The notes under the pieces: model-generated | What the model was told of the DNA's origin: nothing | The model's database searches: none | What the model saw: the letters and a program-made list of their open reading frames with translations, nothing else | Source: Escherichia coli | GTDB lineage: Bacteria > Pseudomonadota > Gammaproteobacteria > Enterobacterales > Enterobacteriaceae | Assembly: GCF_051903065.1 (NCBI RefSeq) | Contig: NZ_CP178438.1 | Length of the DNA: 64,000 nt | Strand: one strand, 5' to 3' | Program-made: the position numbers and the translations under genes | Part shown: in pieces, positions 1 to 64,000 of the stretch | Position numbering within the stretch: the first letter of the stretch is position 1 | How the letters are laid out: each line of letters starts with the position of its first letter

Positions 1-822
1 ATCGTTACTGAAGAAGCCAACAGCAACACTGAAGAAGGCCTCAATCAACTGGCGACCAACTATATTGCTGCGGTTGGCGGCACTGACAACCTGAAAGCAA
101 TTGACGCCTGTATCACCCGTCTGCGCCTTACCGTGGCTGACTCTGCCCGCGTTAACGATACGATGTGTAAACGTCTGGGTGCTTCTGGTGTAGTAAAACT
201 GAACAAACAGACTATTCAGGTGATTGTTGGCGCGAAAGCAGAATCCATCGGCGATGCGATGAAGAAAGTCGTTGCCCGTGGCCCGGTAGCAGCTGCCTCT
301 GCTGAAGCAACTCCGGCAACTGCCGCTCCTGTAGCAAAACCGCAGGCTGTACCAAACGCGGTATCTATCGCGGAGCTGGTATCGCCGATTACCGGTGATG
401 TCGTGGCACTGGATCAGGTTCCTGACGAAGCATTCGCCAGCAAAGCGGTGGGTGACGGTGTGGCGGTGAAACCGACAGATAAAATCGTCGTATCACCAGC
501 CGCAGGGACAATCGTGAAAATCTTCAACACCAACCACGCGTTCTGCCTGGAAACCGAAAAAGGCGCGGAGATTGTCGTCCACATGGGTATCGACACCGTA
601 GCGCTGGAAGGTAAAGGCTTTAAACGTCTGGTGGAAGAGGGCGCGCAGGTAAGCGCAGGGCAACCGATTCTGGAAATGGATCTGGATTACCTGAACGCTA
701 ACGCCCGTTCGATGATTAGCCCGGTGGTTTGCAGCAATATCGATGATTTCAGTGGCTTGATCATTAAAGCTCAGGGCCATGTTGTGGCGGGTCAAACACC
801 GCTGTATGAAATCAAAAAGTAA
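1..822 (+). CDS. nagE: PTS N-acetylglucosamine-specific EIICBA component, 3' portion (5' end upstream of window)
   Basis: Frame 1 is open from base 1 to the stop at 820-822; translation contains the EIIB-type motif DACITRLRL and an EIIA-like C-terminal domain; glnS lies immediately downstream as in E. coli. Confidence 0.85.
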   Translation: MVTEEANSNTEEGLNQLATNYIAAVGGTDNLKAIDACITRLRLTVADSARVNDTMCKRLGASGVVKLNKQTIQVIVGAKAESIGDAMKKVVARGPVAAASAEATPATAAPVAKPQAVPNAVSIAELVSPITGDVVALDQVPDEAFASKAVGDGVAVKPTDKIVVSPAAGTIVKIFNTNHAFCLETEKGAEIVVHMGIDTVALEGKGFKRLVEEGAQVSAGQPILEMDLDYLNANARSMISPVVCSNIDDFSGLIIKAQGHVVAGQTPLYEIKK

Positions 823-1024
823 TCTGCTTTATGCCTGATGCGACGCTTGAGCGTCGCATCCAACAATGACAAGCGGTGGAGATCTTCTCTGCCGCTTTTT
901 TTTTCATCAATCATCCCCATAATCTCAGTGAGATTTTCGATTTTCACTAACTAACAGTTGTCAGCCTGTCCCGCTTATAAGATCATACGCCGTTATACGT
1001 TGTTTACGCTTTGAGGAATCCACG

Positions 1025-2689
1025 ATGAGTGAGGCAGAAGCCCGCCCGACTAACTTTATCCGTCAGATCATCGATGAAGATCTGGCCAGTGGTAAGCACA
1101 CCACAGTACACACCCGTTTCCCGCCGGAGCCGAATGGCTATCTGCATATTGGCCATGCGAAATCTATCTGCCTGAACTTCGGGATCGCCCAGGACTATAA
1201 AGGCCAGTGCAACCTGCGTTTCGACGACACTAACCCGGTAAAAGAAGATATCGAGTATGTCGATTCGATCAAAAACGACGTTGAGTGGTTAGGTTTTCAC
1301 TGGTCTGGTAACGTCCGTTACTCCTCCGATTATTTTGATCAGCTCCACGCCTATGCGATCGAACTGATCAATAAAGGCCTGGCGTACGTTGATGAACTGA
1401 CGCCGGAACAGATCCGCGAATACCGCGGCACCCTGACGCAGCCTGGTAAAAACAGCCCGTACCGCGACCGTAGCGTTGAAGAGAACCTGGCGCTGTTCGA
1501 GAAAATGCGTACCGGCGGTTTTGAAGAAGGTAAAGCCTGCCTGCGTGCGAAAATCGACATGGCTTCACCGTTTATCGTGATGCGCGATCCGGTGCTGTAC
1601 CGCATTAAATTTGCTGAACACCACCAGACTGGCAACAAGTGGTGCATCTACCCGATGTACGACTTCACCCACTGCATCAGCGATGCCCTGGAAGGTATTA
1701 CGCACTCTCTGTGTACGCTTGAGTTCCAGGATAACCGTCGTCTGTACGACTGGGTACTGGACAACATCACCATTCCTGTTCACCCGCGCCAGTACGAATT
1801 CTCGCGCCTGAATCTGGAATACACTGTGATGTCCAAGCGTAAGCTGAACCTGCTGGTGACCGATAAGCACGTTGAAGGCTGGGATGACCCGCGTATGCCG
1901 ACCATTTCCGGTCTGCGTCGTCGTGGTTACACTGCGGCTTCTATTCGTGAGTTCTGCAAACGCATCGGCGTGACCAAGCAGGACAACACCATTGAGATGG
2001 CGTCGCTGGAATCCTGCATCCGTGAAGATCTCAACGAAAATGCGCCGCGCGCAATGGCGGTTATCGATCCGGTGAAACTGGTTATCGAAAACTATCAGGG
2101 CGAAGGCGAAATGGTTACCATGCCGAACCATCCGAACAAACCGGAAATGGGCAGCCGTCAGGTGCCGTTTAGCGGTGAGATTTGGATCGATCGCGCCGAT
2201 TTCCGCGAAGAAGCTAACAAGCAGTACAAACGTCTGGTGCTCGGTAAAGAAGTGCGTCTGCGTAATGCTTATGTGATTAAGGCAGAACGCGTCGAGAAAG
2301 ATGCCGAAGGTAATATCACCACCATCTTCTGTACTTATGACGCCGACACCTTAAGCAAAGATCCGGCTGATGGTCGTAAAGTGAAAGGCGTTATTCACTG
2401 GGTGAGCGCGGCACATGCGCTGCCGGTTGAAATCCGTTTGTATGACCGTCTGTTCAGCGTGCCGAACCCTGGTGCTGCGGATGATTTCCTGTCGGTGATT
2501 AACCCGGAATCGCTGGTGATCAAACAGGGCTTTGCTGAGCCGTCGCTGAAAGATGCGGTTGCGGGTAAAGCATTCCAGTTTGAGCGTGAAGGTTACTTCT
2601 GCCTCGATAGCCGCCATTCTACGGCGGAAAAACCGGTATTTAACCGCACCGTTGGGCTGCGTGATACCTGGGCGAAAGTTGGCGAGTAA
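1025..2689 (+). CDS. glnS: glutaminyl-tRNA synthetase
   Basis: 554-aa ORF with class I aaRS HIGH motif (PNGYLHIGH) and MSK motif (VMSKR); N-terminus [20 protein letters not shown] matches GlnRS as I recall it. Confidence 0.95.
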
Positions 2690-2705
2690 TTTTAAGTTTC
2701 GCTAT

Positions 2706-2866
2706 GCCGGATGGGGCGTTTACGTCGCATCCGGCAAGGAACAGACAAACAGTTTCAAACGCTAAATTGCCTGATGCGCTACGCTTATCAGGCCTACATG
2801 ATCTCTGCAATATATTGAGTTTGCGTGCTTTTGTAGGCCGGATAAGGCGTTCACGCCGCATCCGGC
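2706..2866. repeat. BIME: three REP palindromes (2706-2735, 2769-2797, 2833-2866) with a conserved linker
   Basis: Imperfect palindromes of the REP type (gccggatg...catccggc; gcctgatgcg...cttatcaggcctac; gtaggccggataaggcg...) seen directly in the sequence. Confidence 0.7.
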
Positions 2867-2886
2867 AAGAAACATGCAAACAATCC

Positions 2887-2913
2887 TAAACGCCGCGGTC
2901 TGCGGCGTTTTTT
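2887..2913 (+). terminator. putative rho-independent terminator downstream of glnS
   Basis: GC hairpin acgccgc/gcggcgt followed by a T-run. Confidence 0.5.
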
Positions 2914-3267
2914 TCTGCTTTTCGTCACGAATTAATTCCGCTTCGCAATTTATCCATAAAATAAATTTAAAATAACAAAACATAATTAAATAAAATGTAA
3001 CCGCTTTCATCTTGCTGGAAATTCACGCTTTTATTCTTCTGCAAGCCTTTCAACCGCAAACTTAAGCCTTGTAACAAAAATCATCAAAATATGTGCGGTT
3101 GCTCATGTTCTTACATTCTGGTTACAGAAAGAGATTGATAATTCGCGCCGCGAAAAATAGTCTGTTCCTGTAGTCAGCGAGACTTTTCTCAACGCTACTT
3201 TTTTAATTTTTATTTTTTCGCTGTTCACCTTTGGTGCAGCAATTTATACGTCAAAGAGGATTAACCC

Positions 3268-4674
3268 ATGCGTACGTTTAGTGGCAAACGTAGTACGCTG
3301 GCGCTGGCTATCGCCGGTGTTACAGCAATGTCGGGCTTTATGGCAATGCCGGAGGCTCGCGCCGAAGGATTCATCGACGATTCAACCTTAACCGGCGGTA
3401 TCTATTACTGGCAGCGTGAACGCGACCGTAAAGATGTTACCGACGGCGACAAATACAAAACCAACCTTTCTCACTCCACCTGGAATGCCAACCTCGATTT
3501 TCAGTCTGGTTATGCTGCTGATATGTTCGGCCTTGATATTGCCGCGTTTACGGCGATTGAAATGGCGGAAAACGGCGACAGCTCTCACCCGAACGAAATC
3601 GCGTTTTCAAAAAGTAATAAAGCCTATGACGAAGACTGGTCCGGCGATAAAAGCGGTATAAGCCTGTATAAAGCAGCGGCCAAATTTAAATACGGTCCGG
3701 TTTGGGCGAGGGCAGGTTATATTCAGCCAACCGGTCAGACGCTGTTAGCGCCGCACTGGAGCTTTATGCCAGGTACCTATCAGGGTGCGGAAGCCGGAGC
3801 GAATTTTGATTACGGCGATGCCGGTGCGTTGAGTTTCTCCTACATGTGGACCAACGAATACAAAGCACCGTGGCATCTGGAAATGGATGAGTTTTATCAG
3901 AACGATAAAACTACCAAAGTTGATTATCTGCACTCCATCGGTGCGAAATACGACTTCAAAAATAACTTCGTACTGGAAGCGGCATTTGGTCAGGCGGAAG
4001 GGTATATCGATCAATACTTTGCCAAAGCCAGCTACAAATTTGATATCGCCGGTAGCCCGTTAACCACCAGCTACCAGTTCTACGGTACGCGCGATAAAGT
4101 TGACGATCGCAGCGTCAACGATCTTTATGACGGCACCGCCTGGCTGCAAGCGTTGACCTTTGGTTACCGGGCGGCTGACGTAGTGGATTTGCGCCTCGAA
4201 GGCACCTGGGTTAAAGCTGACGGTCAGCAGGGATACTTCCTGCAACGTATGACTCCAACCTACGCTTCCTCGAACGGTCGCCTGGATATCTGGTGGGATA
4301 ACCGTTCTGACTTCAACGCCAACGGCGAAAAAGCGGTCTTCTTCGGTGCGATGTATGACCTGAAAAACTGGAATCTTCCAGGCTTCGCCATCGGCGCTTC
4401 CTACGTTTACGCATGGGATGCTAAACCTGCGACCTGGCAGAGCAATCCGGATGCGTACTACGACAAAAACCGGACTATTGAAGAGTCTGCCTACAGCCTG
4501 GATGCGGTCTACACCATTCAGGACGGTCGCGCCAAAGGCACGATGTTCAAACTGCACTTCACCGAATACGACAACCACTCCGACATCCCAAGCTGGGGCG
4601 GCGGTTACGGTAACATCTTCCAGGATGAGCGTGACGTGAAATTTATGGTAATCGCACCATTCACCATCTTCTGA
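3268..4674 (+). CDS. chiP: chitooligosaccharide-specific outer membrane porin
   Basis: 468-aa ORF with N-terminal signal peptide and C-terminal aromatic residue (…PFTIF) typical of beta-barrel porins; size and position (glnS-chiP-chiQ-fur) match E. coli ybfM/chiP. Confidence 0.85.
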
Positions 4675-4723
4675 TGCCCGACGCGGCAGGTTTTGTGCCT
4701 GCCGCACGTTTGAGGAATTTGCT

Positions 4724-5050
4724 ATGAAAAAACTGATTCTCATCGCCATGATGGCATCGGGGCTGGTAGCTTGTGCGCAATCAACCGCACCACAGGAAGA
4801 CAGCCGTCTGAAAGAGGCATACAGCGCCTGTATCAACACCGCACAAGGTTCGCCGGAAAAAATTGAAGCCTGCCAGAGCGTGTTAAACGTGCTGAAGAAA
4901 GAGAAACAACATCAGCAGTTTGCCGACCAGGAAAGTGTCCGCGTACTGGATTATCAGCAGTGTCTACGTGCAACGCAAACCGGAAATGATCAGGCGGTGA
5001 AAGCCGATTGTGATAAGGTCTGGCAGGAAATTCGCAGTAATAACAAATAA
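4724..5050 (+). CDS. chiQ: lipoprotein ChiQ
   Basis: 108-aa ORF with lipoprotein signal and lipobox (…GLVAC); immediately downstream of chiP. Confidence 0.8.
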   Translation: MKKLILIAMMASGLVACAQSTAPQEDSRLKEAYSACINTAQGSPEKIEACQSVLNVLKKEKQHQQFADQESVRVLDYQQCLRATQTGNDQAVKADCDKVWQEIRSNNK

Positions 5051-5077
5051 GTGAGAGCTGTAACTCTCGCTTTTCTT
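5051..5077 (+). terminator. putative chiQ terminator
   Basis: Hairpin gagag-ctgtaa-ctctc followed by a T-rich run. Confidence 0.45.
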
Positions 5078-5091
5078 ATTTCCCTTGCATA

Positions 5092-5121
5092 AAAAAGCCA
5101 ACCCGCAGGTTGGCTTTTCTC
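5092..5121 (-). terminator. putative fur terminator (bidirectional hairpin between convergent chiQ and fur)
   Basis: Stem agccaacc/ggttggct with A-run on one side and T-run on the other, so it reads as a terminator on both strands. Confidence 0.6.
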
Positions 5122-5133
5122 GTTCAGACTGGC

Positions 5134-5580
5134 TTATTTGCCTTCGTGCGCGTGCTCATCTTCGCGGCAATCGCCTTCGGCACAGTGACCGTAAAGATAG
5201 AGACTGTGGTTAGTCAGGCGAATGCCATGTTTTGCGGCAATTTCACGCTGACGCGCTTCGATTGAATCATCACTAAATTCGATAACCTTGCCGCAGTCGA
5301 GGCAGATCAGGTGATCGTGGTGATGTTGCTGTGTCAGTTCAAATACGGATTTACCGCCTTCAAAATTGTGGCGGGTGACGATACCAGCGTCGTCAAACTG
5401 GTTCAGTACGCGATATACCGTAGCCAGACCAATTTCTTCACCCATATCGATCAGACGTTTGTATAAATCTTCCGCACTGACGTGATGGTTGTCCGGCTCC
5501 TGAAGAACTTCCAGGATTTTTAAACGTGGAAGCGTTACTTTCAGGCCAGCTTTCTTTAGGGCGGTATTGTTATCAGTCAT
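5134..5580 (-). CDS. fur: ferric uptake regulator
   Basis: 148-aa ORF, MTDNNTALKKAGLKVTLPRLKILEVL... with C-terminal His/Cys-rich metal-binding tail; matches Fur. Confidence 0.95.
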   Translation of the reverse strand: MTDNNTALKKAGLKVTLPRLKILEVLQEPDNHHVSAEDLYKRLIDMGEEIGLATVYRVLNQFDDAGIVTRHNFEGGKSVFELTQQHHHDHLICLDCGKVIEFSDDSIEARQREIAAKHGIRLTNHSLYLYGHCAEGDCREDEHAHEGK

Positions 5581-5659
5581 GCGGAATCTGTCCTGTTACT
5601 AAGCGGTTCACTTCATTAGAAGAAGTGACAGAATTTGCTCTTGAGATAATGCGTATCAT
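5573..5659 (-). CDS. uof: fur leader peptide (upstream-of-fur ORF), translationally coupled to fur
   Basis: 28-codon ORF (MIRIISRANSVTSSNEVNRLVTGQIPHD) ending 8 nt into fur; the uof leader is established knowledge for E. coli fur. Confidence 0.55.
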   Translation of the reverse strand: MIRIISRANSVTSSNEVNRLVTGQIPHD

Positions 5660-5868
5660 TATAGAATTGCCACGCCTAAATGAAAACCACAAGTCCCTGG
5701 CAAATATTGTTAATAAAAACGTGGCACAGCTTACATTTACAACGGCAAGGCCACTTGAACACCGGGACATTGTACAGGTACAACAGCAAAAGTTACAAAT
5801 TTGTAGCAATTATTTTGATTGGCATTATCTATTAATACGGCGTAGACATGAGTCTACGCCGCATCACA

Positions 5869-6399
5869 TCAGGCATTGAGAATTTCGTCGAGATGCAACT
5901 CTTCAGAAATCTGTTTAACCCATTTTTCTACACGTTCAGCGGTCAGTTCCGGCTGACGGTCTTCGTCGATAGCCAGACCGACAAAGTGGTCGTCATCTGC
6001 CAGACCTTTTGATGCTTCGAAATGATAGCCCGCAGTTGGCCAGTGACCAACGATGGTTGCACCGCGCGGTTCAATGATGTCGCGGATGGTGCCCAATGCG
6101 TCGCAGAAATATTCGGCGTAATCTTCCTGGTCACCACAACCAAACAGCGCAACCAGTTTGCCATTGAAATCAATCTCTTCGAGAGTCGGGAAGAAGTCAT
6201 CCCAGTCACACTGCGCTTCGCCGTAATACCAGGTTGGGATGCCCAGCAGCAGAATGTCATAAGCTTCCAGATCTTCTTTGCTGCTTTTTGCAATGTCATG
6301 GACATCGGCAACGTCTTTACCAAGCTGTTTTTGAATCATTTTTGCGATATTTTCGGTATTACCGGTGTCGCTGCCGAAAAAGATGCCAGTGATAGCCAT
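5869..6399 (-). CDS. fldA: flavodoxin 1
   Basis: 176-aa product from internal start [16 protein letters not shown] (flavodoxin FMN-binding loop); the six-frame ORF extends further upstream to 6516, but the flavodoxin start is at 6399. Confidence 0.9.
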
Positions 6400-6538
6400 G
6401 AGTGAAATAACCTCTTGAAACTTATTGAAATGGGGGTGGAAAATTGCCCACGGATAAAGGCAATCATAGCAGAACAGGCAGTCTTGCGGAATCAGCAAAC
6501 GAGCAGGACTGCACACTGTGCTACATGAAAGTGGAAAT

Positions 6539-6832
6539 TTAAACGATGCCCTGACTACGCAGCGCCGCCAGTTGCTGCATTAACATCTCTTCGATCAGTT
6601 CGCTACGGCTCATATTGCGCGATTCCGCCAGTTCGTTCAGCGCCTCGACAGCTTCCGCGTTCAGCTTCAGTTCGACACGCTTAAGGCCACGTACTTTGTC
6701 GCGTTTTAGTTGGTTGCGTTTATTAATACGCAGCTGTTCATCGCGCGAAAGCGGATTAGTTTTCGGTCGTCCCGGTCGACGCTCGTGCGCGAACAGATCT
6801 AATGTCGTACGGTCCGTTTGTTCTTTGGCCAT
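6539..6832 (-). CDS. ybfE: small LexA-regulated protein YbfE (CopG/ribbon-helix-helix-like)
   Basis: Conserved product [28 protein letters not shown]...; the track ORF starts further upstream at 6922, so the start is uncertain. Confidence 0.65.
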
Positions 6833-6971
6833 GATCTTGGTGACTTCGGGGGAAACAATCAGCCAGGCGCCTGCCCGGATGGATAGCGCGCCATAATACA
6901 ACAGCGAGAGGAGTCTCGCCAACGCCCACGCGCGGAAAGCGACGCGGACGCTGGGTTTTTAATCAGTTGCG

Positions 6972-7736
6972 TTAATCATTGAGATAGCGACGGATAGCGC
7001 GTAATACCGCATCTGGTTTTTCAGCATGGACCCAGTGACCCGCGCCTGCAATCACATGCGCCCGTGCCTGTGGAAATTGTGCCAGTAAATCATCACGGTA
7101 CTGCTCGCTAACATACGGAGAATTGCCGCCAGGGATAAACAGGGCAGGGTGATCCCATGCCGGGATTTTCTCCCAACCCACAATATGCGGATACTGATCC
7201 CACAATACCGGCACGTTAAAGCGCCACTCCCCGTCAACAAAAGATTTCAACAGAAACTGAATCACCCCTTCTTCATTAAGATGCTGGCGCATTATTGCTG
7301 CTGCTTGCTGGCGAGTTTGTGCGTCCGATTCACTGACCGCGTTGATAGCCGAGAAAATCTCATCATGACGGCGTACGTGATAGTCGACCGGTGCGATATC
7401 GATCGCCACCAGTTTATCGATGCGATCGGGGGCCAGTGCGGTAAGTGCCATTACCGCTTTACCGCCCATGGAGTGACCGATAAATGTTGCTTTGTCGATC
7501 TGCAGTGCATCCAGGGTATCAACAAGATCCTGCGCCATCGTCGGGTAATTCATTACCGGATCTCTCGGTGAAAGACCGTGGTTACGCATATCAACCTGGA
7601 TGATATTGTGATCGTTTACCAGATCGCGAGCCAGTACGCCAAGGTTGTCGAGGCTGCCAAACAGACCATGGACAAGAACGATGGGAGAATTATTGTGCTG
7701 GTTTTGTGCAGTTTGCGCGCGGATATTCAATTTCAT
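6972..7736 (-). CDS. ybfF: alpha/beta-hydrolase esterase YbfF
   Basis: 254-aa ORF with HGLFGS oxyanion region and GHSMGG nucleophile elbow. Confidence 0.85.
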   Translation of the reverse strand: MKLNIRAQTAQNQHNNSPIVLVHGLFGSLDNLGVLARDLVNDHNIIQVDMRNHGLSPRDPVMNYPTMAQDLVDTLDALQIDKATFIGHSMGGKAVMALTALAPDRIDKLVAIDIAPVDYHVRRHDEIFSAINAVSESDAQTRQQAAAIMRQHLNEEGVIQFLLKSFVDGEWRFNVPVLWDQYPHIVGWEKIPAWDHPALFIPGGNSPYVSEQYRDDLLAQFPQARAHVIAGAGHWVHAEKPDAVLRAIRRYLND

Positions 7737-7920
7737 GGCAAAGTTCTTTTTTTCGCGTTGTCGGGTTAGGGTATTATGTTGACCATTGTGCCACAGGGCT
7801 GCAACAAATAAGGTTTATTCCGAGTTTTTCTGCAAGCCAGGCTTGACGCTATCCGCTGCCGGGATTTATTCATATACTCTTGGCGACTTGTATTCAGCTA
7901 AGACACTGCACTGGATTAAG

Positions 7921-8466
7921 ATGAAAACGATTGAAGTTGATGATGAACTCTACAGCTATATTGCCAGCCACACTAAGCATATCGGCGAGAGCGCATCCGA
8001 CATTTTACGGCGTATGTTGAAATTTTCCGCCGCATCACAGCCTGCTGCTCCGGTGACGAAAGAGGTTCGCGTTGCGTCACCTGCTATCGTCGAAGCGAAG
8101 CCGGTCAAAACGATTAAAGACAAGGTTCGCGCAATGCGTGAACTTCTGCTTTCGGATGAATACGCAGAGCAAAAGCGAGCGGTCAATCGCTTTATGCTGC
8201 TGTTGTCTACACTATATTCTCTTGACGCCCAGGCGTTTGCCGAAGCAACGGAATCGTTGCACGGTCGTACACGCGTTTACTTTGCGGCAGATGAACAAAC
8301 GCTGCTGAAAAATGGTAATCAGACCAAGCCGAAACATGTGCCAGGCACGCCGTATTGGGTGATCACCAACACCAACACCGGCCGTAAATGCAGCATGATC
8401 GAACACATCATGCAGTCGATGCAATTCCCGGCGGAATTGATTGAGAAGGTTTGCGGAACTATCTAA
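7921..8466 (+). CDS. seqA: replication initiation negative regulator SeqA
   Basis: 181-aa product from internal ATG at 7921 ([33 protein letters not shown]...); the track ORF begins upstream at 7786. Confidence 0.9.
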
Positions 8467-8491
8467 AACGTTGCAGACAAAGGACAAAGCA

Positions 8492-10132
8492 ATGGCAATC
8501 CACAATCGTGCAGGCCAACCTGCACAACAGAGTGATTTGATTAACGTCGCCCAACTGACGGCGCAATATTATGTACTGAAACCAGAAGCAGGGAATGCGG
8601 AGCACGCGGTGAAATTCGGTACTTCCGGTCACCGTGGCAGTGCAGCGCGCCACAGCTTTAACGAGCCGCACATTCTGGCGATCGCTCAGGCAATTGCTGA
8701 AGAACGTGCGAAAAACGGCATCACTGGCCCTTGCTATGTGGGTAAAGATACTCACGCCCTGTCCGAACCTGCATTTATTTCCGTACTGGAAGTGCTGGCA
8801 GCGAACGGCGTAGATGTTATTGTGCAGGAAAACAATGGCTTCACCCCGACGCCTGCCGTTTCCAATGCCATCCTGGTTCACAATAAAAAAGGTGGCCCGC
8901 TGGCAGACGGTATCGTGATTACACCGTCCCATAACCCGCCGGAAGATGGTGGTATCAAGTACAATCCGCCAAATGGTGGCCCGGCAGATACCAACGTCAC
9001 TAAAGTGGTGGAAGACAGAGCCAACGCACTGATGGCCGATGGCCTGAAAGGCGTGAAGCGTATCTCCCTCGACGAAGCGATGGCATCCGGTCATGTGAAA
9101 GAGCAGGATCTGGTGCAGCCGTTTGTGGAAGGGCTGGCCGATATCGTTGATATGGCGGCGATTCAGAAAGCGGGCCTGACGCTTGGCGTTGATCCGCTGG
9201 GCGGTTCCGGTATCGAATACTGGAAGCGTATTGGCGAGTATTACAACCTCAACCTGACTATCGTTAACGATCAGGTCGATCAAACCTTCCGCTTTATGCA
9301 CCTTGATAAAGACGGCGCGATCCGTATGGACTGCTCCTCCGAGTGTGCGATGGCGGGCCTGCTGGCACTGCGTGATAAGTTCGATCTGGCGTTTGCTAAC
9401 GACCCGGATTATGACCGTCACGGTATCGTCACTCCGGCAGGTTTGATGAATCCGAACCACTACCTGGCGGTGGCAATCAACTACCTGTTCCAGCATCGTC
9501 CGCAGTGGGGCAAAGATGTTGCCGTTGGTAAAACGCTGGTTTCTTCTGCGATGATCGACCGTGTGGTCAATGACTTGGGTCGTAAGCTGGTAGAAGTCCC
9601 GGTAGGTTTCAAATGGTTTGTTGATGGTCTGTTCGACGGCAGCTTCGGCTTTGGCGGCGAAGAGAGCGCAGGGGCTTCCTTCCTGCGTTTCGACGGCACG
9701 CCGTGGTCCACCGACAAAGACGGCATCATCATGTGTCTGCTGGCGGCGGAAATCACCGCTGTCACCGGTAAGAACCCGCAGGAACACTACAACGAACTGG
9801 CAAAACGCTTTGGTGCGCCGAGCTACAACCGTTTGCAGGCAGCTGCGACTTCCGCACAAAAAGCGGCGCTGTCTAAGCTGTCTCCGGAAATGGTGAGCGC
9901 AAGCACCCTGGCAGGTGACCCGATCACCGCGCGCCTGACTGCTGCTCCGGGCAACGGTGCTTCTATTGGCGGTCTGAAAGTGATGACTGACAACGGCTGG
10001 TTCGCCGCGCGTCCGTCAGGCACGGAAGACGCATATAAGATCTACTGCGAAAGCTTCCTCGGTGAAGAACATCGCAAGCAGATTGAGAAAGAAGCGGTTG
10101 AGATTGTTAGCGAAGTTCTGAAAAACGCGTAA
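8492..10132 (+). CDS. pgm: phosphoglucomutase
   Basis: Product starting [20 protein letters not shown] with phosphohexomutase active-site motif TPSHNP; start taken at the internal Met of track ORF 8441-10132. Confidence 0.9.
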
Positions 10133-10148
10133 ACACATTAAATAAGAA

Positions 10149-10178
10149 AAAGGGCGGTCGGAAGATCGCCCTTTTTTA
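10149..10178 (+). terminator. putative pgm terminator
   Basis: Hairpin gggcggtc-ggaa-gatcgccc followed by a T-run. Confidence 0.55.
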
Positions 10179-10198
10179 CGTATGACAAACACAGAATT

Positions 10199-10297
10199 GC
10201 CTGATGCGCTACGCTTATCAGGCCTACGAGGATGGTGCAATATATTGAATTTACGCGATTTTGTAGGCCGGATAAGGCGTTCATGCCGGATCCAGCA
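10199..10297. repeat. BIME: two REP palindromes with a conserved linker (possible RIP/IHF-type element)
   Basis: gcctgatgcgctacgcttatcaggcctac ... tgcaatatattgaattt ... gtaggccggataaggcgttcatgccggatcc; nearly the same architecture as 2769-2866. Confidence 0.7.
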
Positions 10298-10306
10298 TTT
10301 AACCGC

Positions 10307-10984
10307 CTAAAGCATAAACCGATAACCAATACCGGTTTCAGTAATGAAATGGCGGGGGCGAGCGGGATCCTGTTCCAGTTTTTGTCGCAGATGCCCCATA
10401 TAAATCCGCAAATAATGACTGTGTTCGACCGCGTTTGGTCCCCATACCTGGTTAAGGAGCTGGCGCTGGGTGAGCACTTTTCCAGCATTGTTGAGCAGCA
10501 CCGCCAGCAGGCGGAATTCAATCGGCGTGAGATGCACCTCTTCCTCACCCCGGTGAATCACGCGGGCGGCTAAATCGACGGTAACATCGGAAAATTTCAC
10601 CAGCGGATCGGGCGCGGCGGTGGCGGAGTGGCGGCGTAATGCGACGCGCAGACGGGCCTGCAATTCGCCAATGCCAAACGGCTTACTCAGATAATCATCT
10701 GCTCCGGCATCCAGCGCGGCGATTTTGTCGCTCTCTTCGCTACGTGCGGAAAGCACAATCACCGGCACCGCGCTCCACTGGCGCAGGTCGCGGATAAACT
10801 CAATCCCATCACCATCGGGCAGGCCGAGATCGAGAATAATCAAATCTGGCTTACGGGTAGCCGCTTCCAGCAAGCCGCGTTGCAGCGTTTCGGCCTCATA
10901 GACGCGCATCCCGTCGCCCTCCAGCGCCGTGCGCAGAAAGCGACGAATAGCCTGTTCATCTTCAACAATCAGAACGTTTGTCAC
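10307..10984 (-). CDS. kdpE: response regulator KdpE (OmpR family)
   Basis: 225-aa ORF, receiver domain ([17 protein letters not shown]...DLGLPDGDG) plus winged-helix domain; adjacent to kdpD. Confidence 0.9.
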   Translation of the reverse strand: MTNVLIVEDEQAIRRFLRTALEGDGMRVYEAETLQRGLLEAATRKPDLIILDLGLPDGDGIEFIRDLRQWSAVPVIVLSARSEESDKIAALDAGADDYLSKPFGIGELQARLRVALRRHSATAAPDPLVKFSDVTVDLAARVIHRGEEEVHLTPIEFRLLAVLLNNAGKVLTQRQLLNQVWGPNAVEHSHYLRIYMGHLRQKLEQDPARPRHFITETGIGYRFML

Positions 10985-13665
10985 ATATCCTCATGAAATT
11001 CTTCAAGTTCAGGGGCAGTTTGCTGGGGAAGTGTAACACGAAAACAGGCACCACCTTCCGGTCGGTTGAACGCGGTAATAGTGCCCCCGTGTACATCCAC
11101 TATCGCCCGACAAATTGCCAGTCCAAGCCCTACCCCCGGTACTGCCGACTCTTTATTCCCGCGAGCAAACTTATCAAATATCGTCTGCTCCTGGCCTGGC
11201 GGAAGACCGGGGCCGTTATCCCAGACATCCAGTTGTAGATTTTCGCCCTCAACGTGGGCATCGATACCAATTTCGGCCTGCGCACCCGCATATTTCACCG
11301 CGTTCTCCAGCAGATTAATCAGCACCCGTTCAAAGAGTGGCCCGTCAACGTGGATTAAGGTCAGCGGTTCTGGCAGAGAAAGATTGATGGGCGACGATAA
11401 ACCCGGTTCCAGCATTTGCAGCGCGCTGCCGACTACTTCTTCCAGCGTTAACCACTCTTTCTTCAAATTAAAGCCGCCGGACTGAATTCGCGCCATATCC
11501 AGTAGATTATTCACCAGTCGGGTAGTGTTCAGCACATGCTGACGAATCTCGCTGGCCTGGCGGGCGTGGGGTGATCCTTCGCTTGCCAGATCGAGCGTTA
11601 AGATTTCTGCCTGACCAAACAGCACCGTAAGCGGAGTGCGTAAATCATGCGAAAGCGCCGCCAGCAGGGCGTTGCGGATCTGTTCACGTTCGCTTGCCAT
11701 CCGCGCCTGTTCTTCGCTGGCGGTCAGCGTCAGCCGCTCAAGGGCATTGGCGACTAACAGCGTAAACGTCTCCAGCAGGCGCTGCTGTTCCGGGATCATC
11801 AACTGACGCAGATTCCCCGGTTCCACCACCACCAACCCGTAGGTTTTCTCACCGCTTTTTAACGGCAAAATCTGGTACGGCACGCCGGGTAACGTGTCGG
11901 TGCCCGCACCCGCAGGCAGGCCTTTATCAAAACTCCACTGCGCGATGGCATCGTCCCACGGCGTCATTCCTTGCGGATGTGTTAACGGCTGCAATTTACC
12001 GTTGTCATCGGGCAACAACACCTGACTGCGGGCATGAAACGTGGAGGCAATAAATTGTTCGCTGGTGGCGGCGATGTCCTGCGGACTGCGGCCCACCGCC
12101 AGAGCTTTCGACATTTCATATAAGTGCCGTGTGCGTTGCTCGCGGTAACGGGCTACCCGTGCCTGATAACGCACACCCGCAGTAAGGTTCCCGATCACCA
12201 GCCCGACGGTTAACATCACCGCGAAGGTCAGCAGATATTGCACATCAGAGACGGCGAGCGTGCCGCGTGGGGCGATAAAAAAGAGATCGAAACTCACCAC
12301 ATTAATGACGGTAGCAACCACCGAAGGCCAGCGTCCATAAAATAGCGCCACCACCACCACGCCAAGTAGATACAGCATCACCAGGTTGGCGGCATCAAAC
12401 GCCATCAGCCACTGCATGGCAATTAAGGTGATAACGGCGCATAACGCGGCGGCAACCACGCATCCCTGAATCTGTACCCGCCACTTGTCTTTAAAAGAGC
12501 GGCTATCCGGCGCGTTGTTAATCGTGCGGGCGGGTGGTTCATCAAGCGCGACCAGCACCTGATCGAGATCGGGGGCGATGCGCGCCAGTCGGTCAGCAAA
12601 CGTTTCCCGACGCCACCAGCGGCGCGAGGCTGGGCGACCGAGAATAATCTTGCCGAGATTATGTTCACGGGCATAACGCACTACCGCTTTCTCTTCCGCT
12701 GGATCAGAAAGTGTTGCCGTCTCCGCGCCCAGCTCCTGCGCCAGACGTAAGGCGCTGAGAATTGCCCGACGTTTTTTCTCCGGTAAGCGATGCAGGGCAG
12801 GGGTTTCAACATACACCGCGTGCCAGACGCTCCCCAGCCGTGACGCCAGCCGCGCCGCCGCGCGGACCAGTTTTTCGCTGCCGGTGTTATGGCCGATGCA
12901 TAAAAGGATCGCGTCGCGCGTGTGCCAGACTTTCTCTTCGCCAGGATGCCCCCGCCAGGCGCGCATTTGCTCATCAACGCGATCGGCAGTACGGCGCAGT
13001 GCCAGTTCGCGCAGGGCGATCAGATTGCCTTTGCGGAAAAAATGTTCAATGGCGCGCTCCGCCTGCCCGGCAATATAGACTTTGCCTTCTTTTAGCCGCT
13101 GGCGCAGATCGTCCGGGGGCAAGTCCACCAGCACCACGTCGTCGGCGGCATCGAAAAAAGGATCGGGCACGGTTTCCCGTACCTGAATTCCGGTGACGCC
13201 GCTGACCACATCATTCAGACTTTCCAGATGCTGAACGTTGACGGTTGTGAAAACATCAATGCCAGCTTCCAGCAGTTCTTCGATATCCTGCCAGCGTTTG
13301 GGATGACGGGAACCTGGCGCATTACTGTGCGCCAGTTCGTCCATTAAGATCAGCGCCGGACGGCGGGCGAGGGCGGCATCGAGATCAAACTCGCTGATAT
13401 GCCGCCCACGGTACGCCTGGCGTTTCAGCGGCAGAACAGCCAGCCCTTCCAGCATTGCGGCGGTATCTTTCCGCCCGTGGGTTTCTACCACGCCAACCAC
13501 AATATCCAGCCCTTGCGCCCGCAGTCGCTGGGCTTCTGCCAGCATCGCCCAGGTCTTCCCGACGCCTGCGCAGGCACCGAAAAAAACTTTCAGCTTCCCC
13601 CGATGCGGCGCGGCAGTTTGTTCCAGTAGACGATCGGGGTCGGGACGTAAGGGTTCGTTATTCAT
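10981..13665 (-). CDS. kdpD: sensor histidine kinase KdpD
   Basis: Product from [16 protein letters not shown]... with Walker-A-like GACAGVGKT in the N-terminal domain and a C-terminal HisKA/HATPase domain (H-box LSHDLRTPL); the track ORF starts slightly upstream at 13698. Confidence 0.9.
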
Positions 13666-14230
13666 CAAGTTTATCCAGCGCCAGATTGAGTTCGACAATG
13701 TTGACGACCGGCTGGCCGATATATTTCACCAGCGGTTGTTGGCTGTATTTTGCGATCAGTTGCGTGAGCTGTTCAACGCTGAGATTACGCGCTTTCGCTA
13801 CGCGTGGGATCTGCCAGGCCGCCGCTTGCGGGGTGATGTTATTGTCCAGCCCGCTTGCCGACGCCGTCACCAGTTCAACCGGAACGCTCGTGCTGGCATT
13901 CGGGTTAGCGGCCCGTAATGCAGCAACGCGTGCGGCTATTAGTTTATCCAGCTCAGGGTTACTGACCGCCAGATTGCTCCCGCCAGAAGCCTGTGGATTA
14001 TAAGGCATTTCTGCCGTTGCCGACGGGCGACCATGAAAATAGCCGTTGCCGGTAAAATTCTGCCCGATTAATGCCGAACCCCGCACCGTATCACCTTCAC
14101 GGATCAACGAACCGTTGGCCTGCCAGGGAAACCACCATTGCCCCAGCGCGGTGGTCAGCAGCGGGTAAACACCGCCAGTAATCAATAACAGAAAGATAAA
14201 TGTCGATAATGCCGGACGTAATCCACGCAT
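13658..14230 (-). CDS. kdpC: K+-transporting ATPase subunit C
   Basis: 190-aa product from internal Met ([23 protein letters not shown]...); the track ORF starts 8 codons upstream. Confidence 0.85.
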
Positions 14231-14238
14231 GGTAAACC

Positions 14239-16287
14239 TCACACCAGACCGCAAACGGTCAGTAGTAAATCAATGACTTTGATACCAATAAACGGCACCA
14301 GCAGCCCACCCAGACCGTAAATCCATAAGTTACGGCGCAACATGGCAGAAGCGGTAAGCGGTTTATAACTCACGCCTTTTAACGCCAGGGGAATCAAAAA
14401 GACGATAATCAAGGCGTTGAAAATGACCGCACTGAGAATGGCGGAGTCGGGCGAATGCAGGCGCATGATGTTCAGCGCATTTAACTGTGGATACGTTACC
14501 GCGAATGCCGCCGGAATAATGGCGAAGTATTTCGCCACATCGTTGGCAATGCTGAAGGTGGTCAGCGAGCCACGGGTCATCAGCATCTGTTTGCCAATAT
14601 GTACCACCTCGATCAACTTGGTCGGGTTAGAGTCGAGATCCACCATATTGCCCGCTTCTTTCGCCGCCTGAGTACCGGAGTTCATCGCCACCGCGACATC
14701 TGCCTGCGCCAGCGCCGGAGCATCGTTGGTGCCGTCGCCGGTCATTGCTACCAAACGGCCTTCCGCCTGATACTGACGGATCAATGCCAGCTTGGCCTCC
14801 GGTGTCGCTTCGGCGAGAAAATCATCGACGCCCGCTTCCGCGGCAATGGCGGCGGCAGTCAGACGGTTATCGCCGGTAATCATCACCGTTTTAATACCCA
14901 TTTTGCGCAGTTGGGCGAAGCGTTCTTTAATGCCGCCTTTGACGATATCTTTCAACGCAATAACGCCCAGCACACGAGAACCTTCTACTACTACCAGCGG
15001 TGTGGCCCCCTGACGCGCAACCTGATCGACTTTTTGATCAACATCGGCAGGGAAGTGACCACCGTTAGCCTCAACATGGCGGCGAATGGCATCGACAGAA
15101 CCTTTACGGATCATGCGGTTGTCGATATTGATCCCGCTCATCCGGCTTTGCGCAGTAAACGGTACAAAGGTGGCATGGAGCGACTGCACATCGCGCTCGC
15201 GCAGGTTAAAACGCTGCTTGGCGAGGATCACAATACTGCGGCCTTCCGGCGTTTCATCAGCCAGCGAAGCCAGTTGTGCGGCGTCAGCCAGCGTTTTTTC
15301 ATCCACGCCCTGCGCAGGGATAAACTCCGATGCCTGACGGTTACCGAGTGTGATGGTGCCGGTTTTATCCAGCAGCAGAACGTCAACGTCACCTGCCGCT
15401 TCAACTGCACGTCCGCTGGTGGCAATCACATTCGCGCCCAGCATCCGACTCATCCCGGCGACGCCGATCGCTGACAACAGGCCGCCAATAGTGGTTGGGA
15501 TCAGACAGACCAGCAGCGCCACCAGTACCGTTACGCTGACTGCATTACCGCCCCACGCGGAAAACGGCCACAGCGTGGCGGTTGCCAGTAAAAAGACGAT
15601 AGTCAGGGCAATCAGCAGGATGGTCAGGGCAATCTCGTTCGGCGTTTTGCGTCGCTGTGCGCCTTCCACCATCGCGATCATCCGATCCAGAAATGTCTCG
15701 CCGGGGTTAACGCTACACTCAATCACCAGCCAGTCAGAAAGAATACGCGTGCCGCCGGTGACGGAGGCAAAATCGCCGCCGGATTCACGGATCACCGGTG
15801 CCGATTCCCCGGTGATGGCGCTTTCATCGACCGATGCGCCGCCTTCAATAACTTCACCATCGCAGGGGATAATATCGCCTGCTTCTACCAGTACGATATC
15901 GCCTTTACGCAGTTGATCGGCGGGAACTTTGTCCGCCGCAGCGCCATATTTCGGTTCGCGCAGCTTGCGGGCAAAGGCCGTTTTTTTCACCCCTTTCAGG
16001 CTGTTGGCCTGCGCTTTACTGCGGCCTTCTGCCAGCGCCTCGGCGAAATTAGCGAACAGTACGGTGACCCACAGCCAGCCGCTAATGGCCACGCTAAACA
16101 GCGCATTGCCAGGCATCGCGCCGCTTGCCATCGCGATGCTAATACAGGTGGTCAGCAGACTGCCGATCCAGACGATAAACATCACCGGATTGCGCCATTG
16201 CGCCTGCGGGTTTAATTTTTTCACCGCTTCTTTCAGCGCCTGAACGACAAGTGTTGGTTCGAATAGCGCCAGTTGTTTACGACTCAT
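14239..16287 (-). CDS. kdpB: K+-transporting P-type ATPase subunit B
   Basis: 682-aa ORF with P-type ATPase phosphorylation motif DKTGT and hinge motif GDGTND. Confidence 0.95.
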
Positions 16288-16309
16288 ATTCAGTGCTCAC
16301 TCAATATCA

Positions 16310-17983
16310 TCAGGAGAGATATTCCGCCACCGGACCAAGCGCCAGGGCAGGGATAAAGGTCAGTGCGCCAACCAGCAACACGGTGCCGATTAACAGGCCA
16401 ACAAACAGCGGGCCGTGCGTTGGCAGCGTGCCGGAGCTGGCGGGTTGGCTCTTTTTACTCACCAGCGAACCGGCAATTGCCATCACCGGGATAATCACCC
16501 CGAAGCGACCGACAAACATGCAGAACGCCAGTAAACAGTTCCAGAACGGAGAGTTGGCGCTTAATCCGGCAAAGGCGCTGCCGTTGTTGTTAGCGGCGGA
16601 TGACACGGCGTACAGCACTTCGCTAAAACCATGCGGGCCAGGGTTGAGCATGGCGCTACGTCCGGCGTCGGTCATCATTGCCAGCGCCGCGCCCATCAGC
16701 ACCAGCGTCGGGGTGACCAGAATCGCCAGTGCAGTCAGTTTCATCTCACGTACGTCGATTTTTTTACCCAGATATTCCGGTGTACGACCAATCATCAGCC
16801 CGGCAATAAACACCGCCAGCAGGACAAACAGCATCATGCCGTAAAGACCAGAACCGACACCGCCGAATACCACTTCACCAATTTGCATCAGCCACATCGG
16901 CACCATGCCACCGAGAGCGGTAAACGAATCATGCATCGCAATCACCGCGCCACAGGACGCCGCCGTAGTCACGACCGCAAACAGGCTACTGACCAGCACG
17001 CCGAAACGGCTCTCTTTACCTTCCATATTGATGCTGCTGTCTGCGCCGAGCGCCAGCAGATGAGGATTACCCTGAACTTCTGCCCACATCACCACGCCTA
17101 CGCAGATGACAAAAATCACTGACATCGCCCACAGCAACATGCGCCCCTGGCGGCGATCGCCCGTCACTTCACCAAAGGCAAAGCACAGCGCTGTTGGGAT
17201 CAAGAAGATCGCCAGCATCTGCACGAAGTTGGTCAGTGCGGTTGGGTTTTCAAACGGATGCGACGAGTTGGCATTAAAGAAGCCACCGCCGTTAGTACCG
17301 AGCATCTTGATCGCTTCCTGAGAAGCCACCGGACCCATTGGTAACAGCTGTTGCGCTCCTTCAACGGTATTCACTGCCTGATAGGGCAGAAAGTTTTGCA
17401 GCGCACCTTGTTGAATAAAAAACAGTGCGATCACCAACGCCACAGGGACGAGCACCCATAACGTGATGCGTAGCAGATCGACCCAGGCATTCCCGAGTGT
17501 GCTCATGCTCTGGCGGGTAAATGCACGGATGAAGGCAAAAATCACCGCAATCCCGCTGGCGGCAGAAAGAAAGTTTTGCACTGTTAAGCCCGCCATCTGG
17601 CTGAAATAGCTCAACGTGGTTTCACCGCTATAAGATTGCCAGTTGGTATTCGTGACAAAGCTGACGGCGGTATTCAGCGCCAGATCCCACGACAGCCCCG
17701 GCAACTGCTGTGGATTAAGCGGCAGATAGTGCTGACCGAGCAACATAAAAAACAGCACCGCCAGCCCCAGCATGTTCAGGCCGAGAATGGCACAAAGATA
17801 TTGCTTCCAGTTCATCTCATGGTCAGAGACGCCAGGTAAACGAAAGAGTATACGTTCAACGCCCGCTGTACCTGGAAGAGGAATGTCATTAATCAGCCGC
17901 GCCAGCCCGCTGCCTAAAGGACGCGCCAGCACCATTAACACCAGTAAAAACGTGGCGATCAGTAAGAACCCTTGCGCAGCCAT
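16310..17983 (-). CDS. kdpA: K+-transporting ATPase subunit A
   Basis: Polytopic membrane protein from [24 protein letters not shown]...; start chosen at internal Met, and the ATG overlaps the kdpF stop (ATGA). Confidence 0.9.
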
Positions 17984-18072
17984 CAGAACGCCTCCGCATT
18001 GATCAGGGCATAAACCAGATAACCCAGTAATAAAAACACCAGCAATACGCCGGTTATCACGCCTGCACTCAC
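17983..18072 (-). CDS. kdpF: K+-transporting ATPase small subunit F
   Basis: 29-codon hydrophobic ORF ([30 protein letters not shown]) with apparent GTG start preceded by ggagg; stop overlaps kdpA start. Confidence 0.65.
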
Positions 18073-18145
18073 AGTGCACCTCCAGTGGCCTAAAAGTGAT
18101 ACCGGAAGGGTAGAATTCTGGCTGCAAAGATTTCGCAAAAATCTG

Positions 18146-18175
18146 CGGGCGGGGTGTAAAAAAAGTATAAAAATG
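18146..18175 (-). promoter_or_regulatory. KdpE operator of the kdpFABC promoter
   Basis: Reverse complement reads CATTTTTATACTTTTTTTACACCCCGCCCG, which matches the KdpE-binding sequence as I recall it from the KdpE-DNA literature; it lies about 75-100 bp upstream of kdpF. Confidence 0.7.
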
Positions 18176-18383
18176 GCAAAAGCCATGATTTAACTAATGT
18201 TTAGTATTAATTTAACTTTTGTGTAACTTAATTACACGGTGAATGTAAATAAACCATCAATAAGCAAAAATAAGTGGTCGGATGAGTAGTAAAATTACAC
18301 AAAAGGCGGTACTATTTTCATCAGATAAACAAATTCATTTTCCGGTGCCATTCACCGGGTAGATACAAAAGGGGGAGAAAAGT

Positions 18384-18590
18384 ATGGAACTCTACAGAGA
18401 ATATCCTGCATGGCTTATCTTTTTACGCCGTACTTATGCGGTTGCAGCGGGCGTTCTGGCGCTGCCTTTCATGCTTTTCTGGAAAGACCGCGCCCGCTTT
18501 TACAGCTACCTGCATCGCGTCTGGTCGAAAACCAGCGATAAACCGGTGTGGATGGATCAGGCCGAAAAGGCAACTGGTGATTTTTACTGA
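18384..18590 (+). CDS. ybfA: small inner-membrane protein YbfA (DUF2517)
   Basis: 68-aa [38 protein letters not shown]...; position between kdp and rhs as in E. coli. Confidence 0.8.
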
Positions 18591-18615
18591 TTGCTGAGTT
18601 CTGAATACATTGAAA

Positions 18616-18645
18616 ACCGCCAGCAGAAACGCTGGCGGTTTTTTG
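18616..18645 (+). terminator. rho-independent terminator after ybfA
   Basis: Stem accgccagc/gctggcggt, loop agaaac, then TTTTTT. Confidence 0.7.
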
Positions 18646-18832
18646 TATCAGGAAGATGTTCAGAGGAATATTTAGACACCGTTATACCAATCGAAACATA
18701 TATTCATGAAATATATATAAATATTTTCCTAATTGTTTCTATCTGACGGATATCTCACTTAAGGCTTTCTTATAAATCTGTAGGGTTTTGCCTGTCAGCG
18801 GACAAATAACCCGATAATACAAGGATGAGCAG

Positions 18833-21800
18833 ATGAGCGGAAAACCGGCGGCGCGTCAGGGCGACATGACGCAGTATGGCGGTAGCATTGTCCAGGGTTC
18901 AGCCGGGGTGCGCATCGGTGCCCCCACCGGCGTGGCCTGTTCGGTGTGCCCCGGCGGGGTGACGTCCGGCCATCCGGTCAATCCGCTGCTGGGTGCAAAG
19001 GTCCTTCCCGCTGAAACCGACATCGCCCTGCCCGCCCCGCTGCCGTTCATTCTCTCCCGCACCTACAGCAGTTACCGGACAAAAACGCCCGCGCCGGTGG
19101 GGAGCCTCGGCCCCGGCTGGAAAATGCCTGCGGATATCCGCTTACAGCTGCGCGATAACACACTGATACTCAGTGATAACGGCGGCAGAAGCCTGTATTT
19201 TGAGCACCTGTTTCCCGGTGAGGACGGTTACAGCCGCAGCGAGTCACTGTGGCTGGTGCGCGGCGGCGTGGCGAAACTGGATGAAGGTCACCGGCTGGCC
19301 GCACTCTGGCAGGCGCTGCCGGAAGAGCTTCGCCTGAGTCCGCATCGTTATCTGGCGACAAACAGTCCGCAGGGGCCGTGGTGGCTGCTCGGCTGGTGTG
19401 AGCGGGTGCCGGAAGCGGATGAGTTGCTGCCTGCGCCGCTGCCGCCGTACCGGGTACTGACCGGGCTGGTGGACCGCTTCGGGCGCACACAGACGTTCCA
19501 CCGCGAAGCCGCCGGTGAATTCAGCGGCGAAATCACCGGCGTGACGGATGGTGCCGGGCGTCACTTCCGGCTGGTACTGACCACGCAGGCGCAGCGGGCA
19601 GAAGAAGCCCGGCAGCAGGCCTCTTCCGGCGGGACGGAACCGTCCGCTTTTCCTGATACCCTGCCGGGTTACACCGAATATGGCCGGGACAACGGCATCC
19701 GTCTGTCTGCCGTGTGGCTGACGCACGACCCGGAATACCCGGACAACCTGCCAGCCGCGCCGCTGGTGCGCTATGGCTGGACGCCACGCGGCGAACTGGC
19801 GGCAGTGTATGACCGCAGCAATACACAGGTGCGCAGCTTTACTTACGATGATAAATACCGGGGCCGGATGGTGGCGCACCGTCACACGGGCCGACCGGAA
19901 ATCCGTTACCGTTACGACAGCGACGGGCGGGTGACAGAGCAGCTTAACCCGGCGGGCTTAAGCTACACCTACTGTTATGAGCAAAACCGCATCACCATCA
20001 CCGACAGCCTGGACCGCCGTGAAGTGCTGCACACGCAGGGCGAAGGCGGGCTGAAGCGGGTGGTGAAAAAGGAACACGCGGACGGCAGCGTCACGCAGAG
20101 TCAGTTTGATGCGGTGGGCAGGCTTAAGGCACAGACGGATGCCGCAGGCCGGACAACAGAATACAGCCCGGATGTGGTGACGGGACTCATCACGCGCATC
20201 ACCACACCGGATGGCAGGGCATCGGCATTTTACTATAACCACCACAGCCAGTTAACGTCAGCCACCGGGCCTGACGGGCTGGAATTGCGCCGGGAATATG
20301 ATGAATCCGGCCGTCTGATTCAGGAAACCGCCCCTGACGGCGATATCACCCGCTACCGTTATGATAATCCACACAGTGACTTACCCTGCGCAACGGACGA
20401 TGCCACCGGCAGCCGGAAAACCATGACGTGGAGCCGTTACGGCCAGTTGCTGAGCTTCACCGACTGTTCCGGTTATGTAACCCGTTATGACCATGACCGT
20501 TTCGGGCAGATGACGGCGGTGCACCGCGAGGAAGGGCTGAGTCAGTACCGCGCATACGACAGCCGTGGACAGTTAATTGCGGTGAAAGACATGCAGGGCC
20601 ATGAAATGCGGTATGAATACAACGCCGCCGGTGACCTGACCGCCGTCATTGCTCCGGACGGCAGCAGAAACGGGACACAGTACGATGCGTGGGGAAAGGC
20701 CATCCGTACCACGCAGGGCGGGCTGACGCGCAGTATGGAATACGATGCTGCCGGACGGGTCATCCGCCTGACCAGTGAAAACGGCAGCCATACCACCTTC
20801 CGTTACGATGTACTCGACCGGCTGATACAGGAAACCGGCTTTGACGGCCGCACACAGCGTTATCACCACGACCTGACCGGCAAACTTATCCGCAGCGAGG
20901 ATGAGGGGCTGGTCACCCACTGGCACTATGACGAAGCAGACCGCCTCACGCACCGCACCGTGAATGGCGAAACCGCAGAGCGGTGGCAGTATGACGAACG
21001 CGGCTGGCTGACAGACATCAGCCATATCAGCGAAGGGCACCGGGTGACGGTGCATTACGGGTATGATGAGAAAGGCCGGCTGACCGGTGAGCGTCAGACG
21101 GTGCATCACCCGCAGACGGAAGCACTGCTCTGGCAGCATGAGACCAGACACGCTTACAACGCGCAGGGACTGGCGAACCGCTGTATACCGGACAGCCTGC
21201 CCGCCGTGGAATGGCTGACCTACGGCAGCGGCTGGCTGTCAGGCATGAAGCTCGGCGACACACCGCTGGTGGATTTCACCCGCGACCGCCTGCACCGGGA
21301 AACGCTGCGCAGCTTCGGCCATTATGAACTCACCACCGCTTATACCCCTGCCGGGCAGTTACAGAGCCAGCACCTGAACAGCCTGCAGTATGACCGCGAT
21401 TACACCTGGAACGACAACGGCGAACTCATCCGCATCAGCAGCCCGCGCCATACCCGGAGTTACAGCTACAGCAACTCCGGCAGGCTGACCGGCGTTCACA
21501 CCACCACCTCAACTCTGGATATCCGCATCCCGTATGCCACGGACCCGGCAGGTAACCGCCTGCCCGACCCGGAGCTGCACCCGGACAGCACCCTCAGCAT
21601 GTGGCCGGATAACCGTATCGCCCGTGACGCGCACTATCTTTACCGGTATGACCGTCACGGCAGACTGACAGAGAAAACCGACCTCATCCCGGAAGGGGTT
21701 ATCCGCACGGATGATGAGCGCACCCACCGGTACCATTACGACAGTCAGCACCGGCTGGTGCACTACACGCGGACACAATATGCAGAGCCGCTGGTCGAAA

Positions 21801-23032
21801 GCCGCTATCTTTACGACCCGCTGGGCCGCAGGGTGGCAAAACGGGTATGGCGACGTGAACGGGACCTGACGGGCTGGATGTCGCTGTCACGGAAACCGCA
21901 AGTGACCTGGTACGGCTGGGATGGCGACCGCCTGACCACGATACAGAACGACAGAACCCGCATCCAGACGATTTATCAGCCGGGGAGCTTCACACCACTC
22001 ATCAGAGTTGAAACTGCCACCGGTGAACTGGCCAGAACGCAGCGCCGCAGCCTGGCGGATGCCCTTCAGCAGTCCGGCGGTGAAGACGGTGGCAGTGTGG
22101 TGTTCCCGCCGGTGCTGGTGCAGATGCTCGACCGGCTGGAAAGTGAAATCCTGGCTGACCGGGTGAGTGAGGAAAGTCGCCGCTGGCTGGCATCGTGCGG
22201 CCTGACGGTGGAGCAGATGCAAAACCAGATGGACCCGGTGTACACGCCGGCGCGAAAAATCCACCTGTACCACTGCGACCATCGCGGCCTGCCGCTGGCG
22301 CTTATCAGTGCGGAAGGGGCTACAGAATGGTGCGCAGAATACGATGAATGGGGCAACCTGCTGAATGAAGAGAACCCGCAACAGCTGCAGCAGCTCATCC
22401 GCCTGCCGGGTCAGCAGTATGATGAGGAGTCCGGCCTGTATTACAATCGCCACCGCTATTATGACCCGCTGCAGGGGAGGTATATCACTCAGGATCCGAT
22501 TGGGCTGAAGGGGGGATGGAATTTTTATCAGTATCCGTTGAATCCGGTTCAGTATATAGATTCAATGGGACTGGCATCAAAATATGGACACTTAAATAAT
22601 GGCGGATATGGAGCGAGACCCAACAAACCGCCTACGCCCGATCCAAGTAAATTGCCAGACATAGCGAAACAATTAAGACTGCCATATCCTATTGACCAGG
22701 CCAGTAGTGCGCCTAATGTTTTCAAAACATTCTTCAGAGCATTAAGCCCTTACGACTACACACTGTATTGCAGGAAGTGGGTAAAACCAAATCTGACTTG
22801 TACGCCACAGGATGATCCCCAGTATCCAGGGATGGATACAAAGACAGCAAGTGATTACCTGCCACAGACAAATTGGCCAACAACTCAATTACCACCAGGA
22901 TATACTTGTGCAGAACCCTATTTATTCCCAGACATTAATAAACCCGATGGGCCAGCAACAGCAGGGATAGATGATTTGGGTGAAATTTTAGCTAAAATGA
23001 AACAGAGAACATCGAGAGGAATAAGAAAATGA
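18833..23032 (+). CDS. rhsC: Rhs-family polymorphic toxin (rhsC-type): GC-rich YD-repeat core plus AT-rich variable C-terminal toxin domain
   Basis: 1399-aa ORF with many YD/RHS repeats (…YRYD…GR…), a core-end motif …[39 protein letters not shown], and a compositionally distinct tail; sits between ybfA and ybgA. Confidence 0.9.
22576..23032 (+). other. variable C-terminal toxin domain of the Rhs protein (about 150 aa, no recognisable catalytic motif)
   Basis: Begins just after the DPIGL…DSMGL core boundary; codon usage switches abruptly from GC-rich to AT-rich; Pro/Cys-containing sequence with no HNH/nuclease/deaminase motif that I can recognise. Confidence 0.6.
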
Positions 23033-23598
23033 AAAGAGTTTTGTTCTTTTTGCTGATGATATTTGTTAGTTTTGGTGTTATAGCTGATTGCGAAATACAA
23101 GCTAAAGATCATGATTGTTTTACTATTTTCGCTAAGGGTACTATTTTTTCCGCGTTTCCTGTCTTAAATAATAAAGCCATGTGGAAATGGTATCAGAATG
23201 AGGACATCGGTGAGTATTATTGGCAAACAGAACTGGGTACATGTAAAAATAATAAATTCACACCAAACGGGGCGAGACTCTTAATTCGCGTCGGGTCACT
23301 ACGCCTTAATGAAAATCATGCCATCAAAGGAACGTTGCAGGAGTTGATAAATACAGCAGAAAAAACGGCGTTTCTCGGCGATCGGTTTAGAAGTTATATA
23401 AGAGCGGGTATCTATCAAAAAAAGAGCAGTGATCCAGCTCAGTTGTTGGCAGTCCTTGATAATTCAATCATGGTTAAATATTTTAAAGATGAGAAGCCAA
23501 CTTATGCTCGAATGACAGCACATCTCCCGAACAAAGATGAGTCTTACGAATGTTTAACAAAAATACAGCATGAACTGCTTCGTAGTGAAGAAAAATAA
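23029..23598 (+). CDS. putative cognate Rhs immunity protein with N-terminal signal-peptide-like segment
   Basis: 189-aa AT-rich ORF whose ATG overlaps the rhs stop (ATGA at 23029-23032); N-terminus [19 protein letters not shown] looks like a Sec signal peptide; same size as K-12 ybfC as I recall it, but identity not verified. Confidence 0.6.
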
Positions 23599-23619
23599 AA
23601 CATCTTCCTGAGAGAATAA

Positions 23620-23757
23620 ATTAACCATTCGGGAAAACATGTTCTTAATGGATATCCAGGTACACCAGAAGGTCGATTTGGAAAAATGGATTCCGATGGT
23701 AAGAATATCATATATTCTGAATGTAATGTTTTACCCACAACTTTTGAGATTCGATAG
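23620..23757 (+). pseudogene. orphan toxin C-terminal remnant (no start codon)
   Basis: Open frame without an initiator encoding …NHSGKHVLNGYPGTPEGRFGKMDSDGKNIIYSECNVLPTTFEIR, ending 9 nt before the next small ORF; this arrangement is typical of orphan toxin-tip/immunity cassettes downstream of rhs genes. Confidence 0.4.
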
Positions 23758-23766
23758 GTGTAGAAC

Positions 23767-24069
23767 ATGAGAAACTCACTAATATTACTTATTATGATAT
23801 TGTTTACAATATCACACTCAGTATTTGGAAAAGAAAATCCAGTGGAAATTTTAGTAAATAGTTGTGAAATGGCTTTGGAATTATCATATGTTTACATTAA
23901 ATATGTATACGGGAAAGAAAAAGCAGAATTTCAGAAACCATATAGTATTACAGATGACAATAATTGTTGGAAAATCGAGGGAAAACAACCGAAGACTTTA
24001 GGAGGAAATTTTACAATACTAATAGCGAAAAAAGATGGGCAAGTGTTGAATGTAATACACACGAAATAA
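23767..24069 (+). CDS. putative orphan immunity protein (small, signal-peptide-bearing)
   Basis: 100-aa AT-rich ORF, N-terminus MRNSLILLIMILFTISHSVFG is signal-peptide-like; directly follows the toxin remnant. Confidence 0.45.
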   Translation: MRNSLILLIMILFTISHSVFGKENPVEILVNSCEMALELSYVYIKYVYGKEKAEFQKPYSITDDNNCWKIEGKQPKTLGGNFTILIAKKDGQVLNVIHTK

Positions 24070-24489
24070 TCCACTGTACAGTCGATTCAAATATTTTACC
24101 AAGGTGTGTTTCGTAACAATTTTGTGTACAATATGACTCTACATATCGACGAAAAAACCACTTGATTTGACAGGAACACATTCAAAAAAATTTCTTTTTT
24201 TCATTTCAGGAGCGATTTTCATCTGTTACTTGAAGTATCTGTGAGATTAAGTGACTCCCCCTAACGTCGTACTAAATAGTAATTACTGGCCATACCGGGA
24301 GCAGTATTCGGCGCTCCCCACATGCAGCAGAATAACCGCATCAGCCAGGGAAAGATCATCAAAAGTTCACTTTTTGCACTAAATAATTCGCATTTTATGT
24401 TTAAAAATTGAGATATTCCTTATTACCTAAAGCTGTTTTTTATTGCTTATACATGATCAAATACTCCTTACATAATTAAGGAGAACAAA

Positions 24490-25625
24490 ATGGAACTTAA
24501 AAAATTGATGGAACATATTTCTATTATCCCTGATTACAGACAAGCCTGGAAAGTGGAGCATAAATTATCGGATATTCTACTGTTGACTATTTGTGCCGTT
24601 ATTTCTGGTGCAGAAGGCTGGGAAGATATAGAGGATTTTGGGGGAACACATCTCGATTTTTTGAAGCAATATGGTGATTTTGAAAATGGTATTCCTGTCC
24701 ACGATACCATTGCCAGAGTTGTATCCTGTATCAGTCCTGCAAAATTTCACGAGTGCTTTATTAACTGGATGCGTGACTGCCATTCTTCAAATGATAAAGA
24801 CGTCATTGCAATTGATGGAAAAACACTCCGGCATTCTTATGACAAGAGTCGCCGCAGGGGAGCGATTCATGTCATTAGTGCGTTCTCAACAATGCACAGT
24901 CTGGTCATCGGACAGATCAAGACAGATGAGAAATCTAATGAGATCACAGCTATCCCTGAACTTCTTAACATGCTGGATATTAAAGGAAAAATTATCACAA
25001 CTGATGCGATTGGTTGCCAGAAAGATATCGCAGAGAAGATACAAAAACAGGGCGGTGATTATTTATTCGCTGTAAAAGGAAATCAGGGGCGGCTTAATAA
25101 AGCCTTTGAGGAAAAATTTCCACTGAAAGAATTAAATAATCCAGAGCATGACAGTTACGCAATGAGTGAAAGAGTCACGGCAGAGAAGAGATCCGTCTTC
25201 ATAATGTTTGCGATGTCCCTGATGAACTTATTGATTTCACGTTTGAATGGAAAGGGCTGAAGAAATTATGCGTGGCAGTCTCCTTTCGGTCCATAATAGC
25301 AGAACAAAAGAAAGAGCCAGAAATGACGGTCAGATATTATATCAGTTCTGCTGATTTAACCGCAGAGAAGTTCGCCACAGCAATCCGAAACCACTGGCAC
25401 GTGGAGAATAAGCTGCACTGGCGTCTGGACGTGGTAATGAATGAAGACGACTGCAAAATAAGAAGAGGAAATGCAGCAGAATTATTTTCAGGGATACGGC
25501 ACATTGCTATTAATATTTTGACGAATGATAAGGTATTCAAGGCAGGGTTAAGACGTAAGATGCGAAAAGCAGCCATGGACAGAAACTATCTGGCGTCAGT
25601 CCTTGCGGGGAGCGGGCTTTCGTAA
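24490..25625 (+). pseudogene. ISAs1-family (H-repeat-associated) transposase, disrupted by a frameshift between 25260 and 25272
   Basis: Two adjacent ORFs (24490-25260, 256 aa, frame 1; 25272-25625, 117 aa, frame 3) that together total about 378 aa, the size of an H-repeat/ISAs1 transposase (N-terminus [51 protein letters not shown]); similar to K-12 ybfD/ybfL as I recall them. Confidence 0.75.
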
Positions 25626-25637
25626 TCTTGCCCTGGA

Positions 25638-25895
25638 ATGCTGACAGATAAGAATGATTGTGCCAGAATTGAAGCTATAAGCGGACTGGCAGAAAGAAAA
25701 GATAATCGTGTTATAACTGCTATAATTTATGAACTGCAAAAAAACATAATTTTTGATGAAGTTATTATTTTGGCAGGTATTTTAGGTGATATTAAACTAC
25801 ATCCTATTCAAAAAAATATATTAAATGAATTTAATGATGAGGATGTCATTGGCAATATAAAGTCAGCAATACAACAAATTATAAAATATAATTGA
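25638..25895 (+). CDS. hypothetical protein fragment with HEAT/PBS-lyase-like repeat pattern
   Basis: 85-aa AT-rich ORF immediately after the H-repeat element; repeat-like …ARIEAISGLAERKDNRVITAIIYEL… pattern; likely a remnant. Confidence 0.3.
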   Translation: MLTDKNDCARIEAISGLAERKDNRVITAIIYELQKNIIFDEVIILAGILGDIKLHPIQKNILNEFNDEDVIGNIKSAIQQIIKYN

Positions 25896-26068
25896 TGGTG
25901 AAATATGCAGCGGTACTACCAATCGGTCAAGTATTCGCTGCTTTGATGATGATGTAAAATGATTGTTTTTGAACTGGATATAACAGCTTGGTAGGGAAGA
26001 AAGCATAACCCCACAAAATTCATTTACCATCGTCTACACTTACTCCTGTAAACCGTTCAGGAGCAGTA

Positions 26069-26578
26069 ATGAATCTACAACGATTTGATGACAGCACCCT
26101 TATCCGCATTTTTGCTTTGCAGGAGTTACACCGTCTTAAAGAGCGAGGCTTAACGCGCGGGGCGCTCAACGATTATCACAGCCGCTATAAACTCGTCTTT
26201 CTGGCTCATTCCCAGCCGGAATACCGCAAACTTGGCCCGTTCGTGGCTGATATTCACCAGTGGCAAAATCTGGATGACTATTATAACCAGTACCGCCAAC
26301 GCGTAGTTGTTTTGCTTTCTCACCCCGCCAACCGACGTGACCACACCAACGTTTTGATGCACGTTCAGGGTTATTTTCGCCCGCATATTGATTCCACAGA
26401 ACGCCAGCAGCTGGCAGCGCTTATCGACAGTTATCGCCGTGGCGAGCAACCGCTTCTTGCGCCGCTGATGCGTATCAAACACTATATGGCGCTTTATCCT
26501 GACGCCTGGCTTTCAGGGCAGCGTTATTTCGAACTTTGGCCGCGTGTGATTAACTTGCGCCATTCAGGAGTTTTATGA
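26069..26578 (+). CDS. ybgA: DUF1722 protein YbgA
   Basis: 169-aa ORF directly upstream of phr with a 4-nt overlap (ATGA). Confidence 0.8.
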   Translation: MNLQRFDDSTLIRIFALQELHRLKERGLTRGALNDYHSRYKLVFLAHSQPEYRKLGPFVADIHQWQNLDDYYNQYRQRVVVLLSHPANRRDHTNVLMHVQGYFRPHIDSTERQQLAALIDSYRRGEQPLLAPLMRIKHYMALYPDAWLSGQRYFELWPRVINLRHSGVL

Positions 26579-27993
26579 CTACTCATCTGGTCTGGTTTCG
26601 CCAGGATTTACGTCTGCACGATAATCTCGCGCTGGCTGCCGCCTGCCGCAATTCGTCTGCACGCGTGCTGGCGTTGTATATCGCTACACCACGCCAGTGG
26701 GCGGCGCATAATATGTCGCCGCGTCAGGCTGAACTTATCAATGCTCAACTGAACGGGCTACAAATCGCGCTGGCGGAAAAAGGTATTCCTTTATTGTTCC
26801 GTGAAGTGGATGACTTTGCCGCCAGCGTCGAAATAATTAAACAGGTGTGCGCGGAAAACAGCGTTACTCATCTTTTTTATAACTATCAGTATGAGGTGAA
26901 TGAGCGGGCGCGGGATGTGGAAGTTGAAAGAGCGCTGCGTAACGTGGTGTGTGAAGGATTTGATGACAGCGTGATCCTGCCGCCTGGCGCGGTGATGACC
27001 GGCAATCATGAGATGTACAAAGTCTTTACGCCTTTTCAAAATGCCTGGCTGAAACGGCTGCGGGAAGGGATGCCGGAGTGCGTCGCTGCACCAAAAGTTC
27101 GTAGTAGCGGATCGATAAAGCCCGCGCCATCCATTACGCTGAATTATCCTCGTCAGTCTTTCGATACTGCGCATTTCCCGGTGGAAGAAAAAGCGGCGAT
27201 TGCACAATTACGCCAGTTTTGCCAGAACGGTGCCGGAGAGTATGAGCAACAACGAGATTTTCCGGCAGTGGAAGGCACCAGCCGTTTGTCCGCCAGCCTG
27301 GCAACGGGCGGGTTATCACCTCGCCAGTGTTTGCATCGCCTGTTGGCGGAACAGCCGCAGGCGCTGGACGGTGGGGCCGGTAGTGTCTGGCTTAGTGAGC
27401 TGATCTGGCGCGAGTTCTACCGTCATCTGATGACGTATTACCCCTCGTTGTGTAAACATTGTCCGTTTATTGCCTGGACGGATCGTGTGCAGTGGCAGAG
27501 CAATCCCGCACATTTACAGGCCTGGCAGGAAGGCAAAACGGGATACCCGATTGTCGATGCTGCCATGCGTCAGCTTAACAGCACTGGCTGGATGCATAAC
27601 AGGCTACGGATGATTACAGCCAGTTTTCTGGTGAAAGATTTGTTGATCGACTGGCGCGAAGGCGAGCGATATTTCATGTCGCAGCTGATTGATGGTGATT
27701 TGGCAGCCAATAACGGTGGCTGGCAGTGGGCGGCTTCTACGGGTACTGATGCAGCGCCGTATTTTCGTATTTTCAACCCGACAACCCAGGGCGAGAAATT
27801 TGACCGCGAAGGCGAGTTTATCCGCCAGTGGCTACCGGAACTGCGCGATGTGCCAGGGAAAGTGGTGCATGAGCCGTGGAAGTGGGCTGAGAAAGCAGGT
27901 GTGAAGCTGGATTATCCGCAACCGATAGTCGAGCACAAAGAGGCGAGAGTACAAACGTTGGCAGCGTATGAGGCGGCGCGGAAGGGGAAATAA
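26575..27993 (+). CDS. phr: deoxyribodipyrimidine photolyase
   Basis: 472-aa ORF, N-terminus MTTHLVWFRQDLRLHDNLALAAA and FAD-binding C-terminal region (…WREFYRHL…NGGWQWAASTG…) typical of class I CPD photolyase. Confidence 0.9.
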   Translation: MTTHLVWFRQDLRLHDNLALAAACRNSSARVLALYIATPRQWAAHNMSPRQAELINAQLNGLQIALAEKGIPLLFREVDDFAASVEIIKQVCAENSVTHLFYNYQYEVNERARDVEVERALRNVVCEGFDDSVILPPGAVMTGNHEMYKVFTPFQNAWLKRLREGMPECVAAPKVRSSGSIKPAPSITLNYPRQSFDTAHFPVEEKAAIAQLRQFCQNGAGEYEQQRDFPAVEGTSRLSASLATGGLSPRQCLHRLLAEQPQALDGGAGSVWLSELIWREFYRHLMTYYPSLCKHCPFIAWTDRVQWQSNPAHLQAWQEGKTGYPIVDAAMRQLNSTGWMHNRLRMITASFLVKDLLIDWREGERYFMSQLIDGDLAANNGGWQWAASTGTDAAPYFRIFNPTTQGEKFDREGEFIRQWLPELRDVPGKVVHEPWKWAEKAGVKLDYPQPIVEHKEARVQTLAAYEAARKGK

Positions 27994-28021
27994 CAGACGC
28001 GTCAGGCAATTGAGCCCAGAT

Positions 28022-28127
28022 GCCGGATGCGGCGTGAACGCCTTATCCAGCCTACAAATTTGTGCAAATTCAATAAATTGCAGGAAATACGTAGGCCTGA
28101 TAAGACGCGTCAAGCGTCGCATCAGGC
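28022..28127. repeat. BIME: two REP palindromes with AT-rich linker
   Basis: gccggatgcggcgtgaacgccttatccagcctac … gtaggcctgataagacgcgtcaagcgtcgcatcaggc. Confidence 0.7.
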
Positions 28128-28142
28128 ATCGGTGCTGGCCTA

Positions 28143-29807
<1,665 letters not shown>

Positions 29808-29894
29808 TTAATATGTCAAAAGATTGGCTATCGACGAACAGGCGAGGTAACGCTATGTTAACGGTGTAGCTATCAGAATACGGAAGGCGCGAAG

Positions 29895-30638
29895 ATGAAA
29901 AACACCGAACTGGAACAACTGATTAACGAAAAACTGAACAGCGCGGCGATTAGTGATTACGCGCCGAATGGTTTGCAGGTGGAAGGCAAAGAGACGGTGC
30001 AAAAAATTGTTACCGGTGTCACTGCCAGCCAGGCTTTGCTCGATGAGGCAGTGCGTCTGGGCGCGGATGCGGTCATTGTGCATCATGGCTACTTCTGGAA
30101 AGGCGAATCTCCGGTCATTCGCGGCATGAAGCGTAACCGTTTAAAAACGTTGCTGGCGAATGATATCAACCTGTATGGCTGGCATTTGCCGCTTGACGCA
30201 CATCCTGAGCTGGGCAATAACGCACAGCTGGCGGCGTTACTGGGGATTACGGTCATGGGCGAAATTGAGCCGTTGGTGCCGTGGGGCGAACTGACCATGC
30301 CTGTGCCGGGACTGGAGCTGGCTTCCTGGATTGAAGCGCGTCTGGGACGTAAGCCGTTATGGTGTGGCGATACCGGACCTGAGGTGGTCCAGCGCGTCGC
30401 CTGGTGCACGGGCGGCGGGCAAAGTTTTATCGATAGCGCCGCGCGTTTTGGCGTGGATGCTTTTATTACTGGCGAAGTTTCTGAACAGACCATTCATTCA
30501 GCCCGCGAGCAGGGATTGCATTTTTATGCTGCAGGTCACCATGCCACTGAACGCGGTGGTATTCGCGCATTGAGCGAGTGGCTGAATGAAAATACCGATC
30601 TTGATGTGACCTTTATTGATATTCCTAATCCTGCATAA
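29895..30638 (+). CDS. ybgI: Nif3-family metal-binding protein (GTP cyclohydrolase 1 type 2 homolog)
   Basis: 247-aa ORF; His-rich metal-binding motifs (…VHHGYFWKG…, …AAGHHATE…). Confidence 0.85.
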   Translation: MKNTELEQLINEKLNSAAISDYAPNGLQVEGKETVQKIVTGVTASQALLDEAVRLGADAVIVHHGYFWKGESPVIRGMKRNRLKTLLANDINLYGWHLPLDAHPELGNNAQLAALLGITVMGEIEPLVPWGELTMPVPGLELASWIEARLGRKPLWCGDTGPEVVQRVAWCTGGGQSFIDSAARFGVDAFITGEVSEQTIHSAREQGLHFYAAGHHATERGGIRALSEWLNENTDLDVTFIDIPNPA

Positions 30639-30660
30639 CGAATAATCAGAGGGATCGAAA

Positions 30661-31317
30661 GTGCAACGAGCGCGTTGTTATCTGATAGGTGAAACGGCGG
30701 TAGTGCTGGAACTGGAACCGCCGGTGACGCTGGCTAGCCAGAAACGGATCTGGCGACTGGCGCAGCGTCTGGTGGATATGCCGAATGTGGTTGAAGCCAT
30801 TCCCGGCATGAACAATATCACGGTGATTTTGCGTAATCCTGAGTCGCTGGCGCTGGATGCCATAGAGCGTTTGCAACGCTGGTGGGAGGAGAGCGAGGCC
30901 CTGGAACCTGAGTCCCGCTTTATTGAAATTCCGGTGGTTTACGGTGGTGCAGGCGGACCGGATTTGGCGGTGGTCGCGGCGCATTGCGGGTTGAGCGAAA
31001 AACAGGTTGTTGAATTGCACTCCTCCGTGGAATACGTGGTCTGGTTTTTAGGTTTTCAACCGGGCTTCCCGTATCTCGGGAGTTTGCCGGAACAACTACA
31101 CACGCCACGGCGCGCTGAACCGCGCTTGCTCGTTCCGGCAGGTTCTGTCGGGATCGGCGGACCGCAGACTGGTGTTTATCCGCTGGCAACGCCGGGTGGC
31201 TGGCAGTTGATTGGTCATACCTCACTCAGCCTGTTTGATCCGGCGCGTGACGAACCCATCTTATTACGTCCGGGAGACAGCGTGCGCTTTGTACCGCAAA
31301 AGGAGGGAGTATGCTGA
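30661..31317 (+). CDS. pxpB: 5-oxoprolinase subunit B
   Basis: 218-aa ORF with GTG start; first gene of the ybgJ-ybgK-ybgL cluster with overlapping stops/starts. Confidence 0.8.
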
Positions 31318-32243
31318 AGATTATTCGTGCGGGCATGTATACCACTGTGCAAGATGGCGGTCGTCACGGTTTTCGCCAGTCGGGTATCAGCCACTGCGGC
31401 GCACTGGATATGCCTGCGTTACGCATTGCTAACCTGCTGGTGGGTAATGACGCCAATGCCCCCGCGCTGGAGATCACGCTCGGTCAGTTAACGGTTGAGT
31501 TCGAAACTGATGGGTGGTTTGCTCTGACGGGTGCCGGTTGCGAAGCGCGGCTGGATGATAATGCCGTCTGGACCGGCTGGCGATTGCCGATGAAAGCAGG
31601 CCAGCGTTTAACGCTTAAACGCCCGCAGCACGGGATGCGCAGTTATCTGGCTGTCGCGGGTGGTATTGATGTTCCGCCGGTAATGGGGTCATGCAGCACC
31701 GATCTCAAAGTGGGGATTGGCGGGCTGGAAGGCCGTTTACTGAAGGATGGTGACCGACTCCCGATTGGCAAATCGAAGCGTGATTTTATGGAAGCGCAGG
31801 GCGTTAAACAGCTGCTGTGGGGCAACCGCATTCGCGCCTTGCCGGGGCCGGAATATCATGAGTTCGATCGCGCCTCGCAGGATGCATTCTGGCGTTCGCC
31901 CTGGCAGCTTAGCCCGCAAAGTAACCGCATGGGCTATCGCTTACAGGGGCAAATTTTAAAACGCACCACCGATCGCGAACTGTTATCTCACGGTTTGTTA
32001 CCGGGCGTGGTGCAGGTGCCGCATAACGGGCAGCCCATTGTGTTGATGAACGATGCACAGACCACCGGTGGTTACCCGCGTATTGCCTGTATCATTGAGG
32101 CTGATATGTACCATCTGGCGCAAATTCCGCTCGGTCAGCCGATTCATTTTGTCCAGTGTTCACTGGAAGAGGCACTGAAAGCGCGGCAAGATCAGCAACG
32201 TTATTTCGAACAATTAGCGTGGCGGCTGCACAATGAAAATTGA
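31311..32243 (+). CDS. pxpC: 5-oxoprolinase subunit C
   Basis: 310-aa ORF overlapping pxpB and pxpA; allophanate-hydrolase-subunit-2-like. Confidence 0.8.
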
Positions 32244-32967
32244 CCTGAACGCCGATCTGGGCGAAGGCTGCACCAGCGACGCAGAGCTATTAACGCTGGT
32301 TTCCTCTGCCAATATTGCCTGTGGATTTCATGCAGGCGATGCGCAAACCATACAGGCTTGCGTGCGTGAAGCAATAAAAAATGGTGTCGCGATTGGCGCT
32401 CATCCGAGTTTTCCCGACAGGGAAAATTTTGGTCGCAGCGCTATGCAGCTGCCGCCAGAAACCGTTTACGCCCAGACGCTGTATCAAATTGGCGCGCTGG
32501 CAACGATTGCCCGTGCGCAAGGCGGCGTAATGCGTCATGTCAAACCGCACGGCATGTTGTACAACCAGGCGGCGAAAGAAGCACAACTGGCAGACGCCAT
32601 CGCCAGAGCGGTATACGCTTGCGATCCAGCATTGGTTCTCGTTGGGCTGGCAGGAAGCGAGCTGATTCGTGCAGGCAAGCAATATGGCCTGACAACGCGC
32701 GAGGAAGTGTTTGCCGATCGCGGTTATCAGGCTGACGGCTCGCTGGTGCCGCGAAGCCAGTCAGGCGCGTTGATTGAAAACGAAGAACAGGCGCTGGCGC
32801 AAACGTTGGAGATGGTGCAACACGGCAGAGTCAAAAGTATCACCGGCGAATGGGCAACGGTCACGGCGCAAACGGTCTGCCTGCATGGCGACGGCGAGCA
32901 CGCACTGGCGTTCGCCCGCCGACTACGCTCTGCATTTGCCGAAAAGGGGATTGTTGTCGCAGCATAA
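32233..32967 (+). CDS. pxpA: 5-oxoprolinase subunit A (LamB/YcsF family)
   Basis: 244-aa [23 protein letters not shown]… (LamB/YcsF N-terminal signature). Confidence 0.85.
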
Positions 32968-33002
32968 CCCCGATTAATAAAGAATGAAAAAAGGATATCA
33001 CC

Positions 33003-33794
33003 ATGCCTGAAGGCCCGGAGATCCGCCGTGCAGCGGATAACCTGGAGGCGGCGATCAAAGGCAAACCACTAACTGATGTCTGGTTTGCCTTCCCGCAGTT
33101 AAAAACTTATCAATCACAACTTATCGGTCAACACGTTACCCATGTGGAAACGCGTGGTAAGGCGTTGTTAACTCATTTTTCCAACGACTTAACGCTCTAC
33201 AGCCATAATCAGCTTTATGGCGTCTGGCGCGTGGTTGATACCGGCGAAGAGTCGCAGACCACGCGAGTATTGCGGGTAAAACTGCAAACGGCTGACAAAA
33301 CCATTCTGCTTTATAGCGCCTCGGATATTGAGATGTTGACCCCGGAACAACTGACCACGCATCCGTTTTTACAACGCGTTGGTCCCGATGTGCTGGATCC
33401 GAATCTGACGCCGGAGGTGGTAAAGGAACGATTATTGTCGCCGCGCTTTCGTAACCGTCAGTTTGCTGGATTACTGCTCGATCAGGCGTTTCTGGCAGGA
33501 CTTGGCAATTATTTGCGGGTGGAGATCCTCTGGCAGGTTGGGTTGACTGGAAATCATAAAGCGAAAGACCTCAATGCGGCGCAACTGGATGCACTCGCAC
33601 ACGCGTTACTGGATATTCCTCGGTTTTCTTACGCTACGCGGGGGCAGGTGGATGAGAATAAGCATCATGGGGCGCTGTTTCGCTTTAAGGTTTTTCATCG
33701 TGATGGCGAACTGTGCGAACGCTGTGGCGGCATCATTGAGAAAACCACGCTGTCATCTCGCCCGTTTTACTGGTGTCCGGGCTGCCAGCACTAG
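33003..33794 (+). CDS. nei: endonuclease VIII (Fpg/Nei family DNA glycosylase)
   Basis: 263-aa ORF beginning MPEGPEIRR (catalytic N-terminal Pro) and ending with zinc finger C-X2-C-X16-C-X2-C (…CERCGG…CPGCQH). Confidence 0.9.
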
Positions 33795-34837
33795 GCCGTA
33801 CGTTTCGGCGCATAGGTTGAAATAAACCGCGCAATGGCAGGCCCTGTCAGCAAAATACTGAACAGGCGCAGGGTTTGCATCGCCATAATGAGCGCCATAT
33901 TGGCATTGCTCCCTGCGGCGATGACCGCCACGGTATCAAGCCCGCCGGGGCTGGTGGCGAGGTAGGCAGTCATAAAATCAATGTGCATAAACCGGGTCAG
34001 TCCCCACGCCATACCCGCACAAATAGCCAGCAGAGCAAAAATCGACAGCAGGGTTTGTGGTAGCGGGCGTAGTGCCCGCAGTAAGATTTGTTTATCGAAA
34101 CCAAGACCAATCCGCCAGCCAATTGCCATATACGCCATCGCCAGCAGCCATTCCGGTAGTTCGATGGTGATGAGCTGACCAGACTGGAGCACTGCGCCCG
34201 CCAGCATCGGGATGAGCATCGTGCCGGAAGGAAGACGCAGCAGGCATCCCACTGTACCGGCAACGACCGCGAGCAAAATAGTAAGCAGGAGATTAATGCT
34301 CACTGGCGGGAACCAGACGATATGCTGGTTAACCGCTTCAGCGTTATCGCCCAGCATCATTCGCGTGACCAGAACTGCGGCCCCCGCGACAAACAGCACT
34401 CGCAGATACTGCATAAACGCCACCAGGCGGATATCTGCGCCGTAATCCTGCGCCATCGCGACCATTGCCGCAGCCCCGCCAGGCGAGGAGCCCCAGGCAC
34501 CAGTATTTCCGGGCAGTGAGCTATAGCGCACCAGTAGCCATCCCACGATAGCGCTGGAAAGCAACGTCACCAGTAAAATAGCTAACACAATCGGCCAGTT
34601 AACCGCCAGCGTGGTCAGGATCGAACCGGTCAAGTTTTGCGCAATCATGCAGCCAAGAATGGCCTGCGCGGCGAGAAAAGCGGAGCGGGGGAGTTGCAGG
34701 GTAACCCCGCGCATACTGAAGATGATCCCGGCGATCATCGGCCCAAGTAATAATGCCGCCGGGAGATGTACCGCGAGGAAACCAATAGAAAGGAGAAGTG
34801 ATAGCACACATAACATTCCCCACTGCAAAACTGGCAT
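33791..34837 (-). CDS. abrB: AbrB-family membrane protein (putative regulator/transporter)
   Basis: Polytopic membrane ORF; start placed at internal Met [12 protein letters not shown]…, while the track ORF extends to 34882. Confidence 0.75.
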
Positions 34838-34985
34838 CCTTTGCTCCCTCATTATTTTCTCTTTGGTGTATCGATACAGCATAAAGAATGCCGGGCATGG
34901 AAAAAATAACGGTAATCAATAAAAGCCGGAAAATTGGCAATTAACCGAAGAAGCCCTCTCCGGCTGGAAAGGGCAATAGGCTAAA

Positions 34986-36047
34986 TCAGTTGTAGTTAAT
35001 TTTGAAAAGTACCACTGTATCAAAGGGACCAACGTCGATGGGCGTACCCGGCGTGGATGACAATTCTGCCGTGTAGGTTTTTTCATACACTAACAGGTCG
35101 CTGGTAAAATCGGCATACTCACTGTATTTGTTGAAAGTATAGGGTGAGGCATTTTCATCCAACAATCGAAGCTTCAGGCCATTGCCAATGAGCAGTGATT
35201 TATCTTCGTCGATAAGGGTTTCATCGGTATAAAACGAAGAGCTGACTTTAAAACCGTCGGTACACTGGTCGTTTTGTGATTTGGTTGTAGTTATTTTAAA
35301 TTGCTGCGACATCGTATGGCGACGAATATCCAGCACGTTAAATCGGCCAAAATCAACGACCTGGGTTTCAGGTGAGATAGCAAAGTTGACGCTGCAATCC
35401 AGCACGCGGATATTTTCCAGACCGGTAATGTGATATTTCAGATTCTTCGCGGTAGGGTCTTCGTTCACGCTGCCTGCGCCATCAAACTGTACGACGATGT
35501 AATCGCTGAGTTTGCTCTGATAATCATGGGGCGGCATGGCGCGAACTTTAACGTAAAGCCGCATACGCGCCACAAACGTCCGCGATTTGTGCATAACGGT
35601 TGGATCGCCGGAGCAAAGTTTATTTTGCCAGCCCATCGCAATGATCTGCTCCGGGGTGTAAATATCAATATTCTTACTGTCGATGCACTGATTCGTGTCG
35701 ATGCGGCTTTTCCCAAGGCTTGCGTCATAGTCCACGCCTTCATAGGTTACGCCCAATTGATAATAGGGATCCTGAATACCGGGGTAAGGGTTTACCCAGG
35801 CGTAGACGTGCTCGCTTTCAAAATTACCGTTTGTGTTGTTGTCACAGTAGACCGGAATTTTTATATCGTCAGATTCCCAGATTTTATCGCCGGGTTTGGA
35901 ATTGGCCGGAACGGCGAAGGGCATAATAGCTTCCGATTTTTCTACAGCGCCGTTTGCGGTACCAAAATAGCAGTTCAGCGCCAGCGCCGCTTTTAGCGGC
36001 AAAAAAATCAGACAGATGGCGAGCAACACGCCTTTGGCGAATCTCAT
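34986..36047 (-). CDS. ybgO: fimbrial adhesin-like protein of a chaperone-usher operon
   Basis: 353-aa ORF with signal peptide; last gene of the ybgD-Q-P-O operon. Confidence 0.75.
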
Positions 36048-36775
36048 TTTTTATTCTCCACCGGCTGCAGGCGGCATTGCCGCTGGCAGGAGAGCGTGTT
36101 CATACGCAATGCGCCGTAGTCGTCCATGTAGCCAAGATAAAACTGCTTGCCGCTATAGCTGCCCGTGCTGGTGGTGACCGAACTGAACGGTGCGACCATC
36201 GTGCTTTTAAAGCCAGGCAGCACGCCTTTCTCATCCCGCCCAAGATAGGCAATAGTCAGATAGTATCCGGTCGGGTTTTTCAGGGTAAGCTGGTTATTCT
36301 GCTGGCTAACCTGTAGCTGTTGCTCAACATGATCGCCCATTTTTTTGCGTAATGCGGCGGGCCGCCAGAATAGCTTAATGCGACTTTGGACGGCGACTTG
36401 CAGGATCGCATGGCCCTCGCTGCCTTCCGGGACAGGCGGAATTTCACGCAGGTTATAGTAAAAGAGAGATTCGCGATCGGTGGGTAATTTCGCGGTGGCG
36501 GCTTGTTTCATGATCCGAACCTGCGAAGTCGCTTTTGGCTCCAGTCGCTGGATAGGCGGCAGGGCGACGAGAAATTCATCGCTTTTCTCTCCCTTTTCAT
36601 TTTCTATCCATGAATAGGCGAGGTAGGGGAGTTTATCGCTGCGGTTTTCCACGCGCAGGCTGGTTGCTTTATCTTTGCTATTAAAGATGATGCGCGTGCG
36701 GTCAGGCTGCACTGCGCCGTGGCTGCACATACTGGCAACCAGAAGAATCAAAGGGAATCCTTTAACAAATGTCAT
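36044..36775 (-). CDS. ybgP: periplasmic fimbrial chaperone (PapD-like)
   Basis: 243-aa ORF with signal peptide and pilus-chaperone fold signature; overlaps ybgO start. Confidence 0.8.
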
Positions 36776-36789
36776 CGTCTTTTCCTTAA

Positions 36790-39249
36790 TTAATGACAGG
36801 GTAAAATCAGGCGCTTAGTCACATCTTCCAGATGTTCCGGCAGATGAATGGCACACGTTTTCTGGTCGCCCCAGTGCACGGTAAATTGTTGATTTTCATC
36901 GACCCCACTCAGCCATGCGTGACCGTTTTCGCCAACCATCCCGACGCTGACACCGCCTTCAGCCTGGCGAACATCGGCACCGAGCGGCGGGAAATGCCCG
37001 TTAGCATCGCTGATAATGACGTTGAGATCTTTCCCGGCGCGGGACGCCAGCGATTTAAAGCCGATGGCGCCTTCGGTCCAGGTTTCTTTCACCACGTTTT
37101 CGGAAACGGTAACGCCGTCAGGCAAGTCGTTCATATTGACCGCCACCGTCGTAGGCTGGTAGCTGGAAACAAACGGTACCACGGCAATACCAAAGCGGTT
37201 GGTGTAGTCAATATTGCCCTGAATCGGAATATCGCCCACGCCGTCGGTGCTGACCATCAGGCGTGGTTCATTGGTGGAACTGCGGCGATGGAATGCCGCG
37301 CCATGTTGAGTCGCGGTAAACGAGCCGCTCCAACTGGCACTGGCGGAAGTGTAATCATTGGCGGCATAGGTTCCGGTCAGATCCCATTCCCCCGCCGAAC
37401 TGAGGTGTTGGTAATTGCCGCTGACCTGCGCACCGTTATCCGGGCGATCGGATTGTATTCCAGCCGACATTCCCCAACTGTTTCGTTCATCCAGGGTATC
37501 GTTCCACGACATGCGGTGGGTGGTAGTATTACTGTTGTTCTGCATGTCATAACCCAGTCGACCACTTTCCCCAATCGGTAAGGAGATCGAAAAGTAAATC
37601 TGGTTGTCGCGATCTTTATCTTCATAATGGGTGGTGTTGAACGAGGTCGAGACAGAAATATCTTTCCAGTCGCCAATGTCGACGTTAAAACCGGCGGTAA
37701 TGTTGGCCGTGGTGGAGGTATCCGCATTCCACCAGCTCTGATGCAGGATGTTGGCGTAGAGATTAAGATTCAGCGGAGTAATAGGCTGACCGAAGGAGAG
37801 GCTGATGGTTTGCTTTTCATCCTGCGCGTCGGCGTCATTGTATTTGTGATCAATGTAGTTAGCGTAGCTGTGAAAATGGCGATCGGAGAAGCGATAGGCT
37901 GCCAATGAGATGGTGCTGTTGGTCGCATCAACCTGTTTGCTGTAGTTAAAGCGGTAGCTGTAACCCTGCTCATCCTGTTGAGTATCAAAATGGCTGTCGG
38001 CCCAGGTCACGTCAAACGACAGCGCCCCCAGCCAGAGCATATTTTGCCCAATACCCAGCGCGCCGGAACGATAGTCATCGCCTGCGAGAAGCATGCCGCC
38101 ATATAGTGAAGTGTTGGAGAGCATTCCCCAGGAGACTTCATGGCTAATGAAGGTTTCATCCTCGGTGTGGTGCGACATAGAGGAACGCGGGCGACCGGCA
38201 GTCAGTTTATAGCGCACCTGGCCCTGACGCGTCAGGAACGGGGTAGAGGCCGCTGAAACCTGGAAGTTATTCACCCGTCCATCTTCTTCGCTCACTTTGA
38301 CATCCAGTGTACCTTGCACTGACTGATTCAGGTCATCAATAATAAATGGGCCTGGCGGAACTTTTTTCTGGTAAATCACGCGACCAGAATGGCTTATCGT
38401 GACCGTGGCGTTAGTCTGTGCGATGCCGCTGATTTGCGGCGCGTAGCCGCGTAACTCCCAGGGGAGCATTCGATCGTCGCTGGCTAACGCCGCACCGGTA
38501 TAGGAGAAACCATCAAAAATGTTAGAGCTAAAATCGGTTTCGCCCAGGGTTAATCGGGAACCTATTTGCGCTAACGGGCGGAACAGGTAGGTCCGTGAAA
38601 TCGCCCCAGATTGTTCACGGTTGTCGCCGCTATCGGACTGGCTAAGCTGATAATCGCTGCGCAGACGCCATGCCCCGGCGTTGAGGCCCGTGGTGCCATA
38701 GGCGTTCAGGTTGTTGCTGCTGCTGCCGCTTTGTGGGCGATAAGTGCTGGCAAACAGGTTGTAATCCATCAGGAAGCCAGGAATACCGTTATTCCACGTT
38801 GAGGGTGGCGTCCAGTTTTCTGAATGCCACGCCAGCCATGCCTGCGGGATTGTAATATTGAGCTGTTGATTTGCCTGATCGAAAGTAAAGATGATTTCAG
38901 GGAAGACACTAAAATCGACACATTCTTTTATTGCAGGTAATTTTTTACGAAAGTCAGATTTAAGTCCGAAGAGTTCGATCAGCGATTCATTGATACAAGG
39001 AATAATTTTATCGCCAGATTTTTGCCAGCGAATTTGTTGCCCATTACTGATTTTATTATTATTAACCGTAACACTAACAAAGTAATCGCCGGGAGCTACG
39101 ACGCCTTTTTGATTGAGCAACGAAATATCAACGCTATCCCGAATCGACTTATCGAGAACGTTAAGGTTAAATTCAGCTGTCAGCGCAGGAGGGGTTACCA
39201 TTGCCAGACAGGAAAGAACAGAGAGTCGATAAATATTCACGGCATCCAT
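36790..39249 (-). CDS. ybgQ: outer-membrane fimbrial usher
   Basis: 819-aa ORF with signal peptide, large beta-barrel usher-sized; between the chaperone and the major subunit. Confidence 0.85.
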   Translation of the reverse strand: MDAVNIYRLSVLSCLAMVTPPALTAEFNLNVLDKSIRDSVDISLLNQKGVVAPGDYFVSVTVNNNKISNGQQIRWQKSGDKIIPCINESLIELFGLKSDFRKKLPAIKECVDFSVFPEIIFTFDQANQQLNITIPQAWLAWHSENWTPPSTWNNGIPGFLMDYNLFASTYRPQSGSSSNNLNAYGTTGLNAGAWRLRSDYQLSQSDSGDNREQSGAISRTYLFRPLAQIGSRLTLGETDFSSNIFDGFSYTGAALASDDRMLPWELRGYAPQISGIAQTNATVTISHSGRVIYQKKVPPGPFIIDDLNQSVQGTLDVKVSEEDGRVNNFQVSAASTPFLTRQGQVRYKLTAGRPRSSMSHHTEDETFISHEVSWGMLSNTSLYGGMLLAGDDYRSGALGIGQNMLWLGALSFDVTWADSHFDTQQDEQGYSYRFNYSKQVDATNSTISLAAYRFSDRHFHSYANYIDHKYNDADAQDEKQTISLSFGQPITPLNLNLYANILHQSWWNADTSTTANITAGFNVDIGDWKDISVSTSFNTTHYEDKDRDNQIYFSISLPIGESGRLGYDMQNNSNTTTHRMSWNDTLDERNSWGMSAGIQSDRPDNGAQVSGNYQHLSSAGEWDLTGTYAANDYTSASASWSGSFTATQHGAAFHRRSSTNEPRLMVSTDGVGDIPIQGNIDYTNRFGIAVVPFVSSYQPTTVAVNMNDLPDGVTVSENVVKETWTEGAIGFKSLASRAGKDLNVIISDANGHFPPLGADVRQAEGGVSVGMVGENGHAWLSGVDENQQFTVHWGDQKTCAIHLPEHLEDVTKRLILPCH

Positions 39250-39298
39250 ACCTGAACAATATTCGCAAAAGGCGGCTAATCAGCCGCCTTAAAAAGGA

Positions 39299-39865
39299 TT
39301 ATTGGTAATCCAGAACGTAAGTTGCGTTAGCAGTAACGGCCCCCGCGGTAACCGAAACTGCGTTATCCATCTGTTCCATCCAGGCAAAGAAGTTTAACGT
39401 TTGTTCTGTTGAACTTGCCAATAAGTCAATTGTTGGCGCTTCTGTTCCCAATACAACAAATGATTCATCTTTGTTCATGAGACGTACGCCAACGCCGGTA
39501 GCCTCGCCAGCACTGATGTTACTAAGGAGCGGCGTTGCACCTGTCGTTTTAGCTGTGCTGTCGAAGGTCACGCCTACCTTTGAGACCACGCCACCGTTGC
39601 CATCATCCCAGCCTGCAATATCACAGTTGATTAAGCGAATATTGACAGGTTTTTTCTCGCTATGATGTTCTCGATTTATGTGGGATGTGGTTACTTCACC
39701 CAGGTCAATGTTCATATCAAGGTCATCAGGGTGAATTTCACAAGGTGCTTCAATAACTTCACCTTTAAAGTGGATTTCACCAGATCCTTCATCTGCAGCA
39801 AAAACAGGTGAAGCGAATAGTAGAGATATGGCCAGGGCGGCCAGTGTTTTTTGTCCTTTAAACAT
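39299..39865 (-). CDS. ybgD: fimbrial major subunit-like protein
   Basis: About 188-aa product with signal peptide (…LAALAISLLFASPVFA) and C-terminal …YVLDYQ donor-strand-type ending. Confidence 0.8.
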   Translation of the reverse strand: MFKGQKTLAALAISLLFASPVFAADEGSGEIHFKGEVIEAPCEIHPDDLDMNIDLGEVTTSHINREHHSEKKPVNIRLINCDIAGWDDGNGGVVSKVGVTFDSTAKTTGATPLLSNISAGEATGVGVRLMNKDESFVVLGTEAPTIDLLASSTEQTLNFFAWMEQMDNAVSVTAGAVTANATYVLDYQ

Positions 39866-40192
39866 ACATGAATCCTTCATGGGCTATGATAAAGTATACT
39901 AATTATTCCGACAGAATAGTGGTTTTTTGCTCATGTAATAATATTAATGTTGCTACATTATGTTTGAGAGTTTCTCAAAGCTCTCGAATCATAAATAAAG
40001 TGAATTAATCCTATTACGAGTTTATTTAATTGTGGGTGCTACCCAATGTATTCTACATCGATTGGCGGGATAACGGTGGTGGTGAATGAAAAATTAGGAT
40101 TTTATTTAGTTATCGGATATGTATTCTTGTAACGTGTAATTATGTATTTGTGTCCGATTACGTTTTTTTGTCGATAGACATAACTAACGAAC

Positions 40193-40223
40193 AAAAAAAA
40201 GCCCGCCAGATATTCAGGCGGGC
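40193..40223 (-). terminator. gltA rho-independent terminator
   Basis: On the minus strand: gcccgcc-tgaatatct-ggcgggc followed by TTTTTTTT. Confidence 0.7.
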
Positions 40224-40251
40224 TAAACGATATATGGTTCAAATCAGATAA

Positions 40252-41535
40252 TTAATGTTTAACATCTGATTTAAAGTCTCGTTTTTCATAGCCGGTGTAC
40301 AACTGGCGCGGACGGGCGATCTTCATGCCGTCACTGTGCATTTCGCTCCAGTGAGCGATCCAGCCAACGGTACGGGCCATAGCGAAGATGACGGTGAACA
40401 TGGAAGACGGAATACCCATCGCTTTCAGGATGATACCAGAGTAGAAATCGACGTTCGGGTACAGTTTCTTCTCGATAAAGTACGGGTCGTTCAGCGCGAT
40501 GTTTTCCAGCTCCATAGCCACTTCCAGCAGGTCATCTTTGGTGCCCAGCTCTTTCAGAACTTCATGGCAGGTTTCACGCATTACGGTGGCGCGCGGGTCG
40601 TAATTTTTGTACACGCGGTGACCGAAGCCCATCAGGCGGAAAGAATCATTTTTATCTTTCGCACGACGAACAAATTCCGGAATGTGTTTAACGGAGCTAA
40701 TTTCTTCCAGCATTTTCAGCGCCGCTTCGTTAGCACCACCGTGCGCAGGTCCCCACAGTGAAGCAATACCTGCTGCGATACAGGCAAACGGGTTCGCACC
40801 CGAAGAGCCAGCGGTACGCACGGTGGAGGTAGAGGCGTTCTGTTCATGGTCAGCGTGCAGGATCAGAATACGGTCCATAGCACGTTCCAGAATCGGATTA
40901 ACTTCATACGGCTCGCACGGCGTGGAGAACATCATATTCAGGAAGTTACCGGCATAGGAGAGATCGTTGCGCGGATAAACAAATGGCTGACCAATGGAAT
41001 ACTTGTAACACATCGCTGCCATGGTCGGCATTTTCGACAGCAGGCGGAACGCGGCAATTTCACGATGACGAGGATTGTTAACATCCAGCGAGTCGTGATA
41101 GAACGCCGCCAGCGCGCCGGTAATACCACACATGACTGCCATTGGATGTGAGTCGCGACGGAAAGCGTGGAACAGACGGGTAATCTGCTCGTGGATCATG
41201 GTATGACGGGTCACCGTAGTTTTAAATTCGTCATACTGTTCCTGAGTCGGTTTTTCACCATTCAGCAGGATGTAACAAACTTCCAGGTAGTTAGAATCGG
41301 TCGCCAGCTGATCGATCGGGAAACCGCGGTGCAGCAAAATACCTTCATCACCATCAATAAAAGTAATTTTAGATTCGCAGGATGCGGTTGAAGTGAAGCC
41401 AGGGTCAAAGGTGAACACACCTTTTGAACCGAGAGTACGGATATCAATAACATCTTGACCCAGCGTGCCTTTCAGCACATCCAGTTCAACAGCTGTGTCC
41501 CCGTTGAGGGTGAGTTTTGCTTTTGTATCAGCCAT
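40252..41535 (-). CDS. gltA: citrate synthase
   Basis: 427-aa [38 protein letters not shown]… with catalytic His/Asp regions; divergent from sdhC. Confidence 0.95.
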
Positions 41536-42243
41536 TTAAGGTCTCCTTAGCGCCTTATTGCGTAAGACTGCCGGAACTTAAATTTGCCTTCGCACATCAA
41601 CCTGGCTTTACCCGTTTGTTATTTGGCTCGCCGCTCTGTGAAAGAGGGGAAAACCTGGGTACAGAGCTCTGGGCGCTTGCAGGTAAAGGATCCATTGATG
41701 ACGAATAAATGGCGAATCAAGTACTTAGCAATCCGAATTATTAAACTTGTCTACCACTAATAACTGTCCCGAATGAATTGGTCAATACTTCCACACTGTT
41801 ACATAAGTTAATCTTAGGTGAAATACCGACTTCATAACTTTTACGCATTATATGCTTTTCCTGGTAATGTTTGTAACAACTTTGTTGAATGATTGTCAAA
41901 TTAGATGATTAAAAATTAAATAAATGTTGTTATCGTGACCTGGATCACTGTTCAGGATAAAACCCGACAAACTATATGTAGGTTAATTGTAATGATTTTG
42001 TGAACGGCCTATACTGCCGCCAGGTCTCCGGAACACCCTGCAATCCCGAGCCACCCAGCGTTGTAACGTGTCGTTTTCGCATCTGGAAGCAGTGTTTTGC
42101 ATGACGCGCAGTTATAGAAAGGACGCTGTCTGACCCGCAAGCAGACCGGAGGAAGGAAATCCCGACGTCTCCAGGTAACAGAAAGTTAACCTCTGTGCCC
42201 GTAGTCCCCAGGGAATAATAAGAACAGCATGTGGGCGTTATTC
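41536..42243. promoter_or_regulatory. gltA-sdhC divergent intergenic control region
   Basis: About 700 bp of AT-rich non-coding DNA between divergent gltA and sdhC; this region is known to carry ArcA/CRP/Fnr-regulated promoters in E. coli. Individual sites not mapped here. Confidence 0.5.
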
Positions 42244-42633
42244 ATGATAAGAAATGTGAAAAAACAAAGACCTGTTAATCTGGACCTACAGACCATCCGG
42301 TTCCCCATCACGGCGATAGCGTCCATTCTCCATCGCGTTTCCGGTGTGATCACCTTTGTTGCAGTGGGTATCCTGCTGTGGCTTCTGGGTACCAGCCTCT
42401 CTTCCCCTGAAGGTTTCGAGCAAGCTTCCGCGATTATGGGCAGCTTCTTCGTCAAATTTATCATGTGGGGCATCCTTACCGCTCTGGCGTATCACGTCGT
42501 CGTAGGTATTCGCCACATGATGATGGATTTTGGCTATCTGGAAGAAACATTCGAAGCGGGTAAACGCTCCGCCAAAATCTCCTTTGTTATTACTGTCGTG
42601 CTTTCACTTCTCGCAGGAGTCCTCGTATGGTAA
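42244..42633 (+). CDS. sdhC: succinate dehydrogenase cytochrome b556 subunit
   Basis: 129-aa product from [34 protein letters not shown]…; the track ORF begins 5 codons upstream. Confidence 0.9.
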
Positions 42634-42974
42634 GCAACGCCTCCGCATTAGGACGCAATGGCGTACATGATTTCATCCTCGTTCGCGCTACCGCTATCGT
42701 CCTGACGCTCTACATCATTTATATGGTCGGTTTTTTCGCCACCAGTGGCGAGCTGACATATGAAGTCTGGATCGGTTTCTTCGCCTCTGCGTTCACCAAA
42801 GTGTTCACCCTGCTGGCGCTGTTTTCTATCTTGATCCATGCCTGGATCGGCATGTGGCAGGTGTTGACCGACTACGTTAAACCGCTGGCTTTGCGCCTGA
42901 TGCTGCAACTGGTGATTGTCGTTGCACTGGTGGTTTACGTGATTTATGGATTCGTTGTGGTGTGGGGTGTGTGA
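42627..42974 (+). CDS. sdhD: succinate dehydrogenase hydrophobic membrane anchor subunit
   Basis: 115-aa membrane ORF overlapping sdhC and sdhA. Confidence 0.9.
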
Positions 42975-44740
42975 TGAAATTGCCAGTCAGAGAATTTGAT
43001 GCAGTTGTGATTGGTGCCGGCGGCGCAGGTATGCGCGCGGCGCTGCAAATTTCCCAGAGCGGCCAGACCTGTGCGCTGCTCTCTAAAGTCTTCCCGACCC
43101 GTTCCCATACCGTTTCTGCGCAAGGCGGCATTACCGTTGCGCTGGGTAATACCCATGAAGATAACTGGGAATGGCATATGTACGACACCGTGAAAGGGTC
43201 GGACTATATCGGTGACCAGGACGCGATTGAATATATGTGTAAAACCGGGCCGGAAGCGATTCTGGAACTCGAACACATGGGCCTGCCGTTCTCGCGTCTC
43301 GATGATGGTCGTATCTATCAACGTCCGTTTGGCGGTCAGTCGAAAAACTTCGGCGGCGAGCAGGCGGCACGCACTGCGGCAGCGGCTGACCGTACCGGTC
43401 ACGCACTGTTGCACACGCTTTATCAGCAGAACCTGAAAAACCACACCACCATTTTCTCCGAGTGGTATGCGCTGGATCTGGTGAAAAACCAGGATGGCGC
43501 GGTGGTGGGTTGTACCGCACTGTGCATCGAAACCGGTGAAGTGGTTTATTTCAAAGCCCGCGCTACCGTGCTGGCGACTGGCGGGGCAGGGCGTATTTAT
43601 CAGTCCACCACTAACGCCCACATTAACACTGGCGACGGTGTCGGCATGGCTATCCGCGCAGGCGTACCGGTGCAGGATATGGAAATGTGGCAATTCCACC
43701 CGACCGGCATTGCCGGTGCGGGCGTACTGGTCACCGAAGGTTGCCGTGGTGAAGGCGGTTATCTGCTGAACAAACATGGCGAACGCTTTATGGAGCGTTA
43801 TGCGCCGAACGCCAAAGACCTGGCGGGCCGTGATGTGGTGGCGCGTTCCATCATGATCGAAATCCGTGAAGGTCGCGGCTGTGATGGTCCGTGGGGGCCA
43901 CACGCGAAACTGAAACTCGATCACCTGGGTAAAGAAGTTCTCGAATCCCGTCTGCCGGGTATCCTGGAGCTTTCCCGTACCTTCGCTCACGTTGATCCGG
44001 TGAAAGAGCCGATTCCGGTTATCCCAACCTGTCACTACATGATGGGCGGTATTCCGACCAAAGTTACCGGTCAGGCGCTGACTGTGAATGAGAAAGGCGA
44101 AGATGTGGTTGTTCCGGGGCTGTTCGCGGTGGGTGAAATTGCCTGTGTATCGGTACACGGCGCTAACCGTCTTGGCGGTAACTCGCTGCTGGACCTGGTG
44201 GTCTTTGGTCGCGCTGCTGGCCTGCATCTGCAAGAGTCTATCGCCGAGCAGGGCGCACTGCGCGATGCTAGCGAGTCTGATGTAGAAGCGTCTCTGGATC
44301 GCCTGAACCGCTGGAACAACAACCGTAACGGTGAAGATCCGGTGGCGATCCGTAAAGCGCTGCAAGAATGTATGCAGCATAACTTCTCGGTCTTCCGTGA
44401 AGGTGATGCGATGGCGAAAGGGCTTGAGCAGTTGAAAGTTATCCGCGAGCGTCTGAAAAATGCCCGTCTGGATGACACTTCCAGCGAGTTCAATACCCAG
44501 CGCGTTGAGTGTCTGGAACTGGATAACCTGATGGAAACGGCGTATGCAACGGCTGTTTCTGCCAACTTCCGTACCGAAAGCCGTGGCGCGCATAGCCGCT
44601 TCGACTTCCCGGATCGTGATGATGAAAACTGGCTGTGCCACTCCCTGTATCTGCCAGAGTCGGAATCCATGACGCGCCGAAGCGTCAACATGGAACCGAA
44701 ACTGCGCCCGGCATTCCCGCCGAAGATTCGTACTTACTAA
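42974..44740 (+). CDS. sdhA: succinate dehydrogenase flavoprotein subunit
   Basis: 588-aa product [24 protein letters not shown]… (FAD-binding GxGxxG) with covalent-FAD His region (…SHTVSAQGG…). Confidence 0.95.
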
Positions 44741-44755
44741 TGCGGAGACAGGAAA

Positions 44756-45472
44756 ATGAGACTTGAGTTTTCAATTTATCGCTATAACCCGGATGTTGAT
44801 GATGCTCCGCGTATGCAGGATTACACCCTGGAAGCGGATGAAGGTCGCGACATGATGCTGCTGGATGCGCTTATCCAGCTGAAAGAGAAAGATCCCAGCC
44901 TGTCGTTCCGTCGCTCCTGTCGTGAAGGTGTGTGCGGTTCCGACGGTCTGAACATGAACGGCAAGAATGGTCTGGCCTGTATTACCCCGATTTCGGCACT
45001 CAACCAGCCGGGCAAGAAGATTGTGATTCGCCCTCTGCCAGGTTTACCGGTGATCCGCGATTTGGTGGTAGACATGGGACAATTCTATGCGCAATATGAG
45101 AAAATTAAGCCTTACCTGTTGAATAATGAACAAAATCCGCCAGCTCGCGAGCATTTACAGATGCCAGAGCAGCGCGAAAAACTCGACGGGTTGTATGAAT
45201 GTATTCTCTGCGCATGTTGTTCAACCTCTTGTCCGTCTTTCTGGTGGAATCCCGATAAGTTTATCGGCCCGGCAGGCTTGTTAGCGGCATATCGTTTCCT
45301 GATCGATAGCCGTGATACCGAGACTGACAGCCGCCTCGACGGTTTGAGCGATGCATTCAGTGTATTCCGCTGTCACAGCATCATGAACTGCGTCAGTGTA
45401 TGTCCGAAGGGGCTGAACCCGACGCGCGCCATCGGTCATATCAAGTCGATGTTGTTGCAACGTAATGCGTAA
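44756..45472 (+). CDS. sdhB: succinate dehydrogenase iron-sulfur subunit
   Basis: 238-aa ORF with 2Fe-2S and 4Fe-4S cysteine clusters (CREGVCGSDG…, CILCACCSTSCP…, CHSIMNCVSVCPKG). Confidence 0.95.
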   Translation: MRLEFSIYRYNPDVDDAPRMQDYTLEADEGRDMMLLDALIQLKEKDPSLSFRRSCREGVCGSDGLNMNGKNGLACITPISALNQPGKKIVIRPLPGLPVIRDLVVDMGQFYAQYEKIKPYLLNNEQNPPAREHLQMPEQREKLDGLYECILCACCSTSCPSFWWNPDKFIGPAGLLAAYRFLIDSRDTETDSRLDGLSDAFSVFRCHSIMNCVSVCPKGLNPTRAIGHIKSMLLQRNA

Positions 45473-45476
45473 ACCG

Positions 45477-45594
45477 TAGGCCTGATAAGACGCGCAAGCG
45501 TCGCATCAGGCAACCAGTGCCGGATGCGGCGTGAACGCCTTATCCGGCCTACAAGTCATTACCCGTAGGCCTGATAAGCGCAGCGCATCAGGCG
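45477..45594. repeat. BIME: three REP palindromes between sdhB and sucA
   Basis: gtaggcctgataagacgcgcaagcgtcgcatcaggc / gccggatgcggcgtgaacgccttatccggcctac / gtaggcctgataagcgcagcgcatcaggc. Confidence 0.75.
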
Positions 45595-45772
45595 TAACAA
45601 AGAAATGCAGGAAATCTTTAAAAACTGCCCCTGACACTAAGACAGTTTTTAAAGGTTCCTTCGCGAGCCACTACGTAGACAAGAGCTCGCAAGTGAACCC
45701 CGGCACGCACATCACTGTGCGTGGTAGTATCCACGGCGAAGTAAGCATAAAAAAGATGCTTAAGGGATCACG

Positions 45773-48574
45773 ATGCAGAACAGCGCTTTGAAAGCCTGGT
45801 TGGACTCTTCTTACCTCTCTGGCGCAAACCAGAGCTGGATAGAACAGCTCTATGAAGACTTCTTAACCGATCCTGACTCGGTTGACGCTAACTGGCGTTC
45901 GACGTTCCAGCAGTTACCTGGTACGGGAGTCAAACCGGATCAATTCCACTCTCAAACGCGTGAATATTTCCGCCGCCTGGCGAAAGACGCTTCACGTTAC
46001 TCTTCAACGATCTCCGACCCTGACACCAATGTGAAGCAGGTTAAAGTCCTGCAGCTCATTAACGCATACCGCTTCCGTGGTCACCAGCATGCGAATCTCG
46101 ATCCGCTGGGACTGTGGCAGCAAGATAAAGTGGCCGATCTGGATCCGTCTTTCCACGATCTGACCGAAGCAGACTTCCAGGAGACCTTCAACGTCGGTTC
46201 ATTTGCCAGCGGCAAAGAAACCATGAAACTCGGCGAACTGCTGGAAGCCCTCAAGCAAACCTACTGCGGCCCGATTGGTGCCGAGTATATGCACATTACC
46301 AGCACCGAAGAAAAACGCTGGATCCAACAGCGTATCGAGTCTGGTCGCGCGACTTTCAATAGCGAAGAGAAAAAACGCTTCTTAAGCGAACTGACCGCCG
46401 CTGAAGGCCTTGAACGTTACCTCGGCGCAAAATTCCCTGGCGCAAAACGCTTCTCGCTGGAAGGCGGTGACGCGTTAATCCCGATGCTTAAAGAGATGAT
46501 TCGCCACGCTGGCAACAGCGGCACCCGCGAAGTGGTTCTCGGGATGGCGCACCGTGGTCGTCTGAACGTGCTGGTGAACGTGCTGGGTAAAAAACCGCAA
46601 GACTTGTTCGACGAGTTTGCCGGTAAACATAAAGAACACCTCGGCACGGGTGACGTGAAATACCACATGGGCTTCTCGTCTGACTTCCAGACCGATGGCG
46701 GCCTGGTGCACCTGGCGCTGGCGTTTAACCCGTCTCACCTTGAGATTGTAAGCCCGGTAGTTATCGGTTCTGTTCGTGCCCGTCTGGACAGACTTGATGA
46801 GCCGAGCAGCAACAAAGTGCTGCCAATCACCATCCACGGTGACGCCGCAGTGACCGGGCAGGGCGTGGTTCAGGAAACTCTGAACATGTCGAAAGCGCGT
46901 GGTTATGAAGTTGGCGGTACGGTACGTATCGTTATCAACAACCAGGTTGGCTTCACCACCTCTAACCCGCTGGATGCCCGTTCAACGCCGTACTGTACTG
47001 ATATCGGTAAGATGGTTCAGGCACCGATTTTCCACGTAAACGCGGACGATCCGGAAGCCGTTGCCTTTGTGACCCGTCTGGCGCTCGATTTCCGTAACAC
47101 CTTTAAACGTGATGTCTTCATCGACCTGGTGTGCTACCGCCGTCACGGCCACAACGAAGCCGACGAGCCGAGCGCAACCCAGCCGCTGATGTATCAGAAA
47201 ATCAAAAAACATCCGACGCCGCGCAAAATCTATGCTGACAAGCTGGAGCAGGAAAAAGTGGCGACGCTGGAAGATGCCACCGAGATGGTTAACCTGTACC
47301 GCGATGCGCTGGATGCTGGCGATTGCGTAGTGGCAGAGTGGCGTCCGATGAACATGCACTCTTTCACCTGGTCGCCGTATCTCAACCACGAATGGGACGA
47401 AGAGTACCCGAACAAAGTTGAGATGAAGCGCCTGCAGGAACTGGCTAAACGCATCAGTACGGTGCCGGAAGCGGTTGAAATGCAGTCTCGCGTTGCCAAG
47501 ATTTATGGCGATCGCCAGGCGATGGCTGCCGGTGAGAAACTGTTCGACTGGGGCGGCGCGGAAAACCTCGCTTACGCCACGCTGGTTGACGAAGGCATTC
47601 CGGTTCGCCTGTCGGGTGAAGACTCCGGTCGCGGTACCTTCTTCCACCGCCACGCGGTGATCCACAACCAGTCTAACGGTTCCACTTACACGCCGCTGCA
47701 ACACATCCATAACGGGCAGGGCGCGTTCCGCGTCTGGGACTCCGTACTGTCTGAAGAAGCCGTGCTGGCGTTTGAATACGGTTATGCCACCGCAGAACCA
47801 CGCACTCTGACCATCTGGGAAGCGCAGTTCGGTGACTTCGCCAACGGTGCGCAGGTGGTTATCGACCAGTTCATCTCCTCTGGCGAACAGAAATGGGGCC
47901 GGATGTGTGGTCTGGTGATGTTGCTGCCGCACGGTTACGAAGGGCAGGGGCCGGAGCACTCCTCCGCGCGTCTGGAACGTTATCTGCAACTTTGTGCTGA
48001 GCAAAACATGCAGGTGTGCGTACCGTCTACCCCGGCACAGGTTTACCACATGCTGCGTCGTCAGGCGCTGCGCGGGATGCGTCGTCCGCTGGTCGTGATG
48101 TCGCCGAAATCCCTGCTGCGTCATCCGCTGGCGGTTTCCAGCCTCGAAGAACTGGCGAACGGCACCTTCCTGCCAGCCATCGGTGAAATCGACGAGCTTG
48201 ATCCGAAGGGCGTGAAGCGCGTAGTGATGTGTTCTGGTAAGGTTTATTACGACCTGCTGGAACAGCGTCGTAAGAACAATCAACACGATGTCGCCATAGT
48301 GCGTATCGAGCAACTCTACCCGTTCCCGCATAAAGCGATGCAGGAAGTGTTGCAGCAGTTTGCTCACGTCAAGGATTTTGTCTGGTGCCAGGAAGAGCCG
48401 CTCAACCAGGGCGCATGGTACTGCAGCCAGCATCATTTCCGTGAAGTGATTCCGTTTGGGGCTTCTCTGCGTTATGCAGGCCGCCCGGCCTCCGCCTCTC
48501 CGGCGGTAGGGTATATGTCCGTTCACCAGAAACAGCAACAAGATCTGGTTAATGACGCGCTGAACGTCGAATAA
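45773..48574 (+). CDS. sucA: 2-oxoglutarate dehydrogenase E1 component
   Basis: 933-aa [41 protein letters not shown]…, ThDP-dependent E1. Confidence 0.95.
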
Positions 48575-48588
48575 ATAAAGGATACACA

Positions 48589-49806
48589 ATGAGTAGCGTA
48601 GATATTCTGGTCCCTGACCTGCCTGAATCCGTAGCCGATGCCACCGTCGCAACCTGGCATAAAAAACCCGGCGACGCAGTCGTACGTGATGAAGTGCTGG
48701 TAGAAATCGAAACTGACAAAGTGGTACTGGAAGTACCGGCATCAGCAGACGGCATTCTGGATGCGGTTCTGGAAGATGAAGGTACAACCGTAACGTCTCG
48801 TCAGATCCTTGGTCGCCTGCGTGAAGGCAACAGCGCCGGTAAAGAAACCAGCGCCAAATCTGAAGAGAAAGCGTCCACTCCGGCGCAACGCCAGCAGGCG
48901 TCTCTGGAAGAACAAAACAACGATGCGTTAAGCCCGGCGATCCGTCGCCTGCTGGCTGAACACAACCTCGACGCCAGCGCCATTAAAGGCACCGGTGTGG
49001 GTGGTCGTCTGACCCGTGAAGATGTGGAAAAACATCTGGCGAAAGCCCCGGCGAAAGAGTCTGCACCGGCAGCGGCTGCTTCGGCAGCGCAACCGGCTCT
49101 GGCTGCACGTAGCGAAAAACGTGTCCCGATGACTCGCCTGCGTAAGCGTGTGGCAGAGCGTCTGCTGGAAGCGAAAAACTCCACCGCCATGCTGACCACG
49201 TTCAACGAAGTCAACATGAAGCCGATTATGGATCTGCGTAAGCAGTACGGTGAAGCGTTTGAAAAACGCCACGGCATCCGTCTGGGCTTTATGTCCTTCT
49301 ACGTGAAAGCGGTGGTTGAAGCCCTGAAACGTTACCCGGAAGTGAATGCTTCTATCGACGGCGATGACGTGGTTTACCACAACTATTTCGACGTCAGCAT
49401 GGCGGTTTCTACGCCGCGCGGCCTGGTGACGCCGGTACTGCGTGATGTCGATACCCTCGGCATGGCAGACATCGAGAAGAAAATCAAAGAGCTGGCAGTT
49501 AAAGGCCGTGACGGCAAGCTGACGGTTGAAGATCTGACCGGTGGTAACTTCACCATCACCAACGGTGGTGTGTTCGGTTCCCTGATGTCTACGCCTATCA
49601 TCAACCCGCCGCAGAGCGCAATTCTGGGTATGCACGCTATCAAAGATCGTCCGATGGCTGTGAATGGTCAGGTTGAGATCCTGCCGATGATGTACCTGGC
49701 GCTGTCCTACGATCACCGTCTGATCGATGGTCGCGAATCCGTGGGCTTCCTGGTAACGATCAAAGAGTTGCTGGAAGATCCGACGCGTCTGCTGCTGGAC
49801 GTGTAG
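48589..49806 (+). CDS. sucB: dihydrolipoyllysine-residue succinyltransferase (E2 of 2-oxoglutarate dehydrogenase)
   Basis: 405-aa ORF with N-terminal lipoyl domain (…[10 protein letters not shown]…), Ala/Pro-rich linker and catalytic domain (…DHRLIDG…). Confidence 0.95.
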
Positions 49807-49828
49807 TAGTTTAAGTTTCACCTGCACT

Positions 49829-49997
49829 GTAGACCGGATAAGACATTATCGCCTTCTCCGGCAATTGAAGCCTGATGCGACGCTTAACGCGTCTTATCAG
49901 GCCTACGGGAAGCACCGATGTAGGTCGGATAAGGCGCTCGCGCCGCATCCGACAAGCGATGCCAGATGCGACGCTTACACGTCTTATCAGGCCTACG
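49829..49997. repeat. BIME: four REP palindromes between sucB and sucC
   Basis: Four alternating REP units (gtagaccggataagac…, gcctgatgcgacgcttaacgcgtcttatcaggcctac, gtaggtcggataaggcgctcgcgccgcatccgac, gccagatgcgacgcttacacgtcttatcaggcctac). Confidence 0.75.
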
Positions 49998-50081
49998 GGT
50001 GACCGACAATACCCGGAAGCGATACGAAATATTCGGTCTACGGTTTAAAAGATAACGATTACTGAAGGATGGACAGAACAC

Positions 50082-51248
50082 ATGAACTTACATGAATATC
50101 AGGCAAAACAACTGTTTGCCCGCTATGGCTTACCAGCACCGGTGGGTTATGCCTGTACTACTCCGCGCGAAGCAGAAGAAGCCGCTTCAAAAATCGGTGC
50201 CGGTCCGTGGGTAGTGAAATGTCAGGTTCACGCTGGTGGCCGCGGTAAAGCGGGCGGTGTGAAAGTTGTAAACAGCAAAGAAGACATCCGTGCTTTTGCA
50301 GAAAACTGGCTGGGCAAGCGTCTGGTAACGTATCAAACAGATGCCAATGGCCAACCGGTTAACCAGATTCTGGTTGAAGCAGCGACCGATATCGCTAAAG
50401 AGCTGTATCTCGGTGCCGTTGTAGACCGTAGTTCCCGTCGCGTGGTCTTTATGGCCTCCACCGAAGGCGGCGTGGAAATCGAAAAAGTGGCGGAAGAAAC
50501 TCCGCACCTGATCCATAAAGTTGCGCTTGATCCGCTGACTGGCCCGATGCCGTATCAAGGACGCGAGCTGGCGTTCAAACTGGGTCTGGAAGGTAAACTG
50601 GTTCAGCAGTTCACCAAAATCTTCATGGGCCTGGCGACCATTTTCCTGGAGCGCGACCTGGCGTTGATCGAAATCAACCCGCTGGTCATCACCAAACAGG
50701 GCGATCTGATTTGCCTCGACGGCAAACTGGGCGCTGATGGCAACGCCCTGTTCCGCCAGCCTGATCTGCGCGAAATGCGTGACCAGTCGCAGGAAGATCC
50801 GCGTGAAGCACAGGCTGCACAGTGGGAACTGAACTACGTTGCGCTGGACGGTAACATCGGTTGTATGGTTAACGGCGCAGGTCTGGCGATGGGTACGATG
50901 GACATCGTTAAACTGCACGGCGGCGAACCAGCTAACTTCCTTGACGTTGGCGGCGGCGCAACCAAAGAACGTGTAACCGAAGCGTTCAAAATCATTCTCT
51001 CTGACGACAAAGTGAAAGCCGTTCTGGTTAACATCTTCGGCGGTATCGTTCGTTGCGACCTGATCGCTGACGGTATCATCGGCGCGGTAGCGGAAGTGGG
51101 TGTTAACGTACCGGTCGTGGTACGTCTGGAAGGTAACAACGCCGAACTCGGCGCGAAGAAACTGGCTGACAGCGGCCTGAATATTATTGCAGCAAAAGGT
51201 CTGACGGATGCAGCTCAGCAGGTTGTTGCCGCAGTGGAGGGGAAATAA
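50082..51248 (+). CDS. sucC: succinyl-CoA synthetase beta subunit
   Basis: 388-aa [21 protein letters not shown]… (ATP-grasp). Confidence 0.95.
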
Positions 51249-52117
51249 TGTCCATTTTAATTGATAAAAACACCAAGGTTATCTGCCAGGGCTTTACCGG
51301 TAGCCAGGGGACTTTCCACTCAGAACAGGCCATTGCATACGGCACTAAAATGGTTGGCGGCGTAACCCCAGGTAAAGGCGGTACTACCCACCTCGGCCTG
51401 CCGGTGTTCAACACCGTGCGTGAAGCTGTTGCTGCTACTGGCGCTACCGCTTCTGTTATCTACGTACCAGCACCGTTCTGCAAAGACTCCATTCTGGAAG
51501 CCATCGACGCAGGCATCAAACTGATTATCACCATCACTGAAGGCATCCCGACGCTGGATATGCTGACCGTGAAAGTGAAGCTGGATGAAGCAGGCGTTCG
51601 TATGATCGGCCCGAACTGCCCAGGCGTTATCACTCCGGGTGAATGCAAAATCGGTATCCAGCCTGGTCACATTCACAAACCGGGTAAAGTGGGTATCGTT
51701 TCCCGTTCCGGTACACTGACCTATGAAGCGGTTAAACAGACCACGGATTACGGTTTCGGTCAGTCGACCTGTGTCGGTATCGGCGGTGACCCGATCCCTG
51801 GCTCTAACTTTATCGACATTCTCGAAATGTTCGAAAAAGATCCGCAGACCGAAGCGATCGTGATGATCGGTGAGATCGGCGGTAGCGCTGAAGAAGAAGC
51901 GGCTGCGTACATCAAAGAGCACGTTACCAAGCCAGTTGTGGGCTACATCGCTGGTGTGACTGCGCCGAAAGGCAAACGTATGGGCCATGCGGGTGCCATC
52001 ATTGCCGGTGGGAAAGGGACTGCGGATGAGAAATTCGCTGCTCTGGAAGCCGCAGGCGTGAAAACCGTTCGCAGCCTGGCGGATATCGGTGAAGCACTGA
52101 AAACTGTTCTGAAATAA
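51248..52117 (+). CDS. sucD: succinyl-CoA synthetase alpha subunit
   Basis: 289-aa [31 protein letters not shown]… with the phosphohistidine region (…GHAGAII…). Confidence 0.95.
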
Positions 52118-52217
52118 ATATCTGTAATAAGAAATAGCCCTCGCCGCTTCCCTCTACAGGAATGGCGAAGGGCTGTCGGTTTCGACATGGTTGGCCATCG
52201 TATGATGGCCTTTTTTA
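52118..52217 (+). ncRNA. sdhX: probable SdhX (RybD) 3'-UTR-derived sRNA with its terminator
   Basis: About 100 nt after the sucD stop contains two hairpins, the second (ggccatcgtatgatggcc + TTTTTT, 52193-52216) being a canonical intrinsic terminator. Assignment as SdhX is from established knowledge of the sucD 3' UTR; I did not verify it by alignment. Confidence 0.45.
52193..52216 (+). terminator. sdhCDAB-sucABCD operon terminator
   Basis: Perfect 7-bp stem ggccatc/gatggcc with a 4-nt loop followed by TTTTTT. Confidence 0.8.
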
Positions 52218-52352
52218 TGTCTTAAACGGTTAACCACGGTCGAAATCTGACTGCAGGCTTGACTGCATGACCACAACCACTGTGGATTGCCGCGACCGGT
52301 GATGCTGCCAACTTACTGATTTAGTGTATGATGGTGTTTTTGAGGTGCTCCA

Positions 52353-52628
52353 GTGGCTTCTGTTTCTATCAGCTGTCCCTCCTGTTCAGCTACTGACGGG
52401 GTGGTGCGTAACGGCAAAAGCACCGCCGGACATCAGCGCTATCTCTGCTCTCACTGCCGTAAAACATGGCAACTGCAGTTCACTTACACCGCTTCTCAAC
52501 CCGGTACGCACCAGAAAATCATTGATATGGCCATGAATGGCGTTGGATGCCGGGCAACAGCCCGCATTATGGGCGTTGGCCTCAACACGATTTTACGTCA
52601 CTTAAAAAACTCAGGCCGCAGTCGGTAA
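52353..52628 (+). CDS. insA: IS1 InsA
   Basis: 91-aa [46 protein letters not shown]… (zinc-finger DNA-binding InsA). Confidence 0.95.
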
Positions 52629-53050
52629 CCTCGCGCATACAGCCGGGCAGTGACGTCATCGTCTGCGCGGAAATGGACGAACAGTGGGGCTATGTCGGGG
52701 CTAAATCGCGCCAGCGCTGGCTGTTTTACGCGTATGACAGGCTCCGGAAGACGGTTGTTGCGCACGTATTCGGTGAACGCACTATGGCGACGCTGGGGCG
52801 TCTTATGAGCCTGCTGTCACCCTTTGACGTGGTGATATGGATGACGGATGGCTGGCCGCTGTATGAATCCCGCCTGAAGGGAAAGCTGCACGTAATCAGC
52901 AAGCGATATACGCAGCGAATTGAGCGGCATAACCTGAATCTGAGGCAGCACCTGGCACGGCTGGGACGGAAGTCGCTGTCGTTCTCAAAATCGGTGGAGC
53001 TGCATGACAAAGTCATCGGGCATTATCTGAACATAAAACACTATCAATAA
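52547..53050 (+). CDS. insB: IS1 InsB' (expressed as InsAB' transposase by -1 frameshift)
   Basis: 167-aa ORF in the -1 frame relative to insA, overlapping its 3' end, as in IS1. Confidence 0.9.
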
Positions 53051-53560
53051 GTTGGAGTCATTACCGCCGCGACCGACCGCAAGCCACGAATAAGAACGAC
53101 GGCGAATTTCGAATCGTTACCTGATGCACTGGCTTCCCAGCGTTTGACCGTAGCGTTAAGTAAATCAACAAAAGCGATGTTCACCGCTTTTCGTCAAGTC
53201 GTGCCATTTGTCAGCCAGGATCGGGTCTTTACCCCGGATATTGCAGCATCGCAAAAATTCTTAGATGGATATGCTATAAATCAAAAATAAAATCTTTGTT
53301 GATTGTTTATCATAATATCCACAGATATGATAAATGATATCAATTTAATAATTTTCACTTAATGTGATTCCGGATAATTCGAAAGGCGCTGTGCTTTTCG
53401 GATTATTATTATCTGATTAAGATATTTGTCACGCCAGCCTTACTGGTTTATAAATGTCAATCATGATTCTTATAAATTATTTATTGCTGCTTTGGTTACC
53501 ATTACTTCGTAATAAGTAATGTATTTTTGATGGTTTAAACTATTTTTAAGGGACGGCATT

Positions 53561-54184
53561 ATGCGAGGGAAAATACCTAAAACGGAACTGCTGGTGACTT
53601 TTGAGGTCGTCGCACGTCATGAAAGTTATACCAGAGCGGCAGAGGAGTTAGCGTTAACCCAAAGTGCAGTATTCAGACAAGTAAGTGCGCTGGAGGAATT
53701 TTTACGTACTCCGTTATTTTCACACTCTAAAAAACGCATTTTTCTTAATGATACAGGGAAGTATTACCTGGGGATAGTAAAAGAAACATTAAATAAGCTG
53801 GAACGCGATACCAATACCATTATGACCTGGCAGCCTACGGTTCAGGTTATTGAACTTGCCGTTAATCCTACTTTTAGTACCCACTGGTTGATCCCAAATT
53901 TACATGAATTCACAAAGTTACATCCCGATATTATTGTTAATATTCATTCTTTAGCTAATAACGGCGATTTTCTTAATCGGGAGTACGATGCTGTCATTAT
54001 GCGCGAAAATTTTTGCGCGCCCTGGGCGGAAGTAGAATATCTCTTTGATGAGGAGATTTTGCCGGTATGCAGCGGCAGTTTGCTTGCAATGTCCGATCAA
54101 AAGCTGTCAGTGGCAGAACTGCTTACTGAGTTACCGCTTCTGCATCAAAGCACGGCTTTGTTGAATAAATCAGATTTCGGGTAA
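53561..54184 (+). pseudogene. LysR-family transcriptional regulator, 3'-truncated by the IS903-like element (native codons 1-197; the last codons are IS-derived)
   Basis: N-terminal LysR-type HTH (…LVTFEVVARHESYTRAAEELALTQSAVFRQVSALEEFL…); the reading frame runs into the IS903 inverted repeat at 54153 and terminates 32 nt inside it; AT-rich. Confidence 0.8.
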
Positions 54185-55210
54185 GTCTCCCCCGTAGCGG
54201 GTTGTGTTTTCAGGCAATACGCACGCTTTCAGGCATACCTGCTTTCGTCATTTTGTTCAGCGCTCGTACCAGGGCCATAGCCTCTGCAACCTGACCATCG
54301 TAGTCACGCAGTGTCAGTGAACCCCCGAACAGCTGTTTTACCCGGTACATCGCCGTTTCCGCTATCGAGCGACGGTTGTAATCTGTTGTCCATTTCCACC
54401 GCGCATTACTCCCGGTCATTCGCTGATTAGCCACTGCACGGTTACGGTCTGCATATTCACCGGGCCAGTAACCCGCACCTTTTCGGGGAGGGATAAGCGC
54501 GCTGATTTTCTTACGCCGCAGTTCATCGTGACATAGCCGGGTATCGTAAGCGCCATCGGCGGCGGCTGACCTGATTTTCCGGTGGGTTTGCCGGATTAAC
54601 CCGGGGAAGGCCTCTGAGTCCGTAACGTTGTTCAGCGACAGGTCAGCGCAGATGATTTCATGTGTTTTACTGTCAACGGCGAGATGCAGCTTACGCCAGA
54701 TACGGCGGCGTTCCTGGCCATGCTTTTTGACTTTCCACTCGCCTTCACCGAAGACCTTCAGCCCGGTGGAATCAATTACCAGGTGTGCGATTTCACCCCG
54801 GGTGGGCGTTTTGAAACTGACATTAACCGACTTTGCCCGCCTGCTGACACAGCTGTAATCCGGGCAGCGTAGCGGAACGTTCATCAGAGAAAAAATGGAA
54901 TCAATAAAGCCCTGCGCAGCGCGCAGGGTCAGCCTGAATACGCGTTTAATGACCAGCACAGTCGTGATGGCAAGGTCAGAATAGCGCTGAGGTCTGCCTC
55001 GTGAAGAAGGTGTTGCTGACTCATACCAGGCCTGAATAGCTTCATCATCCAGCCAGAAAGTTATGGAGCCACGGTTGATGAGGGCTTTATTGTAGGTGGG
55101 CCAGTTGGTGATTTTGAACTTTTGCTTTGCCACGGAACGGTCTGCGTTGTCGGGAAGATACGTGATCTGATCCTTCAACTCAGCAAAAGTTCGATTTATT
55201 CAACAAAGCC
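54153..55210 (-). mobile_element. IS903-like element (IS5 family, IS903 group), about 1058 bp, with 18-bp terminal inverted repeats and no flanking target duplication
   Basis: Ends ggctttgttgaataaatc (54153-54170) and gatttattcaacaaagcc (55193-55210); encodes the transposase below; flanking 9-mers tcaaagcac and atttatcag differ. Confidence 0.85.
54210..55178 (-). CDS. IS903-type transposase
   Basis: ORF …KQKFKITNWPTYNKALINRGSITFWLDDEAIQAWYESATPSSRGRPQRYSDLAITTVLVIKRVFRLTLRAAQGF… with DDE-type motifs (…VIDSTGLKV…, …AADGAYDTR…, …YNRRSIAETAMYRVKQLFG…); the track start is at 55178, and the true start may be an internal GTG. Confidence 0.85.
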   Translation of the reverse strand: MKDQITYLPDNADRSVAKQKFKITNWPTYNKALINRGSITFWLDDEAIQAWYESATPSSRGRPQRYSDLAITTVLVIKRVFRLTLRAAQGFIDSIFSLMNVPLRCPDYSCVSRRAKSVNVSFKTPTRGEIAHLVIDSTGLKVFGEGEWKVKKHGQERRRIWRKLHLAVDSKTHEIICADLSLNNVTDSEAFPGLIRQTHRKIRSAAADGAYDTRLCHDELRRKKISALIPPRKGAGYWPGEYADRNRAVANQRMTGSNARWKWTTDYNRRSIAETAMYRVKQLFGGSLTLRDYDGQVAEAMALVRALNKMTKAGMPESVRIA

Positions 55211-55581
55211 ATTTATCAGGCGAAAGTGGCCTCTGTTCACTCAGAAACAATCACTCCCGGTAAGTCATACCTGTTTCATCGATACATTTAAGTGATTATT
55301 ACTAATGAAACAATAACATAACGGGCTTACGGTCGGTGCTCATAAAGGCAACAATCAATTAACTTTGATAAAAATATGTTATGTAAAATAGCAACAAATT
55401 GGCTACTCTAATCAATTGGTATTATAAAAAGTTGATTGGGCGGTTCTGTTAAATAAAACACTGGTTTTTTATCTATACCTTTTCATTGTAATAATTGTGT
55501 TGCATAAATATTTCACAATAAATTAACAATAAAATCACCAATGATCTATGGTTTATACATAATTAACATATTTGGTTGGTT

Positions 55582-55595
55582 TTGATATAAATCAA
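55582..55595. promoter_or_regulatory. perfect FNR/CRP-family box TTGAT-ATAA-ATCAA in the cydAB upstream region
   Basis: Sequence ttgatataaatcaa matches the FNR consensus TTGAT-N4-ATCAA exactly, about 340 bp upstream of the cydA start; cydAB is known to be FNR/ArcA-regulated. Confidence 0.55.
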
Positions 55596-55932
55596 TTTTT
55601 AATTCTTGAAAAAAATCTGCAAAACACGATAAATTGTCGTAGATCAAATTGGTGAGATCGTGACAATTTCGCTATAAATTGATCACTGTCGAAAAATGCA
55701 AATTTGCTCAATAAAAACCTGTTTATTGTAAGGATTTTGCGGCGTAATATAATTACGGGATCAATTTGGTTTATTCATTAACATATTTGTAACTTTTTTA
55801 TCATTGTCTTTTCCTCTTTTGATGAAATGGCAACGATAGAGGCGAGCAAATAATTTTGTATTGGGGCATGCGTGTGACCCTTTCTAACGGGGTTCACTCT
55901 CGGAGTCTTCATGCGATGAGCAAGGAGTCATG

Positions 55933-57501
55933 ATGTTAGATATAGTCGAACTGTCGCGCTTACAGTTTGCCTTGACCGCGATGTACCACTTCCTTTTTGT
56001 GCCACTGACGCTCGGTATGGCGTTCCTGCTGGCCATTATGGAAACGGTCTACGTCCTTTCCGGCAAACAGATTTATAAAGATATGACCAAGTTCTGGGGC
56101 AAGTTGTTTGGTATTAACTTTGCTCTGGGTGTGGCTACCGGTCTGACCATGGAGTTCCAGTTCGGGACTAACTGGTCTTACTATTCCCACTATGTAGGGG
56201 ATATCTTCGGTGCGCCGCTGGCAATCGAAGGTCTGATGGCCTTCTTCCTCGAATCCACCTTTGTAGGTCTGTTCTTCTTCGGTTGGGATCGTCTGGGTAA
56301 AGTTCAGCATATGTGTGTCACCTGGCTGGTGGCGCTCGGTTCAAACCTGTCCGCACTGTGGATTCTGGTTGCGAACGGCTGGATGCAAAACCCAATCGCG
56401 TCCGATTTCAACTTTGAAACTATGCGTATGGAGATGGTGAGCTTCTCCGAGCTGGTGCTTAACCCGGTTGCTCAGGTGAAATTCGTTCACACTGTAGCGT
56501 CTGGTTATGTGACTGGCGCGATGTTCATCCTCGGTATCAGCGCATGGTATATGCTGAAAGGTCGTGACTTCGCCTTCGCTAAACGCTCCTTTGCTATCGC
56601 TGCCAGCTTCGGTATGGCTGCCGTTCTGTCTGTTATTGTTCTGGGTGATGAATCTGGTTACGAAATGGGCGACGTGCAGAAAACCAAACTGGCTGCTATT
56701 GAAGCTGAGTGGGAAACGCAACCTGCGCCTGCTGCCTTTACTCTGTTCGGCATTCCTGATCAGGAAGAGGAGACGAACAAATTTGCGATCCAGATCCCTT
56801 ACGCGCTGGGCATCATTGCAACGCGTTCCGTGGATACTCCAGTTATCGGCCTGAAAGAACTGATGGTGCAGCATGAAGAACGCATTCGTAACGGGATGAA
56901 GGCGTACTCTCTGCTCGAGCAACTGCGTTCTGGTTCTACCGACCAGGCGGTTCGTGACCAGTTCAATAGCATGAAGAAAGACCTCGGTTACGGTCTGCTG
57001 CTGAAACGCTATACGCCAAACGTGGCTGATGCGACTGAAGCTCAGATTCAACAGGCAACCAAAGACTCCATCCCGCGTGTAGCGCCGCTGTACTTTGCGT
57101 TCCGTATCATGGTGGCGTGTGGCTTCCTGCTGCTGGCAATCATCGCGCTCTCTTTCTGGAGTGTCATCCGCAACCGCATTGGCGAGAAAAAATGGCTCCT
57201 GCGCGCCGCGCTGTACGGTATTCCGCTGCCGTGGATTGCTGTAGAAGCGGGCTGGTTCGTGGCTGAATATGGCCGCCAACCGTGGGCTATCGGTGAAGTG
57301 CTGCCGACAGCTGTGGCGAACTCGTCACTGACCGCAGGCGATCTCATCTTCTCAATGGTGCTGATTTGCGGCCTGTATACCCTGTTCCTGGTGGCAGAAT
57401 TGTTCTTAATGTTCAAGTTTGCACGCCTCGGCCCAAGCAGCCTGAAAACCGGTCGCTATCACTTTGAGCAGTCTTCCACGACTACTCAGCCGGCACGCTA
57501 A
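55933..57501 (+). CDS. cydA: cytochrome bd-I ubiquinol oxidase subunit I
   Basis: Product [31 protein letters not shown]… (the track ORF has one additional upstream Met at 55930). Confidence 0.95.
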
Positions 57502-57516
57502 GACAGGAGTCGTCAA

Positions 57517-58656
57517 ATGATCGATTATGAAGTATTGCGTTTTATCTGGTGGCTGCTGGTTGGCGTTCTGCTGATTGGTTTTGCAGTCACTGACGGTTTC
57601 GACATGGGGGTGGGCATGCTCACCCGTTTTCTCGGTCGTAACGACACCGAGCGTCGAATTATGATTAACTCCATTGCTCCACACTGGGACGGTAACCAGG
57701 TTTGGCTGATCACCGCGGGCGGCGCACTCTTTGCTGCCTGGCCGATGGTCTATGCCGCTGCGTTCTCCGGCTTCTATGTGGCGATGATCCTCGTGCTGGC
57801 GTCTTTGTTCTTCCGTCCGGTCGGTTTTGACTACCGCTCCAAGATTGAAGAAACCCGCTGGCGTAACATGTGGGACTGGGGCATCTTCATTGGTAGCTTC
57901 GTTCCGCCGCTGGTAATTGGTGTAGCGTTCGGTAACCTGTTGCAGGGCGTACCGTTCAACGTTGATGAATATCTGCGTCTGTACTACACCGGTAACTTCT
58001 TCCAGTTGCTTAATCCGTTCGGCCTGCTGGCAGGCGTGGTGAGCGTAGGGATGATCATTACTCAGGGCGCAACCTATCTGCAAATGCGTACCGTGGGCGA
58101 ACTGCACCTGCGTACCCGTGCAACGGCTCAGGTGGCGGCACTGGTGACACTGGTCTGTTTCGCACTGGCTGGCGTATGGGTGATGTACGGTATCGATGGT
58201 TATGTCGTGAAATCGACAATGGACCATTACGCAGCCTCTAACCCGCTGAATAAAGAAGTGGTTCGTGAAGCTGGCGCATGGCTGGTTAACTTCAACAACA
58301 CGCCAATTCTGTGGGCTATTCCGGCACTGGGTGTGGTTCTGCCGCTGCTGACCATCCTGACTGCACGTATGGATAAAGCCGCGTGGGCGTTTGTGTTCTC
58401 CTCCCTGACGCTGGCCTGCATCATCCTGACAGCCGGTATCGCAATGTTCCCGTTTGTGATGCCGTCCAGCACCATGATGAACGCAAGTCTGACAATGTGG
58501 GATGCAACTTCCAGCCAGCTGACGCTTAACGTCATGACCTGGGTTGCGGTGGTTCTGGTACCGATCATTCTGCTCTACACCGCCTGGTGTTACTGGAAAA
58601 TGTTCGGTCGTATCACCAAAGAAGATATTGAACGTAACACCCACTCTCTGTACTAA
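57517..58656 (+). CDS. cydB: cytochrome bd-I ubiquinol oxidase subunit II
   Basis: 379-aa membrane ORF MIDYEVLRFIWWLLVGVLLIGFAVTDGFDMG…. Confidence 0.95.
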   Translation: MIDYEVLRFIWWLLVGVLLIGFAVTDGFDMGVGMLTRFLGRNDTERRIMINSIAPHWDGNQVWLITAGGALFAAWPMVYAAAFSGFYVAMILVLASLFFRPVGFDYRSKIEETRWRNMWDWGIFIGSFVPPLVIGVAFGNLLQGVPFNVDEYLRLYYTGNFFQLLNPFGLLAGVVSVGMIITQGATYLQMRTVGELHLRTRATAQVAALVTLVCFALAGVWVMYGIDGYVVKSTMDHYAASNPLNKEVVREAGAWLVNFNNTPILWAIPALGVVLPLLTILTARMDKAAWAFVFSSLTLACIILTAGIAMFPFVMPSSTMMNASLTMWDATSSQLTLNVMTWVAVVLVPIILLYTAWCYWKMFGRITKEDIERNTHSLY

Positions 58657-58670
58657 GTAAGGAGCTAAAA

Positions 58671-58784
58671 ATGTGGTATTTCGCATGGATTCTGGGAACG
58701 CTTCTTGCCTGTTCGTTTGGGGTAATCACCGCGCTGGCGCTTGAGCACGTCGAATCAGGCAAAGCCGGTCAAGAAGACATCTGA
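58671..58784 (+). CDS. cydX: cytochrome bd-I small subunit CydX
   Basis: 37-codon ORF MWYFAWILGTLLACSFGVITALALEHVESGKAGQEDI preceded by RBS ggag; below the six-frame track size cutoff. Confidence 0.8.
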   Translation: MWYFAWILGTLLACSFGVITALALEHVESGKAGQEDI

Positions 58785-59077
58785 TGAGTAAGATTATCGC
58801 AACCTTGTATGCGGTAATGGACAAGCGCCCCCTGCGGGCGCTTTCCTTCGTGATGGCGCTTCTGTTAGCAGGATGTATGTTTTGGGACCCATCACGTTTC
58901 GCCGCGAAGACCAGTGAACTGGAAATCTGGCATGGTTTATTGCTGATGTGGGCCGTCTGTGCTGGTGTGATTCACGGCGTGGGCTTTCGTCCGCAGAAGG
59001 TTCTTTGGCAAGGGATTTTTTGCCCATTGCTTGCCGATATTGTTCTCATTGTCGGGCTGATTTTCTTTTTCTTTTAA
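58784..59077 (+). CDS. ybgE: small membrane protein YbgE (cyd operon)
   Basis: 97-aa hydrophobic ORF whose ATG overlaps the cydX stop. Confidence 0.8.
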   Translation: MSKIIATLYAVMDKRPLRALSFVMALLLAGCMFWDPSRFAAKTSELEIWHGLLLMWAVCAGVIHGVGFRPQKVLWQGIFCPLLADIVLIVGLIFFFF

Positions 59078-59100
59078 ATCAGAATTCTCTTTAAAAAATT

Positions 59101-59129
59101 ATGGGCCGCGCCAGGCCCATAAATTTTTA
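59101..59129 (+). terminator. possible terminator after ybgE
   Basis: Hairpin atgggcc-gcgcca-ggcccat followed by aaattttta; weak T-tract. Confidence 0.35.
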
Positions 59130-59226
59130 CGCTCCCTTAACTTGCCCTCATTCCCAAACCTCAATCGCGCGCGTATAGTAGCAGCGTTTAAAAGCTCTAA
59201 CTTTTGTTGCATTACCGGGATGTAAA

Positions 59227-60320
<1,094 letters not shown>

Positions 60321-60323
60321 GCC

Positions 60324-60752
60324 ATGGCCAGAGCGCGTGGACGAGGTCGTCGCGATCTCAAGTCCGAAATCAACATTGTACCGTTGCTGGACGTACTGCT
60401 GGTGCTGTTGCTGATCTTTATGGCGACAGCGCCCATCATCACCCAGAGCGTGGAGGTCGATCTGCCAGACGCTACTGAATCACAGGCGGTGAGCAGTAAC
60501 GATAATCCGCCAGTGATTGTTGAAGTGTCTGGTATTGGTCAGTACACCGTAGTGGTTGAGAAAGATCGCCTTGAGCGTTTACCACCAGAGCAGGTGGTGG
60601 CGGAAGTGTCCAGCCGTTTCAAGGCCAACCCGAAAACGGTCTTTCTGATCGGTGGCGCAAAAGATGTGCCTTACGATGAAATAATTAAAGCACTGAACTT
60701 GTTACATAGTGCGGGTGTGAAATCGGTTGGTTTAATGACGCAGCCTATCTAA
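60324..60752 (+). CDS. tolR: Tol-Pal system protein TolR
   Basis: 142-aa ORF MARARGRGRRDLKSEINIVPLLDVLLVLLLIFM… (ExbD/TolR family). Confidence 0.95.
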   Translation: MARARGRGRRDLKSEINIVPLLDVLLVLLLIFMATAPIITQSVEVDLPDATESQAVSSNDNPPVIVEVSGIGQYTVVVEKDRLERLPPEQVVAEVSSRFKANPKTVFLIGGAKDVPYDEIIKALNLLHSAGVKSVGLMTQPI

Positions 60753-60816
60753 ACATCTGCGTTTCCCTTGCTTGAAAGAGAGCGGGTAACAGGCGAACAG
60801 TTTTTGGAAACCGAGA

Positions 60817-62097
60817 GTGTCAAAGGCAACCGAACAAAACGACAAGCTCAAGCGGGCGATAATTATTTCAGCAGTGCTGCATGTCATCTTATTTGCGGCG
60901 CTGATCTGGAGTTCGTTCGATGAGAATATAGAAGCTTCAGCCGGAGGCGGCGGTGGTTCGTCCATCGACGCTGTCATGGTTGATTCAGGTGCGGTAGTTG
61001 AGCAGTACAAACGCATGCAAAGCCAGGAATCAAGCGCGAAGCGTTCTGATGAGCAGCGCAAGATGAAGGAACAGCAGGCTGCTGAAGAACTGCGTGAGAA
61101 ACAAGCGGCTGAACAGGAACGCCTGAAGCAACTTGAGAAAGAGCGGTTAGCTGCTCAGGAACAGAAAAAGCAGGCTGAAGAAGCCGCAAAACAGGCCGAG
61201 TTAAAGCAGAAGCAAGCGGAAGAGGCGGCAGCGAAAGCGGCGGCAGATGCTAAAGCGAAGGCCGAAGCGGATGCTAAAGCTGCGGAAGAAGCAGCGAAGA
61301 AAGCGGCTGCAGACGCGAAGAAAAAAGCAGAAGCAGAAGCCGCCAAAGCCGCAGCCGAAGCGCAGAAAAAAGCCGAGGCAGCAGCTGCGGCGCTGAAGAA
61401 GAAAGCGGAAGCGGCAGAAGCAGCTGCAGCTGAAGCAAGAAAGAAAGCGGCAACTGAAGCTGCTGAAAAAGCCAAGGCAGAAGCTGAGAAGAAAGCGGCT
61501 GCTGAAAAGGCTGCAGCTGATAAGAAAGCGGCAGCAGAGAAAGCTGCAGCCGACAAAAAAGCAGCAGAAAAAGCGGCTGCAGAAAAGGCAGCAGCTGATA
61601 AGAAAGCAGCGGCAGAAAAAGCCGCCGCAGACAAAAAAGCGGCAGCTGCAAAAGCAGCAGCTGAAAAAGCAGCAGCTGAAAAAGCCGCTGCAGCAAAAGC
61701 TGCCGCAGAGGCAGATGATATTTTCGGTGAGCTAAGCTCTGGTAAGAATGCACCGAAAACGGGGGGAGGGGCGAAAGGGAACAATGCTTCGCCTGCCGGG
61801 AGTGGTAATACTAAAAACAATGGCGCATCAGGGGCCGATATCAATAACTATGCCGGGCAGATTAAATCTGCTATCGAAAGTAAGTTCTATGACGCATCGT
61901 CCTATGCAGGCAAAACCTGTACGCTGCGCATAAAACTGGCACCCGATGGTATGTTACTGGATATCAAACCTGAAGGTGGCGATCCCGCACTTTGTCAAGC
62001 TGCGTTGGCAGCAGCTAAACTTGCGAAGATCCCGAAACCACCAAGCCAGGCAGTATATGAAGTGTTCAAAAACGCGCCATTGGACTTCAAACCGTAA
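60817..62097 (+). CDS. tolA: Tol-Pal system protein TolA
   Basis: 426-aa ORF with GTG start: N-terminal TM anchor, long Ala/Lys/Glu-rich helical domain II encoded by tandem repeats, C-terminal domain III. Confidence 0.9.
   Translation: MSKATEQNDKLKRAIIISAVLHVILFAALIWSSFDENIEASAGGGGGSSIDAVMVDSGAVVEQYKRMQSQESSAKRSDEQRKMKEQQAAEELREKQAAEQERLKQLEKERLAAQEQKKQAEEAAKQAELKQKQAEEAAAKAAADAKAKAEADAKAAEEAAKKAAADAKKKAEAEAAKAAAEAQKKAEAAAAALKKKAEAAEAAAAEARKKAATEAAEKAKAEAEKKAAAEKAAADKKAAAEKAAADKKAAEKAAAEKAAADKKAAAEKAAADKKAAAAKAAAEKAAAEKAAAAKAAAEADDIFGELSSGKNAPKTGGGAKGNNASPAGSGNTKNNGASGADINNYAGQIKSAIESKFYDASSYAGKTCTLRIKLAPDGMLLDIKPEGGDPALCQAALAAAKLAKIPKPPSQAVYEVFKNAPLDFKP
61180..61720 (+). repeat. tandem degenerate repeats encoding the TolA domain II (A/K/E/D-rich helix)
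   Basis: Repeated units of the form aaa-gcg/gca-gca-gct-ga(a/t)-aag (…KAAAEKAAADKKAAAEKAAADKK…) seen directly in the sequence. Confidence 0.85.
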
Positions 62098-62226
62098 TCG
62101 CGATGCTGACTGTTCCGACGGTCAACATCAGGCACCGGTTGCCACGGGGTTCTGGTAGTTTTGTGTATTTTAGTTTGTTAACATTCTGCTAAATTATCGT
62201 GGGCCATCGGTCCAGATAAGGGAGAT

Positions 62227-63522
62227 ATGATGAAGCAGGCATTACGAGTAGCATTTGGTTTTCTCATATTGTGGGCATCAGTTCTTCATGCTGAAGTCCG
62301 CATTGTGATCGACAGCGGTGTAGATTCCGGTCGTCCTATTGGAGTTGTTCCTTTCCAGTGGGCGGGCCCTGGTGCGGCACCTGAAGATATTGGCGGCATC
62401 GTTGCTGCCGACTTGCGTAACAGCGGTAAATTTAATCCGTTAGATCGCGCTCGTCTGCCACAGCAGCCGGGTAGTGCGCAGGAAGTACAACCAGCTGCAT
62501 GGTCCGCGCTGGGTATTGACGCTGTAGTTGTCGGTCAGGTCACTCCGAATCCGGATGGTTCTTACAATGTTGCTTATCAACTTGTTGACACTGGCGGCGC
62601 ACCGGGTACTGTACTTGCTCAGAACTCGTACAAAGTGAACAAGCAGTGGCTGCGTTATGCTGGTCATACCGCCAGTGATGAAGTGTTTGAAAAACTGACC
62701 GGTATTAAAGGTGCGTTCCGTACCCGTATTGCCTACGTTGTTCAGACCAACGGCGGTCAGTTCCCGTATGAACTGCGCGTATCTGACTATGACGGTTACA
62801 ACCAGTTTGTCGTTCACCGTTCACCACAGCCGCTGATGTCCCCGGCGTGGTCACCAGACGGTTCTAAACTGGCTTATGTGACCTTCGAAAGCGGTCGTTC
62901 CGCGCTGGTTATCCAAACGCTGGCAAACGGCGCTGTACGTCAGGTGGCTTCATTCCCGCGTCACAACGGTGCGCCTGCATTCTCGCCAGACGGCAGCAAA
63001 CTGGCATTCGCGTTGTCGAAAACCGGTAGCCTGAACCTGTACGTAATGGATTTGGCTTCTGGTCAGATCCGCCAGGTGACTGATGGTCGCAGTAACAATA
63101 CCGAACCGACCTGGTTCCCGGACAGCCAGAACCTGGCATTTACTTCTGACCAGGCCGGTCGTCCACAGGTTTATAAAGTGAATATCAACGGCGGTGCGCC
63201 ACAACGTATTACCTGGGAAGGTTCGCAGAACCAGGATGCGGATGTCAGCAGCGACGGTAAATTTATGGTAATGGTCAGCTCCAACGGTGGGCAGCAGCAC
63301 ATTGCCAAACAAGATCTGGCAACGGGAGGCGTACAAGTTCTGTCGTCCACGTTCCTGGATGAAACGCCAAGTCTGGCACCTAACGGCACTATGGTAATCT
63401 ACAGCTCTTCTCAGGGGATGGGATCCGTGCTGAATTTGGTTTCTACAGATGGGCGTTTCAAAGCGCGTCTTCCGGCAACTGATGGACAGGTCAAATTCCC
63501 TGCCTGGTCGCCGTATCTGTGA
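62227..63522 (+). CDS. tolB: Tol-Pal system periplasmic protein TolB
   Basis: 431-aa ORF with signal peptide (…ILWASVLHA) and beta-propeller repeats; the real start may be the second Met (62230). Confidence 0.95.
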
Positions 63523-63532
63523 TAATAATTAA

Positions 63533-64000
<468 letters not shown>

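Follow-up and report, generated by a model that had tools for sequence, protein, structure and literature searches.

An Escherichia coli LysR-type regulator (LTTR) gene that ends prematurely in an insertion sequence between sucD and cydA is, with a probability that we put at about 0.9, the 5' remnant of the LTTR gene of an optional enterobacterial methylaspartate/FumD island, left after an IS903B-associated deletion, with IS1 inserted in a separate event. The remnant lies in a stretch of 64,000 nucleotides from contig NZ_CP178438.1, which is called the window here and whose positions are used throughout; the region of interest is bounded by sucD (51248-52117) and cydA (55930-57501) (Table 1). 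The window copy is a truncated member of the LTTR family, i.e., a pseudogene. It is a case of ordinary genome decay, an IS-truncated remnant of an accessory island that has already been described, and it is not new as a pseudogene, having been annotated as such by PGAP in identical sequence.

Table 1. Features of the sucD-cydA interval in the window
Feature	Position	Strand	Basis
sdhX sRNA (sucD 3'UTR) and terminator	52118..52218	+	K-12 identity
RtcB-family gene, two short relics split by IS1	52221-52259; 52260-52297 continuing 53075-53093 (19 bp)	-	blastn
IS1A, 768 bp, simple insertion	52298..53065	+	Sequence read directly; insA and insB ORFs; PGAP name in sister genome
HAL/PAL/TAL-family (hutH-like) ammonia-lyase gene, 3' part, two relic pieces	53097..53290 (~194 bp)	+	tblastn, blastn
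LysR gene, true leader/promoter region, very AT-rich	53291..53560	+	Composition
LysR-type regulator gene, native part (residues 1-198 of 301), pseudogene remnant	53561..54153	+	Pfam domains; XH990 allele identity
IS903B (IS5 family), 1057 bp	54154..55210	-	Transposase 54210-55178 on - strand
Island-type spacer and cydA upstream region	55211..55929 (719 bp, very AT-rich)	+	Comparison with XH990 and K-12

Anatomy of the truncated regulator gene

The native part of the gene encodes the N-terminal winged helix-turn-helix of LTTRs. Pfam model HTH_1 (PF00126) matches residues 9 to 66 (E value, 2.3e-16; model positions 2 to 59/60), in line with the LysR-type domain recognized in an earlier reading of the sequence alone (the sequence-only reading). 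The co-inducer-binding domain had been described there as incomplete, and LysR_substrate (PF03466) matches residues 96 to 190 (E value, 1.3e-9) over model positions 7 to 104 of 209 only; a complete protein of about 300 aa has both PF03466 subdomains, and 198 native residues are present here. The first 593 bp are 100% identical to the intact allele of E. coli strain XH990 (WP_001214265), and the remnant carries no substitutions relative to intact alleles. The identity ends at 54153, after the second base of codon 198, so a cut placed earlier after codon 197 was right to within one codon. Residue 198 (Thr) is preserved by chance and is followed by nine residues encoded by IS903B (ALLNKSDFG) and by a stop codon (54182-54184) that sits inside the element. 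The chimeric frame in the open reading frame list (53561-54184, plus strand) has 207 aa, and codons 199 to 301, the last 103 of the regulator, are absent from the window. PGAP labels the identical sequence in sister genomes a pseudogene ("incomplete; missing C-terminus").

The truncated gene could still encode a functional DNA-binding-only protein, which would repress its own promoter without sensing an effector or interfere with related GcvA-like regulators. All 207 codons are open, the native start, ribosome binding site, and leader are intact, HTH_1 is complete, and the closest characterized relatives are GcvA-type regulators, which are also present in E. coli. However, the effector domain is cut at about half of its model, and misfolding is expected of a partial Rossmann-like LTTR effector domain. 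In addition, the presumed target operon has been lost, PGAP calls the gene a pseudogene, and the event is confined to two to three near-identical genomes, which gives no sign of selection. We consider a surviving function of this kind very unlikely. The 207-aa chimeric product, which still has the DNA-binding domain and the linker together with roughly half the effector domain, is most likely unstable and without function. We infer that the remnant fragment is inactive; it has nothing left to regulate because its presumed target cluster has been deleted. Annotation of the gene as a pseudogene, and of the locus as an IS903B-associated deletion, would be appropriate.

The IS903B-associated deletion

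The truncating element, which had been called IS903-like, is a complete IS903B of 1057 bp. It has identical 18-bp terminal inverted repeats (GGCTTTGTTGAATAAATC) at both ends and a single transposase ORF of 322 aa, and PGAP names the identical 322-aa protein IS903B transposase. It is the only copy within the window. The 9-bp flanks of the element are unlike (TCAAAGCAC versus ATTTATCAG), and the 9-bp target duplication that a simple insertion would leave is thus missing, which is consistent with deletion or recombination instead.

Comparison with XH990 gives the extent of this event. Window positions 55210 to 56100 are 99.4% identical to positions 11830 to 10940 of the XH990 locus (L003), and 12,468 bp of that locus (L003 11831-24298) are missing from the window, with IS903B exactly at the join. 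This deletion took the final 103 codons of the regulator along with cobO, fumD, a symporter gene, a DUF4387 gene, an AtuA/DUF1446 gene, mal, glmE, glmL, glmS, and two hypothetical genes, and its right junction is 83 bp beyond the island's first hypothetical gene. Both sucD and cydA are in their native orientation, indicating a deletion and not an inversion. The sequence-only reading missed this 12,468-bp deletion and the loss of the methylaspartate/FumD cluster, which is the main event at the locus.

The junction between the LysR gene and IS903B was found in 2 of 5426 complete E. coli genomes, and the IS1 junction was found in the same 2. These genomes, 23CRST027 and 23CRST031, are from human faecal isolates from Ecuador, and the window is 99.99% identical to them. 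Loss of the cluster was examined with a 300-bp mal probe appended to the original query, with matching places counted per genome. The number of matching places was unchanged in the two junction-sharing genomes (4 and 4) and increased by one in each of the six listed intact-locus genomes. The absence of an extra mal match in both junction-sharing genomes indicates that the cluster was lost there and not moved. The rarity of the junctions, together with a remnant free of substitutions relative to intact alleles, indicates that the deletion is recent.

These comparisons also bear on the possibility that the gene is really intact and the junction an assembly artefact, such as might result from a collapse across copies of IS903B. 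In favor of this possibility, the chromosomes of 23CRST027 and 23CRST031 carry approximately 19 to 21 IS903B-end matches and 37 IS1 matches each, and the window differs from both of these RefSeq relatives by one 47-bp IS-end repeat. However, these two complete genomes, which were assembled independently, have the same left junction and right flank, and both lack mal. An artefact is thus highly improbable, and we rejected it because two independent assemblies share the junction and neither has mal.

In 23CRST027 and 23CRST031, the last 47 bp of IS903B occur a second time, in tandem, between the element and ATTTATCAG (L002 8090-8183 and L044, about 5081-5174); the window has one copy (55164-55210). 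The extra IS903B end fits the participation of a second IS903B copy. The single copy in the window could reflect the loss of one repeat or an assembly collapse. An independent IS903B is present in strain GN25 (NZ_CP139196.1; L005), where it splits the hypothetical gene next to cydA, a few hundred base pairs away (locus 15260-17276), which shows that such insertions near cydA do occur. The fumD gene of GN25 (locus 4778-6430) has an internal stop.

The most likely course of events began with the insertion of IS903B into codon 198 of the regulator gene in an ancestor of the strain. An IS903B-associated deletion would then have taken the 12,468 bp, either as an adjacent deletion through intramolecular transposition or by recombination with a second IS903B copy near cydA. 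Intramolecular transposition of the regulator-gene element into a second copy near cydA would leave an extra IS end. IS1 was inserted separately, upstream of the regulator.

IS1 insertion and relics on the sucD side

The upstream element is an IS1A of 768 bp with insA and insB' frames and a perfect 9-bp target duplication, GCCGCGACC, at 52289-52297 and 53066-53074. The flanking IS elements had been taken earlier, together with the low GC content, to suggest horizontally acquired or strain-specific DNA, and a related idea is that the LysR fragment arrived as cargo on a mobile or horizontally transferred segment with IS1 and IS903B at its ends. Two IS elements do flank a low-GC segment, but they belong to different families, so a composite transposon is not possible, and the target duplication marks IS1 as a simple insertion of its own. 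Once the IS elements are removed, both sides are colinear with the IS-free XH990 locus, and the flanks are colinear with hundreds of IS-free genomes. The LysR coding sequence is also full length in 1120 genomes and has the same sucD neighborhood in other genera. We give the cargo explanation almost no weight, and the IS elements do not support horizontal acquisition. A composite transposon of the form IS1-LysR'-IS903B is refuted by colinearity with the IS-free locus. Because no more than two other complete genomes share both junctions, the IS elements represent late, lineage-private damage to a preexisting locus.

In an alignment with the K-12 sucD-cydA locus, homology extends to 52224 and restarts at 55557. 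On the sucD side, window positions 52000 to 52224 are 99.1% identical to the K-12 locus (L004 1933-2156), including the annotated sdhX, which is the last shared stretch. A terminator-like hairpin (52193-52210) followed by a T-run belongs to sdhX. The assignment of sdhX was made through K-12 identity and not through Rfam, as an Rfam scan of 51800 to 56000 at gathering thresholds gave no match, sdhX included. By this identity sdhX is intact, and IS1 is located 80 bp downstream of its terminator, which it probably leaves unaffected. On the cydA side, K-12 homology restarts at only 82% identity; the cydA upstream regulatory region (55557-55975) is 82% identical to K-12, and the flanking genes are approximately 98 to 99% identical. 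Intervals of this type seem to be accompanied by a diverged cydA promoter allele. Another IS-associated variable spot in the window is found at approximately 18830 to 25900, where an RHS core protein gene, ybfC, and an NTF2-fold immunity gene are followed by a frameshifted ISAs1-family transposase gene, according to the annotation of a near-identical locus (L043).

The low GC content noted earlier was borne out by calculation: the LysR fragment has 42.2% GC and positions 53250 to 53560 have 28.0%, compared to 51.7% for the whole window. The roughly 490 bp upstream of the gene had been described as very AT-rich DNA, and the 486 bp from 53075 to 53560 do have 35.8% GC. However, this is not one AT-rich leader, as positions 53075 to 53290 (216 bp) consist almost wholly of gene relics. 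Positions 53075 to 53093 continue the second of two RtcB relics, which are split by IS1 (Table 1); by blastn, these two relics match the RtcB coding sequence (28301-29698) of a long-form locus described below (E. coli 2022H048; L046) with identities of 92% (39 bp) and 89% (57 bp). Two others match the 556-aa ammonia-lyase encoded at the same 2022H048 locus by tblastn: positions 53097 to 53158 correspond to residues 378 to 397 (90% over 20 aa), and positions 53150 to 53290 correspond to residues 511 to 556 (89% over 46 aa), with a TAA stop at 53288-53290. The ammonia-lyase relics were also found with blastn against the long-form locus.

The start codon and ribosome binding site context of the LysR gene is conserved over 12 orthologous loci. 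A promoter consensus scan of the leader returned 5 sites, versus 3.9 ± 1.9 in shuffled sequence, and none was assigned. A search for an operator common to this leader and the regions upstream of glmS, hutU, the symporter gene, and fumD returned only chance AT-rich 9- to 10-mers. Two T-N11-A dyads are present within the leader (53338 and 53355), without supporting evidence.

The intact gene and the methylaspartate/FumD island

The intact parent gene, which the sequence-only reading had suggested searching for, is the 301-aa gene found directly after sucD in XH990, between sucD and the methylaspartate cluster. The XH990 order is sucD, the LysR gene, a convergent cobO-fumD-symporter-DUF4387-AtuA-mal-glmE-glmL-glmS cluster, two hypothetical genes, and cydA. 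The products of the cluster include a class I fumarate hydratase, a dicarboxylate/amino acid symporter, methylaspartate ammonia-lyase, and glutamate (methylaspartate) mutase E. The same arrangement, in which the LTTR gene adjoins cobO(cobA), fumD, a gltP-like symporter gene, a DUF1446/AtuA gene, mal, glmE, glmL, and glmS, is found at the intact E. coli locus and in other genera. All of these partners are absent from the window, which holds a remnant only.

Known as the "glutamate fermentation" cluster, it was drawn with an "LTTR" gene as a member by Kronen and Berg (PLoS One, 2015; PMC4682846), who reported a frequency of 26.5% in E. coli and 90.6% in O157:H7 and showed that the fumarase homologue FumD is a mesaconase. 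They did not find conditions that induce its expression (PMC4682846). The island serves the conversion of glutamate to methylaspartate, mesaconate, and citramalate, as already described in that literature (PMC4682846). Experimental work on this LTTR was not found in our literature search.

Of 5426 complete E. coli genomes, 1127 (21%) have the LysR coding sequence in the sucD-cydA interval, and it is full length in 1120 of the 1127. The count of 1127 is for the coding sequence alone; the 1391 matches obtained with a 1110-bp query overstate the number of carriers, since that query held the upstream relics and 31 bp of IS903B. The gene is therefore not normally present at this position in most E. 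coli strains, and with mngR found in 3884 of 5426 genomes, the description of this DNA as strain variable holds. Seven of the 1127 carriers have a truncated LTTR gene, indicating that decay of the island is recurrent but rare. The LTTR gene of strain 2018-05-2CC contains an IS1, and that of Escherichia sp. MOD1-EC7003 is broken near residue 155, with its parts on two contigs (L039/L040).

In a survey of one genome per species, orthologues with 79 to 92% identity were found in nine genera, namely, Escherichia, Citrobacter, Salmonella enterica subsp. arizonae and diarizonae, Klebsiella, Enterobacter, Raoultella, Pluralibacter, Lelliottia, and Buttiauxella. At every locus with enough flank, the gene is tail-to-tail with cobO-fumD-...-mal-glmE, often with sucD upstream. 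This conserved linkage and the near-universal integrity of the gene in E. coli carriers suggest that the intact LTTR likely regulates the glm-mal-fumD cluster, whose presumptive regulator is well conserved. Against such a role, the LTTR gene is convergent with the operon, unlike the divergent layout classic for LTTRs, and the operator search described above found no common site.

The best NCBIfam match of the intact orthologue is the GcvA subfamily (NF008352), which it matches over its full length at 220.3 bits, versus a curated cutoff of 288. The best solved structure for the intact LTTR is that of GcvA (8y6u; E value, 1.4e-42). By these matches, the LTTR is classed as GcvA-like and not as GcvA.

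Long form of the locus and erosion of the interval

K-12 carries mngR-mngA-mngB between sucD and cydA, as the sequence-only reading had stated in placing the LysR gene where mngR lies in K-12. The interval is indeed the same, but the gene does not simply replace mngR, because a long form of the locus carries both. In E. coli 2022H048 (NZ_AP029609.1 3085000-3125000; L046), mngRAB, the LTTR gene, and the methylaspartate cluster occur together, in the order sucD, mngR-mngA-mngB, an RtcB-family gene, hutU, an NCS1 permease gene, hutD, hutI, hutG, an ammonia-lyase gene (556 aa), the LTTR gene, the methylaspartate cluster, and cydA. This hut-like operon includes the divergent HAL-type ammonia-lyase gene, whose product is a divergent HutH relative that falls below curated cutoffs. 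The full ammonia-lyase gene is present in 145 of 5426 genomes, and 835 more retain only its last 138 bp.

The RtcB and ammonia-lyase relics indicate that the common form with the LysR gene and methylaspartate cluster descends from a long-form-like ancestor via several deletions. In the K-12 mngB-cydA spacer, a search for long-form relics found none, and we therefore make no claim that the K-12 arrangement arose from the long form. A search for mngRAB in the sucD-LysR gap of other genera gave no matches. Altogether, at least four nested states of the sucD-cydA interval can be distinguished: the long form, mngRAB alone, the LysR gene and methylaspartate cluster accompanied by relics, and an eroded form.

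The remnant and the neighboring relics can be read as a record of the stepwise erosion of a much larger interval, the long form, which 145 of 5426 E. coli genomes still have intact and in which the hut-like operon runs into the LTTR gene and this gene abuts the glutamate mutase/methylaspartase/FumD operon. A further reading, which we find doubtful, is that the LTTR is the hinge regulator of a single route from histidine to glutamate to mesaconate/citramalate and senses a pathway intermediate. Through the hut products, the methylaspartate route would be supplied with glutamate, and a hinge regulator, if real, would explain why no inducing condition was found in the hut-less O157:H7 form. A literature search for a link between hut genes and glutamate mutase in E. 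coli found none, and nothing of such a function is left in the window itself.

One contig in a Citrobacter sp. metagenome-assembled genome (MAG) (DXKH01000067.1; L006) carries the hut-like operon and the LTTR gene at 88 to 100% protein identity to 2022H048; five of the six hut-like proteins are 97 to 100% identical, HutD is 88% identical, and the LTTR is 99% identical. A Citrobacter-type copy (L013; 86%) is present in this MAG as well. The DXKH01000067.1 contig probably consists of Escherichia DNA that was misassigned to a Citrobacter MAG during binning.

The IS-rich human faecal E. coli lineage represented by the window has lost both optional gene sets, mngRAB and methylaspartate/FumD, and has kept a dead regulator stub. 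The finding is of little consequence for the strain, and the wider context is of more interest: the nested erosion states and the hut-like operon that adjoins the regulator in the long form are mildly new.

Comparison with known systems

The window remnant is the same gene as the "LTTR" of Kronen and Berg (O157:H7 type; WP_001214265 / WP_001214258), with the same position next to sucD and the same leader, and is approximately 99.2% identical to the O157:H7 alleles. In contrast to that gene, the window copy lacks codons 199 to 301 and the partner cluster and ends in the nine IS903B-encoded residues. Compared to the K-12 sucD-mngR-mngA-mngB-cydA locus, the flanking genes are the same, but the mng genes are absent here. 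The LTTR shares its domain order with the GcvA subgroup but differs from it in genomic context, and DsdC and AmpR are further relatives.

The locus as a whole resembles the adjacent deletions of IS903/IS903B (IS5 family) in having a complete element with intact inverted repeats and no 9-bp duplication and in the displacement of one flank by 12.5 kb along the chromosome with orientation preserved. It differs in the additional 47-bp IS end, which is present in the sister genomes but not in the window. The window sequence itself fits one-step intramolecular transposition and two-copy recombination alike.

Follow-up and report, generated by a model that had tools for sequence, protein, structure and literature searches.

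The methylaspartate glutamate-fermentation cluster is known from E. coli O157:H7 and other enterobacteria, where FumD acts as a mesaconase (Kronen and Berg 2015, PMC4682846). That study reported 26.5% of E. coli strains to carry the cluster, whose gene set comprises glmS, glmL, glmE, mal, DUF1446, gltP, fumD, cobA/cobO and the gene of a LysR-type regulator (LTTR) (PMC4682846). In K-12, the same interval, from sucD to cydA, carries the mngRAB locus (2-O-alpha-mannosyl-D-glycerate utilisation). Adjacent deletions are a documented activity of IS903, and a duplication-less "IS at the centre of a deletion" has been proposed for an IS903-subgroup element of the IS5 family in E. coli C (PMC11708052). 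The present analysis of a 64-kb stretch of E. coli DNA (64,000 nucleotides, hereafter the window) identified, between sucD and cydA, a complete IS903B located at the junction of a deletion.

This IS903B (IS5 family, IS903 group) is 1,057 bp long and spans positions 54154-55210 on the minus strand; the first-pass annotation of the window had correctly recognised an IS903-like element but placed its start one base too early, at 54153. The element is bounded by terminal inverted repeats whose first 18 bases are perfectly complementary: GGCTTTGTTGAATAAATC at the left end in the orientation of the window (54154-54171, plus strand) and its perfect 18-bp pair at the right, cydA-side end (55193-55210, minus strand). 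In the 64-kb window, GGCTTTGTTGAATAAATC has two matches, which are the two IS termini, compared to none in 100 shuffles. The transposase ORF (54210-55178, minus strand) is intact, with a TTG start and 322 codons, and matches the NCBIfam profile NF033579 (IS5 family transposase) along its whole length (positions 1-289 of 289) with 357 bits, for a cut-off of 140 bits. This gene is oriented towards the LysR remnant and away from cydA. Its length, its perfect 18-bp inverted repeats and its single intact ORF encoding an IS5-family DDE transposase assign the element to IS903B. Furthermore, the identical element of strain 23CRST027 carries the RefSeq product name "IS5-like element IS903B family transposase", and the IS903B copy of strain ECNB21-M121 is 100% identical to that of the window across 1,057 bp.

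Comparison with related strains revealed the extent of the deletion. In XH990, which is free of IS at this locus, the two junctions occur on one strand, in unchanged order, and are separated by exactly 12,469 bp; its left flank shows 100% identity with that of the window, and both junctions give exact 50-bp matches. In ECNB21-M121, the junctions are 13,535 bp apart, which corresponds to 12,469 bp plus the IS903B of this strain (1,057 bp) and its duplication (9 bp). Both endpoints of the deletion coincide exactly with the IS903B termini, and no microhomology was found between the two breakpoints. Alignment with these relatives shows that an IS903B-associated deletion removed exactly 12,469 bp of the ancestral locus. 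The IS-associated deletion initially suspected at this site is thus borne out, since the flanks are collinear and non-adjacent in IS-free relatives. The loss had originally been put forward to explain the different interval lengths of the window and of K-12 (3.8 kb vs about 6.4 kb). These lengths are correct (3,815 bp from the sucD stop, at 52117, to the cydA start in the window vs 6,408 bp in K-12 MG1655), but they do not measure the deletion, the two strains carrying different alleles. The ancestral interval is rather that of XH990, in which the distance from sucD to cydA is 14,450 bp, i.e. 3,815 bp minus 1,057 bp (IS903B) minus 777 bp (IS1 and its duplication) plus 12,469 bp.

The deletion begins at codon 199 of the LTTR gene and ends 83 bp upstream of a divergent gene encoding a hypothetical protein of 314 aa. 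In the orientation of the window, which gives the gene order of the cluster, the lost DNA comprised: the 3′-terminal 103 codons of the LTTR gene, cobO, fumD (class I fumarate hydratase), a dicarboxylate/amino-acid (gltP-like) symporter gene, DUF4387, DUF1446/AtuA, the methylaspartate ammonia-lyase gene (mal), glmE, glmL (chaperone), glmS and two hypothetical genes. No NCBIfam family was found for the deleted hypothetical proteins (314 aa and 140 aa). The genes of glutamate mutase (glmS and glmE), of methylaspartate ammonia-lyase and fumD are missing from the window, which the ECNB21-M121 reference matches only outside the deleted segment. By its gene content, the lost DNA is the known methylaspartate/glutamate-fermentation cluster located between sucD and cydA, and not mngRAB as the first-pass annotation had proposed. 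The intact relatives have the same gene set at the same position as the cluster described by Kronen and Berg (PMC4682846). In contrast, what the window keeps is just the first 198 codons of the LTTR gene, together with 346 bp from the edge of the island, and the pathway itself is missing.

The IS903B of the window also differs from other copies by its flanks. The 9-mers that adjoin it, TCAAAGCAC on the left (54145-54153) and ATTTATCAG on the right (55211-55219), are those given by the first-pass annotation; they are unrelated, so that there is no 9-bp target duplication. In the intact gene, TCAAAGCAC is followed by CCGTATTAC, and in the intact locus, GCTCATTTTTC directly precedes ATTTATCAG. 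That 9-bp duplications are the norm for IS903-type insertions, as had been assumed, was verified for the copy of ECNB21-M121 (CAATCCCCA/CAATCCCCA) and for a related copy in GN25 (CTCTCTGAG/CTCTCTGAG). Since other IS903B copies have such duplications, their lack here reflects the deletion and not the element: a single complete IS903B is left at the deletion scar and therefore has no target duplication. The window provides an internal contrast, about 1.1 kb to the left of the duplication-less IS903B: a 768-bp IS1 (52298-53065, plus strand), which represents a simple insertion into the DNA separating sucD/sdhX from the LysR gene, with a normal 9-bp target duplication (GCCGCGACC at 52289-52297 and 53066-53074). 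This IS1 is annotated as IS1A in 23CRST027 and is missing from XH990 and ECNB21-M121. Shifted boundaries of the IS903B that would restore a duplication were considered and ruled out, its inverted repeats being perfect to the last base; the boundary ambiguity is only 1 bp (C), at the right end.

On the left side of the IS903B, the 5′ remnant of the LTTR gene of the methylaspartate cluster (53561-54153, plus strand) retains native codons 1 to 198 of 301. The first-pass annotation had rightly placed this flank in the interior of a LysR-family gene, which is broken at codon 198 of 301. Over its 198 native codons, the remnant encodes a sequence identical to the start of the 301-aa protein WP_001214265.1; these codons are followed by nine codons encoded by the IS and a stop, the frame being open to position 54184. 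The remnant aligns with positions 3-196 only, of the 305 positions of a GcvA-like profile, and the RefSeq annotation of 23CRST027 describes it as a pseudogene without C-terminus.

On the right side, the surviving cydA-proximal edge of the island (55211-55556) consists of 346 bp of AT-rich, island-specific intergenic DNA without counterpart in K-12. It is followed by the upstream region of cydA that is conserved in K-12-type strains (55557-55932, plus strand), which shows 96.2% homology with K-12 and was untouched by the deletion. The cydA start is at 55933 (RefSeq-equivalent), so that similarity with K-12 resumes about 373-376 nt before cydA. The island edge begins with an open stretch of 27 codons, IYQAKVASVHSETITPGKSYLFHRYI-stop (55211-55291, plus strand, ending in ...LFHRYI), which exists as initially described but had been taken for the end of a deleted gene, perhaps mngB. 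This attribution fails: in the intact locus, the frame counts 42 open codons, is closed by a stop that precedes the junction by 48 nt and has no ATG. None of the 25 best-matching RefSeq genomes has an annotated feature at this place. When the 3′ end of K-12 mngB and the mngB-cydA spacer were aligned to the window, no similarity was found before 55557, and homology with K-12 thus begins again 266 bp beyond the open stretch. According to these alignments, the stretch is a chance open frame in intergenic DNA upstream of cydA and no gene remnant. Two assignments of its product were considered and rejected. The C-terminus of MngB (...GQSRTFSYRLA) is unrelated to it, and so is that of the LTTR (...LLAKSVVPQEM), which would have implied a deletion within the LTTR gene; the right flank lies 12.5 kb off in intact strains.

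The lack of mngRAB was correctly noticed, but it is not due to the IS903B. Searches by tblastn with MngR, MngA and MngB across the 64-kb window gave a best E value of 1.3, i.e. no homology. In the complete chromosomes of two clone-mates, 23CRST027 and 23CRST031, no mngB was found, since only the LysR part of a chimeric query (5′ part of the LysR gene plus a segment of mngB) has a match, at one place in each record. XH990 and ECNB21-M121, which are IS-free at the IS903B site of the window, are also devoid of mngRAB and have the same spacer. Therefore, the loss of mngRAB is older than the insertion and independent of IS903B. The region homologous to sdhX of K-12 (52118-52224, plus strand) ends where mngR begins in K-12 and in 88-3493. 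The assignment to sdhX relies on a 98.6% alignment to K-12 alone, since no family reached the gathering score when 51900-56100 was scanned against Rfam. In 88-3493, which harbours both cassettes, the order is sucD-mngR-mngA-mngB-rtcB-LysR-cluster-cydA. Where mngRAB is present, it is located between sucD and the LysR gene and not at the right flank of the IS903B. When the IS1 is disregarded, the sucD-LysR spacer of the window tracks 88-3493 as far as the mngR stop; beyond it, the spacer jumps to a short piece of the end of rtcB (92% identity) and then to a weaker 66-nt match (77%) inside rtcB. On this distribution, the loss of mngRAB is best described as an older lineage-wide polymorphism at the sucD-side boundary 52224/52225. 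The mngRAB locus of K-12 is an alternative or additional cassette of the same interval, missing here, which is not what the IS903B removed.

We searched for these sequences in 5,426 complete E. coli genomes. The left flank of the IS903B is present in 1,127 of them and the full right flank in 2,245; the core of the methylaspartate cluster was found in 1,136 (about 21%) and mngAB in 3,884. The number of genomes carrying both cassettes was deduced from the chimeric query, which matched 5,010 places in 4,880 genomes: about 130 genomes harbour both cassettes and 546 neither. Only 23CRST027, isolated from human faeces in Ecuador and 99.99-100% identical to the window over its whole 64 kb, and 23CRST031 have both junctions and the IS1. 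Their chromosomes each carry IS903B at about 19-20 places. The clone-mates differ from the window by the terminal 47 bp at the right end of the IS (GATCTGATCC...CAACAAAGCC), which are present twice in tandem, the second copy abutting ATTTATCAG; this 47-bp tandem end is known from two assemblies of one study. The cluster has also been struck by IS in other strains: by IS903B in ECNB21-M121 and GN25, and by IS1 in EC2641 and 2018-05-2CC.

Precursors of the deletion were searched for in the same 5,426 complete genomes with 240-bp junction queries, which matched just the two clone-mates and also GN25, where the IS occupies another site. Neither a simple IS903B insertion with its duplication at one of the two sites nor a locus with two directly oriented IS903B copies, each with its duplication, was found among these genomes. 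The predicted precursor junction on the LTTR side consists of TTCAACAAAGCC (right end of the IS), TCAAAGCAC (duplication) and CCGTATTAC (LTTR gene onward), and the one on the cydA side of GCTCATTTTTC (island DNA), ATTTATCAG (duplication) and GGCTTTGTTGAA (left end of the IS). Two scans of JGI metagenome contigs for exact 30-32-nt predicted precursor junctions gave no match.

The deletion was probably catalysed by the IS903B transposase, through intramolecular transposition ("adjacent deletion"). As in the adjacent deletions known for IS903/IS903B, a complete IS stays in place, the deletion starts at an IS terminus, there is neither a target duplication nor microhomology at the breakpoints, and the ancestral flanks are collinear. 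However, the donor site is unobserved here, and the extra 47-bp end of the clone-mates is outside the textbook case. The ancestor would have been an E. coli lineage with the methylaspartate cluster, and not mngRAB, in the sucD-cydA interval. An IS903B resident at one of the two sites would have attacked a target on the same chromosome, the intervening DNA being lost as a circle. If the 47-bp end is real, the target would have been another IS903B copy, located at the cydA-side site and struck 47 bp from its end, and collapse of the tandem repeat of 47 bp would have produced the form of the window. The order of these events is itself unobserved, the genomes and metagenome contigs searched containing no precursor. 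The 47-bp end could thus be a molecular fossil of one IS903B that transposed intramolecularly into a second copy, for example through the inside ends of two flanking copies, which may have attacked that copy 47 bp from its terminus, the window having collapsed later; we only tentatively propose this scenario. If true, it would offer a natural and stepwise-documented case in which a transposase, and not recombination, eliminated a metabolic island. Alternatively, the 47-bp end could stem from a duplication that occurred later or from a difference between assemblies.

A homologous, RecA-type recombination between two IS903B copies of the same orientation, acquired by independent insertions into the LTTR gene and upstream of the gene of the 314-aa hypothetical protein, is a less probable explanation that nevertheless deserves serious consideration. 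It would have eliminated the intervening 12.5 kb and merged the two copies into a single hybrid, which gives exactly the structure of the window: a complete IS with unrelated and collinear flanks. Such events are a recognised source of missing duplications, the clone has about 19-20 IS903B copies, and the cluster is a repeated target of IS903B and IS1 in other strains. In the E. coli long-term evolution experiment, deletions due to recombination between IS copies have reportedly been catalogued for both IS150 and IS1. They likewise leave a single hybrid IS, with one flank from each parental insertion and no duplication, but none of the strains searched here has both parental insertions. This explanation requires two independent, co-oriented insertions in a space of 12.5 kb, neither of which was seen in the 5,426 complete genomes, and it leaves the extra 47-bp IS end of the clone-mates unexplained. 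Transposition into another IS copy predicts a 47-bp solo end at the flank whereas plain homologous recombination between IS copies does not. Because the clone-mates carry this extra end at the junction, the transposase route is, insofar as their two assemblies are right, slightly favoured over recombination between IS copies.

The one-step capture of an IS903B from elsewhere into a double-strand break, during a deletion independent of any IS, would have the same end product, with the IS at the centre of the deletion, no duplication and no detectable precursor. Its mechanism is hypothetical, the absence of a precursor from databases is weak evidence in its favour, and it does not account for the 47-bp extra end either; we consider it improbable. 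It is still less credible that contigs were mis-joined across a repeated IS903B: this element is indeed multi-copy in the clone, but two independently deposited complete genomes share both junctions, with 99.99-100% identity over 64 kb. As for the initial suggestion that the IS-associated deletion took mngR-mngA-mngB and left the 3′ end of mngB at 55211-55291, it is refuted. It agrees with the lack of mngRAB in the window and in the chromosomes of the clone-mates, and about 130 genomes such as 88-3493 hold both cassettes, so that the lineage did lose mngRAB at some time. However, the open stretch is contiguous with intergenic island DNA in intact strains, where it is unannotated and unlike the 3′ end of mngB; IS-free relatives with identical flanks are also devoid of mngRAB; mngRAB, where present, sits between sucD and the LTTR gene; and the older boundary is at 52224/52225. 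Deletion by the IS903B transposase remains the reading that we slightly prefer.

This event truncated the LTTR regulator and eliminated the whole methylaspartate pathway. It is of a kind already known: the IS and its behaviour are both familiar, as is the accessory cluster, and annotated RefSeq genomes already contain this structure; knowledge of IS903 and of the cluster is unchanged by this locus. Its value concerns annotation: the strain is devoid of both mngRAB and the methylaspartate cluster, and these two losses differ in cause and age. Moreover, the methylaspartate cluster has been repeatedly eroded by IS1 and IS903B across E. coli lineages, which fits with a cluster that is dispensable in many niches. 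The cydAB genes are intact, as are the 722 bp that precede cydA, which are 99.9-100% identical to those of IS-free relatives. Because of this near-identity and since the transposase gene reads away from cydA, the deletion would not be expected to affect cydAB.

The interval between sucD and cydA occurs in E. coli in at least four allelic states, carrying mngRAB only (its occupant in K-12), the methylaspartate cluster only, both cassettes or neither of them. The two cassettes are found together in about 130 genomes, where mngB is separated from the LysR gene by an RtcB-family gene (the whole locus is present in strain 88-3493, L010), and about 546 genomes have neither. The locus of E2348/69 (O127:H6) is another degraded form, in which only small remnants survive, 392 bp of mngA and 510 bp of glmS, separated by about 1.5 kb (NZ_LT903847.1, 4109900-4112350).

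In the window, a 39-bp relic of the rtcB end, 92% identical to that of 88-3493, is retained in the spacer, past the older boundary at 52224/52225. Together with a second, weaker rtcB-internal match in this spacer (66 nt, 77%), it suggests an old deletion of mngRAB-rtcB. The adjacent segment 52118-52224 gives a 98.6% alignment to the part of K-12 that bears the SdhX sRNA annotation; the Rfam search of positions 51900-56100 returned no family at gathering score. An IS1 of 768 bp (52298-53065) is integrated between sucD and the LysR gene, 74 bp beyond the end of this K-12 homology; its 9-bp target duplication, GCCGCGACC, occupies 52289-52297 on one side and 53066-53074 on the other. It is shared with both clone-mates, 23CRST027 and 23CRST031, and is not present at this locus in XH990 or ECNB21-M121, two relatives that lack the IS903B-associated deletion.

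Independent IS damage to the methylaspartate cluster was detected in four other strains: an IS1B-bounded deletion extending from the LysR gene to the symporter gene in EC2641 (L004:8082-9531), IS903B within the DUF1446/AtuA gene of ECNB21-M121 (L001:11749-12801), IS903B within the gene of a 314-aa hypothetical protein in GN25 (L005:2058-3120) and IS1A within the LysR gene of 2018-05-2CC. This suggests that decay of the cluster is recurrent.

The last 47 bp of IS903B are single-copy in the window (55164-55210) and tandemly duplicated exactly at the IS/flank junction in 23CRST027 (L002:6823-6916) and 23CRST031. This tandem end may be a relic of IS903B transposition into IS903B; it may also have been duplicated later, or reflect a difference between assemblies.

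Further upstream, at positions 18834-25895 (placed by correspondence with L006), an RHS element core protein gene is accompanied by ybfC, by a gene for an NTF2-fold immunity protein and by an ISAs1 transposase gene that is frameshifted. REP-like repeats are located at about 2757-2871, 10184-10298, 28020-28131, 45474-45593 and 49825-49999.

Follow-up and report, generated by a model that had tools for sequence, protein, structure and literature searches.

The cydA upstream region and the adjoining insertion element

Within the window (the whole 64-kb stretch of Escherichia coli chromosomal DNA analyzed here), an intact cydA gene is followed by cydB, cydX, and ybgE and is preceded by 722 bp of native cyd DNA, which run from the end of an IS903B element to the cydA ATG (Table 1). 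RefSeq places the cydA start at 55933, and a further in-frame ATG lies at 55930. The initial annotation had described a long AT-rich region kept upstream of cydA to about 720 bp, with an IS903-like element at that distance from the start. Both descriptions were borne out: the element ends at 55210, and the 722 bp measured 32.1% GC, compared with 52.7% in the element and 52.6% in cydA. The entire tract was 100% identical to the corresponding DNA of the IS-free E. coli strain EC2641, and it is common, being at least 80% covered in 2,245 of the 5,426 complete genomes searched.

The element was assigned to IS903B (IS5 family, IS903 group) on the basis of its length, its perfect terminal repeats, and the single DDE transposase gene that fills it. 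The 18-bp inverted repeats (GGCTTTGTTGAATAAATC) are perfect at both ends and are the sole two matches to this sequence in the window. The transposase matched the Pfam families DDE_Tnp_1_5 (3e-40) and DDE_Tnp_1 (7e-33), and in a near-identical genome PGAP names it "IS5-like element IS903B family transposase." The 9-bp target-site duplication was absent, with tcaaagcac on the left flank and atttatcag on the right. This absence is explained by the associated deletion described below and bears on how this copy arrived, not on the identity of the element. We searched the window for a second IS903B or for long repeats that might account for the deletion and found neither.

Farther upstream, between sucD and the LysR-family regulator gene, an IS1A element (52298-53065) is a simple insertion flanked by the 9-bp duplication gccgcgacc. 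An SdhX small-RNA sequence (52118-52216), intact and 100% identical to that of K-12, ends ~80 bp upstream of it.

Table 1. Features of the cydA upstream region and its surroundings (window coordinates)
Feature	Position	Strand	Details
LysR-family regulator gene, 5′ two-thirds	53561-54153	+	cut by the IS; frame continues to a stop at 54184 inside the IS
IS903B, 1057 bp	54154-55210	-	inverted repeats at 54154-54171 and 55193-55210
Transposase ORF	54210-55178	-	reads away from cydA
Retained cydAB control region	55211-55932	+	proximal 722 bp of the 805-bp ancestral spacer; 32% GC
Distal ArcA box pair (predicted)	55348-55382		14.0 and 17.3 bits; -585/-568 from ATG; counterpart of K-12 ArcA region 1 by position
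Middle ArcA box cluster (predicted)	55486-55569		best 20.5 bits at 55512-55529; counterpart of K-12 ArcA region 2
FNR-1 box TTGATATAAATCAA	55582-55595	+	column-for-column alignment with K-12 TTGATATTTATCAA
Promoter P1	55606-55642	+	-35 TTGAAA 55606-55611; -10 TAAATT 55630-55635; spacing 18; promoter scan
FNR-2-like box TTGTCGTAGATCAA	55634-55647	+	2 mismatches; K-12 counterpart TTGTTCTCGATCAA
Second promoter TTGTAA-16-TATAAT	55726-55760	+	promoter scan and mapped K-12 start
Proximal ArcA box (predicted)	55778-55795	-	20.5 bits; counterpart of K-12 ArcA region 3
cydA, intact, 522 aa	55933-57501	+	
cydB	57517-58656		
cydX	58671-58784		
ybgE	58784-59077		

Promoters and FNR and ArcA sites of the retained region

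The perfect FNR-type box claimed by the initial annotation was found to be an exact TTGAT-N4-ATCAA match and the counterpart of K-12 FNR-1, from which it differs in its spacer (ATTT in K-12, ATAA here). The motif occurs twice in the 64 kb, against 0.09 matches expected from shuffled sequences. The other perfect palindrome, TTGATCGAAATCAA (50664-50677), lies inside the sucC coding region and is probably a chance match.

Cyd promoters P1 to P4 are reportedly regulated by oxygen, ArcA, and FNR, and P5 is not, as described by Govantes et al. This distinction has been restated elsewhere (PMC3037301). In K-12, FNR-1 is centered at -53.5 from P1 (Myers 2013, Table 1; PMC3688515); adding 53.5 to its center at U00096.2 770339.5 places the K-12 P1 start at 770393, 288 nt before the ATG. 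Carried over through the FNR-1 center, the P1 start of the window would lie near 55642, ~290 nt before the cydA ATG. The FNR-2-like box follows 52 bp downstream of FNR-1 and overlaps this start. A second K-12 cyd transcription start, mapped at 770509 (Kim 2012; PMC3415461), corresponds to window position 55757, just downstream of the TTGTAA-16-TATAAT hexamers. The region thus resembles the K-12 cydAB promoter, described in Cotter 1997, Govantes 2000, Myers 2013, and Park 2013, in the 52-bp separation of FNR-1 and FNR-2, in the P1 hexamers, and in a second promoter at the mapped start.

Immediately downstream of the P1 start (55648-55670), the sequence is strongly different from that of K-12 (GGTGAGATCGTGACAAT here, GGCTGAAAGGCGGTAAT in K-12). 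A Cra (FruR) site has reportedly been proposed in this part of the K-12 promoter. If a Cra site is present there in K-12, it would appear not to be conserved in the variant carried by the window, with or without the IS.

ArcA sites were predicted with a position weight matrix derived from 115 ArcA boxes (Park 2013, Table S3), for which the training sequences had a median of 15.7 bits. Seven boxes scoring 13.9 to 20.5 bits were predicted in the 722 bp, six of them at ≥14 bits (0.24 expected from dinucleotide shuffles); the distal 280 bp alone held two matches at ≥14 bits (0.06 expected). Three ArcA ChIP-seq regions have been reported upstream of cydA in K-12, at 770081-770111, 770260-770311, and 770526-770556 (Park 2013; PMC3798270). 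The second of these (U00096.2 coordinates) corresponds to window positions 55509-55560, inside the middle box cluster. Measured from the ATG, the predicted boxes lie at -585/-568, -447 to -381, and -155 in the window and at -590, -418 to -387, and -152 in K-12, so that the two share ArcA boxes at about -590, -420, and -155.

The initial annotation had proposed a comparison with the mapped K-12 promoters and footprints and held that its concern over cyd expression would fall if every known site lay well inside the retained region and expression were unchanged. On the sequence half of this statement, the K-12 sites that could be mapped from the genome-wide datasets of Myers 2013, Park 2013, and Kim 2012 (FNR-1, FNR-2, P1, the second start, and the three ArcA regions) all have counterparts 137 to 570 bp inside the IS junction, the most distal predicted ArcA box being the one at 137 bp. 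We read positions 55211-55932 as the complete native control region of the cydABX-ybgE operon, in the sequence variant of strains that have a methylaspartate island between sucD and cydA.

The variant status of this region emerged from the comparison with K-12. By megablast, the proximal ~376 bp (from 55557) matched K-12, with 96.3% identity over the full 2.4-kb match, which extends into cydA, and similarity faded upstream, to about -440. In a global alignment over 55490-55935, ~80% of aligned bases were identical. Upstream of this, local alignment of 55211-55490 to K-12 gave a score of 19, compared with a shuffle mean of 20.8, and no homology was detectable; the possibility that the distal 280 bp represent diverged K-12 sequence was rejected, the alignment being no better than that of shuffles. 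An ArcA box nonetheless lies ~570 to 600 bp before the ATG in both variants (17.3 bits here, 20.2 bits in K-12) despite the distal nonhomology (55211-55490 versus K-12 L003 8613-9030). This distal box was either kept through deep divergence or arose twice.

The two backgrounds also differ in gene content: K-12 carries mngR-mngA-mngB between sucD and cydA, and the ancestor of the window carried a methylaspartate island there. The whole K-12 spacer is 846 bp long with a GC content of 36.6% and ends at mngB (50% GC), a setting that would be much like that of the IS-bounded allele. A constitutive promoter reported for K-12, TCTACA-17-TATATT (Shimada 2014; PMC3946193), appears to lie in K-12-specific distal DNA, and we saw no counterpart of it in the cyd upstream region of the window.

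To place the window's sequence among natural variants, E. coli genomes were sorted into three classes by the position at which homology to its cyd upstream region begins. Homology extends from 55211, over the full 722 bp, in the island type (~1,120 genomes, 98.6 to 100% identity); from 55292 (-641) in the B2/ST131 type (~1,108 genomes, ~90 to 92% identity); and from 55557 (-376) in the K-12 type (~3,195 genomes, ~81% identity). In an ST131 genome, the upstream neighbor of cydA is a TPR-protein gene 1.5 kb away. Its predicted ArcA boxes fall at -585/-568, -421, and -155 and its FNR-1 at -351, and no further boxes were found upstream of these in that genome. Because the B2/ST131 type shares only the proximal 641 bp and has the same site layout, the control module would fit into ~640 bp, a shorter tract than the 722 bp kept in the window. 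The same ArcA/FNR layout is thus present within ~600 bp of cydA in the K-12, B2/ST131, and island types and in the IS-bounded allele, and this common layout bounds the size of the functional cyd control module.

The IS903B joint and the lost methylaspartate island

On its far side, IS903B abuts the truncated LysR-family gene. What remains of this gene encodes an HTH_1 domain and part of a LysR_substrate domain (Pfam), RefSeq lists it as a pseudogene with its C terminus missing, and up to 54153 it matches the uninterrupted gene of strain ECNB21-M121 at 100% identity. In that strain, the two IS flanks of the window lie 13,534 bp apart (L005 16035 and 2500); subtracting the strain's own IS903B copy and its duplication leaves an ancestral interval of 12,468 bp.

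In IS-free relatives, this DNA belongs to an island between sucD and cydA. Read from the sucD side, the island comprises the LysR gene, cobO, and genes for a class I fumarase, a dicarboxylate/amino-acid symporter, a DUF4387 protein, an AtuA-like protein, and methylaspartate ammonia-lyase, followed by three genes annotated as glutamate mutase (subunit E, glmL, and glmS) and by two unknown genes. The deletion took the last third of the LysR gene and everything after it in this list. The island gene nearest to cydA is transcribed divergently from it, with 805 bp of spacer between the two; of this spacer, only the distal 83 bp have been lost. The two deleted genes next to cydA (EC2641 L002 4470-5917) encode 314 and 140 aa at 33 to 44% GC and gave no Pfam match.

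Because the IS903B copy lacks a target duplication and its flanks lie 12,468 bp apart in IS-free relatives, it is identified as the scar of a 12.5-kb deletion. Its treatment as a simple insertion in the initial annotation does not fit these features, nor does it fit the truncated LysR gene on the left flank. The absent duplication is informative because 9-bp duplications flank two further IS903B copies of this island (CTCTCTGAG in GN25, TGGGGATTG in ECNB21-M121). These two copies (GN25, L006 4003-5064; ECNB21-M121, L005 10245-11301) are independent entries, one in the cydA-divergent gene and one in the AtuA-like gene; counting the window copy, IS903B has hit this one 13-kb island three separate times. 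ECNB21-M121 was considered as a progenitor of the window's arrangement and rejected, since its IS903B lies inside the island, is in the opposite orientation relative to cydA, and has its own duplication.

Among the 5,426 complete genomes, the same arrangement over 5.6 kb was found in two, 23CRST027 and 23CRST031 (human faeces, Ecuador), to which both IS junctions are confined. These two genomes bear on whether the joint is real. An assembly artefact, with a collapsed or misjoined IS and the island still present in the strain, deserves mention, as an element in ~19 copies is a classic cause of misassembly and the window differs from the two public genomes by 47 bp exactly at the IS end. Both joints, however, recur in these two complete genomes, which were deposited separately and each match the left joint at 100% identity over 160 bp, and the flanks keep the collinearity with sucD and cydA expected of a clean deletion. 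We consider an artefact very improbable.

The 47-bp difference is an extra tandem IS903B end, including the inverted repeat, which in 23CRST027 and 23CRST031 lies between the full IS and the cyd DNA. At L001 6212-6258 of 23CRST027 it equals window positions 55164-55210, which the window has in a single copy. This extra end may have been left by a second IS903B, or it may reflect a difference in assembly.

Two routes could account for the deletion: adjacent deletion of the IS903 type, through intramolecular transposition, and recombination involving a pair of IS903B copies. IS903 is known to make adjacent deletions without target duplication (Weinert, Schaus and Grindley 1983, cited in PMC11708052), and the window resembles such products in its complete IS, intact repeats, missing duplication, and flanks that are 12.5 kb apart in relatives. 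It departs from them in that the 47-bp IS-end remnant of the related genomes hints at a second copy. In the two-copy route, one IS903B would have interrupted the LysR gene and another, in the same orientation, would have lain upstream of cydA at a distance of 722 bp; RecA recombination between them, or transposition of one into the other, would have removed the intervening DNA. The 47-bp remnant would be expected if an IS903B end had been joined to a site 47 bp into another copy already in place, ~19 places in the strain match the IS903B end, and IS903B entered the island independently in GN25 and ECNB21-M121. The window itself, however, lacks the remnant, so that plain adjacent deletion or simple recombination fits equally well, and none of the 5,426 genomes carries the progenitor allele, a single IS903B with target duplication at either joint. 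On balance, we place the two-copy route at slightly below even odds.

Consequences for cytochrome bd-I regulation

IS elements can activate downstream genes through outward or hybrid promoters, as do ISEcp1, IS1, and IS10 upstream of resistance genes. The window resembles these cases in having an IS ahead of an operon, at the end where transcription enters. Unlike them, IS903B is 722 bp from the ATG and ~430 bp from P1, and its transposase points away. A simple-consensus promoter scan, which weak or hybrid promoters can escape, detected no promoter-like site facing cydA, whether in the IS end or spanning the joint; close to the IS end it picked up a single promoter-like site (55118-55089), which lies on the minus strand and is directed into the transposase. 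The proposal that outward-reading IS promoters could alter cyd expression was thus not supported by the sequence. A full-text literature search found no paper naming both cydA and IS903B. The truncated LysR gene lies on the cydA strand, and weak terminator-like sites alone stand between this fragment and cydA. Read-through from it across the IS into cyd is possible but speculative.

The related proposal that distal ArcA/Fnr sites had been lost was likewise not supported by the sequence. No ArcA box of ≥11 bits was present in the lost 83 bp or the next 1 kb of lost DNA; the nearest such box was at -1727, and a strong one was at -2437, next to glmS. The lost 83 bp contained a single weak FNR-like match with two mismatches, beside the start of the divergent gene. 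Promoter P1 with its two FNR boxes, the second promoter, and the three ArcA regions are all kept at the K-12 distances from the ATG, and control of cytochrome bd-I by FNR and ArcA in response to oxygen would then stay essentially unchanged. The phenotypic loss would instead be that of the methylaspartate pathway.

From the sequence comparisons, we assign a probability of roughly 0.8 to the reading as a whole, that is, a complete native cyd region, an IS903B at the joint of a 12,468-bp deletion, essentially unchanged cyd regulation, and a lost methylaspartate pathway. A change of cyd regulation by IS903B appears unlikely. Accepting this reading, the event to record for the clone would be the loss of the methylaspartate (glutamate fermentation) island and the LysR regulator, not a rewiring of cytochrome bd-I. 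This matters little beyond strain annotation; IS903B and IS-linked deletion are an element and a kind of event that are already well known.

The deletion could nonetheless act on cyd without removing a site. The ancestral AT-rich tract (23 to 44% GC) ran ~2.8 kb upstream of cydA and now ends at -722 against IS DNA of 53% GC. H-NS is an aerobic repressor of cyd, which ArcA is proposed to counteract (PMC3798270); H-NS has also been flagged at the K-12 mngB-cydA spacer (Shimada 2014; PMC3946193). The shortened tract could therefore change H-NS occupancy or spreading. Altered cytochrome bd-I expression might follow from a shortened H-NS domain (weaker aerobic repression), from LysR or IS read-through, which the shared strand and weak terminator-like sites would permit, or from loss of the divergent gene and its transcription-coupled supercoiling. 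We regard such an effect as unlikely, however, given that K-12 regulates cyd normally with its 846-bp spacer bounded by a 50% GC gene, that ST131-type strains share 641 bp only, and that here all predicted sites are kept, no outward promoter was detected, and the transposase reads away. More improbable still is the stronger proposal that cutting the tract, which H-NS probably covers, from ~2.8 to 0.72 kb, together with LysR read-through, measurably raises aerobic cytochrome bd-I expression, such that the deletion was selected in an IS903B-rich clinical clone and is not a neutral island loss.

The cydA leader presents a minor observation separate from the IS. An Rfam scan of 52000-56200 returned no credible RNA family match. 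The last ~70 nt of the leader (55862-55932) are 100% identical to K-12, with only 65% identity in the adjoining blocks. An imperfect hairpin, GTGACCC...GGGGTTCAC, is found within them at ~55874-55898, and a mini-ORF of three codons, ATG CGA TGA (55911-55919), stands directly before the cydA ribosome-binding site. The identity, the hairpin, and the mini-ORF could together point to post-transcriptional control of cydA.

Follow-up and report, generated by a model that had tools for sequence, protein, structure and literature searches.

The tolA gene of Escherichia coli encodes a protein whose central part is built from repeated DNA, and the allele studied here, which is slightly longer than that of K-12, raises the question of whether it carries a genuine change in repeat number and, if so, what such a change would mean for the protein. 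The gene lies in the window, by which we mean the whole stretch of 64,000 nucleotides of E. coli DNA that was analysed (contig NZ_CP178438.1) and to which all positions refer. The reading that we favour, with a probability of about 0.93, is that the tract is the tandem repeat already known from within E. coli tolA and that the allele in the window has gained one unit, being a near-neutral natural length variant.

The tolA gene and its repeat tract

The reading frame at 60817-62097 encodes a TolA of 426 aa, as the initial annotation had proposed. Its start and stop coincide with those annotated in K-12 and in strain 23CRST027, where the product is the RefSeq protein WP_001624913.1, which is also the protein encoded in the window, and its identity as TolA is given by the NCBIfam equivalog PRK09510 (557.9 bits, cutoff 213), by a second NCBIfam TolA model, TIGR02794 (310.5 bits, cutoff 59.45), and by a Pfam match of domain III to PF06519 at aa 330-424 (E = 2e-38; 130.9 bits, cutoff 25). 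The boundary of domain I (Table 1) is reportedly the one drawn by Levengood et al. in 1991. The translated membrane anchor (...IIISAVLHVILFAALIWSS...) contains residues S18, H22, L29 and S33 of the SHLS motif within a stretch identical to K-12; this Ser-His-Leu-Ser motif has been named as the part of the anchor that couples it to TolQR (PMC10666116). The composition of domain II, as far as it can be judged from the translation, fits an extended alpha-helix, and this domain has been described as a structured helical force transducer reaching from the TolQR motor to the outer membrane (PMC10666116).

The genes around tolA match the NCBIfam equivalog models of YbgC, TolQ, TolR and TolB, with pal as the next gene in line according to the annotation of the identical genome 23CRST027, and the order is the standard ybgC-tolQRA-tolB-pal, downstream of cydABX-ybgE. 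The final 25 kb of the window are 100% identical to E. coli 23CRST027 and 23CRST031, bar one 47-nt copy-number difference far from tolA. The segment concerned (55164-55210), which ends in an IS903 terminal repeat (…CGATTTATTCAACAAAGCC), occurs once in the window and twice in tandem in 23CRST027, and is the only difference from that genome over the 25 kb. It falls in the interval between sucD and cydA (about 52353-55210), where the annotation of 23CRST027 places IS1A, a truncated LysR-family gene and IS903B, and where most other E. coli have some 10.7 kb more, including fumarate hydratase and methylaspartate mutase genes; the interval looks like the outcome of an IS-associated replacement or deletion.

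The long run of degenerate repeats that the initial annotation had placed at 61180-61720 is present, the repeats detected by Tandem Repeats Finder (TRF) lying inside these coordinates and scoring above all shuffled controls. The best-scoring repeat has a period of 78 (2.8 copies, 61487-61709, 82% matches, score 260); a period of 15 (13.3 copies, 61492-61700) and one of 33 were also detected, together with weaker two-copy repeats of periods 24, 36 and 45 at 61215-61443. Shuffling the codon order 200 times never gave a score as high as 260 (mean 69, maximum 200), nor did 200 shuffles that kept the dinucleotides (mean 44, maximum 89). Taken separately, the degenerate half at 61180-61488 scored 116 against a shuffle mean of 50 and a maximum of 94, a value that 0/200 shuffles reached, and the canonical tract scored 271 against a codon-shuffle maximum of 148. 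Since the real scores exceed those of all shuffles, the repeat signal is carried by the order of the units and not merely by the Ala/Lys/Glu composition. The canonical tract spans aa 225-298 in 222 nt and every unit of the in-frame parse encodes K(K)AA(A)[E/D/A]. Units TR11 and TR12 are exactly identical, and every other pair of units differs in sequence. Exact identity at a period of 15 covers 61650-61685; where in that stretch the extra unit sits is therefore ambiguous, and an aligner may equally place the gap at 61650-61664.

Table 1. Position of tolA, its domains and repeat units, and the antisense reading frames in the window
Feature	Position	Strand	Basis
tolA CDS, GTG start, 426 aa plus stop	60817-62097	+	ORF list
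Domain I, N-terminal membrane anchor, then GGGGG linker	60817-60957	+	translation
Domain II, long Ala/Lys/Glu-rich helical spacer, ~aa 48-315	60958-61761	+	translated composition; helicity from literature
Upstream degenerate repeat part, periods 24, 36, 45, two to four copies each	61180-61488	+	TRF
Canonical tandem-repeat tract, 14 units of 15 or 18 nt	61489-61710	+	unit parse and TRF
TR11, AAAGCAGCAGCTGAA (KAAAE), first of identical adjacent pair	61651-61665	+	alignment, unit parse
TR12, AAAGCAGCAGCTGAA (KAAAE), second identical copy, unit absent from K-12	61666-61680	+	alignment, unit parse
Domain III, TolA C-terminal domain, binding TolB, phage g3p and colicins	61804-62088	+	PF06519
Antisense ORF, 229 aa (AAAFSAAAF...), low-complexity Ala/Phe/Ser	61155-61844	-	ORF list
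Antisense ORF, 159 aa, low-complexity Leu/Gln/Pro-rich	61274-61753	-	ORF list

Comparison with K-12 and length variation in E. coli

The tolA gene of K-12 MG1655 (b0739, NP_415267.1) has 1266 nt and encodes 421 aa, the length from which a small difference in repeat number had initially been suspected. Alignment and unit count left this suspicion standing: the global alignment contains one 15-nt insertion and 14 substitutions, all of them synonymous, and the same parse yields 14 units in the window and 13 in K-12, the difference being a single KAAAE unit. All 421 aligned residues are identical, the TolA of the window having five additional residues after TR11, and the two genes share the GTG start, the domain order and the ybgC-tolQRA-tolB-pal context. 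A second form of 426 aa, the SMS-3-5 type (WP_000030636.1), carries its extra unit at the same site of the tract; that unit, however, is KAAAA, a copy of the TR10 core, whereas the one in the window is KAAAE, the two types differing by a single E283A in the protein and by two bases in the unit. The SMS-3-5 type is several times commoner than the window type.

Length variation of the tract, also anticipated, is extensive. Our survey set comprised 5,426 complete E. coli genomes, tolA being found in 5,425 of them; the search left one genome with no match, placed two matches on plasmids and gave a few genomes with two places. A systematic sample taken at 60 evenly spaced ranks of the 5,425 contained at least 14 gene-length classes, from 1185 to 1311 nt. 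The K-12 length of 1266 nt was found in 39/60 (65%), followed by 1311 nt (six genomes), 1299 nt (three) and 1185 nt (two), and single genomes had 1281, 1290, 1263, 1260, 1251, 1233, 1221, 1215 and 1203 nt; one further sampled record is annotated as a frameshifted tolA pseudogene. In that record, from strain NIPH17_0036 (NZ_AP024561.1, locus 301-1442), tolA is 1142 nt long and has an internal stop; the gene could really have been lost, or the repeat could have been assembled wrongly.

The 23 alleles that were translated encode proteins of 394-436 aa and, in a regular-expression parse, 9-16 units, and every indel in them lies where domain II is rich in Ala and Lys. Sixteen of the alleles were aligned; they show no variation in domain I, in the initial part of domain II or in domain III, and their indels fall mostly in the canonical tract and in a few cases just upstream of it. 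The degenerate upstream part has natural indels as well, of +8 aa in 2020N21-246 and of -2 aa in JA0257 (NZ_CP072786.1, source 'Spontaneous mutant'), where a 6-nt deletion outside the canonical tract turns …AEAAEAAAAEA… into …AEAAEAAEA…. The O157:H7 strains 86-24 and Z887 have TolA proteins of 394 and 404 aa, with deletions that extend upstream of the canonical TR1; the difference in length between these two strains implies that the tract varies within a clone-like lineage. The unit of a classical on/off contingency locus is not a multiple of 3, and a change in copy number there shifts the reading frame; the units of tolA measure 15 or 18 nt, and 59/60 sampled alleles are intact and in frame. 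Length variation modulates TolA rather than switching it off.

Four independent complete genomes, one from pig, one from meat and two of human origin, carry the full 1281-nt allele of the window with 100% identity. When a 150-nt junction query was matched against the complete E. coli genomes, the exact window-type junction was found in six of the 5,426; about 46 records, under 1%, match the query ungapped and hence have some extra unit at the site, and nearly all the remaining ones align to it with a 15-nt gap. An exact look-up of the 426-aa protein in a collection of 15 billion sequences did not find it, which probably reflects how that collection stores sequence. Could the extra unit be a repeat miscounted in sequencing or assembly? 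Repeat tracts are a classic site of assembly errors, of which the frameshifted tolA of NIPH17_0036 may be an example, but the recurrence of one allele in four genomes from different hosts and of its junction in six, including GF4-3 and D8 where the synonymous background is slightly different, together with an insertion of exactly one in-frame unit into a tract of only 222 nt in which all units are unique except for the duplicated pair, makes such an artefact highly improbable.

Antisense reading frames across the tract

Two long minus-strand ORFs, initially reported as spurious products of the same tract, exist exactly at 61155-61844 and 61274-61753, and their dismissal appears reasonable. The T content of the tract is 5.9% and it contains only three TTA/CTA/TCA trinucleotides (5.5 per kb, vs 36 per kb elsewhere in the window); with so little T and so few trinucleotides that read as stops in antisense, the frames opposite to tolA stay open. 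Neither antisense product matched any model in a search of NCBIfam, and neither ORF is annotated in the RefSeq records examined.

That one of the two might be a real gene overlapping tolA is suggested by their lengths and, for the longer one, by the fact that 17 of the 21 natural substitutions are synonymous in its frame. This frame, however, shares its wobble positions with tolA, which is itself under selection, and the synonymous excess is therefore automatic and uninformative on coding. More generally, the antisense of an alanine-rich GCN gene that shares the wobble position also reads GCN (Ala), one base out of phase; synonymous-site tests are thus unable to tell such an ORF from a real gene. 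In the frame of the shorter ORF none of the natural substitutions is synonymous (16/16 change a residue or the stop codon), and one of them removes the stop. Considering also that the products are low-complexity strings with no NCBIfam match or annotation, and that the scarcity of T and of TTA, CTA and TCA explains the openness of the frames, the probability of a real overlapping gene is close to nil. On the sequence data both ORFs are reasonably regarded as by-products of the repeat, and long antisense ORFs across the tolA tract are not to be called as genes.

Recurrent one-unit gains and their likely consequences

The tract has been the subject of previous work by Zhou, Vanoirbeek, Aertsen and Michiels (2012, Res Microbiol 163:316), on the intragenic tandem-repeat region of E. 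coli tolA, and by Zhou, Michiels and Aertsen (2012, PLoS One 7:e47766; PMC3477136), on its rearrangement. In MG1655 tolA the latter study counted 13 imperfect units, each of 15 or 18 bp; the 234 isolates that it covered had 8-16 units, 66% of them having 13. Contraction occurred at a frequency of 6.9e-5 in clonal MG1655 populations, fell to 15% of this value in a recA mutant, rose 3.3-fold in a uvrD mutant and was unaffected in mutS; five-unit deletions predominated, which fits the 78-nt higher-order period detected here by TRF, and TR12 and TR13 were never involved in the contraction assay (PMC3477136). The initial annotation had attributed changes in the tract to slipped-strand events: expansion and contraction are well founded, whereas for the mechanism these published data favour RecA-dependent recombination over pure replication slippage (PMC3477136).

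Gene, tract and Lys/Ala-rich units of 15 or 18 bp are those described by Zhou et al. 2012; the 13 units of MG1655 agree with our parse, the share of 13-unit alleles is 66% there and ~65% here, and the 14 units of the window lie inside the published range of 8-16, with no difference in kind. The tract, its unit structure, its variability among strains, the genetics of its rearrangement and its phenotypes were thus already published in 2012. Our additions are modest, namely the length range in complete genomes (394-436 aa, sampled from about 5,400) and evidence for recurrent one-unit gains at TR10-TR12, where the extra unit of the window is shown as an exact duplicate of TR11 and the +1 change takes several natural DNA forms, including a TR12/TR11 hybrid in strain G5. 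A paper on Borg elements mentions repeat-bearing TolA-like proteins but does not concern this locus. The idea that typing schemes for Salmonella or O157 make use of tolA found no confirmation in the literature and was dropped.

The forms of the extra unit fall on two flanking haplotypes. On a window-like haplotype there are the exact TR11 duplicate (the window, GF4-3 and D8), a hybrid unit AAAGCAGCAGCTGCA (CUWW06 and A16), a duplicate of the TR10 core AAAGCGGCAGCTGCA (SMS-3-5 and many others) and a +2-unit form (14EC033). On a K-12-like haplotype, strain 2018-02-2CC has a TR10-core duplicate in K-12's own spelling, and the unit of G5, AAAGCCGCAGCTGAA, is TR12 in its 5' portion and TR11 in its 3' portion; the G5 protein is identical to that of the window and comes from a different DNA event. 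These forms are what misaligned exchange between adjacent units should produce when the crossover point varies, and the sequences of the inserted units together with the two flanking haplotypes suggest at least three apparently independent events among the +15 variants at the site. A separate origin for every one of them is unproven, CUWW06 sharing flanking markers with D8 and having a unit one base off the window type. Some of the variants on the window-like haplotype are only 1-2 bases apart (1 for CUWW06, 2 in the unit for SMS-3-5) and could stem from one event followed by mutation or conversion. It can be speculated, though we consider it rather unlikely, that the TR10-TR12 junction is a natural hotspot of recurring one-unit gains whose convergence reflects selection for fine-tuning of spacer length in some lineages rather than mutation pressure alone; if true, TR12, which was never rearranged in the published contraction assay, takes part in natural expansions.

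For the allele in the window, the gain of one unit in a known repeat would be explained as follows. Units of 15 or 18 nt build the C-terminal part of the alpha-helical domain II, the spacer by which domain III, starting from the TolQR motor in the inner membrane, reaches TolB-Pal on the far side of the periplasm. Because neighbouring units are near-identical at the DNA level, recombination or slippage between misaligned units adds or removes whole units in frame. Such a misalignment at TR10-TR12 would have led to the gain of one unit and to the two identical adjacent copies at 61651-61680, the outcome being a TolA of 14 units and 426 aa in place of the 13 units and 421 aa of K-12. As the two copies are exactly identical and the allele is rare, a recent gain seems a better description than an ancestral state; the alignment would be no different if an ancestor with 14 units had lost one at another place.

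In designed helical peptides and rigid linkers of the (EAAAK)n type, the sequence favours a lone, stable alpha-helix that grows longer with each unit added. Peptides and linkers of this kind are said to go back to Marqusee and Baldwin in 1987 and to Arai et al. in 2001. They share their logic with the tolA units (Ala runs, with Glu/Asp and Lys at i, i+4), a likeness of mechanism only that implies no homology, the TolA of the window being presumed helical from published work on domain II. An extra KAAAE would lengthen the helix by about 0.75 nm (5 residues x 0.15 nm), and the KAAAE pattern, like that of the designed lone-helix peptides, would have no partner register to disturb. For this reason a change of one unit is probably near-neutral, and TolA is most likely fully functional.

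Large changes of copy number in the tract are connected to phenotype. A tolA deletion is complemented, at least in part, by every variant of 2-39 units, more units give higher tolerance to deoxycholate, phage fd plates best on the 13-unit form, and high salt at low pH is tolerated best with 6-13 units (PMC3477136). It could be argued that tolA acts as a contingency locus and that its 14-unit setting is adaptive, having been selected in this lineage because it helps the cell to tolerate bile or to resist filamentous phage or colicins, all the more as large copy-number changes shift the deoxycholate, fd plating and high salt/low pH traits in opposite directions (PMC3477136) and as +1 variants arose repeatedly at the site, the window type and the G5 type converging on the same protein. 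We regard this as very unlikely. The window type is rare, all +15 variants together staying under 1% of the records, and the 13-unit length is dominant; alleles of 6, 8 and 13 units behaved alike under SDS, high salt and high salt at low pH (PMC3477136), and the mutation process alone predicts recurrence.

The 426-aa form of TolA is established as a true allele that occurs in nature rather than an error, and the length of tolA is unsuitable as a sign of misassembly or pseudogenisation. The significance of the finding beyond annotation is small; the tolA locus is a published case in which a spacer that spans the envelope is tuned by a repeat varying in frame.
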